The notes beneath the pieces are model-generated. The model was not told the DNA's origin and did no database searches. It saw nothing but the letters and a program-made list of their open reading frames with translations. Positions 1 through 64,000 of a DNA stretch of 64,000 bases are shown in pieces; the first letter of the stretch is position 1; every line of letters starts with the position of its first letter. Made by a program: the position numbers and the translations under genes. This DNA comes from Anolis carolinensis (Eukaryota), in assembly GCF_035594765.1 (NCBI RefSeq), contig NW_026943824.1, positions 8,450,317 to 8,514,316 of the forward strand. The letters run 5' to 3'.

Positions 1-99
1 TTTGGCCTACAACTCCAAGAAATCTCAGCCAGGGATTTCTGGGAGTTGAAGGCCAAAATATATGGAGACTCACAAGTTGAGAACCATTGATAAAGCATG

Positions 100-343
100 T
101 GTCATGATCTCCAATCTTTGACATATCTGGTCGGCTGACAAAGAACAGATGCCAGCCATAAAACGGGCCAGCCATAAAACCTCAATTACCCTCTGGTATG
201 TGAGAGCCCCTATATAAATGGGCCAAAGAGAAGGTTCTGGTACTCTGTACAATAAAACCTGTTGGAATCTACCAGCGTGTGTCTTGGTGCTTTTTCTGGT
301 GGAAGACTGACCCATAGCACAACTGGGAGAAGAGAACCTGACA
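100..343 (+). mobile_element. Solo LTR (short family)
   Basis: TGTCA...TGACA termini, TATA and AATAAA. Paralogous to 3088-3329. Confidence 0.7.
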
Positions 344-459
344 ATTTGTACAGAATACCAGAACCTTCTCTTTGGCCCATTTATATAGGGGCTGGCATTG
401 GAAAATTCCAAATTTTTAGTAGAAGCGTTTGAATCCTTGGGGGGGAGGGGGGGAACTCA

Positions 460-558
<99 letters not shown>

Positions 559-672
559 TTATGATAGTGTAGATTAGGTATAGGCCAATTACGACCCTGT
601 AGGTGTTTTGGACTGCAACTTCCACCATTCCTAACAGCCTCAGGCCCCTTCCTTTTCCCTCTCAGCCGCTTA

Positions 673-4283
<3,611 letters not shown>

Positions 4284-4526
4284 CCCTGCGAGGCTACCGA
4301 ATCAGGCCTTCCTGCCGTTTGCATGCACTTCAGTGTCCCACTTCGTGGCACGTCTTTGGCAAGAACCTGTGAGAATCATATGCTTGTAATGCAAAAATAA
4401 TCCTTTCTTAACTATTTCGACTTCTCTCTATGAGTGGACTTTCGTACTCTTCATTGTCACCAGCTGAAGCCCTGGACATTCTAATTTATTTTAATTTAAA
4501 AAATGTGTATGATCGTAATATATATT

Positions 4527-4558
<32 letters not shown>

Positions 4559-5029
4559 CTTTATTTATACCCCGCCACGCCACCATCTCCCTGCGGGGAC
4601 TCGGGGTGGCTTACATGGGGCAGAGGCCCAAACAAACAACAACATAATACGAATCACAATATAAAAAGATAAAAACAGTAATACAATATGAAGCAAGAAA
4701 ATTATAACAGTTAAAAACCAGTCAACTGAAACAACAAGGGTAAAAGTTGCATTTAAAACACATAAATGGTAAGGACATAATAAATACAGGATAGATTATT
4801 AAAAAACCATCTGGGGCTGATTAGCTAATGACTGTCTCACCGAAGGCTATATATGAGGCCAATAGAACCAAATATATATACTATATATGAGGCCAATACT
4901 GTAGAACAAAAAAAAAATCCAATTGCCCCTCTGTGGGATATATATATATACCTAATATATATACCCACCCATGTTGGAAACCAAAGTTTGGAATACCAAA
5001 TAAATGAATACAGTATTATTAACACTCAT

Positions 5030-5243
5030 CTGGATTGCTATGAGTTTTCTGGGCTGTCTGGCCATGTTCCAGAAGCAGTCTCTCCTGATGTTTTGCCCAC
5101 ATCTATGTCAGGCATGCTCAGAGGTTGTGAGGTCTGTTGGAAACTAGCCAAGTGGGGTTTACATAGCTGTGGAAACTTCAGGTTGGGAAAAAGAACTGCT
5201 TGAGGCAAGTGTGAACATTGCAATTGGCCAGCTTGATTACTAT

Positions 5244-5299
<56 letters not shown>

Positions 5300-6060
5300 T
5301 TTATTTTTGTATGCCACCTCCATCTCCCCAACGGGAACTCAGAGTGGCTCACATGGGGGCAAGCCCAATACAATAATATAATATCATAAAATCAACAGTT
5401 AAGACATCAATGCATTTAAAAAACAAATTAACAAGTCATGATTTAAAATAGACATAATTAAAATATTAAACAATCATCCGAAGCGTTAAAAGGTCCAATA
5501 TAGCCTTGCAGTTTCAAAGCCTAGCCACTTCCTGCCTGGGGGAATTCTTTGTTGGGAGATGTCAGCTGGCCCTGATTATTTACTGTTTGGAATTCTGTTT
5601 TTTTTTTTTTTTTTAGTATTGTACTTTATTTACTGTCCTGTCCTAATTTAAAAAATACTGGTAGCCAGACTTTGTTCATTTTCATGGTTGCCTCCTGTCT
5701 GTTGAAATTGTCCACATGCTTGTGGGTTTCAATGGCTTCAATAGTCTGAGATGGTGATTGTTAGAGCGGTCCAGCATTTTCTGTGCTCTCAAATAATATG
5801 CTGCGTCTAGGTAGGTTCATCAAGTGCTCTGCTATGGCTGACTTCCCTGGTTAGAGTAGTCTGCAGTGCTTTTCCTGTTCCCAGCATAGTATTCCCCCAG
5901 ACAGTAAGCAGCTAGACTTTGAAGCTGAAAAACTATTCAATGCTAATCAAGGTGGCCCAATTGAAACATTCAGACTTTCCTTAAACAGGCAAGAGTTTCT
6001 TCTCTCTCCCTGGACATTCCAAATACATACAGTAAACCCCACTTAACTAGTTTCTCACAT
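5030..6060. mobile_element. Penelope-like repeat fragments (also at about 11140-11345, 24905-25115, 31235-31530, 32165-32340, 42390-42860 and 62508-62730)
   Basis: Shared blocks such as GGCCATGTTCCAGAAG and GCCAGGCTTTGAAGC. The family assignment is from memory. Confidence 0.55.
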
Positions 6061-6061
6061 A

Positions 6062-7938
6062 CAGTAGAGTCTCACTTATCCAAGCTAAACAGGCCAGCAG
6101 AAGCTTGGATAAGCAAATATCTTGAATAATAACGAGGGATTAAGGAAAAGCCTATTAAACATCAAATTAGGTTATGATTTTACAAATTAAGCACCAAAAC
6201 ATCATGTTATACAACAAATTTGGCAGAAAAAGTAGTTCAATACGTAGTAATGTTATGTTGTAATTACTATATTTACAAATTTAGCTCCAAAATATCATGA
6301 TATATTGAAAATATTGACTACAAAATGGCTTGGATAATCCAGAGGCTTGAATAAGCGAAGCTTGGATAAGTGAGATTCTACTGTACTTAATTACTTCTGA
6401 AAATGTCTGCCATAGATTCAAGTGAAATATTAGGAAGTAAAATACAGTAGTCTCTCACTTATCCAAGCTTCATTTATCTAAGATTTTATATTATCCAAGG
6501 CGGTCTGCCTTTTAGTAGTCATTGTTTTTGTAGTAAATGTTGCAATGTTTTGGTGCTAAATTCATAAATACAGTAGAGTCTCACTTATCCAAGCTAAACA
6601 GGGCGGCAGAACGTTGGATAAGCGAATATGTTGGATAATAAGGAGGGATGAAGGAAAAGCCTATTAAACATCCAATTAGGTTATGATTTTACAAATTAAG
6701 CACCAAAACATCATGTTTTACAACTAATTTGACAAAAAAGTAGTTCAATATGCAGTAAGTTGTGCTGTAATTACTGTATTTACAAATTTAGCACCAAAAT
6801 ATCATGATATATTGAAAACATTGACTACAAAAATGGTTTGGATAATCCAGAAACCTGGATAAGCGAGGCTTGGATAAGTGAGACTCTACTGTATTTACGA
6901 ATTTAGCACCAAAATATCATGATATATTGAAAACATTGACTACAAAAATGGCTTGGATAATCCAGAAACTTGGATAAGCGAGGCTTGGATAAGTGAGACT
7001 CTACTGTATTTATGAATTTAGCACCAAAATATCATGATATATTGAAAACATTGACTACAAAAATGGCTTGGATAATCCAGAAACCTGGATAAGCGAGGCT
7101 TGGATAAGTGAGACTCTACTGTATTTACGAATTTAGCACCAAAATATGATATATTGAAAACATTGACTACAAAAATGGCTTGGATAATCCAGAAACTTGG
7201 ATAAGCGAGGCTTGGATAAGTGAGACTCTACTGTATTTATGAATTTAGCACCAAAATATCATGATATATTGAAAACATTGACTACAAAAATGGCTTGGAT
7301 AATCCAGAAACTTGGATAAGCGAGGCTTGGATAAGTGAGACTCTACTGTATTTATGAATTTAGCACCAAAATATCATGATATACAGTAGAGTCTCGCTTA
7401 TCCAACGTTCTGGATTATCCAATGCATTTTTGTAGTCAATGTTTTCAATACATTGTGATATTTTGGTGCTAAATTCGTAAATACAGTAATTACTACATAG
7501 CATTACTGCATATTGAACTACTTTTTATGTCAAATTTGTTGTATAACATGATGTTTTGGTGCTTAATTTATAAAATCATAACCTAATTTGATGTTTAATA
7601 GGCTTTTCCTTAATACCTCCTTATTATCCAACATATTCACTTATCCAACATTCTGCCGGCCCGTTTATGTTGGATAAGTGAGACTCTACTGTATTGGAAA
7701 CATTGACTACAAATATGGCTTGGATAATCCAGAAGCTTGGATAAGTGAAACTCTACTGTACTACATAACATTACTGTGTATTGAACTGCTTTTTCTGTCT
7801 ATTTCTTGTAAAACATGATGTTTTGGTGCTTAATTTGTAAAATCATAATGTCATTTTATGTTAAGGCTTTTTTCTCAATCCCTCGTTATCCAAGATCTTG
7901 CTTAACCCGTTTATCTTGGGATAACTGTCACTCTACTG
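6062..7938. mobile_element. Cluster of nested Tc1/mariner-type MITEs (TIR CAGTAGAGTCTCACTTATCCAA, TA target)
   Basis: Copies at 6062-6383, 6445-7938 (outer), from 6571 (nested) and 7383-7691. The same family also occurs at 20369-20687, 24014-24319, 26016-26805, 33171-33478, 43476-43799, 43875-44192, 44708-45010 and 62857-63177. Confidence 0.85.
6776..7380 (+). repeat. Tandem array of a MITE right end (about 115-bp unit, 5 or more copies)
   Basis: CTACTGTATTT recurs at 6886, 7001, 7116, 7228 and 7343. Confidence 0.9.
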
Positions 7939-7985
7939 TAATCCAGAAATTATAACCTTAGTAATAGTCAACAACACAATTCTCA

Positions 7986-7999
7986 TCTATTTTTTCACC
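7986..7999 (-). terminator. U2 3' box-like element
   Basis: Minus-strand GTGAAAAAATAGA about 20-35 nt downstream of the U2 3' end; resembles the 3' box consensus GTTTN(n)AAARNNAGA. Confidence 0.5.
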
Positions 8000-8021
8000 A
8001 GAGAGATTCCTCCCAGAGGGA

Positions 8022-8208
8022 GGTGCACCGTTCCTGGAGGCACTGCAATACCAGGTCGATGCGTGGAGTGGATGGAGCAAGCCCCTATTCCATCTCCCAG
8101 GCCCAAAAATCCATTTAATATATAGTCCTCAAATAGAGGACGTATCAGATATTAAACTGATAAGAACAGATACTACACTTGATCTTAGCCAAAAGGCCGA
8201 GAAGCGAT
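8022..8208 (-). ncRNA. RNU2: U2 spliceosomal snRNA
   Basis: The reverse complement reads ATCGCTTCTCGGCCTTTTGGCTAAGATCAAGTGTAGTATCTG...GGATTTTTGG (Sm site)...CCAGGAACGGTGCACC. It is full length (187 nt), and the branch-pairing GTAGTA is intact. Confidence 0.98.
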
Positions 8209-8249
8209 ACCAAACGCTTTCCGAGCTGCCCAGGTCCCTCCTTCCGAGG

Positions 8250-8465
8250 ATCTTTCAACTTACTGGGAGAGCCGTGAATACGCACAAGCGCCTGGAAACG
8301 TCTTTGAACTATCCGACCCCTAACCCCTGCCAATGTATGCCACAAACCCAATACTTTCCAACACCCAAGTGGACACATTCATATAGAGACAATTTAATGC
8401 TATATTCTACGCGTCTTGTCCACTTTTAACTTTTTCCACTGGTAAAATTTGCATGACTCCGCCCA
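8250..8465 (-). promoter_or_regulatory. snRNA-type Pol II promoter for U2 (PSE plus DSE)
   Basis: Octamer ATTTGCAT at 8447-8454 next to a GC box (about -240 to -255 from the U2 start). PSE-like CTCTCCCAGTAAGTTGAAAG at about -63 to -44. Confidence 0.7.
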
Positions 8466-8659
8466 CTTTCTCTCCCGCGCAGCCCTGTGGTGATTGTGTT
8501 CATTCCTTGCCGGCCTTTCAAGTATTTCTTTCTCTACCTATCAAGTGCAAGTATATATTGATAACTGAGGGGAAGAGGCGGGGGAAGGGGTTTTTGGTGT
8601 TAGCCAACAATAATAAATCATTATTAAATCATATCTATGAAGTGCTAAGCTTTACTTAC

Positions 8660-8760
8660 AGAGAGGCCAACGCAGGCTCCCTCAGCAACCGCCAGCTGAA
8701 CTGCTCCGCCTTAGCCCCGCCTACTTTCTGGGCCCGGGTGGTAACCATGGCAACCCCGAA
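8660..8760 (-). promoter_or_regulatory. Probable RSPH10B promoter and non-coding first exon, with an RFX X-box
   Basis: Near-perfect X-box GTAACCATGGCAAC at 8741-8754 with GC boxes nearby. Minus-strand donor GTAAGT at 8659-8654. Matching acceptor (...TCTCACAG) at 4368-4367, upstream of the RSPH10B ATG. Confidence 0.65.
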
Positions 8761-8946
8761 GATTCCAAGACCAAAAAGCATGCTTTTCTGTTCCGGAAGA
8801 AGCCTTTGACTGGTTCACCTTCACTTTCCATTTAGTACTCTTGCAAATTAAATGTCTTGCATTGCATAGAAAGACTTCGAAATCACCCTTTTTTTGCATC
8901 ACTGACACAAGGTCAGTTTACCATATAGGATCCCAAGGGCCATCGA

Positions 8947-9360
8947 TCTATATATATAAAAGAGTGATGGCATCATGGCAATTCACAAAACAACAAATGT
9001 ACAGCCCCCCCCCAACCTCAAAATTTGACAACACAACCCATCATCCACGCCTCAAGGTTGATACAACAAAAAGAAAAGAAAAATAAAGTCCAAATTAGAG
9101 GGAGAGCAATAATTTTTTTTATCCAATTGCTGCCAGTTTAGAGGGCTAATCTCTGCCCACTTGGTTGCCTAGCAACCAATTCAGCCAAAGGACAGCCAGG
9201 TTTCAGTTAGGGGACAGGCAGATTTAGGCCTCACTTAGACTTCTTCCACAGATTATCTAATTTGCACTGGATTATATGGCAGTGTAGACTCAAGGCCCTT
9301 CCACACAGCTATATAACCCATTTATAATCTTATATTATCTGCTTTGCACTGGATTATCTT
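8947..9360 (+). mobile_element. 3'-truncated non-autonomous Helitron
   Basis: Same 5' end and body as 9701-10239; lacks the CTAG end. Confidence 0.7.
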
Positions 9361-9375
9361 GTATATCATAATATA

Positions 9376-9696
9376 GGTAAAGGTAAAGGTTTCCCCTGAC
9401 ATTAAGTCCAGTCATATCTGACTCTGGGGGTTGGTGCTCATCTCCATTTCTAAGCCGAAGAGGCAGCGTTGTCCGTAGACACCTCCAAGGTCATGTGGCC
9501 GGCATGACTGCATGGAGCGCCGTTACCTTTCTGCCGGAGCGGTACCTATTGATCTACTCACATTGGCATGTTTTCGAACTGCTAGGTTGACAGGAGCTGG
9601 AGCTAACAGTGGCCACTCACGCCGCTCCCGGGGCTTGAACCTGGGACCTTTCGGTCTGCAGCTCAGTGCTTTTACACACTCTGCCACCAGGGCTCC
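9376..9696 (-). mobile_element. Sauria SINE
   Basis: (AAAGGT)n tail and conserved core; paralogs across the window. Confidence 0.8.
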
Positions 9697-9700
9697 TATA

Positions 9701-10239
9701 TCTATATATATAAAAGAGTGATGGCATCAGGGCAGCGGACAAAACAACAAAACTACAGGCCCCCCAACCTCGAAATTTGACAACACAACCCATCATTCAT
9801 GGCTCTAGGTTGATACAACAAAAAGAAAAGAAAAATAAAGTCCTAATTACAGGGAGAGGAATAATAGTTTTTATCCAATTGCTGCCAGTTTGAAGGCTAA
9901 GCTCTACCCACTTGGTCTCCTAGCAACCTACTCAGCCCAGGGGACAGGCAGAGTTAGGCCTCACTTAGGCCTCTTCCACAGATTATCAGATTTGAACTGG
10001 ATTATATGGCAGTGTAGACTCAAGGCCCTTCCATACAGCTATATAACCCATTTGGAATCTTATATTATCTGCTTTGAACTGGATTATCTTGACTCCACAC
10101 TGCCATATAATCCACTTCAGTGTGCATACTAAACATAAAGACAACCATATAACAGACATTCAATACTACCACTACCTCAACAATTTCTCACCAACACCGC
10201 CAGACAACGCCACAGCAACGCGTGGCCGGGCACAGCTAG
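9701..10239 (+). mobile_element. Non-autonomous Helitron
   Basis: A|TC...GCCACAGCAACGCGTGGC...CTAG|T termini, with no TSD. Confidence 0.85.
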
Positions 10240-10630
10240 TATCATAATATAATAATTGTATATTATATATTACATGCAATGTTACTAATTGTATTGCAGT
10301 ATGGTGGTATAGTACAATATAACAATATATAAAACGAATACTGTACTATGTTAATAAAATATAGTATATATATAATGTTTTAAGGTAATATATTATTATT
10401 ATTATTATATTGCAATATAGTAATACAGTACTGATATATTAAAAATAATTATTATCTATTGGAGGTGCTTTGAATGCGATATTCCTGCTTCTTGGCAGGG
10501 GGCTGGACTGGATGGCCCACAAGGTCTCTTCCAATTCTAGGATTCTAAGATTCTAATGATAATATATGATGCAGGTAGCTTTTGGTGTGAGAGAATTGGC
10601 TGTCTATATAGACGTTGCCCAGGGGATGCC

Positions 10631-11084
10631 TGTGTCAGCGTGGGGATCAGGATACGTGCCGGGTGGGTTTCTCCAAACTCCATCAATCATCTTCTCCAGC
10701 ACCCTGATGAATTGGTTGCAATCATCTGCCACACCAATTCCTCTGTTCAAATGTCAAACTCAAACACATATGTAGTCTGAAGTCCAAACATTTATTTCAA
10801 TATCTACAAACATATTTAAAAAGCATAGCAAAATCCATCGCTCTGAGCTGGCATTCTTCTATAGCCTCTCGCCTCGGCAAGCACCGCTCAACACAGAGGT
10901 AAGAAAACACATTCCTCAGTCAGAAGGAAGTTCCGACCTCCAAAGGCCGGAAATCATGCCTGATAAGTCAACAGCAGGCTGTCAGTCTAACTAGCCTCCT
11001 GTTAACTGTTTCATTGCTGAAACACACACTCTAGCAAAACAGCAGAAACACTTGATTTCATACACATACAACCATAATCCAACA
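10631..11084 (-). mobile_element. Possible solo LTR interrupting an older repeat
   Basis: TG...CA ends split the flanking repeat (GACGTTGCCCAGGGGATGCC | CCGGATGTG). No clean TSD. Confidence 0.4.
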
Positions 11085-11726
11085 GTCCGGATGTGTTACT
11101 GGGAGGTTTCTCTCACGTCCCTGCAAGCTATAGCTGACATTTATTAAATGTTCTTGGTGGGTCTGTAGATTTGTTTGGAGGTTGTGTTTCTTCATCAGCT
11201 TCTCTATGCAGTCAGTGCTCCCCTTGATGTATGGTAAGAACACTTTTTCTCTAGTCTTTGTATTTACTCTCGTGGCTTGGTCTTTGAAATCTTCTGAGGT
11301 CTGGCATAGAATACCCATTGGCCCGTAGAGCCCAGCTTAGCCTGTACAGAGCCCAGTACAGTTTCCATCTTTTTTGAGTCACTGGAACTGCATGGTTCAA
11401 AGTAATACAGCCATAGGAATAAAATGAAGACAAGTTAGGAAGATTTTTTAAAAAATTTAATGAATACTGGCGTAGATATGTGTGCATGTATATATATAAT
11501 ATCTAGTATAAAAAATGAGGTCATCCAAGTTGTGATAATGTATGGATAAGCGATTCCTTGTATGCACAGAGGCAAACACTGTTTTCCCCAAAGGCAGGAA
11601 AACTACTTTGGATCTTTGCTGATGACATGATACAATTACGGGTTTCATGATCAAGCGGGATTCTCAAAACACCAGAATTGTTTTCACGATAAAGAAAATG
11701 GCTACGTTCCCAAAAGAAACAGCTTG

Positions 11727-12532
11727 TTAGTCTTGTGAAATCAAGTCCAAATTGGCGAGATGCCTGATTGTTGGCCTTCCGTGGGGACAGTTCCAGGGAT
11801 GCTCAATCTCGCCCATATGAGTGATCAGTTTCTTCATTTCCTTCGCGTTAAGTGCCGTTCCAACCATCACCTGAGGAAGGAAAAGCAGTGAGGACGATGG
11901 CCCAGAAATTCTGCATCTATTCTGCGATACTATATATCACTTAAGCGGCCGGGGGGGGGGGGGGCAGAAAGGGGCCTGAGGCTGTTAGAAATTCTGGAAG
12001 TCCAAAACACCTGGAGAGAGGACCCAAGTTTGGCCATGGCTATACTACGGCATAGCTACATCCCAAGGTTTGATTTTTTTTGGAGTTCTAATAGTTTTGT
12101 TTTGAAAGAAGGTATCATAAGCAGGCAGCAACGGTAATGCACACGTTTTCTGCCGCTGAATATTACAACAATATAATAATATATAATACTCATATTATAC
12201 TATACTAATAATATAATATATTGTATATACATATACCGTATATACTTGAGTATAAGCCGACCCGAATATAAGCCGAGGCACCTAATTTTACCACAAAAAA
12301 ACTGGGAAAACATTGACTCCAGTATAAGCCGAGGGTGGTAAATTTCAGAAATAAAAATAGATCCCAATAAAATTACATTAATTTAGGCATCAGTAGGTGA
12401 AATGTTTTTGAATGTTTACATAAAGCTCAAATGTAAGATAAGACTGTCCAACTCTGATCAAATCATTATTCTCATCTTCTTCAATGTAAATGTGCTTATG
12501 TATCCTTTTAATAATAGAGTAAAAGAATACAT

Positions 12533-12576
<44 letters not shown>

Positions 12577-14114
12577 TACAGGAAAATAATACAAGTAATA
12601 ATAAATAAAGTAAAATAATAAATGCAATAATAATAATAAGATCAGAGTGAAATTATAAATGCATTAATAATAATAATAATTTTATTTATTATTATTATTA
12701 AACTTATATACCGCTACTCCCGGTTTGGCTCGGAGCGGTTTACAAAAATAGATTAAAACAATACACTTGGCTTTAAAATAACAATAAAAACAATAAAAGC
12801 AACAATAAAAGCAACAATAAAAACAGACATAGCCCTGAGTCTTTCACCCATTGAACGCTTGTCGGAAGAGCAAGGTTTTGCAGGCTTTCCAAAAGGCAAG
12901 TAAGTCTTGGGTAATAATAATAATAATAATAATAAAATAAAATAAATGTAATAGTAGCAACAATAATAGAGAAAAATGATAATTGTAATAATACCAATAA
13001 TAATAGAGAAAAATAATAAATGTACCATATATTCTCGTGTATAAGCTGACCCAAATATAAGCCAACCAGGACCCCCACCCGAGTATAAGCCGAGGGGGGA
13101 TTTTTCATTCTTTAAAAAAGGGCTGAAAAACTAGGCTTATACTCGAGTATATACAGTAATAATATATAATACTCATATTATGCTATACTAATAATATAAT
13201 ATATCGTATATACATATAATATTGATAATAATATTATAATTAATACAATATAATAATAAAACACTATTATAATTGTATATTATATATTACATGTAATATT
13301 ACTAATAATATTGTACTACAGTGGTATAGTACAATATAGTAATATATAATGATTATATTGTGCTATGCTAATAATATAATATATATATATATATAATATA
13401 ATATATTGTATGTACTACAATATAATAATAATACACTATTATGATCGTATATTATATATTACATGTAATATTACTAATAATATTGTAATACAATATAGTA
13501 ATATATAATGATTATATTGTGCTATGCTAATAATATAATATATTGTATGTACATATAATATTGATAATAATATAATGTAATACACTATTATAATTGTATA
13601 TTATATATTACATGTAATATTACTAATAATATTGTAATACAGTGGTATAGTACAATATAGTAATATATAATGATTATATTGTGCTATGCTAATAATATAA
13701 TATATTGTATGTACATATAATATTGATAATAATATAATGTAATACACTATTATAATTGTATATTATATATTACATGTAATATTACTAATAATATTGTAAT
13801 ACAGTGGTATAGTACAATATAGTAATATATAATGATTATATTGTGCTATGCTAATAATATAATATATTGTATGTACATATAATATTGATAATAATATAAT
13901 GTAATACAATATAATAATAATACACTATTATAATCGTATATTATATATTACATGTAACATTACTAATAATATGGCAATATAGTGGTATAGTACACTATAG
14001 TAATATATAATGATTATATTGTGCTATGCTAATAATATAATATATTGTATGTACATATAACTTGTAAGCTGCCCTGAGTCCCCTTCGGGGTGAGAAGGGT
14101 GGGATATAAATGTC

Positions 14115-14149
<35 letters not shown>

Positions 14150-15744
14150 CATTCAGCAGCAAATAATTTTTTTGGTTTCAGAGTTTTGGAAATTGAAGTG
14201 CTCCTTAGATTCAATGATACATTAGACTCGAGCAAAAACTGCCTGAAGCTAACACAATACTTACAGACTTTCGACAAGCTCTAGAAGCAAACATCTGCCT
14301 GACTCGGGAAGGCCTGCACATCACTCCTGGGCTGTCACTCAACATGAAGATCAGCTCATCTATATCTTGGGGACCAAATGTCCAGTTTTTGCTCATTGGC
14401 AGAGAAATGAGTTGTACTCTTTGGGTGACAGGAGCTGAAAGGTTTTAGAATGATGTGAAAGTTCATGTTACATTTTACAACATACATGTTAGATAAAGGT
14501 AAAGGTTTTCCCCTGACATTAAGTCCAGTCGTATCCGACTCTGGTGGTTGGTGCTCATCTCTATTTCTAAGCCAAAGAACCGGCATTGTCCATAGACACC
14601 TCTTAGGTCATGTGGCCAGCATGACAGCATGGAGCACCGTTACTTTTGACATTTATATTAAATACAATATTTCCTAAGGGACCGCAGTGGCCGGTTAAAC
14701 CGCTGAGCTGAAGAACTTGCTGACCGGAAGGATGGTGGTTCGAATCCGGGGAGCAGGGTGAGCTCCCGCTGTTAGCCCCAGCTCCTCCCAACCTAGCAAT
14801 TTGAAAACATGCAAAGAGAAAGGTTTTTCAGAAGAAGTAAACTTCTGGGAAGATATAATGAAATCAGAGAGGAAACTGATAACAAAAATTTATAAGAAAC
14901 TACTTGAATGGGAAATAGCAGAAAAAGAAGGAAAAAAATACATGAAAAGATGGAGAGAAAATATAGGATAAACAATTAGGAAAGAAGAGTGGGGAAAAAT
15001 CTGGAAAAAGAAACTAAAATATACATACTCAATAGATCTAAAAGAAAATTGGATTAAAACTGCATACAGATAGTATATGACACCAAAAAAACTGGGAAAA
15101 TGTTACAAGAATACCAGCACAAGCTGCTGGAAATGTAAGCAGACAGAAGGAACATATTTCCACATATAGTGGACATGTGAAAAGGAGAAAAAATTCTGGA
15201 AAACAATACATGAGGAGCTTCAGAAAATTCTAAAAATTGCTATACCATGGAAACTGGAAACATTTCAACTAGTAATACATGAAATAAAGATGGAAAAAAA
15301 ATACAGACAAATTGTTATTCTTACTGACCACAGCCGCAAGATTGTGTTATGCTAAGTTATGGAAAAATCAAGATATACCTGATGAAGAAACCTGGATTAC
15401 AAAAATCTTAGAAATTAGAAATATGGATAGGCTTACCTTTCTCATGACTAAGAATAAAGGAATGAAAATAAAGGAAACCAGCTGGAAACAAGTAAATGAC
15501 TATCTCATGTTAAAGAATAAAAAAATATTGATATGATAAGAACTATTCGTAAAAACAAAACTATGTACAAAAACAAAGGGGAAGAAAGAAGAAAGGGAGA
15601 AAAGATCAAGAATAGAACAGAAAAATAGAAAAGGAACAGACCTCTGGAAGATACCAGGAAGTCAAAACAACCAATCATTTTTCTATGTAACATCGTTTCT
15701 CTATCCTGATCATTTTAACCTATGTTTATTTCTTCTTCGCCTAT

Positions 15745-15811
<67 letters not shown>

Positions 15812-16481
15812 TCTTCTATATACTGCAATTAAGTAACTATAACAATAACAAAAATTTAATTAATTTTTCCAGAATATACACAATTTAGTGTAATACAAAT
15901 AGTAAAATAGATACTCTAACTTGCAGTCTTAAATCTGTTCTATTTATATCCCTTTTTCATATCTATATATTAATCCTTCTTTTTCTCTTTCCTTTTTTCT
16001 TTTCCTTTTTCTTCTTTATTACTATTATATTATTATTGTATTATAAAAGAAATCTTAATAAAAAGTATTATAAAAAAAAAGAAAACATGCAAATGTGAGT
16101 AGATCAATAGGTACCACTCCAGTGGGAAGGTAACGGCGCTCCATCCGGTCATGCCGGCCACATAATAATAATAATAAATAATAATAAAACTTTATTTTTT
16201 CCCATCTATCTCCTCGAGAGGACTCAGGAGGTGTCTACGGACAACATCGGCTCTTCGGCCTAGGACTGGAGGTGAGCACCAACCTGCAGAGTCCGACGCA
16301 ACTAGTTCTAATGTGAAGGGGAAACCTTTACCTTTACAATATTTCCTACTTGCAATCTAAATCCTGAAGGTATTCATACCTAGCCCTTTATGTCCGTAAC
16401 ATACCAAAAGGGATCCAAATGAACATGGTGATTACAAAGGTGTGCGTTATGGGTATGATCTGATCAAGAGGACTGTTTTGA

Positions 16482-16529
<48 letters not shown>

Positions 16530-19500
16530 TAATTTTTTACTTTGGCTTCATGATCCTTGTAATTCTGTTATTTAATTTAATAACCTATCTGTATTTTACA
16601 AGTGTTTTTATTAATGTCTGATGTAATTTAATAACTTTTTAATTGATTCACAATGTATTGTACACTTTTATATATGTATTTTATTGTAAACCGCCCTGAG
16701 TCACTGTAAAAAAGTGTTTTTATTTTGATTTATAGATGTCATGTTTAATTTCGTTTTAAAAGTCATGTTTAACTATGTTTAAAAGGGTAAGTATTAGTTA
16801 CCAGTGCGTGGGGGATGGTAGCCAGCTCAGCATTCTGAGGCAGGTTGCCATAGTAACGAGGGCGGAGCCAACCGCTGTTTGGAGGAAAAGGAGGGAATGT
16901 TTTAAAAAACAGTTTAGTCTGTGATCTGAGTCACAGGGAAGACACTGGTTCCAGGTTAGGGAAACCAGGGAAGCTCAGATCTCTAGTTGTGTCAAATTAA
17001 GCAAGTTAAGTGACTTGTTTGGGTTTATTCGTAGAGTCTGAGTAGTAAGGGGAAGCAATCCCAGTTAGATCCAAAGTGATCAGTTGATAGCTTTGGTTGT
17101 AAGAGAAGAAAAAGGTTTAGACTGCTCATGGAAAGGAGAAAGTATTTTGAAAGTGGATTCATCATAAGTTATATTTGCAACTGATTAAGAAAGTGTAATT
17201 CTGAGAAACAACATTGTAACCACTAAGCTCTGTGCCTGAATAAACTTTTTAGTGTTCTCCAACATCCAAGCCTCTGTCACATATATTCTAAACTAAGTTA
17301 CGCTACCATCTAAAGTGAATAAGAAGGAAAAGGGGGAAAAAAATCCCCTCTGCCTGAGATCTCCACAGTCCCCTAATGGGTGAGAAGGGCAGGATATAAA
17401 TATTGTAATAAATAAATAAAATAATAAATCTGTTATTTAATTAAAAAGTAGAAGAGCTGAAACAACTGCTGTGCAAAATGACCTCTCAAAGAGCACTGCA
17501 CCAGCATTCATATCAGGTTGTCCTAACCTAAGAGAAAAGTCGGTTCAAACAGAGAGCAAAAGGGTTTCACTTCCTCTTCTTTAGACCCGCATTTCCCAAA
17601 ATAGATGTTTCAGTCCCCAAGCGAGTCTTTTCATCAAGCATTTGCCTATCTCTTTGAAGTACAAGTTAGAAGTGAAATGAGAGAGAAAGGAGATAGAACT
17701 GGATTATATGAGTCTACACTGCCATATAATCCAGTTCAAATCAGATAATCTGGATTTTATATGGCAGTGTAGAAGGGGCCTAAGTAAGCAGATGGCAAAA
17801 GGTCTTGGATGCTGGAACATTGTACCACTACGTCACCAATACCCTACTTGCATTAAATAAATCGATAAATGGTAAGAATTTTGGAGAGGAACTCACCATC
17901 TTCGTTGATGACAAAATCAAATCCATTTTTTCTGAAGATTTCCAGGTTTTCTATCAAGACACTTTCATTTATAGCAGTTAAATTCAGATTCTGAGGCCTG
18001 AAAAAAAGTCCAACAAGAGACCAAATGGTGCAGATACTTAGCGAGAGAAAAACTACTGCTTTTGTCTGTATTTGTTCTGGGAGGAATTCATCTGATTTGT
18101 TTGGTTTTTATATATCTACTAGCTGTGCCTGGCCACGCGTTGCTGTGGCAAAGTATGGTGGTATGGGAAATAAAGTATTGAGGAATTGGTGGTAGTTAAG
18201 GTAAAGGATAAAGGTTTTCCCTTGACATTAAGTCCAGTTGTGTCCAACTGCACACTGAAGTTGATTATATGGCAGTGTGGAGTCAAGATAATCCAGTTCA
18301 AAGCAGATAATGTAAGATTATAAATGGGTAATCTGTATTTTATAGGCAGTGGGGAAGAGGCCTAAGTGAGGCCTAACTCTGCCTTCCCCTGGGCTCAGTG
18401 GGTTGCTAGGAGACCAAGTAGGAGGAGCTTAGCCTTTTAACTGGCAGCAATTGGATAAAAACAATTGTTCTTCTCCCTCTAATTAGGACTTTATTTTTCT
18501 TTTCTTTTTGTTGTATGAACGTAGAGGCATGGATGAGGGGTTGTGCTGCCAAGTTTAGTGTTTCTGGGATGTGTAGTTTTGTTGTTTTGTCCTAGGCCGA
18601 AATTTCATTACCCTTTTATATATATAGATATATATATCAGGGGCCTGAGGAGCCCGCAGTGGTGCAGCGGGTTAAACCACTGAGCTACTGAACTTGCTAA
18701 CCGAAAGATTGGTGGTTCAAATCCAGGGAGCGGGGTGAGCTCCTTATCAGAGCGGTTTCCTAGACACACGCGCAGCAGAAGTCGCTGACGAGGAAGCTCT
18801 GGATAAATAACGACGCTGCAGTCTTCAGTTATCTATCAAAAGTTTACTTACGAACGGAAATCTACAAGACGATACACAGCTCTCACGCAGGCACACACGG
18901 GAAGGGACAGAGAGAGTAAGATAGGAAGTAGAGGGCTATTTATCTCATCCTCTGCTGTCTGATGCAATCTAAGTTTAACCCTTTACACACTTGCATAGTA
19001 AGCAGCAGACAGTGTATGATGCAATCTCCAGCACACATTGCACAACCATGACTCAATTACATTTAAACAACTCTATATACAATCATTCCCACTTCAACAC
19101 TCCTGCTGTTAGCCACAGCTTCTGACAACCTAGCAGTTCGAAAACATGCAAATGTGAGTAGATCAATAAGTACTGCTCCAGCGGGAAGGTAACGGCGCTC
19201 CATGCAGTCATACTGGCCACATGACCTTGGAGGTGTCTACGGACAACGCCGGCTCTTCAGCGTAGAAATGGAGATGAACACCAACCCTCAGAGTCGGACA
19301 CAACTGGACTTAACCTCAGGAGAAATCCTTTACCTGCCTATACCAGGGGCCATGTAAAAACTGCTCAGGCGGAAAGGGATCACGATATGGCAAAAATTTA
19401 CGACACACTTACGAGATGAGTCTCTGTCCCTGCAGAACCGTGTGCTCTTGCAATTGCTCAAAATTGTATTTCTCATCGGAAGCGTGTTGGTCGACGATGA

Positions 19501-20326
19501 AGAGGTCCGAGTTCAGCTTGGCCACGATAAATCCCAAATTGAACTGGCCAATGATATCCATTTTAGCAAACATCTCTTTACTGTATACCAAGAGAAAACA
19601 AAAAAAGGTTCAGAATGCAAGTTCTGCGGTTCTATGACGTATATTGTATATTCTTATTCTGTCATAAGGAAGAGGGGACAGGCTTGTTTTTCTGCTTCCC
19701 TGGAGACGAGGACTCAATGGAGCTATAGGTTCAAGTGACGGGAAAAGAGATTCCATTGAACATTAGGAAGAACTTCCTCACTGTGAGAGCTGTTCAGCAG
19801 TGGAACTCTCTGCCTCAGAAACTGATGGGGGCTCCTTCTTTGGAGGCTTGTAAACAGAGCCTGGATGGCCATCTGCTGGGGATGCTTTGAATGTGTTTTT
19901 CCTGCCTGCCTAGATAGTCCATGTGGTCTCTCCCAACTCTATGATGCTATGATTCTGCATTGAACTGCACTATATGGCAGTGTCAACCCATATAATCAGC
20001 TCATTGCAACTGCATTCAATGGCAGTATAGATTTTTTTTCATGTCAGGAGCAACTTGAGAAACTACAAGTCACTTCTGGTGTGAGAGAATTGGCCGTCTG
20101 CAAGGACGTTGCCCAGGGGACATTCGGATGTTTTTTACTATCCTTGTGGGAGGCTTCTCTCATGTCCCCACATGGAGCTGGAGCTGATAGAGGGAGCTCA
20201 TCCCCGCTCTCCCCGGGTGGGATTCGAACCTGGCAGCCTTCAGGTCAGCAACCCAACCTTCAAGTCACAAGGCTTTAACCCACTACACCACCGGAGCCTC
20301 TGGTAGTATAGATGGGGCCAGAGAAA

Positions 20327-20369
<43 letters not shown>

Positions 20370-20966
20370 AGTAGAGTCTCACTTATCCAAGGTTCTGTAT
20401 TATCCAAGGAAGTCTGCCTTTTAGTAATCATTGTTTTTGTAGTAAATGTTGCAATGTTTTGGTGCTAAATTCATAAATACAGTAATTACTACATAACATT
20501 ACTGTGTATTGAACTGCTTTTTCTGCCAATTTCTTGTAAAACATGATGTTTTGATGCTTAATTTGTAAAATCATAATGCAATTTTATGTGTAATAGGCTT
20601 TTTTCTTAATCCCTCCTTATTATCCAAGATTTTTGCTTATCCAAGGTTCTGCCGGCCCGTTTATCTTGGATAAGTGAGACTCTACTGTAATAGTAATAAT
20701 AGTAATAATAATAATAAACTTTATTTATATACCACGCTATCTCCTCAAGGGGCTCAGGGCGGTTTCCAATACAACAGAAAACATACAATCAGTGAAAAAC
20801 ATACAGCAATTAGGACATAATACCACATGAACATAAATGCATAAGACAGGGGTCCCCAAACTATGGCCCGCGGGCCACATGTGGCCCATCAAAGCCTTTT
20901 ATCTGGCCCCCACAGAACAAAGGCAAAAGGGCTAAATGGCCCAAAGGGTCTCTTCCAACTCTCTTT

Positions 20967-20999
<33 letters not shown>

Positions 21000-23900
21000 A
21001 ACATTGAGGCTAGGTGGCCATCTATCAAGGGTGCTTTGCTTGTGCTTTTGGTCCACAAAGGCAGAAGGGGGTTGGGATGATGATGATGATGATGATTATT
21101 ATTATTATTATTATTATTATTATCATCATTATTGCTCGGTGCCCAACTATAGTCCGGCCCTCCTACGGTCTGAGGGATTATGAACTGGCCCCCAGTTTTA
21201 AAAGTTTGGGGACCCCTGCTTTAGAGTGTTTGCTTATCTTTTTCACATAGAAAGAAGATGGCTGTATACTAAGAGAGGCCTGACTATTTCTGTGGCCCTG
21301 ACATGTCACATCTCTTTTTATGTTTGGAACCTTTAGAGTGTTTGCTTATCTTTTTCACATAGAAAGAAGATGGCTGTATACTAAGAGAGGCCTGACTATT
21401 TCTGTGGCCCTGACATGTCACATCTCTTTTTATGTTTGGAACCTTTAGAGTGTTTGCTTATCTTTTTCACATAGAAAAAGTATAGCTGTATACTCAGAGA
21501 GGCCTGACTCTACTGTAAATACTAAACATAAAGACAACCATACAACAGACATTCAATACCACCACTAACTCAAATTTCTCACCAACACCACCAGACAACG
21601 CCACAGCAACGCGTGGCCGGGCACAGCTAGTAATACCATATAATAATATTAATTATATGTTATATATTACATATAATATTACAGTATAGTGATATAGTAC
21701 AATATAGTAATATATAATGCTAATATTGTGCTATGCTAATAATATAATATATTGTATGTACATACAGCTGCTCTCTGAGTCCCCTTCGGGGTGAGAAGGG
21801 CAGGATATAAATGTAATAAATAAATGTAGTAAATGAATAAATAAATAATTTTAGACTTAGGCTCACCCAAAGTCTGAAATGACTTGAAGGCACAACAACA
21901 ACAACAACAATCCTAATTAACTTGACTATCTCATTGGCCAGAAGGAGGCCCACACTTCCCATTGAAATCCTGATAGGTTTATGTTGTTTACAATTGTTTT
22001 CATTTTTAAATATTGTATTGTTCTTTCGTTGTTGTTGTTGTTTTGCACTACAAATAAGACATGTGCAGTGTGCACAGGAATTTGTTTGGGTTTTTTTTTT
22101 TCAAATGATAATTCGGCCCCTCCACAGTCTGAAAGATTGTGGACCGGCCCTCTGTTTTAAAAGTTTGAGGACCCCTGAACTAGAGTATTCATTGATGAAT
22201 GTAAGCAGAATATAGCTTGGAACATAGCTTGAAAAACAAAACAAAATGTGTTCCCCATCCAGACAGAGATGGCCAGTGACAAAAAGCTGAAAGCCTCAAA
22301 GTAAACTGTAATTATTCTGCCGGCCCATTTATGTTGGATAAGTGAGACTCTACTGCAGGGGTCCTCAAACTTTTTAAGCCAAGGGCCGGTCCACAATCCT
22401 TCAAACTGTTGAGGGGCCGGATTATCATTTGAAAAAAAAATAAACAAATTTTGATGCACACTGCATATGTCTTATTTGTTGTGCAAAAACAACAACAACA
22501 ACAACAACAACAATGAAAGAACAATACAATATTTAAAAATAAAAACAATTTTAGCCAATATACATTTATCAGGATTTCAATGGGAAGTGTGGTCCTGCTT
22601 CTGGCCAATGAGATAGTCAAGTTAATTAGGGTTGTTGTTGTTGTTGTTGTTGTTGTGTGCCTTCAAGTCATTTCAGACTTTGGGTGAGCCTAAGTCTAAA
22701 ATTTATTTATTTATTATTTACTGCATTTATTTACTACATTTGTATCACACTCTTCTCAGAGTGGCTTACAAATTATATGTACATACAATATATTATATTA
22801 TTAGCATAGCACAATATTAGCATTATATATTACTATGTTGAACTATACCACTATACTGTAATATTATTAGTAATATTATATGTAATATAGAATATATAAT
22901 TAATATTATTATATGGTATTATTATTAGTGTTATATTGTATTACATTATAATATCATTATCAATATTACATGTATATACAATATATTATATTATAAAACT
23001 GAGGGCGGGGGCCAGGTAAATGACCTCGGAGGGCCGCATCCGGCCCCCGGGCCTTAGTTTGGGGACCCCTGCTCTACTGTATAATCAGTTAACAAAGATT
23101 TAAAACCTAATGACAAAAGCTCCATCAATAAACCCAGATACAAAGCCAGCACAAATACCTTATCTCTTTTCTCAGTTCATCCTCTGCTGTTTTATTTTCT
23201 CCTGGATTAATTTTGGCCCTAAATTTCCTGTAATGCAGGGTGTCCGCTGTCTTCTCCTGCTGCCCCATGAGCTTCTTGACTCTGTCCCTTAAGACGCTCA
23301 GGGAAAACTCCAGCGGCACCGTCCTCCTTGCTATTTCTACTGGGATGTCGCATTGGGAAAGCAGCGCAGACATCTGAAGGTCCTTTGTTTCCAAGGGAGA
23401 GGGGCTGGTCTTCAGGCGCTTCACTTTAGGGGAGTCACTATTGACTTGTTGGGGTGACCCACTCCTATCGCTTTGGTCCGTGCCACATTCGGCTCTTGAG
23501 AAAAACCCGTTCCTTGCAAGGCCTTCTCTCTGAGCGCCTTCGTCATGAATGTGGGATTCACCAAAAGAACTACTGAAACGGCTCCCAATTTCTATAGATC
23601 CTGAACCCATCTCCGATCCTGCCAAGGCACTACTGCAACCAGAATCGGGAACTTCTGCCAACTTCTTGACATTTGCGTCAGCGTCACGCCTGCTTAAATC
23701 CACCGTGTTTCCACTCCTCTCCACTTTCCCGGAGCCGGTTTCCTTCTCTGGTGAATCCAAAACACTAAAAAACGTTGGGAGTTTTCGTTGTCCGTGAGAA
23801 GGGCGCTGCGGATTGAGATTTTCGGTTGCTTTTTTTACAGCGCGGAGGGAAAACGCTTCCCTAAGTTTGGCAGCAGTCACGGTGATTTTCACATTTCCAC

Positions 23901-26900
23901 TCCGATTCGGAGACGAGGAATCCCGTGTTTCCAAGGGAGGCGATTCCGCCCCATTTCGAACTGTCGTTTTAAAGTTCCCTGAGAAAGTGAAGAAGAAGGA
24001 ACAGTTTTAAGTACAGTAGAGTCTCACTTATCCAACATTCACTTATCCAACGTATTTTTGTAGTCAATGTTTTCAATACATCATCATATTTTGGTGCTAA
24101 ATTTGAAAATATAATAATTACTACATAGCATTATTGCGTATTGAACTACTTTTTCTGTCAAATTTGTTGTATAACATGATGTTTCGGTGCTTAATTTGTA
24201 AAATCATAACCTAATTTGATGTTTAATAGGCTTTTCCTTAATCCCTCCTTATTATCCAACATATTCGCTTATCCAACATTCTGCCGGCCCGTTTATGTTG
24301 GATAAGTGAGACTGTACTGTAGCAGTAAAAATTCCAAGTTTTAGGAACATAATGACTCTAACAACGCATAAAAGGTAAAGGTAAAGGTTTCCCCTGACAT
24401 TAAGTCCAGTCGTGTCTGACTCTGGGGGTTGGTGCTCATCTCCATTTCTAAGCCAAAGAGCCGGCGTTGTCCGTAGACACCTCCAAGGTCATGTGGCCGA
24501 CATGACTGCATGGAACGCCGTTACCTTCCTGCCAGAGCGGTACCTATTGATCTACTTACATTTGCATGTTTTCAAACTGCTAGGTTGGCAGAAGCTGGAG
24601 CTAACAGCGGGCACTCACCCCGCTCCCCGGATTTGAACCTGGGACCTTTCGGTTAGCAAGTTCAGCAGCTCAGTGCTTTAACCCACTGAGCCACCGGAGG
24701 CATACTCTCTTTATAGAAAGAATAAGCGGCTGATGGGGAAAAGGAAGGGGCCTGGGGCTGTTAGGAATTGTGGGAATTGAAGTCGAAAACATCTGGAGGG
24801 CCCAAGTTGGCCCATGCCTGGCTTAAACCAGCCCCTTATAAGAGATACAGAACCATACATATTCTGTAATAATCAAATGTATGGGCATATAACATATATC
24901 ATGTGATTGTATGTTTTCCAGGCTGTATGGCCATGTTCCAGAAGCATTCTCTCCTGACGTTTCACCCACATCTATGGCAGACATCCTCAAACGTTGTGAG
25001 GATGCCTGCCATAGATATGGGCCAAACGTCAGGAGAGAATGCTTCTGGAACATAACCGTACAGCCCGGAAAACACACAACAACCCTGTGATTCCGGCCAT
25101 GAAAGCCTTCGACAACATATTTCTTGTGAATCTTGCACTTATATATTTTTTAATGTATGATTTCTTGCTTATTTCACATAGACTCATTATGTACAGGCAA
25201 AACACCTACACACTGCAGCTGACACACTCCTGAGTACAACACACACTTTGGGAAGTTCTGGTCTACACTTGGACCACCAACCAGTTAGCAAAATACATTC
25301 AAAAGCCTCTGCATTCACAGGAAGATTGGTAAATAAATGGCTGCTGTCATTCTTACCTTCAACATCGATCAATTTCTGATTGAGGACAATTTTGTTCACA
25401 TCATTGCCAAACATTCCCATCATTGAAGTTTTCACAATGGCTAGCAACAGTTTTTCTTCTTGCAGAAATATTTGCCTTTTGTCAGGTGTGACATTGATGT
25501 CAACAGATTCTAAATAAAATACATGCTTGTTTAAAATCAATTGCCAAATCAGGCTTTAACAAGGTTTTTATGACACTCAAGTTTTGTAGAAAAATACAGG
25601 TGACTCACCCGAGTCTGCACAGATGTTAAGAACCACAAACGGATATTGATGTCTGTTGTACATGTGGTACACTTCATTCACAAGTTTGGAAACCTGCCCA
25701 GGAACAAAAAAGTTATCCCAATTATGCCTGTCTTAAAAATAATAATTATATGCAGATAGCAGAAGATATGGGCTCAGTGCTGGAGTAAAAAGTTTAAAAA
25801 TTACTATCATTAAAGAGAACTTCAATGAGATAATGCAAGGTGTGCTGTGTTATATGTGGTTTAAAAAATTATTTAAAGGTTTGATTGGTTTTACTATGTA
25901 TTTTTAATAAGGTCTGTGTTTAATTCTATTTTAATGTGTGAATTTTAGTTTATATATTGTATGATTTTTAGTGTTAGTCACTTTGAGTCTTTGAAAGAGA
26001 AGACGTGGGTATATACAGTAGAGTCTCACTTATTCAACACTTGCTTATCCAATGTTCTGGATTATCCAATGCATTTTTGTAGTCAATGTTTTCAATACAT
26101 CGTGATATTTTGGTGCTAAATTCGTAAATACAGTAATTACTACATAGCATTACTGTGTATTGAACTACATTTCTGTCAAATTTGTTGTATAACATGATGT
26201 TAGGGCCGGGCTGTGGCACAGCTGGCTAGTAACCAGCTGCAATTAATTTCTACTGACCGAGAGGTCATGAGTTCGAAGCCCGGGTCGGGTTAAGCCCCCG
26301 ACCATTAAATAGCCCGGCTTGCTGTTGACCTATGCAGCCCCGAAAGACAGTTGCATCTGTCAAGTAGGGAAATTTAGGTACGCTTTATGCGGAGAGGCTA
26401 ATTTAACTAATTTACAACATCATAAAAACTGCCAGCAAAACACAAGGAAAGGAACGAGGAAGTACAGCCACTAGTGGACAGTGAAGCAACAGCTCCCCCT
26501 GTGGCCGGAATCGTGAAGCTGGAAAAAAAATGTTAAATGCCTCTGTGTCTGTCTATATATGTTGTTTGTCTGTTGGCATTGAATGCTTGCCATATATGTG
26601 TTCATTGTAATCCACCCTGAGTCCCCTTCGGGGTGAGAAGGGCGGAATATAAATACTGTAAATAATGTTTTGGTGCTTAATTTTTGAAATCATAACCTAA
26701 TTTGATGTTTAATAGGCGTTTCCTTAATTCCTCCTTATTATCCAACATATTCACTTATCCAACATTCTGCCAGCCCGTTTATGTTGGATAAGTGAGACTC
26801 TACTGTACTACTAATAATAATAACATGACAAGGATTTAAAGATCGAATTGCAAAGACTCTGGCACAAACCAGTCAAGGTGGTCCCAGTGGTGATCGGCAC

Positions 26901-27097
26901 ACTGGGTGAAATGCCCAAAGACCTTGGCCAGCACTTGAAAACAATCGGCGCTGACAAAATTACCATCTGCCAGCTACAAAAGGACACCCTACACACATTA
27001 TTCGCCGATACATCACATAGTCCTAGACACTTGGGAAGGGTCTGACGTGTGATCCAATACAACAGCCAACATAGTGATCTTATCTTGTTCTGTATCA

Positions 27098-27141
<44 letters not shown>

Positions 27142-27698
27142 CTTTGTTGGATCACAAGGCCGCTGATTAATAAAGAAGAACTGCCTGTCTGTGGTACTCC
27201 TTCCAATGCCATGATCACAACGGGAGACAAACCCTGTGATGCTGTTCAAAGTTCAAAACATAAAGAATAAGATAAGAAGAAAAGGAGGAAAAGCTATGGC
27301 AAGAATACTCCTTGGCCAAAGCATTCAGATTCCAAGATCCAAATGAATAAAGGTTTCTGACACATAGACAGCAGAGTGTATGGGGACACATAACATTAGT
27401 CCCTTTCCAGTGTATAGAAAGGTTTAAGTAGAAAACAGAGGGCTCTTCCACACAGCCATATAACCCAAAATATCAAGGCAGAAAATCCCACAATATCTGC
27501 TTTGAATTGGGTCACCTGAGCCCACACTGCTATCTATTCCAGTTCAAAGCAGATAAGGCGGGATTTTATTCAGCTGTGTGGAAGGGGCCTGAGAAATATT
27601 CTGGTATACTTTTTACAAAGTTGAGATGCAGTTTTAAAGAGGTGAATGGAAAATGCTTCAGATGTGAAGGAACATTGATATGCAATGTGGAACCTAGA

Positions 27699-27749
<51 letters not shown>

Positions 27750-28412
27750 TATTATTATGCCAAGTTCTAAAGAAACAGGCATTGTTTTCTCTATATACCG
27801 TATATACGCAAGTATAAGCCAACCCGAATATAAGCCGAGGCACCTAATTTTACCACAAAAACTGGGAAAACATTGACTTGAGTATAAGATGAGGGTGGGA
27901 AATGCAGCAGCTATGGGTCAATTTCAAAAATAAAATAGATATTAATAAAATTGCATTATTTGAGGCATCAGTAGGTTAAATGTTTTTGAGTATTTATATA
28001 AAATTGTAATTTAAGATAATAATAAGACTTTAATAAGATAAGACTGTCCAACTCTGAATACCTATATACTCAAGTATAAGCTGACCTGAATAGAAGCCGG
28101 CCAGGATCCTCACTCGAGTATAAGCCGAAGGGAGCTTTTCAGCCCTAAAAAAGGGCTGAAAAACTACGCTTATACTCGAGTATAACAATAAAAGTATTAT
28201 ATACAATTTAGAAAGACAATTATTTCCCCATGCAAATTATTTCCCCATGCAAAAAATAAAATGATGTCTATAAAGTTCACAGCATGAACTTTGCCACAAT
28301 GAGTTCAGAAAAAAGCTCCTATAACATTCAATCTTTTGATCCTGATGCTCTTAAAATGCAGGAAACGAACCCTGAAAACTGAATCCTCCATTAATCTTTC
28401 CGGATAAATATT

Positions 28413-28474
<62 letters not shown>

Positions 28475-31400
28475 TATACCCCACTTCCATCTCCCCGAAG
28501 GGACCCGGGGAGGCTTACATGGGGCGACAGCCCAGGCAAATACAATAAGAAACATAAAATACAGCAATTAACAAAAACCACGGGTGAATGGGAATAAACA
28601 ATTAACATAAAGATAGCAAAAATATTACTAAACAACATATTAAAATACAACAGTAGAATCATAAAAACCAACTGGGCAAAAGTGCACTAAGCGAGTTTTG
28701 TAAACATGAGGTAGTTGGTAAAGTGCTACAAAATCGTGGAAGATTTGGAGTGGGGTAAACCTTGTGGTTATAACAAAAAATTAACAAAAAAAAGGTGCAA
28801 CCAATTGGAAAACAGACACCGAAGCAAAATTTATCATGCAGATGGGGAGTTCTTATCCCCATCTATTGCTGCTGTGCTGTTTTAGCACAACAGCAATAGC
28901 CAGTGTGCCACATCCAGGTCTTTCACTCCATGCACTTTTCCCTTAAGCCTCATTGCTTTGCCTTTGTCCTCCAGGCTAAAAGGGAGAACATACAATCTTC
29001 TACTTACGTATAAAGCCTAGTGGGAATATCAGCAGGATTCAGACCATATTCCTCGCAGATGGCATCACTAGGAGGCAGCTGAACAAACGGGATCAGGCTT
29101 TGCACCTGGACAAGCAAAGATTTGACTTTATTTATACCTTTTATTTATTAAATTTATACCTTTCTGCCATGCTGAATCACACCACTATTTGTTCTGAACT
29201 CCTGTCTTTTCTTTCTGTATCATATCCCCTTTATATGTAGTGCATTCAATACTAAAAATTGGAAAATCAGGATAACAAAATCTATATATATAAAAGAGTG
29301 ATGGAATCACGGCACCAGACAAAACAACAAAACTACAGGCCCCCCAACCTCGAAATTTGACAAAACAACCCATCATCCACGGCTCTAGGTTGATACAACA
29401 AAAAGAAAAAAATAATAAAGTTCTAATTAGAGGGAGAGGAATAATTGCTTTTATCCAATTGCTGCCAGTTAAAAGGCTAAGCTCCTCCAACTTGGTCTCC
29501 TAGCAACCCAATAAAAAATAATAAAAAACACAAAAAATAATTAAAAACACTAAAAAATTAATACAATAAAATACTATAATAACATAAAATAACTAAAAAT
29601 AATACAAGAAAATAATAAAATATAATAAATAAAAAGATAACTTACAATAAAATTAATTTACAAATACAAATAACGTCAAATAAAAATTACACATCAATTT
29701 TTAACCAATACCACCACCACTTTGCCACAGCAACGCGTGGCCGGGCACAGCTAGTCTATATATATAAAAGGGTAATGAAATTTCGGCCTAGGACAAAACA
29801 ACAAAACTACACATCCCAGAAACACTAAACTTGGCAGCACAACCCCTCGTCCATGCCTCTACGTTCATACAACAAAAAGAAAAGAAAAATAAAGTCCTAA
29901 TTAGAGGGAGAGGAATAATTGTTTTTATCCAATTGCTGCCAGTTAGAAGGCTAAGCTCCGCCCACTTGGTCTCCTAGCAACCCACTCAGCCCAGGGGACA
30001 GGCAGAGTTAGGCCTCACTTAGGCCTCTTCCACACTGCCTATAAAATACAGATTATCTGATTTTAACTGGATTATATGGCAGTGTAGACTCAAGGCCCTT
30101 CCACAGAGCTATATAACCCATTTATAATAGTCTTAATGTAAGGTAAAAACCTTTACCCTTTACCTTAACTACCACCAGTTCCTCAATACTTTATTTCCCA
30201 TCCCACCATACTTCGCCACAGCAACGCGTGGCTGGGCACAGCTAGTACATTATAAATCTATCTCTGAATAACAAACATCAATGGAACATACTTATGCATA
30301 GATGAATCTGTAAGTCAAATAAATGAATTCAAAACCACAACCTCCAAACAAATAATATTCAAAACACAGGTCTTCACAAAGGACACATATGTTTAGAGAC
30401 ATGGGGTGGCAGTTCAAACCCGCGAAACGGGGTGAGCTCCCATCTGTCAGCTCCAACTCCTGCCAATCTAGAAGTTCAAAAACATGCAAATGTGAGTCGA
30501 TAAATAGGTACTGCTTCAGCAGGAAAAAGGCAAAAAGACACTCCAACCAATCTTGCTGGCCACACAACCAGGAGGTGACAACGCAGGCTCCTCGGCTTGA
30601 AAATGGAGAAATGAGCTCTAATGGCAGGAAAAGTAACAGTAGTGATAGTACCTGCTTTTGCCCAAATATTGCTCCGATGTTTTCTTTTACAGTAGAGTTC
30701 CCATTAGTGCATACAACAGGTTGCTTCTTCCCTTGACCAACCTGGTTGGTGCAAGTAATTCGAACTCCTGTTGAAACGATGCAGTAGGCTTGTAATACCT
30801 GAACCATTTTTGCGTACTCCTGGAGAAAATAAGCATGAAAACATTATTGTTTAGGAACTGTATCATGACAATCAAAATTACTATGCAACCAGGAATTAGA
30901 AGGCAACTGCAATTCCACCAGCTGTACCTTCTTTATGTTGCGCTGAAATTCTTTATGTCGCACTGGCAATGTATGGAAGAGCTGCTGCACGCTGACCGTT
31001 GTCCCTTGTTGACGGGGACATGGGACCTTCAGGGTGATTTTCCCGCCGTGATCAAACACCAGGCGTGTTCCAACCTTGGCGGACGTATGACAGGTGAAAA
31101 TGGAAACATCGCTGTAAACAAGTAAACAAAAACTAAGAAAAAAATATTAAATACAAATGTACAACAACAATGGGCTTTAAAACACTGGCATCTGCTTTTT
31201 TGTCTTTAACATGCCCTTCCATTCTCCTCCAGTAGTTTCCCCCAGGCAGTAAGCAGCCAGGCTTTGAAGCTGAAAGACCATTCAATGCTAATCAAGGTGA
31301 CCAATTGCAACATTCACACTTGCCTCAAACAGACAAGAGTTATTTCTCCCACCCCAGACATTATTCCACAGATGTATAAAACTCATTTCCAACAGACCTC

Positions 31401-33477
31401 ACAACTTCTGAGGATGCCTGCCATGGATGTGGGCAAAACACCAGGAGAGAATGCTTCTGGAACATGGCCATACAGCCCGGAAAACTCACAACAACCCACT
31501 GATTCCGGCCATGAAAGCCTTCGACAACACAGTTCATAAGCTCATAAGGTTTACAAATATTTTATCTATGGATTTGCCTTTCCAGAGAAGTATCTCACCT
31601 TAACGCACATAGAGAACTCAGAGCTTCACCTCGAAAGCCGAACGTTTCAACATTTATAAGGTCAGAGAAATCTTGTATCTTGGATGTATGATGTTTTAGA
31701 GCTGGAAGTTAAAACCAGAAACAGGGAATGTGTTTAGATTGCAGTTACTGTTAAAGTAGGAATGATTGTATATAGAATTGTTTAAATGTAATTAAGTCAT
31801 GGTGGTGCAATGTGTGCTGGAGATTGTATCATGCACTGTGTACTGTTTACTATGACAGTGTGTAAAGGGTTAAGTGCCTGCAAACTTGGATTGCATCAGA
31901 CAGCAGAGTCTGGGATAAATTGCCCTCTGCTTCCTATCTTTCTCTTCTCTGGATTCCTTCCCGTGTGTGCCTGTGTGAGAGCTGTGTATTGTTTTGTGGA
32001 ATTCCGTTCGTGAGTAAACTTTTGATAGAGAGCTGAAGACTCCAGCGTCATCATTTATCTAGTGTTTTCTCGTCAGTGACTTCTGCTGCGTGTGTGCCTA
32101 GCAAAATCGCGCTGACAGTTACCATTATCTCACAGCACTGGATTTACTGCCTCTGGCTAACAGTAATATCTGGCCACCTATTACATAGTGACCGCCAAAT
32201 GCAGCATTGCCCAAACACGAATCAAGGAACATGAAAGGCCAGAGAAGTCAGCCATAGAAGAGCACTTGATGAACCAACCTGGACACAGCATATTATTGGA
32301 GAACACAGCAATGCTGGGCCACTCTAACAACCACCAGACTACTTAAACTTACTTAAGCCAGCAAAGTTTTCCTCTTCGACGCCACAACCGTTATCAGAAA
32401 CTTCAATGAGATCTGCGCCATAATCTTTCAGCTTTACTTCTACAAAACATAAAGATTATTTGTTAGTCAAAGCATTTAAATTTTTAAAAAGTTACAAGGC
32501 ACCTCTCAACATACCTCTGCTGTTGACAATCTGGTGGCAGTTGAAGTTAAACTGCACTTTTAGAAAAATATCATGGGGCAGCATTTTATTGGGGGGGGGG
32601 GGGGAACAATACCCTTATATTGCTCCTTGGAGATGTAGTTTGTCAGATATGACACCATAACGCCCATTGGATCCAACTAGCATAGCCAGCGATGGAGAAC
32701 AATGGAAACCATGGTCCAACAATATCTTACAGCCACGTAATACTTTTGCAGGTTTGTGATCCCACCAGTTCTTTGTTGCTGGGAGGTGGTACTTGAGGCA
32801 TAAGTTCCAATGGATCATTTGGGCCACATAGTTGTGCCTCTGCTAGTAGTCTGTCTGTGCGATTTTGTTACAGCAGCTGAGGATATGATCAATGGTTTTG
32901 TCGGTTTCCCTGCACAGTCTGCATTTTGGGTCATCAGCTGATTTTTCGATCGTGGCCTTAATTGCATTTGTTCTGATGGCTTGCTCCTGGGCTGCAAGGA
33001 TCGGGCCTTCTGTCTCCTTATTCAGGGTCTCATTCGTGAGCCAGAGCCAGGTCTTCTCCTTATCAGCTTTTCCTTCAATTTTGTCAAGGAACTTTCCATG
33101 CAATGTTTTGTTGTGCCAGCTGTCGGCTCTAGTTTGTAGTGCGGTTTTCTTGTACTGGTTAATAATAATACAGTAGACTCTCACTTATCCAACATAAACG
33201 GGTCGGCAGAATGTTGGATAAGCGAATATGTTGGATAATAAGGAGGCATTAAGGAAAAGCCTATTAAACATCAAATTAGGTTATGACTTTACAAATTAAG
33301 CATCAAAACATCATGTTATATAACAAATTTGACAGAAAAAGTAGTTCAGTACAAAATAATTCTATGTAGTAATTACTGTATTTACAAATTTAGCACCAAA
33401 ATATCACGATTTTTTGAAAACGTTGACTACAAAAATGCGTTGGATAATCCAGAATGTTGGATAAGTGAGACTCTACT

Positions 33478-33513
<36 letters not shown>

Positions 33514-36500
33514 TTATATGGCTTTGTGGAAGGGCCCTGAGATGCTGTTAAAACTTCAACTCCCAGAAGCTCTCGACACCACGGACAAGAGCTAAAAATT
33601 CTGGAAATTGCAGTCCAAAAACAACCTTTATCATGCGTTTAATACTATGCTATACCATACCATCAATTTTGTATTAAATATTGAAAGACAATCATGATAA
33701 CCAACATCGTCCCCGAAAGCAAAGATTTCGAAATGAGCCCCAAAACTTACCCACAGTTGTGGCACCGGCGTCGATACTATTTTCCACCAGCTCTTTCACC
33801 GCCGTACATAGATTCAGCACCACTTGTCCGGAGCATATCTGGTGAACCGATCTACGGTCTATTGGCTTGATGGCTTTAGCAGACTCTGCCCTTTGAGCAA
33901 AAACACAAACAGCATTACTTTTCCAAGTTCAGCGGGATATAGAAGCAATAGGGTGCATTTTAGAAGGGATTCGATGAAGAAAATGTGGTGCCAGAGTTAC
34001 CAGACATGGTATCTATCTATCTATATATATATAAAAGGCTTTTGGCATCATGGCGACTCACAAAACAACAAAACCCCAAACCCCCCAAACTCAAAAATTG
34101 CCAACACAATCAATCATCCCCGCCTCAAGTAAGATACAACACAATTACACTAAAAACACAATCACAACAGCAACAACCACAACAGGCGACCAGGTACTCT
34201 TCACCCACCCCTGAGCCTTCCCTCCAGCTGTTTTCAACTTCAACTCTCACCATTCCTAACACCTTAACCTTCTGAGAGAAAAAAACAAAAGGGACTCAGG
34301 CTGTTACGAATGCTGGGAGTTGAAGTCCAAACCACCTGCAGCAGGCCCATGCCTGTATCCCAGGGTACAGACAAACTGCATTTAGACCTCATCCATACTC
34401 ATCCATACTACTGTCCCTAGAAAATACAGATTATCTGATTTCAACTCCATTATGTGGCAGTCTACACTCAAACCCCTGCCACACAACAATATTACCCAGA
34501 ATACCAAGGCACATCTGCCAATATCTCCTTTAAACTGGATTATCTACCTTGGTATGCTAAATAATATTCCTCTGACATCGCCTTCACTCTACACTGCCAT
34601 CTAATCCAGTTCAGTCTACATTTTATACAACTATGTACAACTGACCTCATATAATCCAATTCTAACCACCTAATATAACATTATAAATATAATATATAAG
34701 ACTTACTATGGTATAATAATAGAAAACAATATGATCTCTAAAACCAGGAGACGAAATAAAGACCAACACTCGGAAAGCAGGGAAATTGGGAATTCTACAA
34801 ACGAAACAATTGGGGCCAGCTAACACTTCCCAACAAAACATTCCTCCAGACAGTAAACAAACACCCTTTCAACCTGCAAGGCCATTAAAAACTAATCAAG
34901 GTGGCTAATTCCATCATTTAAACCTCCCACGCCGACACTATTAATTCCTATTCAAACTCACCAACCAAGGATTCCGCAAGGTAAAAACCGACCAGGCTTA
35001 CAACCATCAAGCCTATTCAATACTTTTCAACCAGGCCAACCAACATTTCCCCTACATACAAAACCCCCAAACTCTGAAACCACAACACTACTCTGTCCCA
35101 TTCAACCTCGCCTAGCAACAATACCTTATGTGCAAACCAACCAGGCGTTTAACCTACAAACCTATTCAATACCATTCAATCTGGCCAAACAAGAATTCCC
35201 CTACTAAGGAAGTACCCACACTTCAAAGCGCCTCTTTGATTAATGCTACGACTCCAACCACTCTGTTGTCGATCGCACTTTGGGGGATCGGGCCCTTAAA
35301 GAGAGACCCGACCCGGTCCTGAGGGAACGGACCTTGGCGAAGCCAAAAGGAGAATATAAGCCGCAATACAACCTGAAGCCTGAAATGAAGAAGGTCCGCC
35401 AAGTTGAAGGAAAATCCGCCAAGGAGTTTTTATTGAGCAATTCAGCTGAAAAGGACGCTAATAGTGATCATTCAATCTACTAGTGTAACATACGTTTCAA
35501 ATAAAGCCATATTTATACAATGTTTCGGTCTGACAGCCCTTTGAATTTCCCGCCCCGCTTCCCCGCCCATCCGATCGCGGATAGGCTGGGAGGTTGAACG
35601 AGGCGGGCTTTCGTTTCCCGCCTTGCTCTGCTGGCCCAATGGGGAGCCGTTTTTTGTCCCCCCTCGGGCCAATCAGAGAGGAGGAGGCGGGAGCTATAGA
35701 AACAATGAGGTGACCGGACAGGAAACATCGGATTAATTCTGGCCCAGCCGATTTCTAAAGGAATTTAATGGCACCCATCAAGGGTGTCCGGGGTCCTGTC
35801 ACGTTTTCAGATTTTAGATATGCCTTGGGGTGTCAGACGGGAAGTGGTGATGGGTGGTGATGAGCCGCCATTGACGGCCCCACAGGGTGCCTTCCAGCGG
35901 CGTCCTGGCCTGGGATATGACGATGTTTGCCTTGGGGGCGAGTCACCTTTAGGAATTTGGTGACTCTAAACCCTATATTGTCCATGCGATCGGAATGAGA
36001 TTGGATTAAACTGTGGCAGATTATCCTTTTGTTTTTGGGAAGGGAGGTCTGGGTCATGGAGCTAAGGTTCACGTTGGGGTCATAATATTTCCCATTTGAT
36101 TTCATGATTTGACAATTATATGGGATAAAATGAAAATTAAAATAAAGTTGGAACATAAACCCAGCTGGGAAAAACACATATTTTCCGGGGATCCCAAAGA
36201 GTATAAATACATATTAGCCGATAGGTAGATTTCAAGGAAATAAAGGAGAATCCATAAAGGTAGGTGACATTGCATAAAGGGGAATCATGAATGATATAAA
36301 CAATAGAAAACATTTGATAAAAACGAAGTTTACAACATCTGGGGAACCCAATATAGAAGTGGAGTCCTAACAGTATGATTTCACAATTCATGAAGTTGTT
36401 ATCTCTTGCCTCAGAGTGCAGGGATAATCCACAGTAAACTCCAGTAAAAAGTCCCAATCACCTTCTACTATAAATATATGGAATATAGAACATAAAGTCT

Positions 36501-38854
36501 TGATTTTTGAACTATCTTTTACAAAGTCCTGGAGGGGAGGTCACCTCGATCACATTTTCCCCCCTTCGGGGCTTGGAAATGGCTATGAACATTTCCCAAA
36601 GCCCCGACATTTCACTGCATGCAGGGCCTCTGCCTTGGTAGATCAGATTGTGCCTTTTTGTTGGAGGGCAGGAGCTTGAAGAGGTGAAAGCTGAGGTTCA
36701 GTCAGTGGTGGGTGATCCCATGGTGTTGAAACAGATGTCCCTTGGTCTGGAGTCATGGGAAATGGAGCATGAAGGTGGAGGTGGTGAGGGCTGGGGATGA
36801 TGGAGGCTGTGATGCAGTACTCCCATTTGGCTGCCTTTTCTTGGCTGCAGCTTGGGCCCCCCTTTGTAGTTGGCAGCTGGGGGCAACTGGGCACAGCTTC
36901 TGCGCCTCACAGCACGGCGCCTCCTGGTGACTGCAGGCAGGTCCAGCACTCCAACAGAGGAGACGGAAAGGAGAGAGTGCCTAGGGAAACTAAGGACAGA
37001 TTATAAGCCCCCCCTCCCTCCCGTGGTGGGGTTAGTCAGGGAAGTCACTCATACCTTGTGAGGGCTCCAGCAGTCCTGGGGTCCTTCTTTGGCACAGCTC
37101 TGGTGAAAGTGGAACATCCTTCCCTCATGGTGGTCACTGGTAGAATCCTGTTCATTTCTTCTGGGACATCTTCTGCCATGGCGGCCAATTCTGTCCCCTG
37201 GTGATGTCATGAGGGCCTCCTTGGCAGCGTCAAAGGCAGACCTGCACTCAGTAGCCCTTTGCCAGGGCAGAACCAGGCCAGCTGGAGGGCACCATACGGT
37301 GGTCTGGCCATAAAAGCCTGCCATGTGCAAGAATCCTTTCAGCAGTGTCTTAGTCTCTAGCCCCTGAGCCAGGCAGATGGGGCTGCTTCCCCCGTTGGGG
37401 TCTCAGATCAGCCCCAGGTGGGGCTGTCTCTTCTGGGTGACTGGGGGTCCGGGCTTACCCTCACAGGACCATCTCCAATGGCCTCTGGGTTCTAGCTGCT
37501 GCATGAAATCCACAGCGCACTCCGAGAGCCCCTACCCAGGTCTTAGAACTGTTCATGGTGGCAGGTATGGATTATGGGTCTTGCAGTCTGGTCTGATGTC
37601 CTCAGTCAGGTGGTTGGGTCCGGTCCTCTGGATCTCTTCAGCTGTGCCTGGAAGGTCCCCTGGACTCTGTACTGCCCCCCCCTCATAATTAAAGGCAGTT
37701 AGAGGGATTTTTAAAACATTCACACGCATGCACTCAGGGAAAGGGAGGGAGAAGGACCCGAAAGGAAGAAAGGAGATTGTTCGGGAACTGTGGAGAGTGA
37801 AAGAGTGCCTTCACTATAAAAGTAAACCAGGATTTTGACTGAATGTTTATAAGGAGAAATGGGGATGCTGGGAAGGAAGGGGGGGGGGGAGCTTTGAAAA
37901 AGGAGAATGTTGAAGTGCATTTCGGCCTAGGAAAACATGAAGTGGAAGAGAGAGAGAGAGAGAGAAAAAAAACTCACATATAGAAAAATACATCAATTCT
38001 TCCATCCCCCCCTTTTCTCTCTAAGATAAGGGAGGCTTGAGGAGAGAGAGACAAGAAAAAGTTAAAACCACAGAAGCAGCAGGTTTTCTCTGGGGGGGGG
38101 GGTCTCACAAAATATTAGGGCTTGAACCTTTGAAAATAGGGAGGTGAGATGGCACAGAAGAAAAGGGAGAGAGAGAGAGCATAGCACTAAGCTAGTCCAT
38201 TCCAGCCCTCCTTCCCAGAAAACTATATATCACTGGTGGCTTTTAAGGCAAAGGGATGAGTAGAGAAGAGTTTACAGCCCACACATTACATAAACACACA
38301 AAATTTAATCAACACTTTTCTGGGAGTCCCCTTCCCCCACCCAAATCCTTTGCCATGCTTCCCAGATGGGAAAGAAAGAAAAAGGGGAAATTAAGAAACA
38401 GAAGCGGCTAAAGGAATGGCCCCCCTCCCCCCTTTTGTAAGGACCAAAGGAAATATAAGACAACACTGAGGTAAAATCTTAGGGATAGTGTCTAGAAAAT
38501 GGGAACAAAGGGAAATAAGGGATTTTAAAAGGTGAGAAGAGAGGAAGGAGAGGAGAAATGGATTTGAGATTTGAGGGAGAGAGAGAGATTTTCACTCAGG
38601 CCGGGGAAGAGAGAGAGAGAAAAGAAAAAAAGGGTACAATTTGAGGGTAGGCAAGGCAGAATATCAAGTTGGAGAAGATTTGATTTGAAAGAAGGAAGCA
38701 ATCCTTGGAGAACTATAGATCTTGGTGGCAGGCTTCAGGACTGAATCTTCTCCCCCCTTTGCCCCTCCAAAAACAGGAAGAGGAAAAAAGTGTCCTCTTT
38801 GCACAATCTCCCCGCGGCCCCTCCTTCTCCTCTCTCTCCAAGAGAGGAATGAGC

Positions 38855-38914
<60 letters not shown>

Positions 38915-41900
38915 TGGTGGGGGCAAGAGAAGGAGGGGGATGGTGGGGCGATTCTTCCCATCTGAGGAAAACTCAGAATGTGGCAGGAGTTGAGTGGCAG
39001 GGGCAGATACAATTTGGGGGGGGGGGCATCAGGCTTCAAAGGAACGGCTGGGATGGGGGCTGAGAGAGTGTGACTTGAGAAGAGGAACAGTGTTTTGGAT
39101 CAGGTGTGTTTCGAGGTGAGAGGGGAGGGGGCTGGGAGCCCTCCTTCACGTTAGACTGGGCTGAACTCTCTGGAGGGGAATTTCTTGGGGGGGGGGATCC
39201 CTGAAGTAAGGGTTCCCTTGGAAGGCCAATTTGGGAGTCCTGGATCAGTGTAGGACTCAGGGTGAGGAGAAAAGGTGGGGATGGGGATTGGAGGAGGGGG
39301 CTGATGGGGTGGGGAGAAGGCAAGCAAATGTGTCCAGAAAATCCTCTGGAGGAGGGGGTAAGGGGAAAAGGGTCTAGGGGGGAATCTTTGGGGGGCTGTT
39401 TTTGGAGCCCAAATCTCTGCATGGGAAGACGTGGGCCCCCCTCCCCCCCTCCGATTCTCTCCCTGGCTTAGGGCCATGAACATTGCAGCATAAGCAAGTT
39501 GGGACCACTTGCCCTCCCCCTGGCGAGTCACCTTAGGTCAACACTCCGAATTCGGCGACTCGAGCAAGGGGGGGGGCAAGCTGTTCCCCCTTCAAGGGCC
39601 ACAAGGGGCCACTTATGTGCTCTGAGTTAGCCCAACCTGGCCTGCACCATGTTTTTTGATGCAAAGCCCACCCCAATTGGCCAGGATCTTACCCAATGGA
39701 GAATCCCTGGGGATGTCTGCTGGGGTGGGACACCCTAGACGTGCTTGAACAAACACCCATCCTTGGCTCAGCCCCTGCCCAGTACCTGACAGTTAATGGA
39801 GTAACGACTCACCCACCGGCTGGATGCAACTCGTCCTTTCAAGAGTTCTCCCTACACCAAGGCTGAATGGCTGGCGTTCGTGGGATCCGCAGGTGCCCCG
39901 GGAACACAATCGTTCCCCTACCCCACGATCCTAGAACCTGTAATCTTACAAGCCAGACTGTTCTCACACACCACCGGGCGCCAGATGTTCCCGCGTTTCA
40001 CCAGGAATTTGTTACCGAGCCCTGATCCGAAGTGCAATACCTCCAGAACTCCGCCCACCTGGGTCTTAACAACGGGGCCGGTTCCCTTTTATTTTTACAG
40101 GGCGTCCCCTGTTTCACGTTGGCGCCTTTCCTTCGAGGAGCTAAAAATCTGCTTCCTCCTATCTGGCTCCTTTGTTCAGTACCCTGAATCAGATCTAGAG
40201 AGAGAAAGGGGCTGCCAGAGAAATTTGGATGTGAAATGAGGTCAATTTGTTGGTCGGAGGGCCCTCCTTGCAGCCGTTTCTCTCCCCAACCTGTCCCAGA
40301 ATATCTGGACCAAGGTTGCCGCTTGGAATTTTAGCCTAGAAATTGATCTTTGGAACTTCCAAGCAAGTCCCTTCGTGGTAAAGCCAAATTATGTTGTCGA
40401 TCGCACTTTGGGGGATCGGGCCCTTAAAGAGAGACCCGACCCGGTCCTGAGGGAACGGACCTTGGCGAAGCCAAAAGGAGAATATAAGCCGCAATACAAC
40501 CTGAAGCCTGAAATGAAGAAGGTCCGCCAAGTTGAAGGAAAATCCGCCAAGGAGTTTTTATTGAGCAATTCAGCTGAAAAGGACGCTAATAGTGATCATT
40601 CAATCTACTAGCGTAACATACGTTTCAAATAAAGCCATATTTATACAATGTTTCGGTCTGACAGCCCTTTGAATTTCCCGCCCCGCTTCCCCGCCCATCC
40701 GATCGCGGATAGGCTGGGAGGTTGAACGAGGCGGGCTTTCGTTTCCCGCCTTGCTCTGCTGGCCCAATGGGGAGCCGTTTTTTGTCCCCCCTCGGGCCAA
40801 TCAGAGAGGAGGAGGCGGGAGCTATAGAAACAATGAGGTGACCGGACAGGAAACATCGGATTAATTCTGGCCCAGCCGATTTCTAAAGGAATTTAATGGC
40901 ACCCATCAAGGGTGTCCGGGGTCCTGTCACGTTTTCAGATTTTAGATATGCCTTGGGGTGTCAGACGGGAAGTGGTGATGGGTGGTGATGAGCCGCCATT
41001 GACGGCCCCACAGGGTGCCTTCCAGCGGCGTCCTGGCCTGGGATATGACGATGTTTGCCTTGGGGGCGAGTCACCTTTAGGAATTTGGTGACTCTAAACC
41101 CTATATTGTCCATGCGATCGGAATGAGATTGGATTAAACTGTGGCAGATTATCCTTTTGTTTTTGGGAAGGGAGGTCTGGGTCATGGAGCTAAGGTTCAC
41201 GTTGGGGTCATAATATTTCCCATTTGATTTCATGATTTGACAATTATATGGGATAAAATGAAAATTAAAATAAAGTTGGAACATAAACCCAGCTGGGAAA
41301 AACACATATTTTCCGGGGATCCCAAAGAGTATAAATACATATTAGCCGATAGGTAGATTTCAAGGAAATAAAGGAGAATCCATAAAGGTAGGTGACATTG
41401 CATAAAGGGGAATCATGAATGATATAAACAATAGAAAACATTTGATAAAAACGAAGTTTACAACATCTGGGGAACCCAATATAGAAGTGGAGTCCTAACA
41501 GTATGATTTCACAATTCATGAAGTTGTTATCTCTTGCCTCAGAGTGCAGGGATAATCCACAGTAAACTCCAGTAAAAAGTCCCAATCACCTTCTACTATA
41601 AATATATGGAATATAGAACATAAAGTCTTGATTTTTGAACTATCTTTTACAAAGTCCTGGAGGGGAGGTCACCTCGATCACAACTCCACAAAACGGCCAG
41701 ACTTTCACGCTACAAGGCTATTCACTCCTTTTCCACCTGGCCAACAAATAATTCCCATAAGCCACAGCAACGCGTGGCCGGGCAAAGCTAGTATTATATA
41801 TAGAGATATATATTGAGAGAGAAGGCAAGGGGAACTATTGGCCCTGCAGGTGTTTTGGACTCCAACTCCCAGCATGCCTCACAGCCTCAGGCCCTTTCCT

Positions 41901-42066
41901 TTTCCCCCTCAGCCGCTTAAGGGGGAAAAGGAAAGGGCCTGAGGCTGTGAGGCATGCTGGGAGTTGGAGTCCAAAACACCTGCAGGGCCCAAGTTTGCCC
42001 AGGCCTGACATAGATGCAGACATACATACACAGACCACAATAACATTACCTTGGAGCAATCTCCAT
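11727..42066 (-). CDS. PMS2: Mismatch repair endonuclease PMS2 (MutL-alpha subunit), 15 coding exons, 845 aa
   Basis: Exons 42066-42050, 33890-33751, 32439-32353, 31701-31599, 31111-30928, 30819-30652, 29105-29008, 27241-27142, 25693-25609, 25509-25357, 23978-23159, 19580-19413, 17997-17897, 14434-14265 and 11870-11727 (total 2538 nt). All introns are GT-AG and in phase. GHKL motifs [16 protein letters not shown] and GFRGEAL; endonuclease motif [12 protein letters not shown]; ACR; CPHGRP. Confidence 0.97.
12236..13156. mobile_element. Tc1/mariner-superfamily non-autonomous element (TIR CCGTATATACTCGAGTATAAGCC)
   Basis: TIRs with TA flanks; second copy at about 27797-28183. Confidence 0.7.
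13157..14060. repeat. AT-rich minisatellite (about 160-bp unit)
   Basis: AGTGGTATAGTACA recurs at about 13320, 13641, 13803 and 13981. Confidence 0.8.
14678..16336 (+). mobile_element. Sauria SINE split by L1
   Basis: tRNA-like head (GGTTCGAATCC), core GAGTAGATCAATAGGTAC and (ACCTTT)n tail. Confidence 0.75.
14816..16080 (+). mobile_element. 5'-truncated L1 (ORF2 C-terminus, 3' UTR and polyA) inserted in a Sauria SINE
   Basis: 13-bp TSD GAAAACATGCAAA (14803-14815 and 16081-16093). Degenerate CWKC..H..C knuckle. AATAAA plus A-tail. Confidence 0.85.
16705..17367 (+). mobile_element. Solo LTR inserted in a LINE/SINE tail
   Basis: TG...CA termini with imperfect TSD GTCAC/GTCCC. Similar to 1482-2260. 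Confidence 0.65.
18119..18628 (-). mobile_element. Non-autonomous Helitron (second subfamily)
   Basis: Reverse-complement TC...CTAG termini; near-identical to 29755-30245. Confidence 0.85.
18650..19335 (+). mobile_element. Sauria SINE split by a solo LTR
   Basis: Head at 18650-18744; body resumes at 19100. Confidence 0.75.
18745..19099 (-). mobile_element. Solo LTR nested in a Sauria SINE
   Basis: 5-bp TSD CTCCT; reverse-complement paralog of 31749-32117. Confidence 0.75.
19715..19955 (+). mobile_element. CR1 LINE 3' fragment
   Basis: AACATTAGGAAGAACTTCC...GGATGGCCATCTG...; degenerate (ATTCTATG)-type tail. Confidence 0.7.
21219..21510 (+). repeat. 112-bp tandem repeat, about 2.6 copies
   Basis: TTAGAGTGTTTGC at 21221, 21333 and 21445. 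Confidence 0.9.
22356..23071. mobile_element. hAT-type MITE
   Basis: TIR CAGGGGTCC...GGACCCCTG with 8-bp TSD CTCTACTG. Related copies at 20847-21218 and about 21640-22177. Confidence 0.85.
24372..24701 (-). mobile_element. Sauria SINE
   Basis: Full-length paralog of 9376-9696. Confidence 0.8.
26203..26665 (+). mobile_element. tRNA-derived SINE (Anolis SINE2-like, with L2-type tail) nested in a mariner MITE
   Basis: Box B-like GAGTTCGAAGCC and tail CCCTGAGTCCCCTTCGGGGTGAGAAGGGCGG. It interrupts MITE 26016-26805. Confidence 0.65.
26825..27100 (+). mobile_element. R4/Dong-like non-LTR retrotransposon 3' fragment within (TAA)n
   Basis: Translation [20 protein letters not shown]...QLQK (C-terminal restriction-like endonuclease region), flanked by TAA repeats. 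Confidence 0.7.
29281..30245 (+). mobile_element. Two head-to-tail Helitrons (29281-29754 and 29755-30245)
   Basis: Junction ...CACAGCTAG|TCTATATATATAAAAGGG; each unit has both termini. Confidence 0.85.
31749..32117 (+). mobile_element. Solo LTR in PMS2 intron 3
   Basis: TG...CA termini with 5-bp TSD GTTAC. Confidence 0.8.
32740..33160 (-). mobile_element. R4/Dong-like LINE fragment (CCHC knuckle region)
   Basis: [16 protein letters not shown]...[18 protein letters not shown]. Confidence 0.75.
35264..36554 (-). repeat. 3' LTR of the ERV
   Basis: Preceded by the PPT on the minus strand. TATAAAT at 35517-35511, AATAAA at 35434-35429, and GC, CCAAT and E2F-like (TTTCCCGCC) boxes at 35540-35700. 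Confidence 0.95.
36900..37400 (-). pseudogene. pol: Decayed pol remnant (RT thumb/connection, possible integrase scrap)
   Basis: [18 protein letters not shown] and [17 protein letters not shown] resemble RT thumb/connection motifs. No YxDD and no long ORF. Confidence 0.6.
39036..39760 (-). pseudogene. gag: Frameshifted retroviral gag remnant (matrix plus proline-rich region)
   Basis: MGVCSS (myristoylation consensus) at 39760, then in other frames [11 protein letters not shown] and [16 protein letters not shown]. These resemble class-I ERV matrix motifs. A Pro-rich segment follows; multiple stops and frameshifts. Confidence 0.75.
40392..41682 (-). repeat. 5' LTR of the ERV
   Basis: Direct repeat of 35264-36554 at an offset of 5128. 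Minus-strand TATAAAT at 40645-40639 and AATAAA at 40562-40557. Confidence 0.95.
41840..41989. repeat. Palindromic hAT-like MITE
   Basis: Perfect inverted arms of about 69 bp around a short CTCAGCCGCTTAA loop. Confidence 0.85.
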
Positions 42067-42939
42067 GACGTTTTTGGCCGTCACCAAGGGCTACAAGAAA
42101 TGAGATGTTCGCCTGTTTCTCTCCCTTTGAAAATATTTGAAATTAAATATGCAAATTGTATGCAAATGACCATCTCTTCTGCGGTAATTTCATCCTGCGA
42201 CCTCCCAAAGTCTTCTCCCCAGCAGCTTCACCCACACACCGAACGTCACTCCTTTCCCACCAATCATCTTTGAAGGATCCGGAACGCGGTCCTTCCATTG
42301 GCTGGCCTGGCCCACCAATGAAAAGAGAGCATGGGGTGCAAGCGCCTATATAGAGCCTATATCATGGGAGTTTAAAAAGAAAAACTATAGATCTGTGGAA
42401 TGTTTAAGGTGGGAGAAAAAACTCTTGTCCGATTGAGGCAAGTATGAATGTTGCAATTGGCCACCCTGATTAGCCTTTCAGCTTCAAGGTCTGGCTGTTT
42501 CCTGCCTTTGTTATTATTTATTTATTTACTATTTCTATCCCGCTTTTCGAGTCCCTCCGGGGAGATGGGGCGGGATATAAAAATAAAGTTATTATTATTA
42601 TTATTATTATTCTCCCGTGGGTGGGATTCAAAGCGGCCTACAACATATAAAATTCATACAAATACATCCGACCACAGTACAAAATCAGATTAAAACATCA
42701 TCCTAATATAAAAACCCAAATAACATATCAAATAAAACAATTTTAAAATCTTGCAGCAAGCACCATTTACAGATATCCATAACCTCCGGGCACTAAAGTT
42801 ATTTGTTAGGTATTTTGTTGGTTAGCTGGCCCTGACTGTTTCATGTTTGGCTATTCTTTGTCTGTGTGTCAGTCTATCTTTTCATGCCTCTATGATTTCC
42901 CCTTGCATCAGCTTTCCCTCAAGCTAGATTTAGAATGAG

Positions 42940-43400
42940 GTAAAAAGAAACCCCGCCTTCTCCATTCAGAGAGACCAATAGGACGAAGGCTAGCCCTCGA
43001 ATGACCAATGGGAGAAGAGGAGAGGGGCTGTGGATGGGCGGGTCATGTGCCTCTCCTCCAATCGGCAAGGCGGGGCGTGAGGGGCCTTCCTCGTGTGAGC
43101 CAGTCGGGCGGGAGAGCGACCGGGCGCCGGGTGCGGGGCCTTTTTGCGCCTCAGATGCCGATGTACAAGGTGAGGCCCTTCCAGGGCGGGCCGGGCTCCG
43201 CGGTGCCGCCCGAGCACCTCCCCACTTGCATGTACCGCCTCGGCAGCGTCCACCGGGAGCCCAAAGCCGGTCCCTCGCCGCCGGCGGAGCAGGTAGGAAG
43301 CAGGCCTCGGCCTTCAAGGGCCCGTCCTGAGGCGAGGGAAGACGCCTGCCTTCGTGGCGCTTTCGCTTTCAGTCCAGAGGAGGCGGTTTGGTGGCCTGTG
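42940..43400. promoter_or_regulatory. CpG-island promoter of AIMP2 (part of the PMS2/AIMP2 divergent promoter region)
   Basis: GC- and CpG-rich, with several CCAAT boxes and GGGCGG boxes, and overlapping AIMP2 exon 1. Confidence 0.8.
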
Positions 43401-46400
43401 TTTCTGTATCTCTGTAAAATAGAAGGGCGTTTTGTATACCTCTCATTTCATTCATGAAGATGGGTGTATATATGTACAGTAGAGTCTCACTTATCCAACA
43501 TAAACGGGCTAGCAGAATGTTGGATAAGCGAATATGTTGGATAATAAGGAGGCATTAAGGAAAAGCCTCTTAAACATCAAATTAGGTTATGATTTTACAA
43601 ATGAAGCACCAAAACATCATGTTAGACAACAAATTTGGTAGGAAAAGTAGTTCAATACGCAGTAATGCTATGTAGTAATTACTGTATTTATGAATTTAGC
43701 ACCAAAACATCACGATATATTGAAAAAATTGACTACAAAAATGCGTTGGATAATCCAGAACGTTGGATAAGAGAGTGTTGGATAAGTGAGACTCTACTGT
43801 ATTTATTTATTTACGACATTTATATCCCGCCCTTCTCACCCCGAAGGGGACTTAGAGCGGCTTGCAAATTTATACAGTACTCACTTATCCAACATAAACG
43901 GGCCGGCAGAATGTTGGATAAGTGAATATGTTGGATAATAAGGAGGCATTAAGGAAAAGCCTATTAAACATCAAATTAGGTTATGATTTTACAAATGAAG
44001 CACCAAAACATCATGTTAGACAACAAATTTGGCAGAAAAAGTAGTTCAATACGCAGTAATGCTATGTAGTAATTACTGTATTTATGAATTTAGCACCAAA
44101 ATATCACGATATATTAAAACATTGATTACAAAAATGCGTTGGATAATCCAGAACGTTGGATAAGAGAGTGTTGGATAAGTGAGACTCTACTGTATTGCAA
44201 TATTAGTAATATTATATGTAATATGTAATTAATATTGAATTATATTAATATTAGTATTATACTGTAATACATTACAACATTATTATCAATAAAAAGGTAA
44301 AGGTTTCCCCTGACGTTTAAGTCCAGTCAAGTCTGACTCTGGGGGTTGGTGCTCATCTCCATTTCTAAGCCAAAGAGCCGGCGTTGTCCGTAGACATCTC
44401 CAGGTCATGTGGTCAGCATGACTGCATGGAGCGCCGTTACCTTCCCGCCAGAGCGGTACCTATTGATCTACTCACATTTGCATGTTTTCGAACTGCTAGG
44501 TTTGCAGGAACTGGGCTTAACAGCGGGCGCTCAATCCGCTCCTGGGATTTGAACCTGGGACCTTTTGGTCCGCAAGTTCAGCAGTTCAGGCCTTTAACAC
44601 ACTGTGCCACCAGGGACCCCCTATTGTACTATACCACTATACTATAATATTAGTAATATTATATGTAATATGTAATATATAATTAATATTATTACATTAT
44701 ATTATTACAGTAGAGTCTCACTTATCCAATGTTCTGGATTATCCAATGCATTTTTGTAGTCAATGTTTTCAATACATCATGATATTTTGATGCTAAATTC
44801 GTAAATACAGTAATTACTACATAGCATTACTACGTATTGAACTACATTTTCTGTCAAATTTGTTGTTAAACATGTTTTGATGCTTAATTTGCAAAATCAT
44901 AACCTAATTTGATGTGTAATAGGCTTTTCCTTAATCCCTCCTTATTATCCAAGATATTTGCTTATCCAATGTTCTGCCGGCCCATTTATGTTGGATAAGT
45001 GAGACTACTGTATTAGTATTATACTGTAATACATTACAATATTATTATCAATATTATTATTATTAATTTAATTTATATACCGCTCTTCTCCCCCAGGGGG
45101 ACTCAGAGCGATCTTACATAATGGCAAGATTACTGCCACATATATTACAAAATATAGTAAAAACCAACAATCATACAACACACTTAAAAACCAATATCAT
45201 ACCCAATTAAAATATTAAAACACTGTGTGACCATTACAATAGGGCCAGAGCATTGGGCCAAACATCAGAGCCAGTCTATATTCAACTTCACATTAATCCA
45301 ACAAATACATCAGGTTATTGTAGATACAATATATTATATTATTATATATTAAGGTAAAAGTAAAGGTTTTCCCCTGACATTAAGTTTAGTTGTGTCAGAC
45401 GCAAGGGGTTGGTGCTCATCTCCATTTCTAAGCCGAAGAGCTGGCATTGTCCGTAGACACCTCCAATGTCATGTGGCCAGCATGACTGCATGGAGTGCTG
45501 TTACCAGGGCCACCAGGAACCCCATATATGTATGTGTCTGTATATATATATATATATACATTCATACAGTACGATGACTGAATTTTCATTGAGCTAAGTG
45601 AACGATAATCTAAATCTTAATTTAGGATGAAGTTGATCCGTCCCTTCAAGCTCTTGAATCCCGCCAGGAAGAGATCTTAAAGCGTTTGTATGAATTGAAG
45701 GCTGCTGTAGATAGCCTCTCCAAGATGATCCAAACACCAGATGCAGATTTTGATGCTACAAACATAATCCAGGCGGACGAACACGTTCCTTTAACTGCCA
45801 GTTCTGCAGACCTGGATAATTTACTTGGAAAGGCAAGTCCAGATTAACCTTGTCGTGGGAGAGCATTTCCTGTCTAGTGAGTAGATTAGCCGGGAAGAAG
45901 CTTCTGTGTGAAGTAACAAAGCTGTGACATTCTGGGAAATTGCAAACGTTTAGAATTTTTTCTCAGTCCCAGGCAGTCTGCTTCTGCTAAGCAACAGCTA
46001 TTTTTAAGCAGGTGTTGTTGTTTTGCTTCTTTGTAGAATATTGCCACTTTGTATGTTAAATTGCTGTTTTAAATTCTAAAAATCCAGCACTGAATGTGAT
46101 AAATGGGTTGGGTCAAGATACAGACGGACTGAATGGCTCTTAGCCAATGCATTGACACAGTTAGGAAGCCAAGTTCAAAAGCCTTCAATATAAAACATAT
46201 TCCTTTGGCTATATGTGTCTCTCAAGCAATTGCCTTGAGGTTTATAATAATAATAATAATAATCATCATCATACTTTATTTAAATCCTTCTCTATCTCCC
46301 AGTGAGGTGCAAATATGTGAACGGTTTATGAACCCTATGTTTTGCCGCTAGTAAAGAGAAGACCCTTCCTACAGTAGTAATTGCATTATTATTCTGGGAG

Positions 46401-47354
46401 ATGGAAGTATATAGTGCTGTCTGTCTATATATGGGAAAGGCCTACAATTTTTAAGATTACTTGAACAGTTTATTAATCATCCCTTCTTTTGATGCAGGAC
46501 TATAGTGCACTGAAGGATATTGTGATTAATGCCAACCCATCGCACCCTCCACTGTCACTGTTAGTACTTCACAGCTTGCTGTGTGAGAGCTACAAGGTAC
46601 TATCAGCTGTCCATACACACTCATCTGTGAAGAGTGTGCCAGAGAATCTCCTGAAATGCTTTGGTGACCAGGCTAAGAAGCAATCGCGTCATGAATACCA
46701 GTTGGGCTTTACACTCATTTGGAAAGATGGTAAGTCTGACCCATTGAAAAAGAGGGGGATATTTACTAGTAACAGGCAGAAGGAACTCCAGCTCTTGATA
46801 CTACAAGTAGCTGCTTTTTATGAAACAGTTGCACAAAAGTACCTTAAGTACACATTGATTTAAACAGTTACCTAGGTCTTCATAGATATATTAACAATAC
46901 ATTTTAAGCATATTTATCTGCTCCTTTGAAATGTTTCCTTTTGTCTAATGTTGTGATTATCATTCCAGTGTCAAAACCCCAGATGAAGTTCCGCATTCAA
47001 ACTATGTGTCCCATTGAAGGAGAAGGAAACATTGCTAGGTTCTTGTTCTCCTTACTTGGTCAGAAGCATAATGCCGTCACAGCAACTCTGATTGATAGCT
47101 GGGTTGATACAGCCATCTTCCAACTGCAGGACGGGAGCAGTAAAGAAAAAGCAGCCGTTTTGCGATCCATGAATGCGGCCCTAGGCAAGGCCTCCTGGCT
47201 GGTGGGAAATGAACTAACCTTAGCTGACATCGTGGCATGGTGTGCAATTCAGACAACCGGGAGCACAAATTCTGTTCCATCTAATGTGCAAAACTGGATG
47301 AAATCTTGTGAAAATCTGGCACCTTTTAATTCTGTTCTCAAATTGCTGAAGTAA
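43155..47354 (+). CDS. AIMP2: Aminoacyl-tRNA synthetase complex-interacting multifunctional protein 2 (p38/JTV1), 4 exons, 320 aa
   Basis: Exons 43155-43292 (MPMYKVRP...), 45626-45832 ([20 protein letters not shown]; GC donor), 46498-46729 ([14 protein letters not shown]) and 46969-47354 (GST-C-like, [14 protein letters not shown]). Total 963 nt. Head-to-head with PMS2. AATAAA at 47460-47465. Confidence 0.97.
44293..44620 (-). mobile_element. Sauria SINE
   Basis: Paralog of 24372-24701. Confidence 0.8.
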
Positions 47355-47667
47355 AGCTGTCCGGTAGAAAGGGAGACAAGTTGGAGTATTTTCTTCATCT
47401 TATTGTGGCTGTGAGCGTGAGTGAAGTTTAAGACAATAACTGTGAAATGTCTTAATGCTAATAAATTCATCAGAATTGCCTTTTGTGGCTGTATTTTCAG
47501 AGTTAGTATTTGGAATCCTCACCTCAGGACTCATTCCTTTAATGCAGAATATGACTTCTGTCTTTGTGACTCAGACAAATGATAGACATATGCACAAAAT
47601 CGTGGGAGAGTTTTTATATAAAAATTAGAACATCTTACAAAGCACCATATAAATACAGTTATCTGGT

Positions 47668-50600
47668 TTAAACAGGAGAGCCCAGTTCCTGAATTCTGTG
47701 TCTTTCCTCTTTCTCTTGCAGCAATAGCTGGACCCTTTCTTTAAGCAACCTGATTTCTTCTTCTTGCTGTATTACTTTCTGTTGCAGACTGCAAATAACC
47801 TAAAGATGAAGAATACAATGATTACATTTTAAATCATGAATATCACCATATCTTAAAAGCAGACACTTTCTCCATAAAAGTCAGCCTGCCAGGATTGTTT
47901 TATATAAGCCTAATTATGTATCCATGGCAGATGTTTTCAGTTAAATTACACTAAATACCCCCAAATGCATTTTTGTCAAATGGTAGCACTATTGTCTATC
48001 ATGACTAGTTACCAAAGTCAACGTTCAGACAAATATAATTTTCTAATTCCCTTATGCTGTTTTGGCCTTCTCCTTTCCATAGCTGCCTGAATTAGGAGTT
48101 AAGCTAAATTAAGATGAATGTGTGATATTAAAGAATTGAAGGGTGAGGAAAGAAATTAAAGCTCTATCACCAGCACATCCACACAATCTAGTATTACGCA
48201 GGAGAAAGGATCTTTTCCTTCTGTAAAATCATGCAAGGATGTGTTTCTATGTTAATATTTAAACTGACAGACATCCCCCCCATCTGATAAGTGCAATTGA
48301 CTGCCAGATGTACAGGCCTCCTTGCAACTCTAGTTCAAACCTCCGTGACAGCTGCATATCCCTCCAACTATTCTTAACTGTATATAAAATGCCAGATGGT
48401 ATACTGTTACAAGGAATTCTGGTTAGTTATTAGAAGCAAGGTCATGAAGTAGCCAGAAGCAGTTTTATACAGTATCAGATATCAAGGCTGTGTCTGAGAG
48501 CCCTTTCTACACAACTGTTAATTAAATAAACATGAGTATATTAACAACTGCTAAGAAGATTTAACTTATATACAGGATGACAAGTACTCCCAACTTATTG
48601 ATGCAAAAATAACTGTAAAAACATACATTTGCGGTGTTATGGAATAGTTCACTTTCAAGAAGTTGAGCAGCAGTTGGTCTGTTTGAAGATTTGAGGCTGG
48701 TTAGCAGCTTAATGTATTTGGTCTGTACTGGCCATCTTTTGCTAAAAGAGAGGGGAATGTTGCTGTTCCTTAAGTCCATCAAAACTTTAGTTCTCTCCAT
48801 TTCGGTTCCAAATGGCTGGAAAAGCTCAAACAGGATGACACCCAAGCTGTACATATCTGACTAGAGGCAGAAGAGAAGTTCAGTATTAACAAAATAATGT
48901 CTAAAAGGCTAGTAGAAGTTGTTCACTCCATATTAAGTACTGAAAATAGCTTAAGTGTAATTATAATACAATGAAAAATATGGGATGTAGTAAATTTTGT
49001 AATTTGTGAAAATAGCAGTGTTTTAACTATAATTATTCGGGATTACATATATGAAAGGATACTATACAAAGTTGACATTGTCACTGTATTGGCAAATAAG
49101 GAAGGAGACACTTGTTCCTTCCCTTGAAGGGAGTTCCTAATTGGTATCTTATTACCCAAATGGCTGCACTGCATTTTTGTCTCCCCTTTGCACCATTTAC
49201 TTTGCATCCGCCTTTTGAACATGTATGCTGAAACATAACTGTTATACTTTAAACATAACAGAAGCTCCACAATTGAGATCACTTTAAGAAATGATATCTC
49301 AATTAAATTTAGGTTACTCTACCTTAACATCATAGTGAGAACCTTCTAGTTGTTCGGGTGAAGCATACAAGCAAGTGCCAACTCCAGAGGTATGCATTAG
49401 TTCTGTGCAAACAAACAATAAATAGACAATTTCAGGTTTACAATAAGAAAAGAAGCAGCAGTATCTCAAACAGTACATTTCCAATTCAAACCAAATATTT
49501 GAAATTACCTGTTCTCTTCTTTGCACTTAGCAAGTGGATTGGATCTTCCTGAATAATATCTCTACAGGCCAGGCCAAAGTCACCTATTTTCACATGGTAG
49601 TCAGATCCTTGTAGAAAGATATTTCTGGGCTGTAAAAGCAGGAGCTCTGGGTTAGTTGTTTCAGAAAATTTGGCTATTTTTTACAAAAAGAAATGCAAGC
49701 ATTTTCCAGTCCCTCATGCTTTCTACCTATCTGCAAATGCATGTTGGCTGCAAAAAGCAAAACTGAGCCACAAATGGGAGGAAATGGTGTAAAGAAGACT
49801 CTTCTGCACAGATATTTCCTAGGTCCAAATAATGTGTCATCTCTGTCAAGAGAGGAGAGCCATTCAATCATCTAGTTCAGGGTAGAAAACGTGTGACCCT
49901 GCAGAAGCTGGACTACAACTCCCATTAGCCCTAGACAGCATTGCTGATGGTACAAGATGAAATGTCATAGCCAAACATCTGGAGTTATACATTCCGTATT
50001 ACTTTCATTGGTTCTAGAACTAGAAACTGCATCATCACAAAGATTTACTGGTCCAAACTCAGAATTCTGGATTTCATTTTCCTCAGACATAGGATTCACA
50101 GTGAGGCATTTTCTTTCTTAAAATGGGCAATCTGATTGGAGGCTCCTCCAGGCAGAATAACAAGGTACCAGACAGAAATAATTGAAGCTATAATGACTAA
50201 TGACATGTTTCAAAAGTCAGCCTATCAGCTGATTATTTGCGGAGTCTTTCTAAATGACCACCATCAAAGTACCACAACTACTTGTAAAGAGAGTTAATGT
50301 TGCTAAATCATACTATATTCTTGTGAACACATTCCTCTATATATCAAAAATGTCAAGTATATTTTGATAAAATCATCAAATCTAAGTGAGCAGTTTTGCC
50401 AAATATTTGCCCCATCGTCTGATATGAACAAATCCCAGACCTAGAAATAGAAAAAATTGAGAACAACCTCATGTTTGCAATTTTAATTTTGCTGCTCTTT
50501 CATGATATTATAGTTTTCCCACATATAATTGGTAGATTTCTTTTTTGTGATTTGATTATTCACAGGTTTGTAGCTGCCACTTCCTCTTCAATTGCCTGGC

Positions 50601-53600
50601 CTTCCAACAGTACCTGCTAGATTTTGAACTGGCAGCCTTTTCATCTTGACCCACCCCTTTTCCTCTGAGTCCTTCCCTCCCAAACCGTGATCCTCCCAGC
50701 CAGATTTTAAACCACTTTCCAGGACACTGATATCCTTGCCCTATGCCTCCAAGCTCCAGATTCTAAATACATAAAAATAGTTAAAATACATCTAAAACTT
50801 AAGCTTTTGAAAATCATTTTTCAATCAACATATCCCTATGTCCACAAAAGCATAAAGGCTTTGAAATGAGACACTATTTCAACTACACAAAGAACTACAA
50901 TTCAATTAAAGGGTTCCAGCTAGGGAAACTACCCCAATAAGATTATCAAATTCCTGCAGACATGTAGGAAAAACCATTGAACAAGAATCTGCAAACCTAA
51001 ACTTGTTTTCCACAATTATTTTACATATTTTTTTCCTCTCTGGGATGAATGGAACAATCAAAGCTGTCAAAGAAACCACGTGGAAGATGGACGAGACATG
51101 ATACACTGAATGAAGATCCTGAAACGAGGTAGTGTTTCATGATAACTATATAAAGCACTGGAATTCAGATTGGGTAGAGGACAAAAGAAATCTCAAAGCC
51201 CTCAAACTCAGGATGATGGCTTCGTTTGCCCAGTTTTTGTGCTGTGCCTGGAACAGATTTAAATGTAGATGACATGTCTTGCACTCATATAACATATATC
51301 CCAAAGGGTATAATATCATTGTCTAGTATGACATGATACAAGGACCTTTAGTCCTCCAACTGTTTGAGATTTAACTCCCAGAATCCCAGATCATTGGCCA
51401 AAGTAGCTTCGACTTCTGGGTGTTTGAAGTCCCAAACTCCTGGAGGACTAGAGTAATACTGGGCAATTCCATGAAAGAAAAACACTCCTGTTTACTAAAG
51501 GGGTAATTCTTGAAGGCACATGAAAGGAAGAGACTGTCAATAATGGGTATTTTACAGCAGGTCTCTTCAACCTGTCTCCATGTGTTTCAGCCTCCAACTC
51601 CCAGAAGCCCTAGCTAATTTGTTCTATGGTCAGGAATTCTGAGAGCTTAAGTCCAAAACACTAGGTTGAAGAGGCCTGCTTGACAATGATAAGGCGAGAA
51701 GGCTGCCTTCTAGACCAAATATCCCCAACCTGATGCCATCCAGGGATGCTAACACATTGTAGCGCAGGAGAAATAGAAATTGCACATATGTCACCATCTA
51801 CCTCTATCACTATCCACACAGTCGAGAGACAACAGGATGGTCTTCAAGCAAGAATCAAAGAACTGAGGAAAGCAATAATAAAGCTGCTCTTCACCTCAAA
51901 CTAAAGGAAGACTTCAACAAGCTGCGGCCTCTGTTCCCTACCCCTGACTACCATCCTCTTCATTTAGCAATTGTCACCGGATATCCTCACATCATACCAG
52001 ACTTGCTAAAGCGTGGGGCAAAAATAAATGACAAAGATATGGCGGGACGAACAGCTCTCCATCTGGCGTCCGAAGTGCTCTACCTAGAGGCAATGACACT
52101 TTTACTCGGCTGTGGAGCCAGCGTAAACCTCACAATCCCTGCCACAAGAGAAACAGCACTCCATTTAGCAGTCCGGTCTTCCTCTTGCAAGGCCGGGACC
52201 CTTTTAGCGGCAGGTGGCAAGTGCGTTGAGTTGCTGTTGCTTAATGGGGCAAACATACACATGAGAGACTGGAAAGGACAAGAAGCTATTCATACAGCTT
52301 GTCGAAATGGCAGAGAAGAGATCATTAAGCTTTTGTTCAATTATGGGGCAGATGTGAACTCTTTAACCCCGGAAGAGGAGTCTCCACTGTTTCTGTTCCT
52401 TGAAAAAACAGGCAATTTAAGGAAGCTAAATGTGCTGAGGGAGCTGCTACGCCTAACCTATCCTTTGAAATTAATGAATTCCGAAGGCCATCTCCCCAAA
52501 GCGCTGTACAATCCCAGCTGTGAGCTACTGCATGACCTGCTCAGGGATATGGCTGCGGAAGTCTGGTCCTTGCAGGACATTTGCAAATTCAATGTCAGGA
52601 ACGTATATAGAGGAGCCATGATATGCTGGCTAAAAGAGAGGATTCCAACCCAGTTGTGGAACTCCATATACATTCGTCAAGAATATTCATATGCTTCAAA
52701 AATGAAATGATTCCTTTACTTGAGGCCCAACACCCATTCTGGAACATCATTATACCAGAATAGTAGAAACTGAGTTCCAATATGCTAGCTAAATAAATGA
52801 ATGTAGAATTGACTGTGCGTTTTCAACTAGTCCTAATTCTCTTGAATATTTCAGTAGTGCTAACTTACATGAAAGGTGAAATATTCCTATAATGGGACGC
52901 AGAGGTACATACAGATACATTGTCATGAAAAACAGTTTTGCCTTCACTTATGAAGGTGCAGGTGGTGACAATGATAACCAATAACAAGAATAAGATATAA
53001 TAAAGCTTGGGTGAAGTTCGGAGTTATTTTTTGAGAAAGAAATAAAATAAAGGCATGGGCAAACCTGTAATTGTAAAAGGGTTGCAATTAGAAATGATTG
53101 AACAAGGACATTCTATACCTTTCCTGGATCTAAGCTAGTATATTTAATCTTTATTTTATATATTTCAACTAGTATCATATCCTTAATTCATTGAGTACCT
53201 CTAGAATGTGGGAACTGGTTTCTCTTCACAAAGAAAAAGACCAAAGTCTTCTGTCTGAAAAGTGTATTTTAACTTACTTTAATGTCCCGGTGCATGATTT
53301 CCATACTATGGATATAATACACTCCTTCAAGTAGCTCTTGGAAGATTTTTAATATCCCTTGATTGTCTACGTGGTGATATGGACCTTTAATATAGAAGTA
53401 CGTCGTTATTGTTGTTGAAGCAGTTATTGTTTTTCAATATACAAAGACAACACAGAACATCTATGTTAACAAACATATTCTATCCATGTTTAATAAGATA
53501 TGACAGGTGAGCCTTTCAAGAAAATGTCAGTCTAGATAATGTATGAGTAAACTTCAGCCCTCCAGGGTTTTTGGACTTCAACTCCCACAATTCCTAACAG

Positions 53601-56600
53601 TCTCGGGCCCCTTCCTTTTTTCCCTCAGCCACTTAAGCGACAAACAGGAAAGGATCTCAAGAGTTTTAGATCACTGTGGAGTGGCAAATGCAGAAAACTT
53701 TCAGTGGCCACATCAAGGCAGAAAGTAACTTGGGATATACAGGTTGATCTCTGGGTGATTCACAAGGAGTTCAGACTCACAACTGGGATATACAGGTTGA
53801 TCTCTGGGTGATTCACAAGGAGTTCAGACTCACAACTGGGATATACAGGTTGATCTCTGGGTGATCCACAAGGAGTTCAGACTCACAACTGTTAAAACAG
53901 ATGACTCTCTAACCCTCCATCCTAAATTGTATGAAGTGAAATTTAGGTAGCCAAGAATGTTTCTTTTTAGGAATATACCTCAGTTCAGTTCCAATATTTA
54001 AAACAGATACCAGAGTTCAACATCTATATCTAATCTAATCTAAATCCATAATAAAAGTGAAAACCCGTATGTATGTGGCACGCAAATAATACCATTCTCA
54101 AATGACCCGGGCACCGCCAGGTCCCTTTGCTAGTTCTATAATAAAATTGGCATATTTTGCACCTGAGTTTCAGGGTTCAAGTGCAAGCAAAGTAGATCCC
54201 ATAAAACGGACACTTCTTTCTGCCCTGGAGAATAATGACCATTTAGACATGAGTTCTACCATCAGAAGCAGAAAATAACATTTCAAAATCATGGCAACCT
54301 ATTTTTTTAAAAAAAGTTTAAAGCTTACTGGAAGCATCCTCTGCTTTGAAACAGCTTTTATTTCGGTCAGCAATCCAGTCCCACAAGGATATTTCACACA
54401 GCTGCATCTGTATGTGAAGCATCAGATGATACTCCATCTGAAAAGGAAGGATCAATAAAGGTTCTCTCAATGTGCTACATGTATATTCTTCTAGGGCTGT
54501 ATCCAATATGGTCTTTGTGCCTTCCAAAATCCCATGCCTCCTCCATCATCCCCCAACACACAAAACCTCTTAATGTGGAGAACTGGACAATGCCAGAGAA
54601 AGTTACCAGAGGGAACCACCTAAAATTCCTGACACAATTAATGGATACAGTGTTCCCTCACTACTTCACAGTTCACTTTTCCGGATTCACCGTTTCGCGG
54701 TTTTTCAATAAACTTTAAAATAATATTATAAATCATAAAAACTACAATTTACAGCCTAAGGAAGGGAGGAAGGAGAAGCCGAAGGGAGACAAAAGGAGCC
54801 CAAGTGGCAACGGGTGGAGGAGGCGGCGATTTATCAACACACGATTGGTTGATAGACTAGTGTATAATTACTAAAATAATGTATAATTATTAAAATAAAT
54901 ATAGTGCCCCTACTTCGTGGATTTTCACTTATTGTGGGTGGTCCTGGAACCTAACCCCAGCGATAAGTGAGGGAACACTGTATATATTTTAGGCATGGTG
55001 CAGGAAACACACATTTTTACACAAACAATCTGATTTCTACCCCTCCAAAATGTATAGTACTGGGGCCTGTTTGGGGAGGGAATAATTGAGGCTGCAGTGG
55101 ACCTATAGAAAAGTTGTAGAAGAAAGCAATTTAAATGTTGATTTCCAAAAGGAATGAAAACCAAGAGGAAATATTGTTGGCAAGGAGAATATTACATACC
55201 AATCAAAACTGTCACTTCAGAGCTTGGGAAATGGCATTTTACAGCAAAAGGATGTACTGTATATCATCATGATGTTTTTTTCAATTCCAATAAAAATTGG
55301 GTGGATTTTGTACCTTTTGGAAAGAAATATGCTTACATTCTGTGTTTACCTCACACTGCTGCAGCAAAGAAACCCCTTTCTGGGATGACTGTTCGTCACT
55401 GTAAGAATCATTTGTGCTCATGTTATGTTGCTCGTGATCACCGTGAGGCACAACGGACGCAGGATTTTCATTGTATTTTGAAATACCGGAACTGTCATTT
55501 GAGCAGCTGTTTTTGTTCGATTTGTGTACAGCGTTGCTTTCAGAATTTTCATCAACAGAATCTTCAGGGTTGAGATCGGCAAAGATAATGGAACTACCAT
55601 CTTCCATATCCTGATCACAGCATGGGTCTCTGCAAAAAATGTGAGGGTGATCCTCAAAACACTATGCAAAAACTCCCATAAGAGTTCACAGAATGTTGTA
55701 CTAGAACTCCTCTTTCTGATATTTCAATGTATTTTTATTGTTGCTATATAGCCAACACAAGGTACAAAGAGGAGAAGCAGGTTAAACAGTTGCAGAAGTC
55801 CTTAAAAAGAAAAAAAGGTCCTCAAGTCTCCTAAGCCTTTTCACTTAAGTACAATTCTATTGAGCTCACTGAATCTCACTGTTTGGAGAAAGAATTGAGA
55901 GTAATAGGAAGAACCTCTACACTTCTGGGTTTAACTTTTGAAGATTTAATTAATATGTTCTGTCTCGTAATCTCTAGCTCTTCCATGACGACTGAGAGCT
56001 CAACTTTCACTGGAAGGTTTCAATTCATGGATGCTGACAGACAAAAGAAACAGCCTCTACTTCTTTGTTAATTTATGGAAATACTTGCTATTAATCAGGC
56101 ATTATGTAAAATATTTATCTTCTTCAATCTCCTAAGATAAAAATAAAAGTCTTTGCATGTTCCTCAGGCTAAAAAAACATTCCCATGGTAAGATCAAAAC
56201 ATTCTAAAGAGCTATTTGACAATATATATGGGATACATACACAGAACTTCCTTGCTCAGAACACACTTTGAGTGATGGCAAATTTAGATTTGATTCACCT
56301 ATAATTGAATGAGAAACATTAAATTTTATTAATCACTTTACAAAATACCCCTACATTCATTTCCCCAGCCTCAAAAGATGATGATGAGAATTATTATTAA
56401 TCAACTTTATAAACGTATAGGTAATTTAAATCCCAATATATTCACTAAAAATATTAAGGTAGCCACCCTGAGTCTCTTCAGGGAGATAAGGGGGAATATA
56501 AATAAAGTTTATTATTCAGTCATGGCAGTTAAAGTGATGATGGATGCAACCTGGGATGCACTGCGTATTAACTCCTGCATGGCAAAGTGCAAGTGACACA

Positions 56601-59600
56601 CAGAAGTCAGAACGTTGATATGCTATCCTCACCTTTCAGGCATGTTGGTTGAACATGCTCCATCCAAGCAGTGTGGTAACCTACAATATTTGGGTGCTGC
56701 AGCCCAGCCAACACTTTCACTTCCCGTAATACCTTTAAAAAAGACCAAAAATAACACATTGAACGCACTGGACTAACCAGCATCTAACATGTAACAGCTC
56801 AGAAGCAGGTACCAAAATAAAACAAGAGGTACCCCATTCTTAAACCAATTAAAAGTATAATTCTTGTGGCAAAGGGTCAAAGCTCAAGCCAGAAGGCATG
56901 CTTTCCATGCTGCTGAACACAGAGTTAACTCCTGATGTCTCCAGGCTAAAGAACAGGTGGAAGATTTGGGAAGTTCACAGGAGGAACCTATAGGGTAGAT
57001 GGATAAATAACCCAATCTAGAACAAGGCAGCCTCCATTCATGTAGCAAAAAAAGGCTTTTTTGATTCAGAGTATGTGAATGGTTGAAGAATGCATACATA
57101 CACACCTTCATGCAGTCTCTTTTGGTGGCCTTCTTAATAAGAATCTTTTTAATTGCATAGAACTGACCATCAAGCTTGTTTCTGACCTGAAAACAGATTG
57201 TCCACATGTCAATTAACATCAAATTTAAATCAACATTAGCTAAATGACATTCTATATGCATCTCCACTCTATATCACTTTTGTCCACTCACAATACTGCA
57301 AAATGATTCCCTGAGCACTAATACAAAGAAAGGTGGGATAAAGATGGAAGAAAATATAAGGCAATCAGGCAGATTAATCACCAAGAGAAGTCTTTTGGCT
57401 TCACCTTCTGCTTTTAACTCACCCACTGAAAACTCAGATTATTATCACAGCTGCAAACTAGGATAGTTGCTAAACAAGTGTAATATCCAAACCTTGTCCC
57501 AGGCAAACTGATTTCATTCCTTTTTTATGAACAATACTTCTCAATTAAATTAGTAATTGGTTTGTTCTCGTTAGGTCTATCTATACTTTTTATCCCAAAC
57601 TCCCTCCAATATGAAATCCAGCCACAATAAAGAGGGGAATACCTCCTTACTGGTACAATTTTCATAGAAATATTAAAGAGGAAGAATAATAGGATGGCTA
57701 GGATGATGTGTGGCCAAACCAATCAGAAAAAAAATATTATACAGAGAATTCTTTAATCCAAGTGATCATGAAGATCAATGGCCATGAATATTTGTTTAAA
57801 ATACCATTTTGAGAAAACATACTACTTACTCTGAAATCCTGTACAAATCTATCAAGAAGTAAATTCCCACTAAATTCAGAATGCATATCCTCAAATGATA
57901 GGGTACAGGATTGTAATCCTGCTTGTTTTTCATTTTAATGTAAATAGTTCTTAATAAGTTGCTGATGTATAGCATTAAAACACCTTGTATACTGTTCCGT
58001 AGCCTCCTTTTCCAAGTCTTGAAATCTCATCAAATTCATTAATGTAGCGAGAAGTCTGTGCTTCAAAAAGAATACTTTCCCTACTTTAAAAAAATAGACA
58101 ACAGTTGTAACTAAAAGAAATGTTAGCAAAGGCATCATAATTTTTTTGAGGTAAAAGAAACACATACATTTACTTTAACTTATTCAAAAATTAAAAGTAC
58201 TGAAAAAAGACCCTTCTTTTAAAAGACTTTTACATTGTTCAGTACGGACAAATCACAGACACAGGTATGACATTACTAGATGCTAGAGACACGTTTTGAT
58301 GTAAGATACACATTGACTTGTCTGACAAATAGCACCACTACAAATTTCCACATTGACATAATAGTAAATCCCAAACATCTATATATATGGACTGTCTATC
58401 CAAAACTCAGGAAGTTCTGCAGAATTAGCTTCTTGACCCTCATGAGATATCACTATCCTTGTCAAAACAAGCTGAGAACATGACAAACTCAAAACATGCT
58501 TTCAAATCCTGGTTTATTCTCAATATATAGTTGAAAGAAAATATAGTTCACTGAATTCAGAACACCACAGGCAATTCTGCTCTATTTAAAACAAAAAATA
58601 AAGCTTTCAGTATTATCTACAGCTTGTTACCTAACATTAAATGACCTTTTGTTCTAAGTCTAATACTAATTTGCATTTTATAACTGTGAAATGGAGACTC
58701 TGATAATTATCTTAAACATGTGCACTGGGAATAAGCCTCGCCGAGCTCAACAGATCCCATTTCTGAATAAAAATGCTAAACAATACAGTTGTCATAGTTC
58801 TCTGTTTATAACGTTTTAGAGTTTATAACGACAATCTTTGTTATAGTTCTTTGATCTCTTACCTGTTTGTGCATGGATTGCCATTACCAAACTCCTGCAA
58901 AACATAACAAAAAGCAAACATTTCATAAACAAATGGCTGAATAATGTATATGAATGTAGTAACGTATACAGTATGTTTAAAAACAGCTACTAGTTACTTC
59001 TTCTAGCAAAACTAAAATTAAACAAATCAAAGAAATGTCAGCCTTAAACTTTTATTTAGGTTTATATTTACATAAAAGCTAGACTGTCACAATGCTCACT
59101 CTCCCAACCATATATCCTCTGTCGATTCGCCATTAATCCAGTCAATTTTGGGAAGCGAAGGACCAAATTGGAATGCCAATTTTGTTTTTTCTAAACCTAT
59201 ACAATTTCTCTCAATTTATAAACAGATTCGTGAATTACTACTGAGTGCATTAATATTTGTCCAGAGAAGACCAACAATACTCAAATGGATAATCATTATA
59301 GCTCTCTCACCAAAGCATGGTCAGGGAAATATAACTACAATTCTATAAGTCTTGTTTAATTAAAATTGCACTTTCAGTTCAAAGCTGTAGCTAGCACAGT
59401 TCATCACAGAATATTGTGTCCAAATGAACTGCAACGTATTCTCTTGCCATGAAAGTGGCATTCCAGTACAATAAAATAAGTGTCAGAACATGAAGGAGGA
59501 ATATTAATATAACAACATTATCACATCTCCAGCATCCTGTAGCTTGTATATTACAGCAAATCTGAAAAGATCTGAAATCCTATGGTTTGTATATTAAAGC

Positions 59601-62600
59601 AAACCTGTTCCATCTTTACTAATACTGACAAGTGCAGAAAAAGGATAAGACAGGTAAGCCTACCTCATTTAGTATTTGTTTGTTCGCTGCTTTCATTAAT
59701 GCGGCAATGGCCCTATTATGCTGCAGTCTCAGACTACTAAATTCTTCACATACAGCAAAATCAGATAGCAAGCGCATTTGAGTAAATGTTTTACAAAGTA
59801 CTGTAGAAACAAAAATAAAACAAAAATACTTTATGAAGTCGGGAAAAAACTTGCGTTTTAGGCAACACTAAGACTCTTAAAAGCTCCATTATTTTTTATG
59901 CCCTGATCCTTCTGAAATTGCAATTACCTCTTAATAAAGAGTATAATAAAATTCAAAGATGCCAGTGCCTGCCTTCAGTCACTGATAAGCATCTCCCTAT
60001 TAAGAAGCCCAAGCTAAACTCTTACTAACATTGAAACAGGCGTCTAGAGCGTGCAGGATCTTGTGCGTAGATGTGGCAAAGATGTTCCAGCAGAGAAACA
60101 AGCAACAGCTGGTTGGCAAACGATGATGTGATGTTCATTATCTTTTGAGAACCATTTAAACCTCGAAGCTCTGTAGGCCAATCAGAATCTGAAAATGAAT
60201 GGGCAAAAATTGAAGATGAAAAGAAATAAATTGAAGAAATAGAAACATTGAGAAAGCAAGTGTCCCATTATTAATTCTCCCCTATATTAATGCTGACACA
60301 AGATGACATAACTTCCAGACAGTGAAAAAAAAATTTGATGGCAAAAACACTGCTTTATTGCCATGCAAAAATTGTAACCCCAATCTCTGAACTGGTTTCA
60401 GCAGTCTTCATATGCTTAAGAAGATTTTTTACCACATGGATACTGGAAAAATGAACTTGTCACAATCCATCCTTTACCAATAACACATTTATAAAGAACA
60501 TTAATCTTTCTCTAACCAAAATAGCCCCGTCTCAGTACTGGAAGAAATACTAGCATATTTGAGGGAATGCCTATGTTCACAGAAACCTAAAAAAAACCTT
60601 TAGATTAAAACCTATATCATGAAGAGGTTGAGATCGAACAAGATATTCTGTGGGCACATAAATGGTTTTAACTGTTTGCATAGGGGAATGGAGTGTCCTC
60701 AAATAGAGCACGGTTGGCTGGTCAACTGGCTCCTTAATTGGCCCTCCACACACTAACATTTTAGTTACAGATTCTACTTTTTAAGTGCAGTACGTAACAG
60801 ACTTACCCCTCCAACATGTAACAACAATATTCAAGGGCAGCTTCTATTTAAGCACCAGCCTAGCCAAAGATGACAAAGAACTCTTTGAAAGTAAGTGGTT
60901 GAAATAAAAGTTAATACAGGAATCCATCATCCCTCTGCATACAACACAAAAACTTCAGTAGGAAACTGTAAGAGGAAGGCACTCTCCACCCCAAATATGC
61001 AGCAAGTCTGTAACATTTCAAGCCTTCTATAATGAGGAAAGTATGACATGACTGAAATCCTCGCCATCAGGAACCCATTATCTGTTATCCCTACCTATTG
61101 TTGTTTCTTTTTTGCTTTGCTTTTGTGTAATGTATCATCTAATTTTAAATAGGCACAGCATTAGAATTAAAAAGAATATGGTTGGCTTCCGTGCAATACA
61201 AGGGGGATGAGAATCATGTGACTTTCCAGTTATTAAACACCAATCTCCAGTGTTTCTCCTAATATTTATTGAATACTGGGAATTGTTGTCCAACAGCTGA
61301 AAAATCACATGATTCCAACCCAAGTCCAATAAAAAAAAGAAACTGATGCAACACTACAGTACCCAAAAGCCCTGGAAAGAAAGCCATAAAACAGATTGGA
61401 AGAAATGGTGAAACATCCGCTTACTTCTCTGTCTCTAGAGAAAACTGATGCAACCACATAACTCCTTGGTTATGTAAATCCCTCCATTCCTAACACTGAG
61501 ACGTTAAACAATCTAGCTTGACTAGCAGCATTCAGAACATATCAGAATCTGTGAAAAACTCAAAAGGATATTAAACTGTCTAATATATCTGACCATTACA
61601 TGTCCTACTGCTGCTCTTCTCAGATTACATTCATTCCTTAACCCTTGTGAAATCCTTCTATACCAAGCAATTTAAGTCACCCTACCAGTTTGTTAATATA
61701 CAGCAAGTCAGCTGTGAAGATAAAAACAACTAGCATACTGCTTCAGGAGAGGTTGTTTAGTTTAGTTTTCTAAAATCCTGAAGGCTGGGTTATTTGCCTA
61801 CAGGGAGTCTTTTGTTGGGTTTGCTTTGTTTTTACAAGATAGCAACCCACAGAACAATAAAAATGACTGGAAACAAATTAAAACCACTAGAGAGCACAAA
61901 AACAACCTTTCCTACCCCCACGGAGAAATCTCTGCAATCATTTGAAAAACTCTGAGAACCCCTGCATATTAATAATTATATATCTATAGCTTTTGAAAAT
62001 GTGGGGGTTTTTTTCCCTCTAGTATAGGCTAGTTGTCCCGACATGAAATCCTGCATAGAATAGTTGTATGTGGTTATATGTACTGTAGTGTTTTTCCCCC
62101 AAAATAAAATAAGTTATTATTAAAATGCCTGATCTTTTACTGAACCCTTAAGCAAACTCTTGAGGGCTCCTGATTGAGACTCTGGGCCCTTCCACACTGC
62201 CATATAACCCAGAATATCAAGGCAGATAATCCACATCTGCTTTGAACTGGGTTATCTGAGTCCACACTGCCATATAATCCAATTCAAAGCAGATAATGTG
62301 GGATTTTATACAGCTGTGTGAAAGGGGCCTCAACGTAACAGTGGGGTTCTTGCAATTCCATACTGATTTACGGATTGTGACTCCACATTGATACTAAGGA
62401 TTGCCACTCCCATCAGTCCCAGCCAGGGATGTTGGGAGCTGCCATTCATCCCATCTGACAAGAAACACTTGGCCTACCTTTAAGTATAAATGAAATATTA
62501 AATTATAGGGTTGTTGTATGTTTTCTGGGCTGTATGTATGGCCATGTTCCAGAAGTATTCTCTCCTGACGTTTCGCCCACATCTATGGCAGGCATATACC

Positions 62601-63588
62601 TCACCACCTCTGAGGATGCCTACCATAGATGTGGGCGAAACGTCAGGAGAGAATACTTCTGGAACATGGCCATACAGCCCGGAAAACATACAACAACCCT
62701 GTGATCCCGTCCATGAAAGCTTTCGACAACATATTAAATTATAAGTTAAAATGCAAAGATGAAAATACACTTAGGACAGAATTCAGCAAATTTAAAATTC
62801 ATGGTTGAAAATTGCCAGAAGCACCTTAAGAGTTTGGCCCTTTCACACTGTATCTACAGTAGTCTCACTAATCCAAGCTAAAGAGGCCGGCAGAAGCTTG
62901 GATAAGTGAGTATCTTGGATAATAAGGAGGGATGAAGGAAAAGCCTATTAGACATCAAATTAAGTTATGGTTTTACAAATTAAGCGCCAAAACATCGTGT
63001 TATACAACAAATTTGACAGAAAAAGTAGTTCAATACGCAGTAATGTTATGTAGTAATTACTGTATTTACGAATTTAGTACCAAAATATCATGATATATTG
63101 AAAACATTGACTACAAAAATGGCTTGGATAATCCAGAAGCTTGGATAAGCGAGGCTTGGAAAAGTGAGACTCTACTGTATTTGTTTTCTAACTTGTGTTT
63201 CCCAAACACAGGCCTTCCAGATGTTTTGAACTTCAACTCCCAGAATCCTTGATCATTGACCAAAGCAGCTGAGGCTTCTGGGAAGTGAAGTCCCCACCAC
63301 CTGGAGGTCTAGCGTTTGAAATAATCATACAAATTATGATATTGACTGCGAAGGCCATTCCCCCCAGAGCTTGTTATGGCTTTATGAAAACCAAGTCCTA
63401 AAACCAAAGGGCGCTCGCTTCTGAGGAAAAACATTTCCAATATGGTTGCCCCCCCCCCCTTCATTCGACCTAAACGCACCGTCTAATTCCGGCCCCGCGG
63501 CCTGGTCGTCTGGGAACTCCAAAGCCGGGGGTGGCGAGGCCTTCTCGGCTCCCCGGGGCCCCCTCTGGCCCACTTTCCCTCGCCACAT
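47668..63588 (-). CDS. EIF2AK1: Heme-regulated eIF2-alpha kinase (HRI), 15 exons, 611 aa
   Basis: Exons 63588-63480, 60188-60030, 59800-59664, 58894-58863, 58080-57984, 57186-57106, 56732-56633, 56298-56241, 55629-55350, 54437-54329, 53384-53278, 49629-49509, 49402-49323, 48860-48627 and 47799-47668 (total 1836 nt). Kinase motifs [33 protein letters not shown] and DMYSLG; kinase insert; C-terminal coiled coil. Confidence 0.95.
51049..52710 (+). CDS. ANKRD61: Ankyrin repeat domain 61, nested antisense in EIF2AK1 intron 11
   Basis: Large last exon 51822-52710 with ankyrin repeats (HPLHLA, RTALHLA, ETALHLA, AIHTAC) and KAGTLLAAG, matching ANKRD61 as recalled. Tentative upstream exon 51049-51128 (MEQSK...DPET, phase-2 GT donor) joins in frame. 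The 5' structure is less certain than the last exon. Confidence 0.85.
53727..53891 (+). repeat. 53-bp tandem repeat, 3 copies
   Basis: TGGGATATACAGG at 53731, 53784 and 53837. Confidence 0.9.
54039..54133 (+). mobile_element. Minimal Helitron-like element (about 95 bp)
   Basis: TC...ATAATAAAAGTG start, GACC...GGTC hairpin and CTAG|T end. Confidence 0.5.
54648..54980. mobile_element. Tigger/mariner-like MITE
   Basis: TIR CAGTGTTCCCTCACT with TA flanks. Confidence 0.7.
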
Positions 63589-63730
63589 GGCGGCCAACCG
63601 ACCCCTCTGAGGCCCCACAGGTCCCACTGAGGGAAGACGATGCAGGCCGCGCAGGCGCAGTCGAGGCCCAAGCCTTCCGTCTGAGGAAACTAGGCCCGAT
63701 AGCGCCCCCACAGGCCGCTGAGGGCAGCAC
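63400..63730. promoter_or_regulatory. CpG island at the EIF2AK1 promoter and exon 1
   Basis: CpG-rich, with Kozak-like GGCCGCCATG at the start codon (63588). Confidence 0.75.
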
Positions 63731-64000
63731 ATGCCACTTCCACACAGCTGAATAAAATCCCACAATATCTGCTTTGAACTGGGACATATGGCAGTGTGGA
63801 CTCAAATATAACCCACTTTAAAGCACATATTCTGGGTTATGTGGCTGTGGGGAAGGGCCCTACGTTTCTTCCCTCTGAACAAAAGGCCTTTGGAAGGCTG
63901 AATCTGTCAAAGGTCAGACGCCAACTGAGAGCCAAAATATAGTTTATTAAAGTAATAGTCCAAAAATAGTTCAGTAAATTAACAGAGACTTGAAACACTT

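Follow-up and report, generated by a model that had tools for sequence, protein, structure and literature searches.

LTR elements with dead genes that are moved in trans are an already known kind of element, and VL30 and MaLR/THE1 are examples. The closest described systems come from mouse, koala and primate lentiviruses. In the mouse, the non-coding ETn and its coding partner MusD have common LTRs and a common primer tRNA (PMC7472051, PMC1331978), sense intronic insertions are described (PMC1331978), and the commonest primer binding site (PBS) mismatches the tRNA, with perfect sites found across the tree, for which reversion by copying of the tRNA is proposed (PMC7472051). In the koala recKoRV1, the 5' LTR and gag leader of a young gammaretrovirus (up to position 1177) are joined to an older non-coding element, which is followed by the young 3' end again; the recombinant was remobilised with target site duplications (TSDs) (PMC6112702). 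For HIV/SIV, interchange between Lys3 and Lys5 proceeds via a heteroduplex PBS, the progeny receiving either the sequence of the tRNA or that of the parent, with two isodecoders visible (PMC4549124).

Judged by its sequence, a provirus in a 64,000-nucleotide stretch of Anolis carolinensis contig NW_026943824.1 (the window) belongs to a family that follows the ETn/recKoRV pattern. We consider it fairly probable that it is a recent insertion from a chimeric endogenous retrovirus (ERV) family that is gamma-like (class I) and non-coding. A coding sister family likely supplies the proteins for packaging, reverse transcription and integration; the host tRNA-Arg(TCG) likely serves as primer, and selection likely keeps the site at which it binds mismatched. 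With such a family one can test, by counting natural copies, whether selection favours mismatched primer sites as an escape from silencing, as proposed in mouse (PMC7472051), and whether a heteroduplex primer site undergoes repair or plain segregation, which is debated (PMC4549124). The listings of a literature search contained no description of this retroviral family, and Repbase or Dfam may well hold one.

Table 1. Features of the provirus and its host locus (window positions).
Feature	Position	Strand	Details
Frame with early PMS2 coding exon	33695..33928	-	residues about 8-54; E 9e-19
TSD ACTC	35260..35263 (left), 41683..41686 (right)		4 bp, identical
3' LTR	35264..36554	-	1291 bp; AATAAA at 35434; one CpG transition at 35484
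Polypurine tract (PPT)	36555..36566	-	unlike the PPT of the coding family
3' interior	36555..39182	-	CpG observed/expected 0.13-0.19; coding family not matched at the DNA level
Degenerate reverse transcriptase (RT) scrap	37199..37378	-	43% over 72 aa, E 8e-9
(AG)28 microsatellite	38857..38912		
gag 5' stub	39193..39760	-	83% identity to coding relative; 16 frame-breaking indels
5' leader	39761..40366	-	presumed to hold the packaging signal; also present in the coding and env-type families
PBS for tRNA-Arg(TCG), bulged TTT variant	40367..40386	-	
5' LTR	40392..41682	-	1291 bp, TG...CA
U3 tip	41526..41682, also 36398-36554	-	157 bp; no match in the LTR of the coding family
Frame with AIMP2 N-terminal domain	43005..43457	+	

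The positions of PBS and PPT place the provirus on the minus strand (Table 1). Two direct LTRs with TG...CA ends and a TSD mark it as an LTR provirus from retroviral integration, with a PBS after the 5' LTR, bulged and beginning 5 nt past it, and a PPT before the 3' LTR. The first-pass annotation had described two 1291-bp LTRs with one difference and an intact TSD; exact alignment agreed, with 35484 T versus 40612 C as the single difference, no indel, and the same 4 bp (ACTC) on both sides. Its reading of the difference as a CpG transition was borne out as well: the site is a CpG and 39/40 readable family LTRs keep the base of the 5' LTR (72 LTRs surveyed, 32 unreadable with the motif used), so the changed member of the pair is most likely the 3' LTR. 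The 5' LTR is pieced together from sister LTRs of three different types and carries a TATA-like signal at LTR position 1038 and AATAAA at LTR position 1121 (window 40562). An old insertion with LTRs made alike by gene conversion, or a duplication produced in the assembly, is a general possibility for any such pair; here it is hardly credible and largely refuted by the perfect 4-bp TSD, by an LTR that is unique (closest other 97.8%), by dozens of dispersed copies with LTRs nearly identical within each copy and TSDs that differ between copies, and by the uninterrupted target with one ACTC, which contigs bridged in 4/4 runs. The first-pass annotation suggested that the insertion may be polymorphic. 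The provirus flanks are a multi-copy repeat, and the empty form (35259-41683) in contigs of runs X3, X6, X7 and X16 was rejected as this locus, since a depth of 234-1430 identifies the bridging contigs as the multi-copy target repeat. The left junction (35265-35269) was covered by no contig in X3, X6, X10 and X16, a gap that proves nothing with filtered contigs. Rfam found only U2 in the window and gave no name for the flank repeat, which may be Penelope-like.

The longest stop-to-stop frame in the 3837-bp interior is 144 aa. Pfam searches with 12 interior and 2 LTR frames yielded nothing better than E 0.13, and LTR frames of 106-126 aa, without Pfam support, were rejected as genes. Frameshifted gag and pol scraps, an (AG)n tract and no env had been noted before; gag stub, RT scrap and (AG)28 were indeed found, and the interior gave no env match, but the picture of one decayed gag-pol did not hold, since the interior is a mosaic of young and old parts. 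Likewise, "long dead" describes the 3' 2.6 kb, which are foreign to the coding family, and not the gag stub with its identity to young gag; the stub spans 192 codons of the coding relative with 19 indels, most of them breaking the frame. Element positions 158-2490 matched the coding family at 88-89%, with nothing beyond, and CpG observed/expected reached 0.76 in the LTR part common to both families and 0.36 in the pol of the coding family, far from the depleted 3' interior. On these comparisons, the primer site, the leader, the gag stub and the greater part of the LTR match a young gamma-like coding family, and the CpG-depleted 3' 2.6 kb, the PPT and the U3 tip derive from an older element, giving young ends and a foreign old middle as in recKoRV-type recombinants. 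An RT template switch between a derivative of the coding family and the RNA of an older dead element would explain the 3' interior, PPT and U3 tip, and LTR segments may still be exchanged among family members. In contrast to recKoRV1 as reported, the switch on the 3' side falls within U3, which makes both the PPT and the tip of the LTR foreign, and the recombinant has amplified long enough for deletion subfamilies. The provirus lacks ~830 bp that longer family members carry near 39058-39090; this segment is common to the env-type tier and was rejected as capsid. Genome searches for the donor of the 3' interior (best 40 candidates scored) gave only family members or nothing, and a second gamma-like family was set aside as donor after three of its loci gave nothing useful in DNA comparison and matched less well in RT (34-35%).

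The provirus is ordinary within its family and no lone oddity. A search for copies with the same degenerate interior, as the first-pass annotation had proposed, found many: at least 62 fetched loci contained its 3' part (53/95 in one set, 9/25 in another), and 21 of the 56 matches listed spanned the whole interior at 93-100%. Both LTRs were present in 36/42 examined loci; 14 of these 36 dated copies had LTR pairs without substitution, 21 had at most one, and 31/36 had the matching 4-bp TSD of a class I ERV. Median identity among 35 copies was 98.2% for the 3' interior, 91.9% for LTRs and 93.6% for leaders. Cis parts are intact, genes are dead, and the dead interior was copied as a unit, as in non-autonomous ERVs of the ETn/VL30 kind.

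The proposed search for an intact gag-pol helper with related LTRs was also productive: it led to a young coding family with open gag, pol and env that has the PBS, the leader and the greater part of the LTR in common with the provirus. Its 4.4-kb gag-pol matched at 98-100% identity in 34/34 scored matches, open gag (681-696 aa), pro-pol (1249 aa) and env (432 aa) were present in 8/10 examined coding copies, and LTR pairs were 99.85-100% identical in 9/10. Pfam domains Gag_p30, RVT_1, rve, MLVIN_C and TLV_coat, an MLV-type RT as closest solved structure (E 2e-204), YIDD, one zinc knuckle, and a single frame for gag and pro-pol, interrupted by a TGA stop, place these relatives in class I (gamma-like), a placement at the level of class, not genus. 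Their env contains CX6CC (TLV_coat E 4e-11), and CXXC, furin and ISD patterns were unmatched in 3/3. That a non-autonomous element was copied recently by an active helper is supported by the shared-interior copies and the coding sister family, whose proteins likely mobilised it in trans. A second, unrelated young gamma-like family is also present in the genome; it may be a further candidate helper, which we count against our preferred explanation. From mouse ETn/MusD, which is beta-type, Lys-primed and env-less as described, the lizard family differs in being gamma-like, Arg(TCG)-primed and with env.

The TTT variant of the PBS is predicted to pair with tRNA-Arg(TCG) by 4 bp, a 3x1 loop and 13 bp, a mismatch that, other than in ETn/MusD, is a length change common to three tiers. 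Two tRNA-Arg(TCG) genes were found in the genome; the window and four element loci contained no tRNA gene, and another tRNA pattern gave zero matches. The host tRNA was matched by 41/305 sites (~13%; 95% CI 10-18%), and the bulged TTT variant occurred in 85 of the first 100 sites listed. The short forms comprise 33 G and 8 A, each pairing fully with one of the two tRNAs; the A form can also come from G through CpG decay. As in the PBS escape variants of the ETn/MusD model, the commonest site is mismatched and perfect sites are scattered. In a leader tree of 131 rows, 31 matching copies required 27 changes, compared with a mean of 28.1 for shuffled labels (161/500 as low as 27), and 0/3097 simulations of neutral inherited correction, its rate assumed proportional to branch length, reached 27 (maximum 15). 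The sample is uneven (31/41 matching copies and 99 of ~263 others, after removal of 4 rows lacking a PBS and 5 whose leaders are interrupted), and recombination blurs the tree; an earlier tree (16 changes for 17) was set aside for three interrupted leaders. Four sister pairs (L181/L021, L027/L145, L169/L128, L121/L050) differ in PBS at 99.8-100% identity over 1 kb, and copies identical over 1 kb save the PBS are ready-made controls. Matching copies are scattered tips; they look like corrections that the tRNA makes cycle by cycle and that rarely give rise to lineages. Two well-supported matching pairs among coding copies (L095/L170, L123/L183) and a matching nearest neighbour for 9/31 matching copies (7.2 expected) indicate that corrected copies are not always dead ends. 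An excess of matching sites in older non-coding copies (5/15 vs 1/23, p 0.027) was set aside, as it came from hand counts on similarity-chosen copies, and later-found matching copies were undated.

Every cycle would produce a heteroduplex PBS, from which ~13% of insertions would take the tRNA sequence and the others keep the bulged parental form, and corrected copies would seldom become parents. The likeliest candidate cause is host silencing of the perfect PBS, via 3' tRNA fragments or a PBS-binding repressor. Plain strand segregation would predict 50% (PMC4549124) and the mouse review speculates on 50:50 (PMC7472051), whereas share and tip-only placement were counted here; that our preferred explanation gives no account of 13% instead of 50% counts against it. 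One tentative extension is a mutation-selection balance in coding and non-coding tiers, in which the tRNA rewrites the PBS each cycle, repair in the germ line usually brings back the parental strand, and silencing falls on the corrected copies. If true, it would extend PBS-targeted defence beyond mammals and provide a 305-copy natural record of heteroduplex primer-site resolution in a germ line.

The main alternative cause for the failure of corrected copies, which keeps family and helper and seems rather improbable, is a stronger U5-PBS hairpin, in which a perfect site would be locked and prime worse, favouring TTT for RNA structure. Predicted local folds gave -18.4 kcal/mol and a defined U5-PBS stem for a perfect-site copy (z -1.46) against -10.1 and -11.7 kcal/mol for two TTT copies (z +1.3), neither clearly apart from shuffles. 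In three sister pairs the perfect form was predicted to fold 5-8 kcal/mol more stably, which is close to the 7.8 kcal/mol of tRNA pairing that the TTT form would lose. However, perfect sites are the norm in retroviruses, and nucleocapsid melts stems of the U5-PBS type.

Chance, with a few TTT source loci making nearly all copies and the pattern reflecting activity instead of selection, has in its favour that amplification from source genes is common and that near-identical clusters exist, yet appears unlikely: leaders differ by a median of 6% (up to 13%) across three structural tiers and LTR pairs mostly by <1%, implying many successive cycles, and a 13% loss per cycle would leave 6% TTT after 20 cycles. 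A primer equilibrium without selection, as for Lys3/Lys5 in HIV, would have an unseen TTT-matching primer restore TTT, the 13% coming from occasional priming by tRNA-Arg(TCG); it would predict scattered minority tips (PMC4549124) and a share below 50%. It is less likely still. The majority PBS of HIV/SIV matches the main primer (PMC4549124), and the lizard majority form matches no tRNA gene found. T-loop-anchored patterns revealed only the two canonical tRNA genes, in an assembly that may lack tRNA copies, and a pattern for an end that matches TTT and has no C after it gave one locus, with no T-loop before it, versus 2 control matches.

Regarding the host locus, AIMP2 and PMS2 are arranged head to head with a GC-rich stretch between them, and the provirus is upstream of the early PMS2 exon on the same strand. 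PMS2 exon 1 candidates are located near 42.2 and 43.0 kb, neither being certain, and the provirus would sit in sense orientation within PMS2 intron 1. PMS2 is a mismatch-repair gene, and sense intronic insertions of the ETn type usually truncate transcripts, 15/16 mutagenic intronic cases having the same orientation (PMC1331978).

Pairwise comparison of the two LTRs of the window provirus confirmed, over 1291 bp, the single difference noticed by eye in the first-pass annotation (35484 versus 40612), and the TSD that it had described as intact was ACTC on both sides. At an uncalibrated rate of 1-2e-9 substitutions per site and year, this LTR divergence of 0.08% (one difference per 1291 bp) would put the insertion at roughly 0.2-0.4 million years ago, the upper bound being wide at 1-2 million. 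The claim of a dead coding interior was equally borne out, as the 3837 bp held no frame longer than 144 aa, a Pfam search of the interior frames gave no match, and there remained a gag stub of 192 codons with 16 frame-breaking indels, one RT scrap and an (AG)28 tract. By its PBS and PPT the element lies on the minus strand; it is located between the PMS2 coding exons and AIMP2, two genes arranged head to head; it is sense to PMS2, probably in its intron 1, and contributes three AATAAA signals.

Positions of the provirus parts, host genes and neighbouring features
Feature	Position	Strand	Remark
U2 snRNA	8018-8208	-	full-length match, 193 bits
PMS2 exons	23125-33928	-	including coding exons at 30.3-33.9 kb
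Provirus LTR	35264-36554	-	1291 bp
Second PBS-like motif	39975-39992	-	by eye; ~400 bp into leader; start presumably Lys-type
Provirus LTR	40392-41682	-	1291 bp
Palindrome	~41836-41985		150 bp, 96% self-complementary; within very high-copy repeat adjoining right TSD
AIMP2 first coding exon	43005-43457	+	AIMP2 start near 43.15 kb
Frame with ankyrin repeats	51763-52710	+	315 aa; probably ANKRD61, by synteny

When the interior was used as query against its own genome, 21 full-length matches were obtained among 56 listed, and other copies with the same degenerate interior, for which a search had been proposed, were found, the 3' interior being present at at least 62 fetched loci. Both LTRs were present at 36 of 42 loci examined; 14 of these pairs showed no substitution and 21 at most one (oldest 14-19), and a matching 4-bp TSD flanked 31. 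The window copy is thus typical of its family, as many kin likewise have near-identical LTR pairs. About 830 bp extra occur in longer members, which are mostly older, indicating that the family shortened during its spread. ACTC was the TSD in four of the 36 copies (L024, L025, L031 and, in opposite orientation, the window copy). Nested within family members was a chromodomain Gypsy element whose 978-bp LTRs are nearly identical (L054:1984-8408; L042/L043), and head-to-tail arrays of these elements were seen at L056/L057 and, in the same genome (G000), at C1:38.796-38.806 Mb, C2:21.44-21.46 Mb and C6:12.18-12.19 Mb. The C3 array has a period of 14 kb; it includes telomere-like repeats and a frame of 1345 aa with RNA-binding domains of the ZCCHC3 type.

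A search for an intact gag-pol helper with related LTRs had also been proposed, and a young coding family was found whose LTRs measure about 2 kb. All 34 scored matches reached 98-100%; of ten copies examined, eight have gag, pro-pol and env frames at full length, and in nine the LTR pairs are 99.85-100% identical. It is gamma-like by domains and by the nearest solved RT. In three copies the gag stop TGA is followed by CTAG, a read-through context, in frame with pro; env, at 432 aa, is short, and a CXXC pattern was matched in none of the three. An env-type tier has the same LTR and leader, most of gag-pol being replaced by foreign filler; env is whole in loci L047, L050 and L051 (open 422-433 aa, without pol) and partly deleted in many relatives. 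Positions 158-2490 along the window provirus were 88-89% identical to the coding family, and its leader reached up to 98% with env-type copies. No match in the coding family was seen for the other 2.6 kb, for the PPT or for the initial 157 bp of U3, and own-genome searches, with the best 40 candidates scored, yielded no donor. The CpG observed/expected ratio was 0.13-0.19 in this unmatched 3' part versus 0.36 in coding pol and 0.76 in the shared LTR part, as expected from long residence in methylated DNA. The LTR thirds (1-430, 431-860, 861-1290) each matched different sister copies best, indicating that exchange continues. The layout resembles that outlined for recKoRV1 (PMC6112702), and the window copy is real, young and ETn/recKoRV-like, an already known sort of element.

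With its genes dead, its cis signals intact and its TSDs of the integrase type, and with a PBS and leader that a young coding partner shares, the family is best read as having spread by packaging and copying in trans, and the suggestion of a non-autonomous element recently copied by a helper retrovirus is upheld by inference. A second young gamma-like ERV family (L061-L072, L156-L158; 150 scored capsid matches), some copies of which have gag, pol and env in long open frames, is a less likely helper, because its gag is only 29-33% identical and it has no LTR or leader sequence in common with this family.

The primer-site record raises the window provirus above routine. The PBS context occurred at 305 exact sites genome-wide, 41 of which match the host tRNA-Arg(TCG) end perfectly (33 one gene, 8 the other); the first 100 listed comprised 85 of the bulged, mismatching TTT form, 14 matching and one other variant, the remaining 205 being partly listed. 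The TTT form predominated in all three tiers, and pattern searches of the genome found no tRNA gene matching it. As the tRNA is copied into one strand during retroviral reverse transcription, conversion of a mismatched PBS is to be expected in roughly half of the progeny, following the account in PMC4549124. A tree built from the leaders of 131 copies required 27 changes for the 31 matching copies, similar to random labels, and neutral inherited conversion, simulated 3097 times, gave at most 15. In four pairs the PBS differed, yet the kilobase that follows was 99.8-100% identical; two of these pairs belong to the closest kin of the window copy. We read the matching copies as fresh tRNA corrections that would seldom reproduce, although this reading has against it two supported pairs of matching copies on the tree, uneven sampling, recombination among copies and the fact that the A form of the PBS can also arise by CpG decay. 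Escape from PBS-directed silencing, with a precedent described in mouse (PMC7472051; 10.1101/2025.05.12.650695), is a candidate cause of the TTT advantage; a reasonable alternative is the stronger U5-PBS hairpin predicted for perfect sites. Repair guided from the plus-strand end that is still unjoined in the new provirus may account for the 13% share of matching copies.

What the first reader, a model, noticed from the sequence alone, without database searches (positions are those of the whole stretch)
34020..35263. Composite Helitron whose captured repeats are strand-specifically G-depleted (G>C and G>A)
Seen: the Helitron body is a mosaic of fragments of repeats that occur intact elsewhere in this window, but with Gs systematically lost on the top strand. 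For example, TTGAACTGGATTATATGGCAGTGTAGACTCAAGGCCC (about 9992) appears as TTCAACTCCATTATGTGGCAGTCTACACTCAAACCCC (about 34440). AAGCAGCCAGGCTTTGAAGCTG (about 31251) appears as AAACAAACACCCTTTCAACCTG (about 34855). Several 60-nt lines contain only 2-4 Gs. The termini are preserved. Inference: this is not CpG decay, which is strand-symmetric and gives transitions. It suggests a mutational process acting on the single-stranded rolling-circle intermediate over many rounds. Candidates are cytosine deamination with abasic-site bypass on the bottom strand (APOBEC/AID-UNG-REV1 type) or guanine damage on the displaced strand. It may be an undescribed host-defence or replication signature in lizard Helitrons.
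Basis: partly seen in the sequence, partly recalled or inferred. Interest (0 to 1): 0.8.

Follow-up and report, generated by a model that had tools for sequence, protein, structure and literature searches.

The report
Helitron with one-strand guanine loss
A 1.35-kb rolling-circle transposon (Helitron) in this lizard window has had roughly half the G bases inside it replaced, mostly by C or A and only on its own top strand; I found no paper describing such a footprint, and it may record damage to the single-stranded DNA made when the element copies itself.

Summary
Window 34020-35263 plus 41683-41791 is one non-autonomous Helitron (5' TC, 3' CTAG, subterminal hairpin, A|T target), split by a young endogenous retrovirus at 35264-41682.

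Its interior shares a backbone with five ~500-bp Helitron copies in the window and carries fragments of three other repeat families. Against the majority base of those relatives (626 aligned positions), 50 of 115 G are changed on the top strand: 28 to C, 17 to A, 5 to T. C>G is 0 of 158 (p = 4e-12). Alignments blind to the fate of G give the same result. Eleven control repeats do not show the asymmetry.

The loss is independent of the donor copy's orientation, shows no TpC preference and is not clustered. It stops at the element's ends and spares the 3' terminal 32 nt (11 of 11 G kept).

Best reading: strand-specific mutagenesis tied to rolling-circle copying, which happened before this copy inserted. 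The chemistry (cytosine loss on the exposed bottom strand with C/A insertion, versus guanine damage on the displaced top strand) is inferred, not shown.

I could not check reads or other genomic copies.

The scan found this before on other DNA of this genome (s1-517356, followed up; four further first-reader notes). I found no paper describing it.

The parts
34020..35263 (+). Left 1244 nt of the Helitron (here called H7): 5' TC terminus, leader, G-eroded backbone and cargo
   Evidence: 5' motif match at 34020 after host A. Composition. Substitution spectrum.
41683..41791 (+). Right 109 nt of the same Helitron: third subterminal unit, hairpin and the CTAG 3' end. The T at 41792 is the host target base.
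   Evidence: 3' motif match with 1 mismatch. A 7-bp hairpin is predicted, though its energy is not better than shuffles for so short a piece (z = -0.95). Continuity with 35263 is shown by the 4-bp target duplication ACTC either side of the retrovirus.
35264..41682 (.). Interrupting endogenous retrovirus. It is not part of the Helitron but dates it: 1291-bp LTRs that differ at one position, TG...CA ends, ACTC target duplication.
34024..34144 (+). 5' leader, homologous to the leaders of the five short Helitron copies (69-80% identity; closest is the copy at 8947)
34212..34349 (+). Captured palindromic MITE. Its arms are now only 80% complementary over 40 nt, against 93-100% in free copies. By my reading of the printed arms, 7 of the 8 mismatches are a lost G in the left arm.
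34410..34640 (+). Fragments of a second MITE family (the 'GGATTATATGGCAGTGTAGACTCA' repeat). The short Helitron copies carry it un-eroded.
34790..34918 (+). Fragments of a third repeat family, aligned both to copies on the window's plus strand (5878-5956, 31237-31314) and to one on its minus strand (5500-5595)
34935..35263 (+). Two ~150-nt tandem units of the Helitron's own 3' subterminal sequence (starting at 34935 and 35085). The third unit is 41683-41759.

Best explanation
What it is. This is a non-autonomous Helitron of the Anolis Helitron-2 group; its size fits the old Helitron-2N1_AC family, but that was not tested. Its interior has undergone a strand-specific mutational erosion. On the Helitron's top strand, the one that the Rep nuclease cuts and transfers, roughly half of all G were replaced, by C more than A more than T. 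C on the same strand was left alone.

When it happened (inferred). The erosion happened in the transposing lineage, before this copy landed here and before the retrovirus inserted. It ends at the element's borders and it spared the terminal hairpin needed for transposition.

Likely cause (inferred). The cause is tied to rolling-circle copying, in which one strand is repeatedly peeled off and re-made while its partner is exposed as single-stranded template.

Favoured chemistry (not shown). Cytosines of the exposed bottom strand are lost, by deamination and uracil removal or by another route to a non-instructive site. The polymerase re-making the top strand then inserts C (REV1-type) or A opposite them. 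Read on the top strand, this gives G>C and G>A.
For: Shown:
- Helitron anatomy.
- G>C 28 against C>G 0, and 50 of 115 G lost against 65 of 511 other bases.
- Alignments blind to the fate of G agree.
- The directional matrix control favours the top strand.
- Eleven control repeats, including the un-eroded MITE at 41844-41991 some 50 nt beyond the 3' end, lack the asymmetry.
- The result is the same whichever window strand the donor copy lies on: G>C 24 / C>G 0 for plus-strand donors and 21 / 3 for minus-strand donors.
- The palindromic cargo has lost its arm complementarity through G loss.
- The 3' terminal 32 nt keep 11 of 11 G, with probability 0.002 at the body's rate.
- The other four complementary class pairs also lean towards new A or C on the top strand: 42 observed against 31.3 expected, z = 2.77. 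This is what C/A insertion opposite damaged template would give.
- G>T, the change expected from depurinated or 8-oxo-G on the top strand, is the rarest G change (5).
- All Helitron copies in the window are G-poor on their own sense strand (skew -0.10 to -0.45), including the one copy that lies on the minus strand (-0.27).

From papers: in the Helraiser system only the top strand is cleaved and joined, and donor sites are re-synthesised and reused (PMC5876387).

Leads, not tested here: five earlier notes report the same pattern in other Helitrons of this genome, written as C>G/C>T in three of them.
Against: - There is one locus only.
- The five short Helitron copies use the same termini yet show no G>C excess (12 against 9). 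Transposition alone does not always erode.
- No TpC preference was found, and there is only a borderline AID-type trend. No known deaminase is implicated.
- The share of G lost is far too high for spontaneous deamination during brief single-stranded episodes (inference from known rates).
- The two arms of the palindromic cargo differ in loss (8 of 13 against 6 of 24, p = 0.04). No model here explains this.
- The three 3' tandem units gave no clear direction of change.
Confidence: 0.6

Rival explanations
1. Guanine itself is the damaged base. The displaced top strand travels as single-stranded DNA, and its guanines are oxidised or otherwise modified into lesions that pair with G. From general knowledge, candidates are guanidinohydantoin, spiroiminodihydantoin, oxazolone or N2 adducts. 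When the complementary strand is made at the new site, these give G>C.
For: The top strand is the one cleaved and transferred (PMC5876387). The loss is specific to G on that strand. There is no sequence context, as expected for chemical damage. Strand-specific G changes are described for single-stranded DNA plant viruses (general knowledge, not checked here).
Against: G>T, the usual outcome of 8-oxo-G and of depurination, is the rarest change (5 of 50). This model does not explain the lean of A, T and C changes towards new A or C (z = 2.77). G>A at 17 of 50 needs a second kind of lesion.
Confidence: 0.2
2. Selection rather than biased mutation. Copies whose top strand holds fewer G, and so is richer in A and C, fold less as single-stranded DNA and transpose better. 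G-poor variants therefore took over the lineage.
For: All changes lean towards A and C, the two bases that cannot pair with each other. The Helitron's own leader and trailer are A/C-rich in every copy. The palindromic cargo lost its arm pairing.
Against: If selection acted on ordinary mutations, transitions (G>A) should outnumber G>C, yet G>C is the commonest change. Some fifty small-effect changes would each have to be selected in a family of modest size. The right arm of the palindrome kept most of its G, so much pairing remains.
Confidence: 0.08
3. A process at this locus after insertion. For example, transcription-linked mutational asymmetry, because the element appears to lie antisense in an intron of the PMS2 gene.
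For: A PMS2 exon lies on the minus strand at 30925-31110. The Helitron's top strand would therefore be the transcribed strand, if the element is intronic. That placement is inferred from gene order and was not tested.
Against: Other repeats nearby, probably in the same transcription unit, show no asymmetry: 31200-31420 and 41844-41991. The change begins at the Helitron's first bases and is absent from the retroviral LTRs. The 3' terminus was spared. Known transcription-linked skews are small (general knowledge).
Confidence: 0.05
4. A sequencing or assembly artefact: a poorly read stretch in which G was miscalled.
For: Reads could not be examined.
Against: The odd composition starts at the element's 5' TC and runs to the retroviral junction with an intact 4-bp target duplication. 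Alignments have few indels. About half of the G are read normally and in no particular context. Similar reports come from other pieces of the genome (not tested here).
Confidence: 0.05

Closest known systems
AID/APOBEC editing footprints in retroelements, including G>A clusters in Anolis L1 (Lindic et al. 2013, PMC3880073)
   Same: Strand-coordinated loss of G on the element's plus strand, through attack on a single-stranded replication intermediate. A lizard cytidine deaminase (APOBEC1) with DNA mutator activity exists.
   Different: Here the host element is a DNA transposon, not a retroelement. G>C outnumbers G>A. There is no TpC preference. The edited strand would have to be the Helitron's bottom strand.
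Somatic hypermutation chemistry (AID, UNG, REV1) and the C>G/C>T pair of mutational signatures SBS13/SBS2 (general knowledge)
   Same: C>G plus C>T at C:G pairs with few C>A, as expected when C or A is inserted opposite an abasic site left by uracil removal.
   Different: Only a borderline WRC-type trend was found (18 of 30 against 32 of 85, p = 0.053). None of these enzymes is shown to act here.
Strand-specific substitution bias of rolling-circle single-stranded DNA viruses, and the strand asymmetry of vertebrate mitochondrial DNA (general knowledge; reviews listed)
   Same: One strand spends time single-stranded during replication and acquires a skewed composition. The result is an A+C-rich strand.
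   Different: Those biases are mainly C>T, A>G and G>T. G>C is not their main class.
Anolis non-autonomous Helitrons, Helitron-2N1_AC to 2N5_AC (Novick et al. 2011, PMC3014272)
   Same: TA target, no inverted ends, and the composite structure with captured SINE or other repeat pieces reported for one family (2N3). A 1290-bp family (2N1) stands out with 19.4% divergence. A 550-bp family (2N4) fits the short copies here.
   Different: The paper reads the high divergence of 2N1 as age and mentions no strand bias. I could not obtain the consensus sequences, since no supplement is held, so membership is a guess from length.

Membership tests
Helitron (rolling-circle transposon) | 5' end begins with TC, directly after a host A | tested here: met
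   TC at 34020-34021 after A at 34019. The motif is shared with five other copies.
Helitron (rolling-circle transposon) | 3' end CTRR followed by a host T, with no target duplication and no inverted ends | tested here: met
   CTAG ends at 41791 with T at 41792. There is 1 mismatch to the 22-nt end shared by five other copies.
Helitron (rolling-circle transposon) | Short GC-rich hairpin 10-20 nt before the 3' end | tested here: met
   A 7-bp stem at 41761-41778, 13 nt before the end. Its energy is not better than shuffles for a piece this short (z = -0.95).
Helitron-2N1_AC (Novick et al. 2011) | Sequence match to the 1290-bp family consensus | not testable with these tools
   Only the length (1353 nt) and the high divergence fit. 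The consensus is not available.
APOBEC3/APOBEC1-type editing | Preference for C after T on the edited strand (G before A on the opposite strand) | tested here: not met
   G before A: 13 lost and 16 kept, against 37 and 49 elsewhere, p = 1.0.
AID-type editing | WRC hot spots and SYC cold spots on the edited strand | tested here: inconclusive
   Hot motif 18 of 30 lost against 32 of 85 (p = 0.053). Cold motif 11 of 35 against 39 of 80 (p = 0.10).
CpG decay | Transitions at CpG, equal on both strands | tested here: not met
   Only 6 of 115 G sites are in CpG. Transversions to C dominate. CpG observed/expected is 0.38, as in the window.
Processive single-event hypermutation (clustered editing) | Changed sites clustered along the sequence | tested here: not met
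   Runs test on 115 G sites: 53 runs against 57.5 expected, z = -0.86. There is no link to local composition.

The most novel reading that the evidence does not exclude
Lizard Helitrons are subject to a strand-specific hypermutation that converts top-strand G to C or A. It would be either a host defence that edits the exposed strand of rolling-circle DNA transposons (a DNA-transposon counterpart of APOBEC editing of retroelements or of fungal RIP) or an intrinsic error signature of eukaryotic rolling-circle transposition. Either way, it would inflate the apparent age of 'old' Helitron families such as Helitron-2N1_AC.
Probability: 0.3. Interest if true: 0.85.

Novelty: new variant of a known kind. 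Interest (0 to 1): 0.68.

Why it matters
If the pattern holds genome-wide, there are three consequences.

1. It would be the first natural footprint of the single-stranded step of eukaryotic rolling-circle transposition, which so far is inferred mainly from the reconstructed bat element Helraiser. It may also be the first sign that a vertebrate edits DNA transposons.

2. It gives a simple, testable prediction: an excess of G>C and G>A that follows Helitron orientation.

3. It has a practical effect. Divergence-based ages of Helitron families, and repeat-masking of their cargo, would be biased wherever such erosion has occurred.

Tried and rejected

- **A-rich body of the copy at 29281-29755.** I tested whether this almost G-free stretch (29505-29712) is an extreme form of the same erosion. 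Its alignment to the standard body is no better than shuffles (z from -1.35 to 0.97). I rejected it as evidence.

- **Graded erosion among the three 3' tandem units.** Counts are small and not directional. I dropped the idea, although single sites (GG, GC, AC) look stepwise.

- **Other strongly skewed stretches of the window.** 15601-16050 and 50551-50950 look like microsatellite or low-complexity sequence, and 1601-1900 and 25701-26000 showed no Helitron ends; this is by reading only. 29451-29750 is the A-rich body of the copy at 29281-29755. The two stretches inside the retrovirus were not examined.

- **Other assemblies of the locus, through ORF products.** None of ten exact ORF translations is in the protein collection, and a word search with an 85-residue translation found nothing.

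- **Consensus sequences from Novick et al.** No supplement is held.

- **Paper searches.** I searched for Helitron together with strand bias, hypermutation, deamination or transversions and found nothing relevant.

- **CpG sparing.** This locus shows no sign of it.

Full report
**What is at the coordinates.**
Window 34020-35263 is strongly G-poor: A 448, C 370, T 284, G 142, with GC skew about -0.45. It begins with the motif TCTATATATA(TA)AAAAG right after a host A. Five other elements in the window start the same way.

The matching 3' end is CGCGTGGCCGGGCA(A)AGCTAG followed by T. It is not at 35263 but at 41771-41792. Between the two parts lies an endogenous retrovirus, 35264-41682.

Removing the retrovirus joins the two parts into one 1353-nt Helitron, which I call H7. 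It has a 5' TC, a 3' CTAG, a 7-bp hairpin 13 nt before the end and an A|T target.

The other copies are:
- 8947-9375
- 9701-10240
- 18118-18628 (minus strand)
- a 3' end at 21631
- 29281-29754 and 29755-30246, which lie head to tail

Their size (~500 bp) fits the published family Helitron-2N4_AC. The size and divergence of H7 fit Helitron-2N1_AC, at 1290 bp and 19.4% divergence (PMC3014272). I could not test that, because no consensus is held.

**Anatomy of H7.**
- The first ~125 nt are homologous to the leaders of the short copies (69-80% identity).
- A global alignment shows that the backbone continues collinear with the short copies up to the MITE fragment they all carry.
- H7 additionally holds a palindromic MITE (34212-34349), more of the second MITE family (34410-34640), and pieces of a third repeat (34790-34918).
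- It ends in three ~150-nt tandem units of its own subterminal sequence. The last unit carries the true terminus.

I took, at each H7 position, the majority base of all significant matches elsewhere in the window. This gave 626 positions.

| Donor base | Sites | Changes in H7 |
|---|---|---|
| G | 115 | 28 to C, 17 to A, 5 to T |
| C | 158 | 0 to G, 8 to T, 10 to A |

- G>C against C>G gives p = 3.6e-12. G sites against all other sites (50 of 115 vs 65 of 511) gives p = 1.4e-12.
- Requiring two supporting donor copies changes nothing.
- Eleven control repeats treated the same way show no comparable asymmetry; the largest single count is G>C 4 against C>G 2. They include the MITE 50 nt beyond the 3' end of H7.
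- To avoid circularity I re-aligned with matrices in which a donor G (or, as control, a donor C) scores zero whatever it faces. G was kept at 33-55% and C at 72-100%, with C>G near zero.
- A matrix that tolerates G>C/A lifts local scores much more on the top strand of H7 than on its reverse complement: 10 against 3 tiles at 120 or more, and a maximum of 178 against 129.
- The result is the same whether the donor copy lies on the plus or the minus strand of the window: G>C 24 / C>G 0 and 21 / 3.
- Inside H7 the palindromic MITE is its own control. Free copies have arms that are 93-100% complementary, while in H7 the arms are 80% complementary over 40 nt. By my reading of the printed arms, 7 of the 8 mismatches are a G lost from the left arm with the partner C intact.

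**Properties of the loss.**
- *Context.* G before A, the APOBEC-type TpC on the other strand, is lost 13 of 29 times against 37 of 86 elsewhere (p = 1.0). An AID-type motif shows only a trend: hot 18 of 30 against 32 of 85 (p = 0.053), cold 11 of 35 against 39 of 80 (p = 0.10).
- *CpG.* CpG plays no part. Six sites are in CpG, and observed/expected is 0.38 against 0.40 for the window.
- *Spacing.* Lost sites are not clustered (runs z = -0.86) and do not depend on local composition.
- *Other substitution classes.* The other four complementary class pairs also lean towards new A or C on the top strand: 42 against 31.3 expected, z = 2.77. Each pair alone is not significant.
- *Borders.* The loss stops at the element's borders. 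The last 32 nt keep 11 of 11 G, which has probability 0.002 at the body's rate.
- *Short copies.* The five short copies show no G>C excess in their private changes (12 against 9), and their MITE cargo is intact. Even so, every Helitron copy, including the minus-strand one, is G-poor on its own sense strand (skew -0.10 to -0.45).

**How it most likely works.**
Shown: the changes are tied to the Helitron and to its top strand, they are not CpG decay, and they predate the retroviral insertion.

Inferred: they arose while the lineage was still transposing. A process acting at this locus would not have spared the functional terminus or stopped at the element's ends.

In the only experimental system (Helraiser), the transposase cuts and joins the top strand only, and donor sites and double-stranded circles are re-synthesised and reused (PMC5876387). 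Repeated re-making of the top strand on an exposed bottom-strand template gives a natural route to one-sided change.

The spectrum best fits non-instructive sites at bottom-strand cytosines, bypassed by insertion of C or A. That is the known outcome of uracil removal followed by REV1-type or A-rule bypass (general knowledge). The fit rests on three points: G>C and G>A dominate, G>T is rare, and the other classes lean to new C or A.

Damage to top-strand guanine is the main rival. It predicts more G>T and no lean in the other classes.

I consider selection for an unstructured, G-poor strand, a locus effect (H7 probably lies antisense in a PMS2 intron, given the PMS2 exon on the minus strand at 30925-31110) and an assembly artefact less likely. 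The reasons are given under the rivals.

**What remains open.**
- Why the short copies escaped.
- Whether the erosion was gradual or a burst.
- Why the two arms of the palindromic cargo differ (8 of 13 against 6 of 24 lost, p = 0.04).
- Whether any deaminase is involved.

Reads could not be consulted, and no other genomic copy could be fetched.

**Comparison with what is known.**
G>A editing clusters were reported in anole L1 elements, and the lizard APOBEC1 mutates DNA (PMC3880073). A review of transposon base composition names Helitrons only when listing the classes of transposon, and its passages on strand bias concern LINEs (PMC9099904). Searches for Helitron with strand bias, hypermutation, deamination or transversions found nothing on this.

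The scan itself has seen the pattern before on other pieces of this genome:
- s1-517356, followed up, reports about a third of G lost in two Helitrons, always on the top strand.
- First-reader notes s1-582024, s1-621312, s1-555036 and s1-558073 report the same; three of them write it as C>G/C>T.

Those notes are leads and I did not test them. They agree with the present locus.

**Verdict.**
The general reading, strand-specific mutagenesis linked to rolling-circle copying, is the best available. The specific enzymology is open. I rate it a new variant of a known kind (strand-coordinated mutation of mobile-element intermediates), at interest 0.68.

Noticed in passing
window 29281-30246: Two short Helitron copies lie head to tail with no base between them: CTAG ends at 29754 and TC starts at 29755.
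   Followed up: partly
window 29505-29712: The body of the Helitron copy at 29281-29754 is a 208-nt A-rich stretch with only 3 G on the Helitron's top strand. It has no detectable homology to the standard body (z from -1.35 to 0.97). It could be unrelated low-complexity cargo or an unrecognisable end state.
   Followed up: partly
window 21100-21631: A Helitron 3' end at 21631 is preceded by cargo made of ~113-nt tandem repeats of ordinary G content. Its 5' end was not found. This shows that not all Helitron cargo here is G-eroded.
   Followed up: no
window 8947-10240: A Helitron 5' part (8947-9375) is followed by a SINE-like insertion (about 9376-9698) and then a complete short Helitron (9701-10240).
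   Followed up: no
window 35264-41682: An endogenous retrovirus with 1291-bp LTRs that differ at a single position (LTR position 221), TG...CA ends and a 4-bp ACTC target duplication. Strongly purine-skewed stretches lie in its interior (38351-39450).
   Followed up: partly
window 30925-31110 (minus strand): An exon encoding residues 119-179 of the mismatch-repair protein PMS2 (E = 3.5e-27 to solved PMS2 structures). A CpG-rich stretch at about 43000-43400 may be the PMS2 promoter, which would place the Helitron antisense in a PMS2 intron. That placement is inferred, not tested.
   Followed up: partly
window 34212-34349: Within the captured palindromic MITE, the C-rich left arm lost 8 of 13 G but the G-rich right arm only 6 of 24 (p = 0.04). 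This is unexplained by any model considered.
   Followed up: partly
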